Assembly: GCA_003990765.1 (NCBI GenBank)
Contig: RBNJ01000008.1
Coordinates: forward strand, 47,312-67,311
DNA length: 20,000 nt
Source: Jimgerdemannia flammicorona
Taxonomy: Eukaryota
Reading direction: 5' to 3'
In this document: in pieces, positions 1 through 20,000 of the stretch
Numbering within the stretch: position 1 is the stretch's first letter
Layout of the letters: each line of letters opens with the position of its first letter
Translations under genes and position numbers: made by a program
Notes under the pieces: generated by a model
What the model was told of the DNA's origin: nothing
Databases searched by the model: none
Seen by the model: the letters and a program-made list of their open reading frames with translations, nothing else

Positions 1-1699
1 ATCAATCAGGACCAAATATATATATACTAAGTACTTAGATACATCAAAATAGAAAACTACAACAAACCAAATAAATAATTATAACTCTTGAACATATATA
101 CAAACATGACCACTGAGATTTACAACTATATCTGGGCTGATATTTAGAATGTCATTGTCAACTGAGTCACCCCTCCTCTACTCCTTATGAATATCCATAG
201 CCTAGTACCTCTTTACTTTGTAGAAGCCTGATAGAATACCCTGAATATACTTAGTAAAGCCTACTGAATTGGACAAATCTCAAGCTACTACCAGATTAGC
301 TATCTCCTAAAAGATATAGTTGAATACTACTATAATATAGACATTATTCAAATATCTCAATACCAGAAACTCATTACCTGCAAACACTGAGAACTCTTCT
401 ATGAGTATAGTACCTTTATTTTCTATCTCTAAGTTACTACTACTGAAATGATTGCCACTCTGTCCTATAGCCAAATTGATAATATAGTATAAGAACTCAA
501 CTATAAGTATATTGAGTATATTCAAACTATAAACAGAACCTTCCTATATCCTGATGACCACATTCTATAAATACTCCAAGTTGGATATACCATGAAGGAT
601 ATCTACAATATAATTTAGTTCAATAATGATAAAGCAGAAGATAATGATCTCTCTAATACTAATATGATCTTTAGCTAAGGATCTCTACCAGCCCTAATCA
701 CTCTACCAATCTTGCTGATGAACTTACAATAGTTTATAATCACCTATAAGACCTATTGGGATAATGATCACTAGTATAAGTATCAATCTATATTCATATT
801 TAATTACTTCAACTATAATGAAGAGACCAAAGAATATAATTTATACCTCTAGACAACTTTTGAGATTGAACTAACAACTTCACTACCCAAGTATGAGTGA
901 TATAAATAACAGCCACTAGCTTATTACAATCCAGCAACACATAGTACCATAACCTATAGAAGATATACAGATAGCAAATTTGATAAAAGCAAAGATAATA
1001 TATTCTTTCTTTGCCCACTAACTCTATATTCAGTATATGAGACAGATAATGCTATCTTATAAGATAATAATGAGGTCTCAATGTATTATTATCTGAGTGA
1101 ATAGAGAGAAGTGATCTGAGAACCACTCTTTCTAGATGACTACTTCATCAGAGATGATGTCATTAATAGTAATGTCATTGAAAATTACTCAGATAGTATC
1201 TAAATCTATAGATAGCTTAGCAGTTATTAGTATAGTTAGATTAGTCTTGTACAATATAACTGTATACTAACTCAGTAGTCAGACAATCTCTTGATATGTC
1301 AGTTCACACTTATACTATATGACTGCATTCTGACTTAGCAAGACACTAAGTATTATATTCATATCTAGTATAGTTCAGATAGTCTTCTATTAGTATAAAT
1401 ACCCTCTCTCTCAGACCTCAGAATCTCAGACTTGAACAATCTAAATACAACTTTTGAAAACTTTCCCACAATATCTCTTCACACAACTACTCCTAGTATA
1501 GTAATATCATGAATAGTAAATAAACCTATTTAATAACCCACAAATTACTCTTAAGTAAATCTGTACTCTATTTGGTCTCACTCTTAACTATATCATAAAA
1601 TTTCCTAATTAGATATTGTCTGCAGCAATATACCAATTCAACTAAGCTGGTCTTAGTTTCTTAAACTTCTTGAAATATGAAAAATCCTGAATATCCAGA

Positions 1700-2620
1700 A
1701 CTAGTCTGAATAAGGACTTTAATTGAGATATTAACCTGATCTTGAAATCAATAAGTATAAAGGATGTACTCTATGAAATTGATCTTGACCTAAAGAAAAT
1801 AGTCTCCCAGAATACCCAGAACTTTCAGAAAACTCTTTCAGAACTATGTAATAGTACTTTTATAAGTAACTCTCTTATATGAATTGTCTTTAAGGCAGAA
1901 TTAGTTCAGCAGTTAGGATTTACTTAACTATAGTCTTGATTTTTACCAGATATCATTATTGGTAATTATAACTAACTAGATATCCTTGTTCTTGGATCTT
2001 TCTTGTGAACCATTCTGATAGTATATCAAATAAATAGTCTGCTCTTATACTATTTTATGCTTCATCATTAGCAATATATCTTAGGCCAATAGTATTCAGG
2101 AGTAACTTAAGTTTTATATAGAAGGTTTCAAATTTCTCCTTACTATATATATCAAATTTGAGATTGCAGAGTTTTACTTGGGATTTGGTAATTAGAGTTT
2201 TACTATGATATTGAGTAATTATAAGTTATTTGAGCTCAGGGGTTGTAGAGTGGTCTCTATATTCTGGAGTATTATTTGCTATATTTTGAGCAATAACTAC
2301 AGATTGAGTATCCTATGTGAGGAGTTTTTCAGGAAGAGTTTACTACTATTCTTCAGCAAGTCCTTGGAAGAATGTAACAACTTGATGAATATAGACTATA
2401 GTAGTAGCAAAAAGTTATTTGATAGTGTGGTCTTAGTTGTTTGTTAAGAGGTAGTCAGTAACTTACTTATTGCTCTATTGATTGGCTTTAAAATTGATAT
2501 CAACTATACTAATAAAGCTTTGGACTTTCTGTACAATACCATTGAAGGTAAATAGGTTCAGACTTTTTATAAGTTGGGTCTGTTTGGCTAAGATAGTAAT
2601 AGTTACTACCATTATGACTA
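1700..2620 (-). pseudogene. Degenerate Ty3/gypsy-like gag relic
   Basis: Manual minus-strand translation gives KSLNLFTFNGIVQKVQSFISIVDINF (~2570-2490), VVTFFQGLAEE**.TLPEKLLT* (TAG TAG read as decayed TGG TGG; gag-like G.A..WW....TW) and LCNLKFDIYSKEKFETFYIKLKLLL (~2172-2100). Many stops; no pol recognised. Confidence 0.45.
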
Positions 2621-3449
2621 TCTGGGCTATAAGGTCTAGAATCTATTAGTTTGCCATATTGTTTACTAAAAATAGTTATACTATTAGTAATAGTATTACT
2701 GATATGACTTGAGATACTGATACAGAGTGTAATGGTATTCTTTGAGTCTATATAAGTTGCTAAAGTAACTATTGTTGGTCTGGTATAAGAGCTTGATAAA
2801 TAACTATCTATTGCTCTATAGGTGTATTTTGTCCTGAGGGAGATATGTCTTCTTTGGTAGTATATATATCTAGGATTGAATTCAGTGAGATACTCCTCCT
2901 TCTCTTTGCTTAGGTTCTCTTGTAGTTGAGTTTATTCAATATTAAAGTAGATAGTATCAGTTATATATTGGATTTCAGATAAGCTTAATTCAAAATCTAG
3001 TTCTGGTTCAGTGTTAGCTTTGGTTTTAGATAGAGTTATTATAGGGCCTGCTTCTAGTTTAGAGTTAGGTTATTGATGAAGAGTTTCTCTTACTTCTTTT
3101 TTAAGAATATAATGGGTCTTACAATTCTGAAAATAGTAATATAAGGCAATCTTGGTCCTGGTATGGTGATAGTCAGTAAAGTTGAGCTACTTAGCTACAG
3201 AGACTTGTGCTTTATAAGAAACTTAGGCTAGAAAGATAGCTGCTAGTTGTCCTAGATCACTCAGATTTATAGAGCTAACAAAATTCTTATTGAGAAAAGT
3301 AAAGAAGACTTCAATAAGACCTTCTTTGTCTTGACTTGCATAGTGTAGAGTAAGGAGTTCAGTATATAGAGTTTTATCTATCTGCTGATTTAATTAGAGT
3401 ACTTCTTTTTATAGATGAAGCCTGTCTCACTTATTGTAGATATAGAGGT

Positions 3450-5039
3450 CAAATTGTCCCAAAATAGTATTTCTTTACTCAACTAACTACTGTTTCTACC
3501 ATTCTTGATGCAGTAGAGATTCATATATAGAGAAGTAGATTTCCAGATAACAGACCATCTCTCTTACTAGAACAACTGCTCCAATCACATCTCTCTCTAC
3601 TATTCCTTCTCCTAACATCAGAGTCTTATATATACTTATATCAGTTCAACTTGATACCAGAGTATCCCTCATACTATTCTATGGTCCCCTTCAGTATAGC
3701 CATATCTTCTATAGAGCTCAGTCTAACCACCATATTATCAACAAAGACCCCTACCTTCCAATTGACTCTAAGAATATTTAACTCCCCCACTTTATATCTA
3801 AATCTGTTCAATAGAGACTCCAGAGAGAGGGTATAAAGAATCAGTAACAGCAGATTCTCTTGTAGCACTCCTTTGCCCAGGGGAAATAAACTCTTCTTAT
3901 ACCTATTAATCAATATTGTTGTCTGACTCTCCTCTAATAGCCTGATCAATGATTGTCTAAACTCTGAGAGAATACCTATATACTTCAGTACTCTCACCAG
4001 CTACACTTGCTGGACCCTATCATATGTATGCCTTCTCTTAGTTCAGAAAAACTAGCTAACCATCTACCCCTATAACTCATACTCTTTCAATAACTCTATA
4101 CATCTATGTCATCTCATCTCATATCAAGTATCTCTCAATAAAGTTCCTCTGTTCAGCCCCCAGTACCTACAGAGCTACCTTTTATAATCTAGCTATTAAT
4201 ATCTTTATAACTAACTTATAATTTATATCCAAAAGTATAATCAGCCTCTAGTTCTTCTACTCCTCCTATCTCCTCTTATTCTTATACAACAGAGCTACCA
4301 GTTCTAGATACTGTCCCCCAATCCACTCCTCTGATCCAATAATCTCATCATATATCTACATCATCTCCTCTAGAGCCAGCTCCATATCTGCCATCTTCTT
4401 TTAGAAATTCTAAGATAGGTCATCCTTCCCAAGAGTTATCCTGAGACTTGTTGTTGTCAAAACCCTATATACATATCTCTCCACTTTGGACAGATACTTT
4501 CAGATCTCTAAGACTCTCTGTTGGGTCTGGATACTAATTCTCCAGATGCTATTCAATGTCTAGAACATCTTCTCTACTCTCTTTCTTGCTCTATAAATAC
4601 CCTCACCTTGAACTCAACTAGTCTAAGATCTCTGAATTTCTAACCACTATCTCTTCTATCTCATTCAATACTCTCTTCCACTATTGTCTCACTCTCTTTG
4701 CCTAAAGAAGTCATGATATAAACTTCATAGATTACTTCTCTCTTTGATACTCTATCATCTCAACCAGACAGCCATACCCTTTACCTGTAGATCTTTCTTC
4801 TATTTCAGTATCTCCTTTAGCTTCTCTACCTTAAGTTAGATCTACTGAATCCTCTAATCTCTCTTCTCTCTATTATTCAGCAAATCTACCTAGATCAATA
4901 ACAACTTCTCCAAACTCTGAGAGGCCCACCATAATTGAATCCTTTTCTCATTATCTCTCATCTTCTCTTCCTTCCTTCAGAACCTTTGAGCATCTGATTT
5001 CAAATACCACTACTAGTCTCTGATCTCTAGTCTCCTTGC
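3450..5039 (-). mobile_element. L1/Tx1-like LINE ORF2 fragment (linker plus RT domain), heavily decayed
   Basis: ORF 3674..3997 reads GKGVLQENLLLLILYTLSLESLL...KVGVFVDNMVV, matching GRSVLQGDLLSPILYVLLLELL...KVGTFVDNMVV at ~14230-14075. The DNA aligns collinearly by eye with ~13830-15350 (e.g. 4235-4290 with 14575-14635; 4385-4430 with 14725-14775; 4880-4930 with 15220-15270). Confidence 0.85.
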
Positions 5040-5049
5040 TAGTACTCTG

Positions 5050-5310
5050 AATGAGTCAGTTTGAACTAGTTTAAATTGTAACTATTCCTGATTCAAACTG
5101 ATTTAAATTAATCATATAATCAATTTAAACTAATCTGAATTAGTTCAAATTCATTATATAATTAATTTGAATCAGTTTGAATTGTGACTTCTCTGATCCA
5201 AACCTCCAAACTAGTGATTCATATTACTGAATTCAAATTACTGAATTTGAATTACTGAATTTGAATTATTGAATTCAAATTACTAGATTTGAATTATCTG
5301 ATTTGAATCC
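5050..5310. repeat. Subterminal repeats of the hAT element, including ~6 copies of a 14-bp unit CTGAATTYRAATTA (~5227-5310)
   Basis: ctgaattcaaatta, ctgaatttgaatta x2, ttgaattcaaatta, ctagatttgaatta, tctgatttgaatcc. Alternating TTCAA/TTTGA implies ancestral TTCGA. Confidence 0.8.
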
Positions 5311-5413
5311 TATGAACAAATAAAACTTATTACATGATTTACTTATATGTATAAATAGAGGAACATGAGAGAAAAATATTTATAGACATATTCATAAATA
5401 CAAATATAAATAA

Positions 5414-5448
5414 ATATATATATATATACATGTATATATATATATATA
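5414..5448. repeat. (TA)n microsatellite interrupted by CATG
   Basis: atatatatatatatacatgtatatatatatatata, directly upstream of the transposase ATG. Confidence 0.9.
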
Positions 5449-5452
5449 TGCT

Positions 5453-6127
5453 ATGTCAATATCAATATCAATAGATCAGTTATAAGTATTTTCCAATACT
5501 GGTAATACTTCAAGTCAGACTTCTTCTTTAAATAATATTTCATACTATACTCCTCATTCCAAAGTTTAGCAATATTATATCAAAACTAGGAAAAATGAAG
5601 TTACTTACAAGTATTATAGGTAATTTTTTTTTTTTTTTTTTTAAAAAATAATAAAACTTATAATTGCATTGAATATATTTATAGTTTATTTGATATAAAT
5701 ATAAAAAATTTAAAATATAGGCAGAAATATAAAATATATAGTGGTTTTATAACAAATATGATAAAGTATATAAAGGCTCAACATTTAGATAAAATGGAGT
5801 TAAACATAGTATTAAGTAAAATTGATATTCTAGCTATAGTAAGTGGGTGATCTCTTTTTTATCTAAATATAAATTTGAAAATATATCTTTTATACTTAAA
5901 AAAAACCCCCCTAAATTTAGCTATATTCTGCCTTAGAGTTTCAAAATTGACTTATTCATTGGATTATATATAATGATCAACTATTTACTATAATTGAGAG
6001 TACTTTCTTATAAAGTCTCTTTGGTCTTCTCAAGTCTGATTTATACACTCCAAGTACTGATACTATTTATAATGATATTATGGAGACTTATAAAAAAGAA
6101 TATAATAATCTCCATCAAAAGCTTTAG
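5453..6127 (+). pseudogene. hAT transposase N-terminus with BED zinc finger; exons 5453-5619, 5721-5838, 5921-6127
   Basis: Removing GT-AG introns 5620-5720 and 5839-5920 keeps one frame: SKV*QYYIKTRKNEVT-Y-KY-Y-RQKYKIYSGFITNMIK-Y-IKAQ-H (BED pattern S.VW.Y...CxxC...HxxxxH with W>*, C>Y, H>Y transitions). It continues F.N*LIHWIIYNDQLFTIIE...LLKSDLYTPSTDTI, a typical hAT segment. A third donor GTAAA lies at 6128. Confidence 0.8.
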
Positions 6128-6134
6128 GTAAAAT

Positions 6135-6483
6135 AGAGGAAGAAGAAGACCCAGTGGGAGCCAAGAGAGCAAACCCAGAGCCAGTGTCAAAGTGAATAGA
6201 AGATATGTGGAAAGGTGTGTATAAGAGGGATGAACAAAGAACATAACTGAAAATGTATCAGCCATTTATTGCTACATAAAAATGAGGTCCTTATATACAA
6301 AATATGATATTCCAAAAGAGAGGACATGCCACAACTTGAGGCAAACTGAATTAGGAACCACATGACTACCAGAGATAGGTGGAGATAAAGGGGGAGCCAA
6401 TCCCAGTTGCAGGATAAAAATCACAAATAAACACAAACAAAACAAATCCAAATCGAGATTAAAAAACATCTGCAGACCCTGGA
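6135..6483 (-). repeat. 3' direct terminal repeat (pseudo-LTR) of the PLE
   Basis: agaggaagaagaag...catctgcagaccctgga matches 9791-10138. Manual count is about 36 substitutions (all transitions) plus 1 indel over ~348 bp. Confidence 0.95.
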
Positions 6484-6742
6484 GAGGTGAGTGTGAGTGA
6501 GGGGTGAGACCGAAATGGAGTGAGCCACAGTGAGCCCAAGCAAAGCAAGAGGCTGAAGACAGCAGAGGAGAGTGGAGTAAGACCGAGACCCTGGAGTAAG
6601 TGCAAGACTCCAGAGGGAGCAAGGATGTTTTTTAATCCTCTCCAGCAGAGCTAGAGGCACTAGAAGGTGACAAAAATGCAAAATGAGAGTGATAGATTAA
6701 AGAAGAAATAGAAGAAAGATGTGAACAAGCAATCAGAGGGCA

Positions 6743-8650
6743 TCAAGAAAGAGATGAAAGTCTATGGTGTGAAAGAGAAGAGCACAGGACAGAATCAGGG
6801 TATTGAGCAATCCAATAAGCATGATCAAATGGTATGATAAGAATCAGGGATGGAAAAGAAGAGGGGATATAGAGAGGGTAAGGGGGGAGGGAGAGAAGGG
6901 AGGGGGGATAAAGAGGAGAGAGTAGGGAAGAGCAAACAACAGACCATTCAACAGAAGCAAGCAGATTGCAAATGATAGAAATAGGGTAGGCATGATGATA
7001 GACCATGAAGTTGCTAAGAACCCGAACAGCAGACACCCAGTCAGAACAATGGGAGCAGCATAGTGTAAGACAACAAGCCTCATCATGAATGCATTCAAGA
7101 AGAGTACGATGAGGATAATTGGACAAGAAGTCAGAGAACTGTTGGGAATGGGGAAAACAGGAATAAACAATAGTTTGGAAAGGAGAAAGAGAAATGAAAA
7201 GGTCCAAAAAGGGGATACTAGTCATACCACATACCCAGATAATAGAATGGTGGGGAGGGTAGATACCCAGGAATACACTAGAGATATCAACACTAGTAAT
7301 AGTGAAGATGATAAAGTCATCAATATATCGGCAAAAGAAGATATCCCTAGCCCAGAATGCAATGGAAAGAGGTGAAGAAGTATTACATATCACATGCAAT
7401 TCATGGGCCAGACCAATGAGGTTGGCAAGAGTGGGGGCACAATTTGTTCCCATGGTAATACCAGAAGTCTGGTGAAAGGAGCTAAGGACTGACTCAAAAT
7501 AATTGGAGCCACAGACAAGGAGTATAAGCTCAACAATGGAAGCTAGCAAAACTGGAGAGTCCAAAGGAAAAACAATGGAACCCAAAAAGCAAAGGCAAGC
7601 ATTGATCTCATCAAAATGAATAGTAATATAAAAGGAGGAGAAATCACCAGAGACCAAATGGGAAAAATGGTGAATAAGCACAATGGTGGAGCAGAGAAGG
7701 GTGAGCTCCTGAGTATTATGAAGAATAGTATACTCAGACCCAAGATGGTGTTGTAGGAGAGCCATCCAGGAGAGGAAGAAGCAGGATAACCACTTTGAAA
7801 TCTCAGTGGTAAGGGAACTATAAGCAGCCATAATGGGATGCCAAGCCAAAGTAGGCTTGTGAACTTTAGGAAGAACATAGAAAACTGGAAGAGAAATATC
7901 TGGAGAGGACAAAGAGTCCTGGAAGAAGTTAAAAATGGGGTTCACAAATGGAGAATCCAAAAGTGATCTGGCGCAAGTCAGAGAAACCTGAAGAAGAGTG
8001 AGAATCTCATCCAATCCAAGAGTGCTAGGCTCATAAGCCATGGCTCGAAGGAGGGCAGAAAGGCCATCAAGGTAGAGCAACTTAGGAATAAGTACAAAAC
8101 CCTAATTCTTATCAGTGACTATGAGCAAGTACATGGGCAACTGCTTGACCAATTTAAGTGTGGTATGCATGACACAGTCCAAAACCAAGCAAGAGTGAGT
8201 GTGTCTGGGAATGGACAGCAAGCAAGCCATGTTGAGGAATATACAGTATGAAGAGACATTAGGAGGGGGGACCTAATCACTAGGAACAAAATAGTGAGAG
8301 AGCATCTCACCACAATCTTGAAAGAATATGGTAAGGTCAAGAGTATGACAAAAATGTGCAAGACAGGCCAGATCGGTGAAAGAAAATTGTGAGGGAGTCA
8401 CAGGAAAAATGAAGTGAGGACTCAAGGATAAGGCAAAGACTTGAAGGGGAGAAAGGGGGCAGTCAGTTGAAGAAAAAGGAGGAGACAAAAGAGTTCCAAG
8501 AGAAGAGTAAACCCAAAAGTTTGGGACAAGCAACTGGGAAAGGTGAAGGGAGAATAATATGAGAAACTACTCAAGACACACCAGAAGTGATGACAGAATC
8601 TGAGAAGGGACAGGGACACTGGGGGAGAACTACACCAGGGGGAAGTTTAA
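6743..8650 (-). pseudogene. PLE reverse transcriptase (ORF2); open 6743..8080, same frame extends upstream through a few stops
   Basis: One frame holds LSPLQVFALSLSPHF...F.H.LDL.IFF, IVTDKN*G.VLI, PVFYVLPKVHK...WHPI, GDFSSFYITI, GITMGTNCAPTLANL, FCRYIDDF, IPFLDL, SNYPH...I.DEA...CS and HAYP. These match the PLE RT motif series (ADK.G, LPKIHK..RPI, G.AMG..AP..ANL, RYIDD, FLD). Confidence 0.9.
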
Positions 8651-9747
8651 GAGCAGGAGACCTTCCCCTTCCCTCTGACTTTTTTTGAAGGCAGTGAGCC
8701 CAATGAACAGGAGCACACCCCGTCAGAGTGCCAGACCTTATGGCCACAGGCTTTTATACAGCCCTTACATTCAGGGGCATGGGTGGAGGAGGTGGAGGAG
8801 GAACTGACAGAGGAGGCTGAAGGCAAGCGAGCAGCTGAAGAGGCAGCAGCACAAGAAACACCACTGTGAGGACAGATGGACTTGGCTGGGTACCAGTAGG
8901 CATGGTGGAGGTGACTGAAGCAGACAGCACAAGGCCAGGCCCTGACAGGGTGAGAACCAAGTTGGCGGTCATACTTGGGGGCAGGGGAAATAGAGGAGGA
9001 AGCCTTGGTGGGAGAGGGAAACTGAGAAGAGACCAATGAAGCCTGGTTCGGCTTGGTGGGGGTCTTAGTGGGGGTCTTGGAGGGGGCCTTGGCAGTGGTG
9101 GTGGCGAAGGAATAGACCTCAGTATGAGCAGCAGTACAAGCTTCGGCATGAATGGCCTCAGAGACTGAAACCTTGGGGGAGGCAGGCAGGGGAGCAGTGG
9201 TGGTGGTGCAGGCAGCAGCAGCAGTATGTGATGTCTCTTGCTTGTGAAGGTGAGCAACAAAAGAAGTGCTGGCAAGGAGAAAATGATGCACAGCATCGAT
9301 GTCAGCAGTGACAGAAGGAATATCTTGGATGGTGAAGCCACAAAAGAGGGCAGCATCCAAAAGGCAAGAGGAGGTAAAGGCCATGAAGGTGGCACAGGCA
9401 TGGTGGAAAGAGGCAGAAGTGGTGGCAGCAGAAGTGGTGGCAGCATCAGCAGTAGCAAGCTTGGTGGTAGCAGTGGCAGTATGAACCTCTTTGGAGAGAG
9501 CTTGGTGGTAGGCCTCAGGGAGAACAGAGTAGCAGATGGCAGGCAGAGCAATGACATCAATGTCATGGCAGAGATGAGCCTCCTTGACAGAGAGGACAAG
9601 AACCAACTGAAACTGAGAGAGGAGTGGACAACCAGAGGGACGAAGGTTCAGGGGGAGGGAAAGGATGGCAGTCAAGATATAGGTCTCAAACAAGACAGTG
9701 GTGGGGGTGAAGGTAGGGGGGGGAGGAGGAGGAAGAGTCTCATCCAT
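8647..9747 (-). CDS. PLE ORF1: Ala/Thr/Pro-rich gag-like protein with a degenerate CCHC zinc knuckle and basic C-terminus (366 aa from ATG 9747)
   Basis: Uninterrupted frame starting MDETLPPPPPP, 44 nt downstream of the pLTR. CAVCFSHLHHAYWYP fits Cx2Cx4Hx4C with the last C>Y (TGC>TAC). A second cluster reads CKGC...HSDGVC and the protein ends KKVRGKGK. The His/Cys excess is probably decayed Arg (CGN) codons. Confidence 0.7.
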   Translation of the reverse strand: MDETLPPPPPPTFTPTTVLFETYILTAILSLPLNLRPSGCPLLSQFQLVLVLSVKEAHLCHDIDVIALPAICYSVLPEAYHQALSKEVHTATATTKLATADAATTSAATTSASFHHACATFMAFTSSCLLDAALFCGFTIQDIPSVTADIDAVHHFLLASTSFVAHLHKQETSHTAAAACTTTTAPLPASPKVSVSEAIHAEACTAAHTEVYSFATTTAKAPSKTPTKTPTKPNQASLVSSQFPSPTKASSSISPAPKYDRQLGSHPVRAWPCAVCFSHLHHAYWYPAKSICPHSGVSCAAASSAARLPSASSVSSSSTSSTHAPECKGCIKACGHKVWHSDGVCSCSLGSLPSKKVRGKGKVSCS

Positions 9748-9790
9748 GAGCTCATATGAGAACAGAGGCCCTGAGGGCAGGCAGTATAGC

Positions 9791-10138
9791 AGAGGAAGAA
9801 GAAGGCCCAGCAGGAGCCAAGAGAGTGAACCCAGAGCCAGTGTCAAAGTGAATGGAAGATATGTGGAAAGGCATATATAAGGGAAATGAATAAAGAACAT
9901 AACTGAAAATGTATCAGCTGTTTATTGCTATATAAAAACAAGGTCCTTATATATAAAATATGACATCCCAAAAGGGAGGACATGCCATAACTCAGGGCGA
10001 ACTGAATTAGGAATCAATGACTGCTGAAGATAGGTGGAGATAAAGGGGGAGCCAATCCCAGTTACAGGATAAAAATCACAAACAAACACAAATAAAACAA
10101 ATCCAAATTGAGATTAAAAAACATCTGCAGACCCTGGA
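9791..10138 (-). repeat. 5' direct terminal repeat (pseudo-LTR) of the PLE
   Basis: Direct copy of 6135-6483; lacks the TG...CA termini of true LTRs. Confidence 0.95.
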
Positions 10139-10653
10139 TCAGACCAGGTCCCTGGCATTTTCCACACCCATTGTCGTCCATCAGACCCAAATCAATTGAT
10201 CTTCATCTCATCCAAGAATATTACACATTTCCAATTGTCGATCATCCAGTCTTTATACTTACATGCAAAATCATATTGAGCTTTGGTATGCTGGCATAGT
10301 AGTCTGGGCTTTTTTTGCTTGACGGCGACTTTCAAACTGGCCTCTTTCAGGGCCCGATGTATGGTTTGAGTGCTTACAATTGGTTTGCTATCTTCTTGGA
10401 GTAATTTTGAGGCCTTTGGCAGTGTATCCATCTTGCCACCAGTCACTTGATGAATGAGCCATGATTTATCATGAGCTGAGAGTTTGCTCAGATAGCCTCC
10501 TTTCAAGATGACATTGTCATCATAATAATCCCTTCTAATATAGATGATCAATGTTTGGCTAATGCCCATCTCATTTGTGATTTTTCATGTCATTATGCCA
10601 GAATTCAGCATATTGATGATGGTGTTGTATATATCCAAGGAGAGTTTCTTCAT
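10139..10653 (-). pseudogene. Tc1-family transposase, truncated shortly after the first catalytic Asp
   Basis: MKKLSLDIYNTIINMLNSGIMT*KITNEMGISQT (HTH) ... VSTQTIHRALKEASL...KKPRL...FACKYKDW..DNWKCVIFLDEMKIN*FGSDGRQWVWK. Both TGA stops fit CGA>TGA. Confidence 0.92.
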
Positions 10654-10991
10654 AGTTTTATAAAAGGAAATAAACTGTACAGGGAGGCAGAGAATCGATC
10701 AAAGAACAACCAGACAATGTTTCAGATGTGTATACCAATTTTATGCCAGTTTATAACCCAAAGAATGAAAATCAACAATGATATTACAAAACTGAACCAA
10801 TAAATTTTTTTTTTTGAAAATTCATTTTAAGGTTAAATTAATATTAATTAAACTAAATTTAGTATCCTTGGATACCTCTGATATAGGGCTACAATATAGT
10901 ATAATTATATATATTTATATATAACATATATATTTAAAATAATTAAAATGTAAAATTTAATGAAACATTGGTTCAGTTTTGGAATACACTA
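10139..10991 (-). mobile_element. Tc1/mariner DNA transposon, 5' half
   Basis: The minus strand reads TA|TAGTGTATTCCAAAACTGAACC (TA at 10992-10993; TAGTG is CAGTG with C>T) exactly where LINE ORF1 homology breaks. The transposase follows. Confidence 0.85.
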
Positions 10992-12635
10992 TATCCAGCA
11001 TTTTGGTATCTGCCCCTATACTGGCAGTCTCATCCCACCCCTCCTCTGGGACATCCACTAGCTCATCCTTGCCAACTGCCACCACCTGTCCACCTTTTGT
11101 AACATCAGAAACCCCAAAGTATACCTGCTGAGCACTCTTCATCAATACATCCTCTGCCACCTGACCTCTTGCAGCTGGACCCCACCAGACCAGAGAGAGA
11201 GTGTCATTCAAGGCTGGTTCCTAGACTTCAAATGTACCATCAGCAAATGGGTCCACATATAGTGTCTTCCCAGCCCCCTCCAGGTCCTCTACTACATCAC
11301 CTCCTCCCTTACTAACCCAGACACTTGCCTCTATGCCCTCAGACTTCTCAGAGCTTCTAGTCTTCATCTTCTCCCCTCTTTCTATGCTTACTAGCATCTC
11401 CCTCTGTCTCCTACATCCTTGAGCCCTCTTCTACTACTTCTTATCAGTGTGAATATATTTCTCATCTATAATCTCTAGATATATCAACTCCTCATACAAC
11501 TTTCTGGCTTTTGCCCTCTACTCGACAGCACCACTCAACTCCTCCAAAGCCTCTAACAAGTTCTTCTCCTCCTCTTCACCCCCTTTCACCCTTGATACCT
11601 TATAGATAAAGGCCCCCCATATTAATACTGAAGACCAGTTACTTGTCTTCCCCATGGCCTCTCTCTCAGCCAGTCTAATTCTGACATCTACATCACTCAT
11701 CCTGAAGGTAGTCCTCTCCTACATCTGGAAACTGATATCTACCACATTACTATACTCTACCATCACCTCCTCCACCCTCCTTCTAGTCTCATCCTTCATC
11801 ACTGTAGACACTCCCTTTATCAGTAACTACACCACCCTGGGGTCCCACCTCAAGCACTGCACCATAGAGACCACTTCTCCCCTACTACCACTCCAGACCT
11901 CAAAGTTTCCTCCAATGAGCCCACCTCCTCAAAGCCCACCTCAACTCCCTCCAGACTCTTCAGGAACTTCACCAAGGTGGCCCCAGCCATCTGCTTCAAG
12001 ATAAGCCTCAGGACCATCCTCACTATTACTGCTAAGCCCTGGAAGTACAAAGTAGTTACAAATTCCAAAATTGACTTCTTGAGCAACAGTGTCACTGCTA
12101 ACTCTGTCACACTATTTACCAGATCTTCCTTCTATATTGGGAACCCCTGCCCTATCTGGCCATCAGCCATTACATTTTTTTTTTTTTTCCTAATTCTCTA
12201 TTATACTTCCATCAACAGTCACTCCCCCAGCCACAGCACTCCCAGCATCTATACTTGCATCTCCTGCCTGAGTACCACTCCCCCTCCTGATACTAGTCTT
12301 ACCCTTCCCCTTAGCAGCACCAGCCCTAGTCCTAGCCAACCATCCACTTGCTTTCACCTTATCTGCAAAGCTGGAGGGGCCAGGCCTTCCCTTAGTTCCA
12401 CCTGATACTAGTCCTCCTTCAGAGCCATCTCCACCCTTCAAACCTCCAAAAACCCCCATTCCCAATCCATAACCTCTATCCACATGCTGCCAGCTGAATG
12501 CCCTGGGTCTACCTGACCCAGCATGCCCATTGGAACTCTTACTTAATGATATTTTTATAGTACCTTTTCTCTGAGTTGTGTCAAAAACCATTGCTTGAAG
12601 TTGGTGTAATGTGAATTGTACAGGAGAAAGGTGTG
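10992..12635 (-). mobile_element. 5' part (5'UTR plus most of ORF1) of a second LINE copy, interrupted by Tc1
   Basis: Collinear diverged homolog of ~16635-18244: AFSWQHVDRG vs AFDWQHVKRG; DVRIRLAEREAMGKT..W...IWGAFIYKVSRVK vs DVRIQLAEKEATGKT..W...VWGAFLYKVTRVK; VYFGVSDVTKGGQVVAVGKDELVDV vs VYFGVSEIAKEGQVVVVGKNELIDV. Confidence 0.85.
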
Positions 12636-12637
12636 AT

Positions 12638-15600
12638 CTACATATTCTCTCTACCAAACAATACTACTAACTACTCTACAGTCCCCAACCATGCCACCAG
12701 CCTATCAGAGTATCTTTCATCAATCCTTTCTATTGCAACAGTTGCACCTCCAAGCTCTGATATTGCCTATTCTCAAATACAAATAACTAGTAATCTACCA
12801 ACCCCACCCATATAGCCAGTGTCTATTCTAAAGTAAGCTACTCCTTCTCAATCCCTCTCACCAATCTATCCCACAAATCCTCCCACCAACCCCTCACACC
12901 ATTCCTCCTCCACATAATACCTAACCTCTTTCCAACCACTATCCAGAAGTCACTAAGCACCTCACACTCCCCTAGCCAATATTCAGGCATCTATACAAAG
13001 CCCCCTTCCTGTCTAACATTGTAACACTCCTCACAGTCAAAGTTTCCCTCTTCCATCAGGTGGCCAGAGTGAAAGTTGAATATGATATTTCTCCTCAATA
13101 TGTACCACCAGACCACTCAATACTTCAGTGGTAGCCACCACTGAATCTCAGCACTCTAGGCCTAGATTTTATTCTAGTCTCACTCTTCTTTAATATCCAT
13201 CAACTGCCATCTGCTGGGCCATAGATCCTGCCCCAACCTCCTTTGGCACTCAACTCCATCACCAATATCAAAGTCATCAAGGAAGATGCCCTCTAGCAAC
13301 ACTCAGTCCTATCTCTATATTTCTGGGCCCCAAGGCCTTTCTCTCTCATCTCTTTGCCAATAAATACCAATATGATATACCCCATTGGTGACTCTCCACC
13401 AGAAGTCCTTAAACTGCATATGCTCATTGTTCTGAAGCCCAACTAAGGACAGAAGATCTCCTGTAAAGCCTCTCAGTAAGAATCTCATCTTCCAGACCTT
13501 CTTCAACAGAGGAACCCAGCTATCTCTCTCCAGCTCAATAGCTCTCTTTAGCCACCATGCTCTCAGATAGTACAACCTCTTTGAAAAGTCAACCAGCCCA
13601 AGTCCCTCTCTAGTTACTAGTAAGAACAAGATTTCCCAGCCAATCTGACTCCTCTTCTCAGCCCAGATCCACCCCTTGGCCAGTTTTAGCAGTTTCTTCA
13701 CCACCCAGGCTGAGAAGTCCAGATGATAAGCCAAATACCACAACTTTGGTAGCCAGTAAGCATTCAAGATGGAACACACCCTGCCAGAGATAAGTAGCAG
13801 CCTCCCCAGCTTTGCAGGGCCTCTCTCTCAGATAATAATCCACTGCTTTCACCAGAGTTTTGGAAGAACTGACCCATATACTGAGAGATAGATGCCCAAG
13901 TATCTCACTGCCTCTCTAGTAGAAACAATTGTTCTGATGATATCCTCCCCCACCAGACTATTATTCAGCACTATTATTTTATACTTGTGCTAATTTAGTT
14001 TAGCTCCAGAGTATACCTCATATTACTCTATAGTCTCTTTTAGTTCCTTAATATTGGCAATCAAGCCCAGACCAACCACCATATTATCTACAAAGGTGCC
14101 AACTTTCTACTCAATGCCAAATACTAAAAGTTCTCCTATCTTTTGCCAAATTCTATCTATTAAAAGCTCTAATAAGAGCACATACAGAATGGGAGACAGC
14201 AGGTCCCCCTGGAGAACACTCCTACCCAAAGAGAAAGCCACCCCTCAATGTCCATTACATATGAGCACAGCCCTGCTCTCTTCCAGTAAGCTGACCATTA
14301 CCACTCAGAACTATTGAGGGACACCAATCCTATCTAGCACCTTTATCAACCAGACTCTCTAAACATAGTTGTATGCCTTCTTCTGATCTAAGAAGACCAG
14401 GTACCTATCCAGTCTACAGGCTTGTGTCCCTTCAATAACACTATGTATCCAAGCTATTCCATCCTGAATGAGCTTGCCCCCAACAAATCCTCACTACTCC
14501 ACCCCTAAGGCCTATTGGGCCACCTTCTGCAGCCTCACTACCACTATCTTAGTAGTCAACTTCCTGTCTATTTCCAGTAGTATGATTGGCCTCCAGTTCT
14601 TCCAGTCCTCCCTCCTACTTTTGTTCTTATATAGTAGTGCCACCAGCCCCAGATTCTGCTCATATATTTATCTTCCAGACTGTAGTACTAAGTCAAAAAG
14701 TTCCCTCAGCTCTCCCAGTACACCAGAAACATCTACCATCTTCTTTCAGAAATCCCAGGGCAGGCCATCCTCCTCTGGTATTATACTCAGTATAGTTGCA
14801 ACAAGAATCTAGTAAATCTCCTCCTCCTATACCAGTAACATCAGATTGCCCAGCCCTTCTACCTGTAGTGAGTACCAATCCTCTAAGGTGAGATCAATGG
14901 TAACAGCCTCAGCTCCACCCTTCTCCTCACTCAACAAGTCACTCCACCTCTTCTTCAATAATCTGAGAATATCTTGTATACTATGCACCAATAGCCTCTC
15001 AGAATTAAGAACCCTCTCCCACCTCTGTTGAATCCTTCTTGCTCTAAGGGCCCTCATGAGAAACTTAGAGGGTCTCTCTCCATTCTCCAGCCCCTGCCAA
15101 TATAGATATGTCACCATACTCTGTATCTGTGCTTTCTCCTCCTCTTGTAATATCTGTTACAACTCCACAACCTCCTTTTTCATCCATAATAATCTCCAAT
15201 TCTCCACCCTCTCCAGGGTCAACAAATCTGCCCAATCTTCCAACAGCCTCATCAATCTAACAGAGGCCCACAACATCTTCTTCCTCCTCTGTCTATCAGT
15301 CACCTTACTGGCCTCTCTCCAATAGACTCTAGCAGCCTCTTTTAGTCTCATCTACTTAACTCTAACTGGAGTACCTTTCTATATCCACCCCTCTACCCTC
15401 TGCTGAATATCCACAGCCCACTTGTCCCACAGTATCTTATTGTTTAACAGAGAGGAGTTGAGACACCAATGTCCCATACCATCCCCACTCCCCCCAAAAT
15501 GGCCCTGTCCCAGCAATCTCCAATAATCAGACCACAGACACTATTCAGTCTCTAGTAATCTCCAAACATTTAGGCCCTAGCAGTCTGCTGTTAAAATCCA

Positions 15601-16203
15601 GTCAATTCTTGTCTCCAGGCCACTCACCCAATGTGTATATACTCTTCTGTCACCCTAAAACCCTCTGCCAGTATCTACCAAAGCACTCAGCCTCTCTACT
15701 TTCTCCTATATCTCCAAACCTCCACTCTTATCCTCTGCCCCCTGCCCTTCATCAGTTCTATCCAACAGTGTACCTCTGACCATATTAAAGTCCCCACCAA
15801 GTATGTCTACTCTAGCCTCAGTCAGAACCCCTCCCTTCTGGAGACTCTTCACCCACTCTATATGCTCATCCCATACTACAGGACAGTAGTAGAATCTCAC
15901 TATAACTGGTTTCTAATCAGTGTGAATCCACTCTCCCCAAACTAGCCTGTCTTCCCAGTTCTACATATCTTGTACCTCCTCTCTACCCTTCCTGATCAGA
16001 ATTCCAACCTTGTCCTCTCAAACTACCTCCCCTCTCCATTTCTTCATCTATTCTAGTTTATCCAAATTATCCTTGCATCTGACATCCTGCAAAAGAAAGA
16101 AATTGGCCTCTAATTCCTTCAGCCAAGCAAAAATCTTCTATCAATAAAACAAACCCCATAACCCATTCACATTTAAAGAAAAAATGTTGGTTGTACTATT
16201 TAT
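12638..16203 (-). pseudogene. LINE ORF2: AP endonuclease, reverse transcriptase and C-terminal Cys motif; multiple stops and frameshifts
   Basis: APE: IFSLNVNGL, FFLLQDV, ILGGDFN, TRIDWIL, WSDY, GHWCLNSSLL. Linker: GERPSKFL. RT: DGLPWDF, NWRPIILL, FLDQKKAYNYV, SVLQGDLLSPILY, FVDNM, GAKLN, RYLGI, GLGLVDF. C-terminus: CEEC...PEYWLGEC. Start inferred as ATG>ATA at 16203; 3' end approximate. Confidence 0.93.
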
Positions 16204-16234
16204 AAGGAATAATGTATAATAGCAAGTGTATCCT

Positions 16235-18161
16235 CTACTGCTCCATGTTCATCTCCTCCTGAGCTGAGTCCAGATCATATTTCATAGCTATCTTCTTCTC
16301 TTCAGTCCTCTTAGCCTCCAGTTTAACCAGAAGTTCTGTGAGCTCCCTATCCTCTTCTTTAAATTCTCATGATATTCCAGACAGACCTCTTGTCAGAGCT
16401 GCAACTCCCTTTTCTTATCAACCTCATACCCTTTCTTCTCCAGGAAAACTGCAAGAATTTCCACCTTCAGTACCTCTACCACTCTCTTGCTATATAAGAT
16501 ATATATCCAATACTTATCACTCATCACTTGCAGATCCACCTCCCCCAACTCCTCTGCTGCAAAGTTATTCGTTATCTTACACATCTATAGCAGATTTCCC
16601 ACCTCCTTCCCCCCAGGAGTCACTGGCCTCCCTCTATCCAGTATTGAAATATCAGTTCCTGTACTTGCAATCTCATCTCACTCCTCTCTTAAACATCTAT
16701 CAGTTCATTCTTACCCACCACCACTACCTGCCCCTCTTTTGCTATCTCAGAAACTCCAAAGTATACTTACTGGGCTCTCTGCATAGGCACATCCTCCACC
16801 ACTCTACCCCTTGAAGCTGGATCTCATCTGATAAGAAGTGTAGGGGTTGGGGAGTCTTTTCAGACCTCAAAAGTACCATCTGTATAAGGATCATACCCAG
16901 TCACCTTATTGGCCACTTCTGGCCCCTTCTCAGTATTCTTGCTATCTTCACACTCTCCTTGGCTCTCTTCATGATTTCAATATCACCAGCATCCTTCTTC
17001 ACCCTACTCTCTAAATTTGCCAATAGCTCTCTCTGCCTCTTATATTCTTGAGACCTTTTCCATAGCCTCTTATCTATCTGAATTCTCTTCCCATCCACTA
17101 CTTCTAAATATGTCAACTTGATATATACCTTCTAAGCCTTTGTTCTCTGCTCTATAGTACTACTTAGCTCCTCTAATACCTTCAACAAATCCTCTTCCTC
17201 TTTCTCACTCTCCTTCACCCTTGTCACTTTATACAAGAAAGCCCCCCAAACTATTACTAAAGGCCAGTCTCTAGTCTTCCCAGTAGCTTCCTTCTCTGCT
17301 AACTGAATTCTGACATCAATATCTTCAGTCCCAGAATGAGGTCCTCTCTCAGACCCAGAACCTAACATCAACCACCTCTCTATACTTAGCTATTACTTCC
17401 TCAACTCTCCTCTTTGTCTCCTCAGCAGTCGCCATGAGTACTCCTTTTACTAGTAATTATACCACCCTGGGGTCCCACCTCAAGCAGTGTGCCATCAGAA
17501 CATATATCTCTCCAATTATCAGCCCAGCCTTCAGTGCTTCCTTCAATGGCTCCATCTCTTCAAAGCTAATCTCCACTCCTTTCAGTCCCTTCAGGAACTT
17601 CATAGACATAGCTCTAGCCACCTGCTTAGCAATCAGCACCAGCATCATTTTCACCATCTGAAATACAAAGTAACTATAAATTCTGAGATTGACTTCTTGA
17701 GTAATGGGGCCATCACTAGGTCCATTATACTATCTACCAGATCCTCCATCTATCTAAGCCCCATCCTCTCAGCTCTACTCTCAGTAGTCATATCTGGATT
17801 TTTTTTCTAGATTGGCAGTTCTATTACTATCAGCTATCATACTTGTCCCAGCCACTATATTCTCAGCTCTACAGTCCCTACTACCAAGAGCTGCACCCTC
17901 ATGCCTGGTTATCTTCACCATCTTCTTGCCCTTCCTTAGCCAGCCCTTTAGTCCAGATATCAGCTGCTCTCTTTTTACCATATCTGCAAAACTTGTTCTC
18001 TCTGTCTCCTGCTCTCTGACCCTGCTTCCTCTCCATCTATATTCTCTTGCCAGCAGACCCCTCATGCTCTCCCCCAAGCCAGAGCCCCTCTTTACATGCT
18101 GCCAGTCAAATGCACTAGGGCTGCCCTGCCCAGTATATATCTCAGAACATATATTAGTCAC
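16235..18161 (-). pseudogene. LINE ORF1 region, fragmented; no domain recognised
   Basis: A chain of ORF pieces (17781..18161, 17457..17657, 17132..17371, 16901..17116, 16393..16584) ends at TAG 16235-16237, ~30 nt before ORF2. It is conserved at protein level with 10992-12600. Confidence 0.75.
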
Positions 18162-18252
18162 TATGTTGCTAGACTCTTCTCTCTAAAAACTATATTGTGA
18201 GTATTGTCAAAAGGTTGTATAACCTGAATATTACTGGGGAAAGGATTTTTGA

Positions 18253-18870
18253 CTTCATTCTCTTGCTCTTAATTTCTCATAGATTTGTCTTCTATATGCC
18301 TCACCTCACCACTTGAAAAGGCTGTCTATGCTCCTTACTTGAGATATATTATATATATTCTCTATGTTTTTTTTTTTTTTTTTGAGGGGCTTTTACTCTC
18401 TATACTTCATTCTCTTGCTCTCCATATCTCATAGATTTGTCTTCTATATGTCTTACCTTACCACTTGAAAAGGCTGTCTATACTTCTTACTCAAGATATA
18501 TTGTATATATTCTCTATATATATATATTTTTTTTTTGAGTGAGGGGCCTTTACTCTCTATGCTTCATTCCCTTGCTCTCCATTTCTTGTAGATTCATCTT
18601 CTATATACCTTGCCTCACTGCTTGAAAAGGCTTTCCACACTTCTTACTTGAGGTGTGTTATATACATTCTCTATACTTTTTTTTTTTTGAGTGAGTGAGA
18701 GGCCTTTACTCTCTATACTTCATTCTCTCACTCTTCATTTCTTATAGATTTGTCTTCTACATGCCTTGCCTTGCTGCTTGAGAAGGCTATCTATGTTCCT
18801 TACTTGAGGTATATTGTATATATTCTCTGCACTTTTTTTTTTTTTTTTTTTAGAGGAGCTTTTGCTCACT
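18253..18870. repeat. Tandem repeat, 4 copies of a ~155-bp unit
   Basis: Units start at 18253, 18405, 18562 and 18718 (cttcattcYctYRctc...tagattYRtcttcta...cttgaRaaggct...poly-T...gaggggc). Confidence 0.95.
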
Positions 18871-18879
18871 TCACTTTAT

Positions 18880-19325
18880 TTCTTCACTTGCTCTGCTTCA
18901 TTTTCTCACTTGCTCTACTTTCATTCCCTCACTCACTCTACTTTCATTTTCTCACTTACTCTACTTTCATTCTCTCACTCACTCTACTTTCATTCTCTCA
19001 CTTACTCTGCTTTCATTCCCTCACTCACTCTGCTTTCATTCCCTCACTTACTCTGCTTTTATTCCCTCACTCACTCTGCTTTCATTTCACTCACTCACTC
19101 CACTTTTATTTCCCTCACTTGCTCTGCTTTTATTCTCTCACTTACTCTGCTTTCATTCCCTCACTTGCTCTGCTTTCATTCTCTTACTCATTCTGCTTTC
19201 ATTCCCTCACTCACTCTGCTTTCATTCCCTCACTCACTCCACTTTCATTCTCTTACTCACTCCACTTCACTTCTCTCACTCACTCTGCTTCACTTCTCTC
19301 ACTCACTCTACTTCACTTTTCTCTC
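18880..19325. repeat. Minisatellite, ~23-bp unit CTTTCATTCCCTCACTCACTCTG
   Basis: Directly visible, roughly 19-20 imperfect copies. Confidence 0.95.
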
Positions 19326-19344
19326 TTTCCATTTTTTGCAGCTT

Positions 19345-19600
19345 ATCTTCCACATGTCTCACTGCTTGAAAAGGCCATCTATGCTCTATGCTGATCACCC
19401 CAACATGCCTCACTGCTTGAAAAGGCCATCTATGCTCTATTCTGACCACTCTGACATACCTCACCACTTGAAAAGGCCATCTATACTCCATTCTGACCAC
19501 CCTGATATATGTATCTTGCTGCTTGAAAAGACCATTTATACTCTATTCTGACTACTCTGATATATCTCACCACTTGAAAAGGCCATCTGCACTCTCTGCC
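19345..19600. repeat. Tandem repeat, 5 copies of a ~52-bp unit
   Basis: The CTTGAAAAGRCCAT core recurs at ~19365, 19416, 19467, 19522 and 19573. Confidence 0.93.
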
Positions 19601-19702
19601 TAAGGTGTTTTGTATGCATTCTCTGACTCACCTCACCTTACCTCACCTTGTCTCACTACTTTTGGTATACTACTTTTGATATATTGTATTTATTCCCCAT
19701 AA

Positions 19703-19743
19703 CAATATTTGCTAAGCTAATGTTTGCTAAGCCAATGTTTACC
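19703..19743. repeat. Short 15-bp tandem repeat (~2.7 copies)
   Basis: caatatttgctaagc taatgtttgctaagc caatgtttacc. Confidence 0.75.
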
Positions 19744-19830
19744 ATAATGATGTACCAGTAACATAAAGACTGATTGGGGGGTGTCTTCTAATCTATGCTA
19801 AAAACATACTCTCTTATTTCTGAGGAAGAT

Positions 19831-19833
<3 letters not shown>

Positions 19834-19863
<30 letters not shown>
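19834..19863. repeat. T30 homopolymer (polypyrimidine tract before ATAG, or poly(A) tail of a minus-strand retroelement)
   Basis: 30 T followed by ATAG; the two readings cannot be separated inside this window. Confidence 0.6.
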
Positions 19864-19866
<3 letters not shown>

Positions 19867-20000
19867 GTCACTTGGACTTCCTTCCTTTATTATGCTGATG
19901 TCTATAATTCTAACAATCAATGTCACCCCCAACCTCAACCAATGCCCTGTGGACCCAACCCTCCCCCTCAACCTCCCCCTGCCTGAGCACCACCCAATTA

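Follow-up and report, generated by a model that had tools for sequence, protein, structure and literature searches.

The DNA analyzed here is a 20,000-nt stretch of a Jimgerdemannia flammicorona contig (the window). Between positions 6128 and 10138, its minus strand carries one copy of a Penelope-like element (PLE) in the order direct repeat (10138-9784), ORF1 (9747-8647), reverse transcriptase (RT) frame (8686-6632) and second direct repeat (6483-6128). The unit is 3,656 nt long, and the family is known here from this copy only. The sense strand of the copy is purine-poor. A Tc1-type transposase relic (HTH_Tnp_Tc3_2; 10117-10584, minus strand) adjoins the upstream repeat and marks the older transposon in which the PLE insertion sits.

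The RT frame (6632-8686, minus strand) comprises 684 codons up to a TAA at 6634-6632. On the minus strand, it contains the RT motifs DKN (8113-8105), LPKVHKP (7873-7853), GDFSSFY (7648-7628), QTSGITMGTNCAP (7471-7433), YIDD (7327-7316) and IPFLDL (7216-7199), as well as the thumb and a C-terminal tail that includes CPLIACSH (6742-6719). LPKVHKP, QTSGITMGTNCAP, YIDD and IPFLDL fall within a stop-to-stop ORF of 452 aa (6743-8101). The preliminary description had reported a complete RT core and thumb. Core and thumb are present, but the frame is not complete, being interrupted by four TAG codons (8632, 8569, 8275 and 8104) and one TGA (6745). A profile built with the RT ORF retrieved 24,595 proteins at E ≤ 1e-3, GIY-YIG-bearing RTs included. 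Among the matches listed, the best relative is P0001, with 43-44% identity over 406 aa, including the part beyond the TGA stop. When translation in the single frame is continued past the stops, the DKN region can be aligned to P0025 and P0128, TDKN(stop)GFVLIPK pairing with TDKNLGFALVPK of P0025 and TDKNLGFAVFDR of P0128. The alignments show little or no variation in LPKVHKP, MGTNCAP and YIDD, and the thumb can be aligned to P0001. The copy contains the features that characterize the PLE RT clade, namely the DKN/DKG region, the core motifs and the thumb. CPLIACSH lies directly past the TGA, as had been noted, but its reading as a motif preceding an endonuclease was rejected; it belongs to the RT tail and aligns with that of P0001, CPLIAC pairing with IPLIAR of the relative, with one Cys against Arg.

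The RT lies in the -1 frame of ORF1 both in the window and in all five two-ORF metagenome relatives (L001, L004, L005, L012 and L014). The sole A7 run of the element, an A AAA AAA heptamer (8680-8686, minus strand), has the phase that fits a -1 frameshift from ORF1 into the RT, 36 nt ahead of the ORF1 stop. In each of the five relatives, the overlap contains or is shortly preceded by an in-phase X XXY YYZ heptamer. Translation of the RT most likely depends on a -1 ribosomal frameshift at A AAA AAA. We infer this from the geometry, since the RNA 3' of the heptamer shows no more stable folding than shuffled sequences do (z -0.62) and A-rich heptamers easily arise in the Lys-rich tails of the relatives. 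In the window copy, two TAG stops separate the heptamer from the conserved RT region. A -1 frame combined with an in-phase slippery site in six elements provides a testable expression mechanism for the group.

ORF1 (8647-9747, minus strand) encodes 366 aa from ATG 9747 to a TAA at 8649-8647. It shows codon-position periodicity and is open for 424 codons from stop to stop. The longest frame in 2000 dinucleotide shuffles was 376 codons, and at least 366 codons were reached in 1 of the 2000. The frame runs open over the junction between repeat and body, and an in-frame ATG at 9900 (minus strand), within the upstream repeat, could instead serve as the start. A low-confidence prediction makes the Ala-, Thr- and Ser-rich middle of the protein helical. 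The tail is Cys- and His-rich as well as basic, and includes the basic string SKKVRGKGK; the separate open ORF1 with a basic tail that had been described is borne out. The protein may combine the helical middle with a basic, originally Arg-rich tail that binds nucleic acids. Because no homologue of ORF1 is detectable, its kinship with the ORF1 of the relatives is judged by position, size and composition only. Structure prediction, one of the checks proposed earlier, gave an AlphaFold single-sequence model with a mean pLDDT of 42.5; residues 321-350 reach a pLDDT of 70-79 as a helix and hairpin.

In the preliminary description, the ORF1 tail was read as a gag-like zinc knuckle, Cx2Cx4Hx4(C>Y)P. 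The literal string exists (C273-x2-C276-x4-H281-x4-Y286-P287). It is part of the first of two Cys/His modules, CAVC-x9-Y-x5-C-P-H (residues 273-294; 8866-8931, minus strand), which probably consists of decayed Arg codons. The second module, CKGC-x9-H-x4-C-S-C (residues 327-347; 8707-8769, minus strand), coincides with the better-modeled segment. A resemblance to the nucleocapsid zinc knuckle of retroviruses and retrotransposons (zf-CCHC, C-X2-C-X4-H-X4-C) is given by the C-x2-C-x4-H-x4 spacing beside a basic tail at the end of a first ORF. However, the fourth ligand here is Tyr286, the HMM scan for zf-CCHC that had been suggested yielded no Pfam match in ORF1 (E up to 10), and the Cys and His residues appear to be mostly decayed Arg codons. 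It could still be argued that ORF1 ends in two zinc-binding modules (CxxC-x9-H-x4/5-C-x-H) forming a nucleocapsid-like RNA chaperone, which would be new for PLEs. The two modules have like spacing, share a Trp and lie 54 residues apart just ahead of the basic tail, and the second is the part folded with pLDDT 70-79. We regard this as unlikely. Neither module fits the full pattern, the first having Y and the second C in place of H. ORF1 has no homologue and a model of low mean pLDDT, and the CxxC..H..C motif is missing from all seven upstream ORFs of relatives checked and from all 151 RT proteins among the matches listed.

The RT of the same copy also argues against zinc binding. Of the 26 RT columns with Arg in P0001, 7 read H, 6 C, 2 Y and 2 R in the window (Fisher p 3.9e-7), so that 15 of the 26 read C, H or Y. 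Where both P0001 and P0025 have Arg (9 columns), the window has H at 5, C at 2, R at 1 and V at 1. P0001 has a matching Cys or His at only 2 of 21 aligned Cys and 2 of 26 aligned His of the window, so that few of these residues would be ancestral. The last 117 aa of ORF1 contain 11.1% K+R and 17.9% C+H+Y, a sum of 29.1%; the tails of the five two-ORF relatives contain 23.9-29.9% K+R and 2.6-6.0% C+H+Y, with sums of 28.2-32.5%. This composition suits a decayed Arg-rich tail. The observed/expected CpG ratio is 0.09. After insertion, the copy decayed by C-to-T and G-to-A transitions only, chiefly at CpG, which left five stops in the RT frame and changed most CGY arginine codons to Cys, His or Tyr. 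From these comparisons, the "zinc knuckle" is probably a mirage, an Arg-rich tail that looks like a knuckle because transitions turned its CGY codons into TGY, CAY or TAY. This is a warning for CpG-decayed or RIP-like mutated repeats in general: since Arg decay to Cys, His and Tyr can produce look-alikes of zinc fingers or knuckles, any such motif in a decayed repeat must be compared with intact relatives or with several copies.

Pfam searches (E up to 10) detected no GIY-YIG domain in the RT ORF, in ORF1 or in 13 stop-free frame pieces covering the region downstream of the RT and the N-terminal region. The control, P0003, was GIY-YIG-positive. This agrees with the earlier failure to find a GIY-YIG motif downstream or N-terminally and, together with the RT core, DKN region and thumb, upholds the assignment to PLEs without endonuclease. 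The C- or N-terminal GIY-YIG of endonuclease-bearing PLEs, a group comprising Penelope/Poseidon, Neptune, Nematis, Hydra and Naiad/Chlamys, is absent, as it is in Coprina and Athena. Among the matches listed, Pfam found GIY-YIG in none of the 58 top-scoring relatives after the query rows (P0005-P0062), in 1 of 48 from P0063 to P0110 (E ≤ 1e-4) and in 4 of 41 from P0111 to P0151. The RT phylogeny proposed earlier was calculated with FastTree from 102 rows, with unnamed relatives and without labeled Coprina, Athena or TERT references. In it, the window joins P0001 (support 97), then P0025 (support 99). Seven rows were taken as endonuclease-bearing, five by Pfam and two (P0123 and P0125) by pattern match only. 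A branch with support 100 sets these seven apart from the other 95 rows, which include the window. The window RT and two unnamed relatives make up an endonuclease-less branch that lies deep in this tree. Given this depth among endonuclease-less relatives, a new PLE lineage at the family level is possible.

A more specific proposal, which we consider doubtful, is a deep-branching endonuclease-less PLE lineage of early-diverging fungi that inserts at internal sites and lacks telomeric repeats and a hammerhead. As part of the same joint claim, the sense strand of its active copies would be about one-third purines, with 79% pyrimidine at third codon positions, and therefore nearly all of their basic residues would be CGY arginines. 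One could add, with less support, that the Cys/His pair of ORF1 is real. If true, such a lineage at internal sites would imply that 3' ends, for example at breaks or replication intermediates, are found without a nuclease.

Alternatively, the family may be endonuclease-bearing and the window copy may have lost its GIY-YIG by deletion or decay. The RT tail does go on past a stop and ends ~150 nt ahead of the downstream repeat, and endonuclease-bearing RTs occur among the weaker profile matches. P0001, the closest relative, cannot show what follows its tail because it is a fragment stopping at a contig end, and internal sites are known for endonuclease-bearing PLEs (PMC8557442, available excerpts). 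We give this little credence: the GIY-YIG-free top-scoring relatives include P0025, the second-nearest in the tree, P0002 and P0004 stop shortly past the thumb, and the endonuclease-bearing rows lie across the support-100 branch from the window. Furthermore, the frame pieces on either side of the RT contain no trace of the domain, and, in the N-terminal region, the alignment with endonuclease-less relatives starts at the first residues of those proteins.

The direct terminal repeats already noted lie at 9784-10138 (upstream) and 6128-6483 (downstream) on the minus strand, spaced 3,656 nt apart. They are 355 nt long and 89% identical (312 of 350 aligned columns match). The 37 substitutions between them are transitions without exception, accompanied by one indel, and 9 dinucleotide sites are of the CA/TG type. 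Each repeat contains, on the minus strand, the TATA-like box TATATAAGG (9953-9945 upstream, 6297-6289 downstream) and, 19 nt on (27 nt start to start), an AATAAA (9926-9921 and 6270-6265). The upstream repeat could therefore provide a promoter and the downstream repeat a poly(A) signal for transcription. The downstream repeat is the 3' end of the full unit, and in this one copy the same 355 nt are set before the unit's 5' end. In our reading, the upstream repeat is the 3' remainder of a tandem copy that was truncated at its 5' end, so that the pseudo-LTRs would have originated from a truncated and a full copy placed head to tail. The relative L005/L006 forms an intact head-to-tail array with a period of 3,196 nt, which supports this view because such arrays are how pseudo-LTRs arise (PMC8557442, in the part available). 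It is highly improbable that the repeats are true LTRs made by retrovirus-like strand transfer, a new replication mode on a Penelope-type RT: the order of TATA-like box and AATAAA recalls U3-R, the ORF1 frame continues without a stop from the repeat into the body and has an in-frame ATG at 9900, and Coprina-1_Alen copies with regular direct repeats are labeled LTR by their authors (excerpts of PMC13159263), but the repeats have no TG..CA ends and no polypurine tract, a polypyrimidine stretch preceding the downstream repeat, no tRNA-like primer-binding site follows the upstream repeat, neither a short nor a long target duplication was found at the element ends, Pfam gives no match to RNase H or integrase, and L005/L006 documents full arrays.

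Telomeric features were not found in the window. (TTAGGG)2 with one mismatch allowed has no match on either strand, and the 3' end of the unit bears no reverse-complement telomeric stretch, the junction reading ...CTTCCTCT/ATTTTACC. Within the window, the copy thus differs from Coprina and Athena with their 3' telomeric repeats and chromosome-end location. Rfam detected no hammerhead in the whole window (E ≤ 1), in either repeat (E ≤ 10) or, at gathering score, in relatives L001-L020; the hammerhead expected of PLEs in the pLTR or 3' end was not seen. According to available passages of PMC8557442, canonical hammerhead motifs occur in all PLEs save Naiads and most Chlamys, typically within pLTRs. 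A hammerhead could be hidden by decay, or be a minimal variant below Rfam's reach. The missing hammerhead and telomeric repeats both count against our preferred explanation.

Taken together, we consider it likely that 6128-10138 on the minus strand is a single dead copy of a two-ORF, endonuclease-deficient PLE, frameshifting and Arg decay included. Its RT comprises the PLE N-terminal DKN region, core and thumb, with no nuclease. Integration presumably had to use a 3'-OH not cut by the element itself and, judging from the 20,000-nt window, at an internal site inside or beside the Tc1 relic rather than at a telomere. The preliminary description considered the layout LTR-element-like and suggestive of an undescribed PLE lineage. 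The repeat-ORF1-RT-repeat layout is, however, already described for endonuclease-less PLEs as the two-ORF architecture with pseudo-LTRs (available text of PMC8557442, PMC6431247 and PMC13159263). In the same excerpts, two-ORF endonuclease-less PLEs measure 4-6 kb (PMC6431247), partial-tandem pseudo-LTRs are a class feature of PLEs, the pLTR holds the transcription start and a frameshift separates ORF1 (PMC8557442). The window element is an ordinary dead transposon copy of described architecture. With it, the endonuclease-less PLEs gain a divergent branch, found at a non-telomeric site in what appears to be an early-diverging fungus. Should insertions of this sort prove numerous, they would bear on how nuclease-less, telomerase-related RTs integrate.

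Among known systems, Penelope/Poseidon, Neptune and Nematis share with the window element the DKN region and thumb, partial-tandem pseudo-LTRs with a pLTR promoter and intrachromosomal integration. They differ in having a single ORF, a C-terminal GIY-YIG and Zn-finger-like linker motifs, whereas no nuclease was found here. The Athena elements and Terminons of bdelloid rotifers are likewise endonuclease-less, have two ORFs with a frameshift that can separate ORF1, and form head-to-tail arrays, as relative L005/L006 does here (excerpts of PMC8557442 and PMC6431247). By the same excerpts, Athena is rotifer-specific and telomere-attached, with reverse-complement telomeric repeats by the hammerhead, none of which was found here. 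With Coprina, the comparison is by description: the window RT branches off deeply together with only two unnamed relatives, telomeric repeats are at neither end, the site by the Tc1 relic is internal and a hammerhead was not detected. One ORF is usual in Coprina, as stated in the available part of PMC13159263, which also describes the fungal element Coprina-1_Alen of Ascochyta lentis with an ORF1 (coil and disordered regions), an ORF2 (NLS, DKN, RT and thumb) and flanking direct repeats. ORF1 of the window has a predicted helical middle and a basic tail. The overall design is shared with Coprina-1_Alen so described: no GIY-YIG, an ORF1 ahead of a DKN/RT/thumb ORF2, and flanking direct repeats of a few hundred bases.

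The reverse transcriptase (RT) of the Penelope-like element (PLE) lies on the minus strand and, with stops read through, extends from 8686 to a TAA codon at 6634-6632 (684 codons). Its frame contains premature TAG stops at 8632, 8569, 8275 and 8104 and a TGA stop at 6745. That four of the five are TAG is no more than mildly unexpected given the composition; the TAG at 8275 aligns with a tryptophan of the protein relative P0025 (TGG to TAG) and that at 8104 with a leucine of P0025 and P0128. Pfam RVT_1 matched the window RT weakly, with an E-value of 4.7e-4 that falls under the cut-off. The closest protein found, the 406-residue fragment P0001, shows 43-44% identity to the window RT over the whole length of the fragment. 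Further upstream, the N-termini of P0025 and P0128 can be aligned to the same frame across two of the TAG stops, and the hallmark of the PLE N-terminal DKN region reads TDKN(stop)GFVLIPK in the window compared to TDKNLGFALVPK. When 1.84 billion representatives were searched with a profile built from the window RT, P0001, P0002 and P0004, 24,595 proteins matched at E<=1e-3. Metagenome relatives of the RT were loci at most 32% identical, or 37-50% identical over short pieces. The genome-collection search returned a single 29% match on a bacterial MAG contig, and the viral-collection search returned no relatives.

The preliminary description had proposed that the element lacks the GIY-YIG endonuclease of endonuclease-bearing PLEs, and the profile scan that it called for bears this out. 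Pfam detected no GIY-YIG domain in the RT ORF or ORF1, nor in 13 stop-free pieces that covered the N-terminal region and all minus-strand frames from the thumb to the end of the downstream repeat (E up to 10); P0003 served as the positive control. Among the listed profile matches, Pfam recognised GIY-YIG in none of the 58 proteins P0005-P0062, in one of the 48 proteins P0063-P0110 at the stricter E<=1e-4, and in four of the 41 proteins P0111-P0151. The string CPLIACSH just past the TGA stop had been likened to the motif that precedes the endonuclease. The alignment to P0001 spans 27 residues beyond this stop (SLS(stop)CPLIACSHLSSISSLIYHSHFAF versus KNSHIPLIARAGNRNIASLIQNSKFGF), so the string is an ordinary C-terminal RT tail, and its second cysteine aligns with an arginine of P0001.

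A FastTree phylogeny was calculated from 102 rows of at least 380 residues, shorter ones being left out: the window RT with X at stops, 12 metagenome-locus RTs, the proteins of sufficient length among P0001-P0080, and nine added sequences. Seven rows taken as endonuclease-bearing, five by Pfam GIY-YIG and two (P0123 and P0125) by pattern match only, form one side of a branch with a support of 100. On the side of the remaining 95 rows, the window clusters with P0001 (97) and next with P0025 (99) in a group with long branches, a placement that gives a side rather than a named clade, since the tree is without named references or bootstrap and the window row is odd in its amino-acid make-up. The assignment to endonuclease-less PLEs with an ORF1 and repeats is correct.

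The direct repeats, at 6128-6483 and 9784-10138 on the minus strand, are spaced by 3,656 nt and are identical in 312 of 350 aligned columns. They differ by one indel and 37 substitutions, all of which are transitions (19 C/T and 18 A/G). Between the repeats, nine dinucleotide sites fall into the CA/TG or CG/TG class, and CpG observed/expected is 0.09 across the element. A mutation spectrum drawn from conserved RT columns comprised 13 usable columns only. The motif TATATAAGG is present in both repeats with AATAAA 27 nt further on, and a polypyrimidine stretch precedes the downstream repeat. We did not find the LTR hallmarks of TG..CA ends, primer-binding site and polypurine tract at the repeats, a short target duplication around the element, a telomeric repeat within the window, or a hammerhead in the window and both repeats. 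A search for a long target duplication compared the flanks under three scoring schemes (ACGT, purine/pyrimidine and transition-tolerant), none of which gave a value as high as the best of the shuffles; the transition-tolerant value of 22.3 lies about two standard deviations over the shuffle mean of 18.1. With none of the LTR signs and no target duplication found, the repeats fit the pseudo-LTR (pLTR) arrangement of PLEs. In PMC8557442, the pLTR is described as a 5'-truncated copy ahead of a full copy and is reported to hold the transcription start; the TATA-AATAAA pair in the window fits a start inside the pLTR.

A Tc1-type transposase relic (10117-10584; HTH_Tnp_Tc3_2, E 1.4e-7) immediately precedes the start of the upstream repeat. 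AT-rich DNA follows the downstream repeat, and no recognisable continuation of the Tc1 transposase was found there. A nuclease-less element may have arrived at such an internal site through a pre-existing break or nick, with help in trans, or when the site was a chromosome end. Downstream of the PLE, the AT-rich DNA holds a 44-nt near-perfect inverted repeat (5091-5134 and 5139-5182), next to which, within 5091-5310, a 14-nt satellite (ATTACTGAATTTGA) is repeated about six times.

Intact genes at five metagenome loci with relatives of the window RT (L001, L004, L005, L012 and L014) share a two-ORF design, in which an upstream ORF of 296-452 residues overlaps an RT ORF of 656-803 residues, measured from stop to stop. 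At all five loci, the RT lies in frame -1 relative to the upstream ORF, and each carries an in-phase X XXY YYZ heptamer within or shortly before the overlap. The window RT is likewise -1 relative to ORF1. An A AAA AAA heptamer at 8686-8680 on the minus strand, 36 nt ahead of the ORF1 stop, is the sole A7 run in an element that is 16.7% A. Because the RNA 3' of the heptamer folds no better than shuffled sequences (z -0.62), -1 frameshifting in the window is something we infer; it would agree with the figure 1 legend of PMC8557442, according to which ORF1 of PLEs can be set apart by a frameshift. One 11.8-kb metagenome contig (L005/L006) contains at least three units of an intact endonuclease-less two-ORF PLE relative in a head-to-tail array with a period of 3,196 nt; this relative has a T-rich sense strand (T 0.34-0.35). 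In the relatives, the upstream ORFs look helical in the middle and end in tails rich in Lys and Arg. Apart from L004 with L017, no two of them are significantly similar, and none is significantly similar to the window ORF1.

ORF1 of the window encodes 366 residues from an ATG at 9747 to a stop at 8649-8647 on the minus strand. From stop to stop the frame measures 424 codons, starts within the upstream repeat and includes a further in-frame ATG at 9900. The longest frame in 2000 dinucleotide shuffles of the region reached 376 codons, so ORF1 exceeds the length expected from composition. It shows strong codon periodicity, the purine share being 50% at the first codon position, 32% at the second and 20% at the third. 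A word-based search returned no homologues at E<=0.01, phmmer against the 151 RT relatives gave a best E-value of 0.65, blastp against seven upstream ORFs of relatives gave nothing under E 0.2, and the ESM Atlas held no usable match.

ORF1 had been described as carrying a gag-like zinc knuckle. The literal pattern C273-x2-C276-x4-H281-x4-Y286-P is present, whereas Pfam gave no zf-CCHC match. Residues 273-294 and 327-347 each form a module with the pattern CxxC-x9-(H/Y)-x4/5-C-x-(H/C). A real metal-binding module would account for the spacing common to both and for the pLDDT of 70-79 at residues 321-350 of a single-sequence model with an overall mean of 42.5. We consider this unlikely in view of the arginine replacements in the RT of the same copy, as calibrated on P0001. 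At the 26 arginine columns of P0001, the window has seven His, six Cys, two Tyr, two Arg and nine other residues; thus Cys, His or Tyr occupies 15 of these columns compared to 48 of the remaining 373 (Fisher p 3.9e-7). Where both P0001 and P0025 have arginine (9 columns), the window has five His, two Cys, one Arg and one Val. The window codons at the P0001 arginine columns, CAT, CAC, TGT, TGC and TAT, are transition products of CGY. As judged by P0001, few of these residues are ancestral: only 2 of 21 aligned window Cys and 2 of 26 aligned window His face a Cys or His there. In the final 117 residues of ORF1, K+R amounts to 11.1% and C+H+Y to 17.9% (sum 29.1%); the corresponding values for the tails of the five relatives with two ORFs are 23.9-29.9% and 2.6-6.0% (sums 28.2-32.5%). 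The CxxC..H..C motif was absent from the seven upstream ORFs checked and from all 151 RT proteins. The simplest reading of these sequences is that the ORF1 tail is an Arg-rich basic tail with decayed CGY codons. The zinc knuckle is probably wrong, given that most arginine columns of P0001 now read Cys, His or Tyr in the RT of the same copy and that the tail composition agrees.

Pyrimidines account for 67% of the element's sense strand (T 0.375, C 0.299, A 0.167, G 0.158) and for 79-80% of its third codon positions; in 13 RT genes from intact relatives they occupy 45-63% of third positions. The non-coding repeats share the skew. Since transitions leave the purine share unchanged and every difference between the repeats is a transition, the skew must have been there before insertion. 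It is in keeping with an element that encoded most of its basic residues as CGY arginine, which would explain the many Cys and His residues after decay. We know of no mechanism for such a strand skew.

Elsewhere in the window, the plus strand is similarly unequal at 11000-20000 (C 0.31 versus G 0.12) and 3500-5000 (C 0.27 versus G 0.10); the Tc1 relic and AT-rich spacers show no strand skew. The blocks at 1-3000 and 5000-6000 are AT-rich (22-31% G+C), unskewed and have a CpG observed/expected of 0.0, consistent with RIP-like C-to-T hypermutation. Pfam assigned no family to 40 ORFs from the remaining window. Among side features, a 170-residue open frame without a Pfam family lies at 13318-13827 on the minus, G-rich strand. 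It matched unnamed eukaryotic protein clusters (Oomycota, Mucoromycota, Cnidaria) at 0.97 in the ESM Atlas and is probably another retroelement relic, which we offer as a lead only. Tandem repeat arrays at 18252-19595, with periods of 156, 23, 51 and 106 nt, lie on the C/T-rich strand and yield long open frames that are spurious and have a high content of Leu, Ser, Phe and His.

The preliminary description is real in most details, and its suggestion that a layout of repeat, gag, RT and repeat might be undescribed is superseded by published elements. Endonuclease-less PLEs with two ORFs and a length of 4-6 kb are a known type (PMC6431247). Coprina-1_Alen from Ascochyta lentis, as described in PMC13159263, has an ORF1 with a coil and disordered regions and an ORF2 with an NLS, DKN, RT and thumb, and is flanked by direct repeats that measure 63 and 255 bp, or 422 bp in one of the copies. 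Thus, the layout is already in print. For Mucoromycota, literature searches for Penelope-like elements listed only papers that mention 'Penelope' once. Coprina-1_Alen is located between telomeric repeats, whereas the window element occupies a non-telomeric site without telomeric or hammerhead motifs, and it differs further in its deep RT branch and its host. The window copy is a decayed member of an already described type of PLE, and is itself new.
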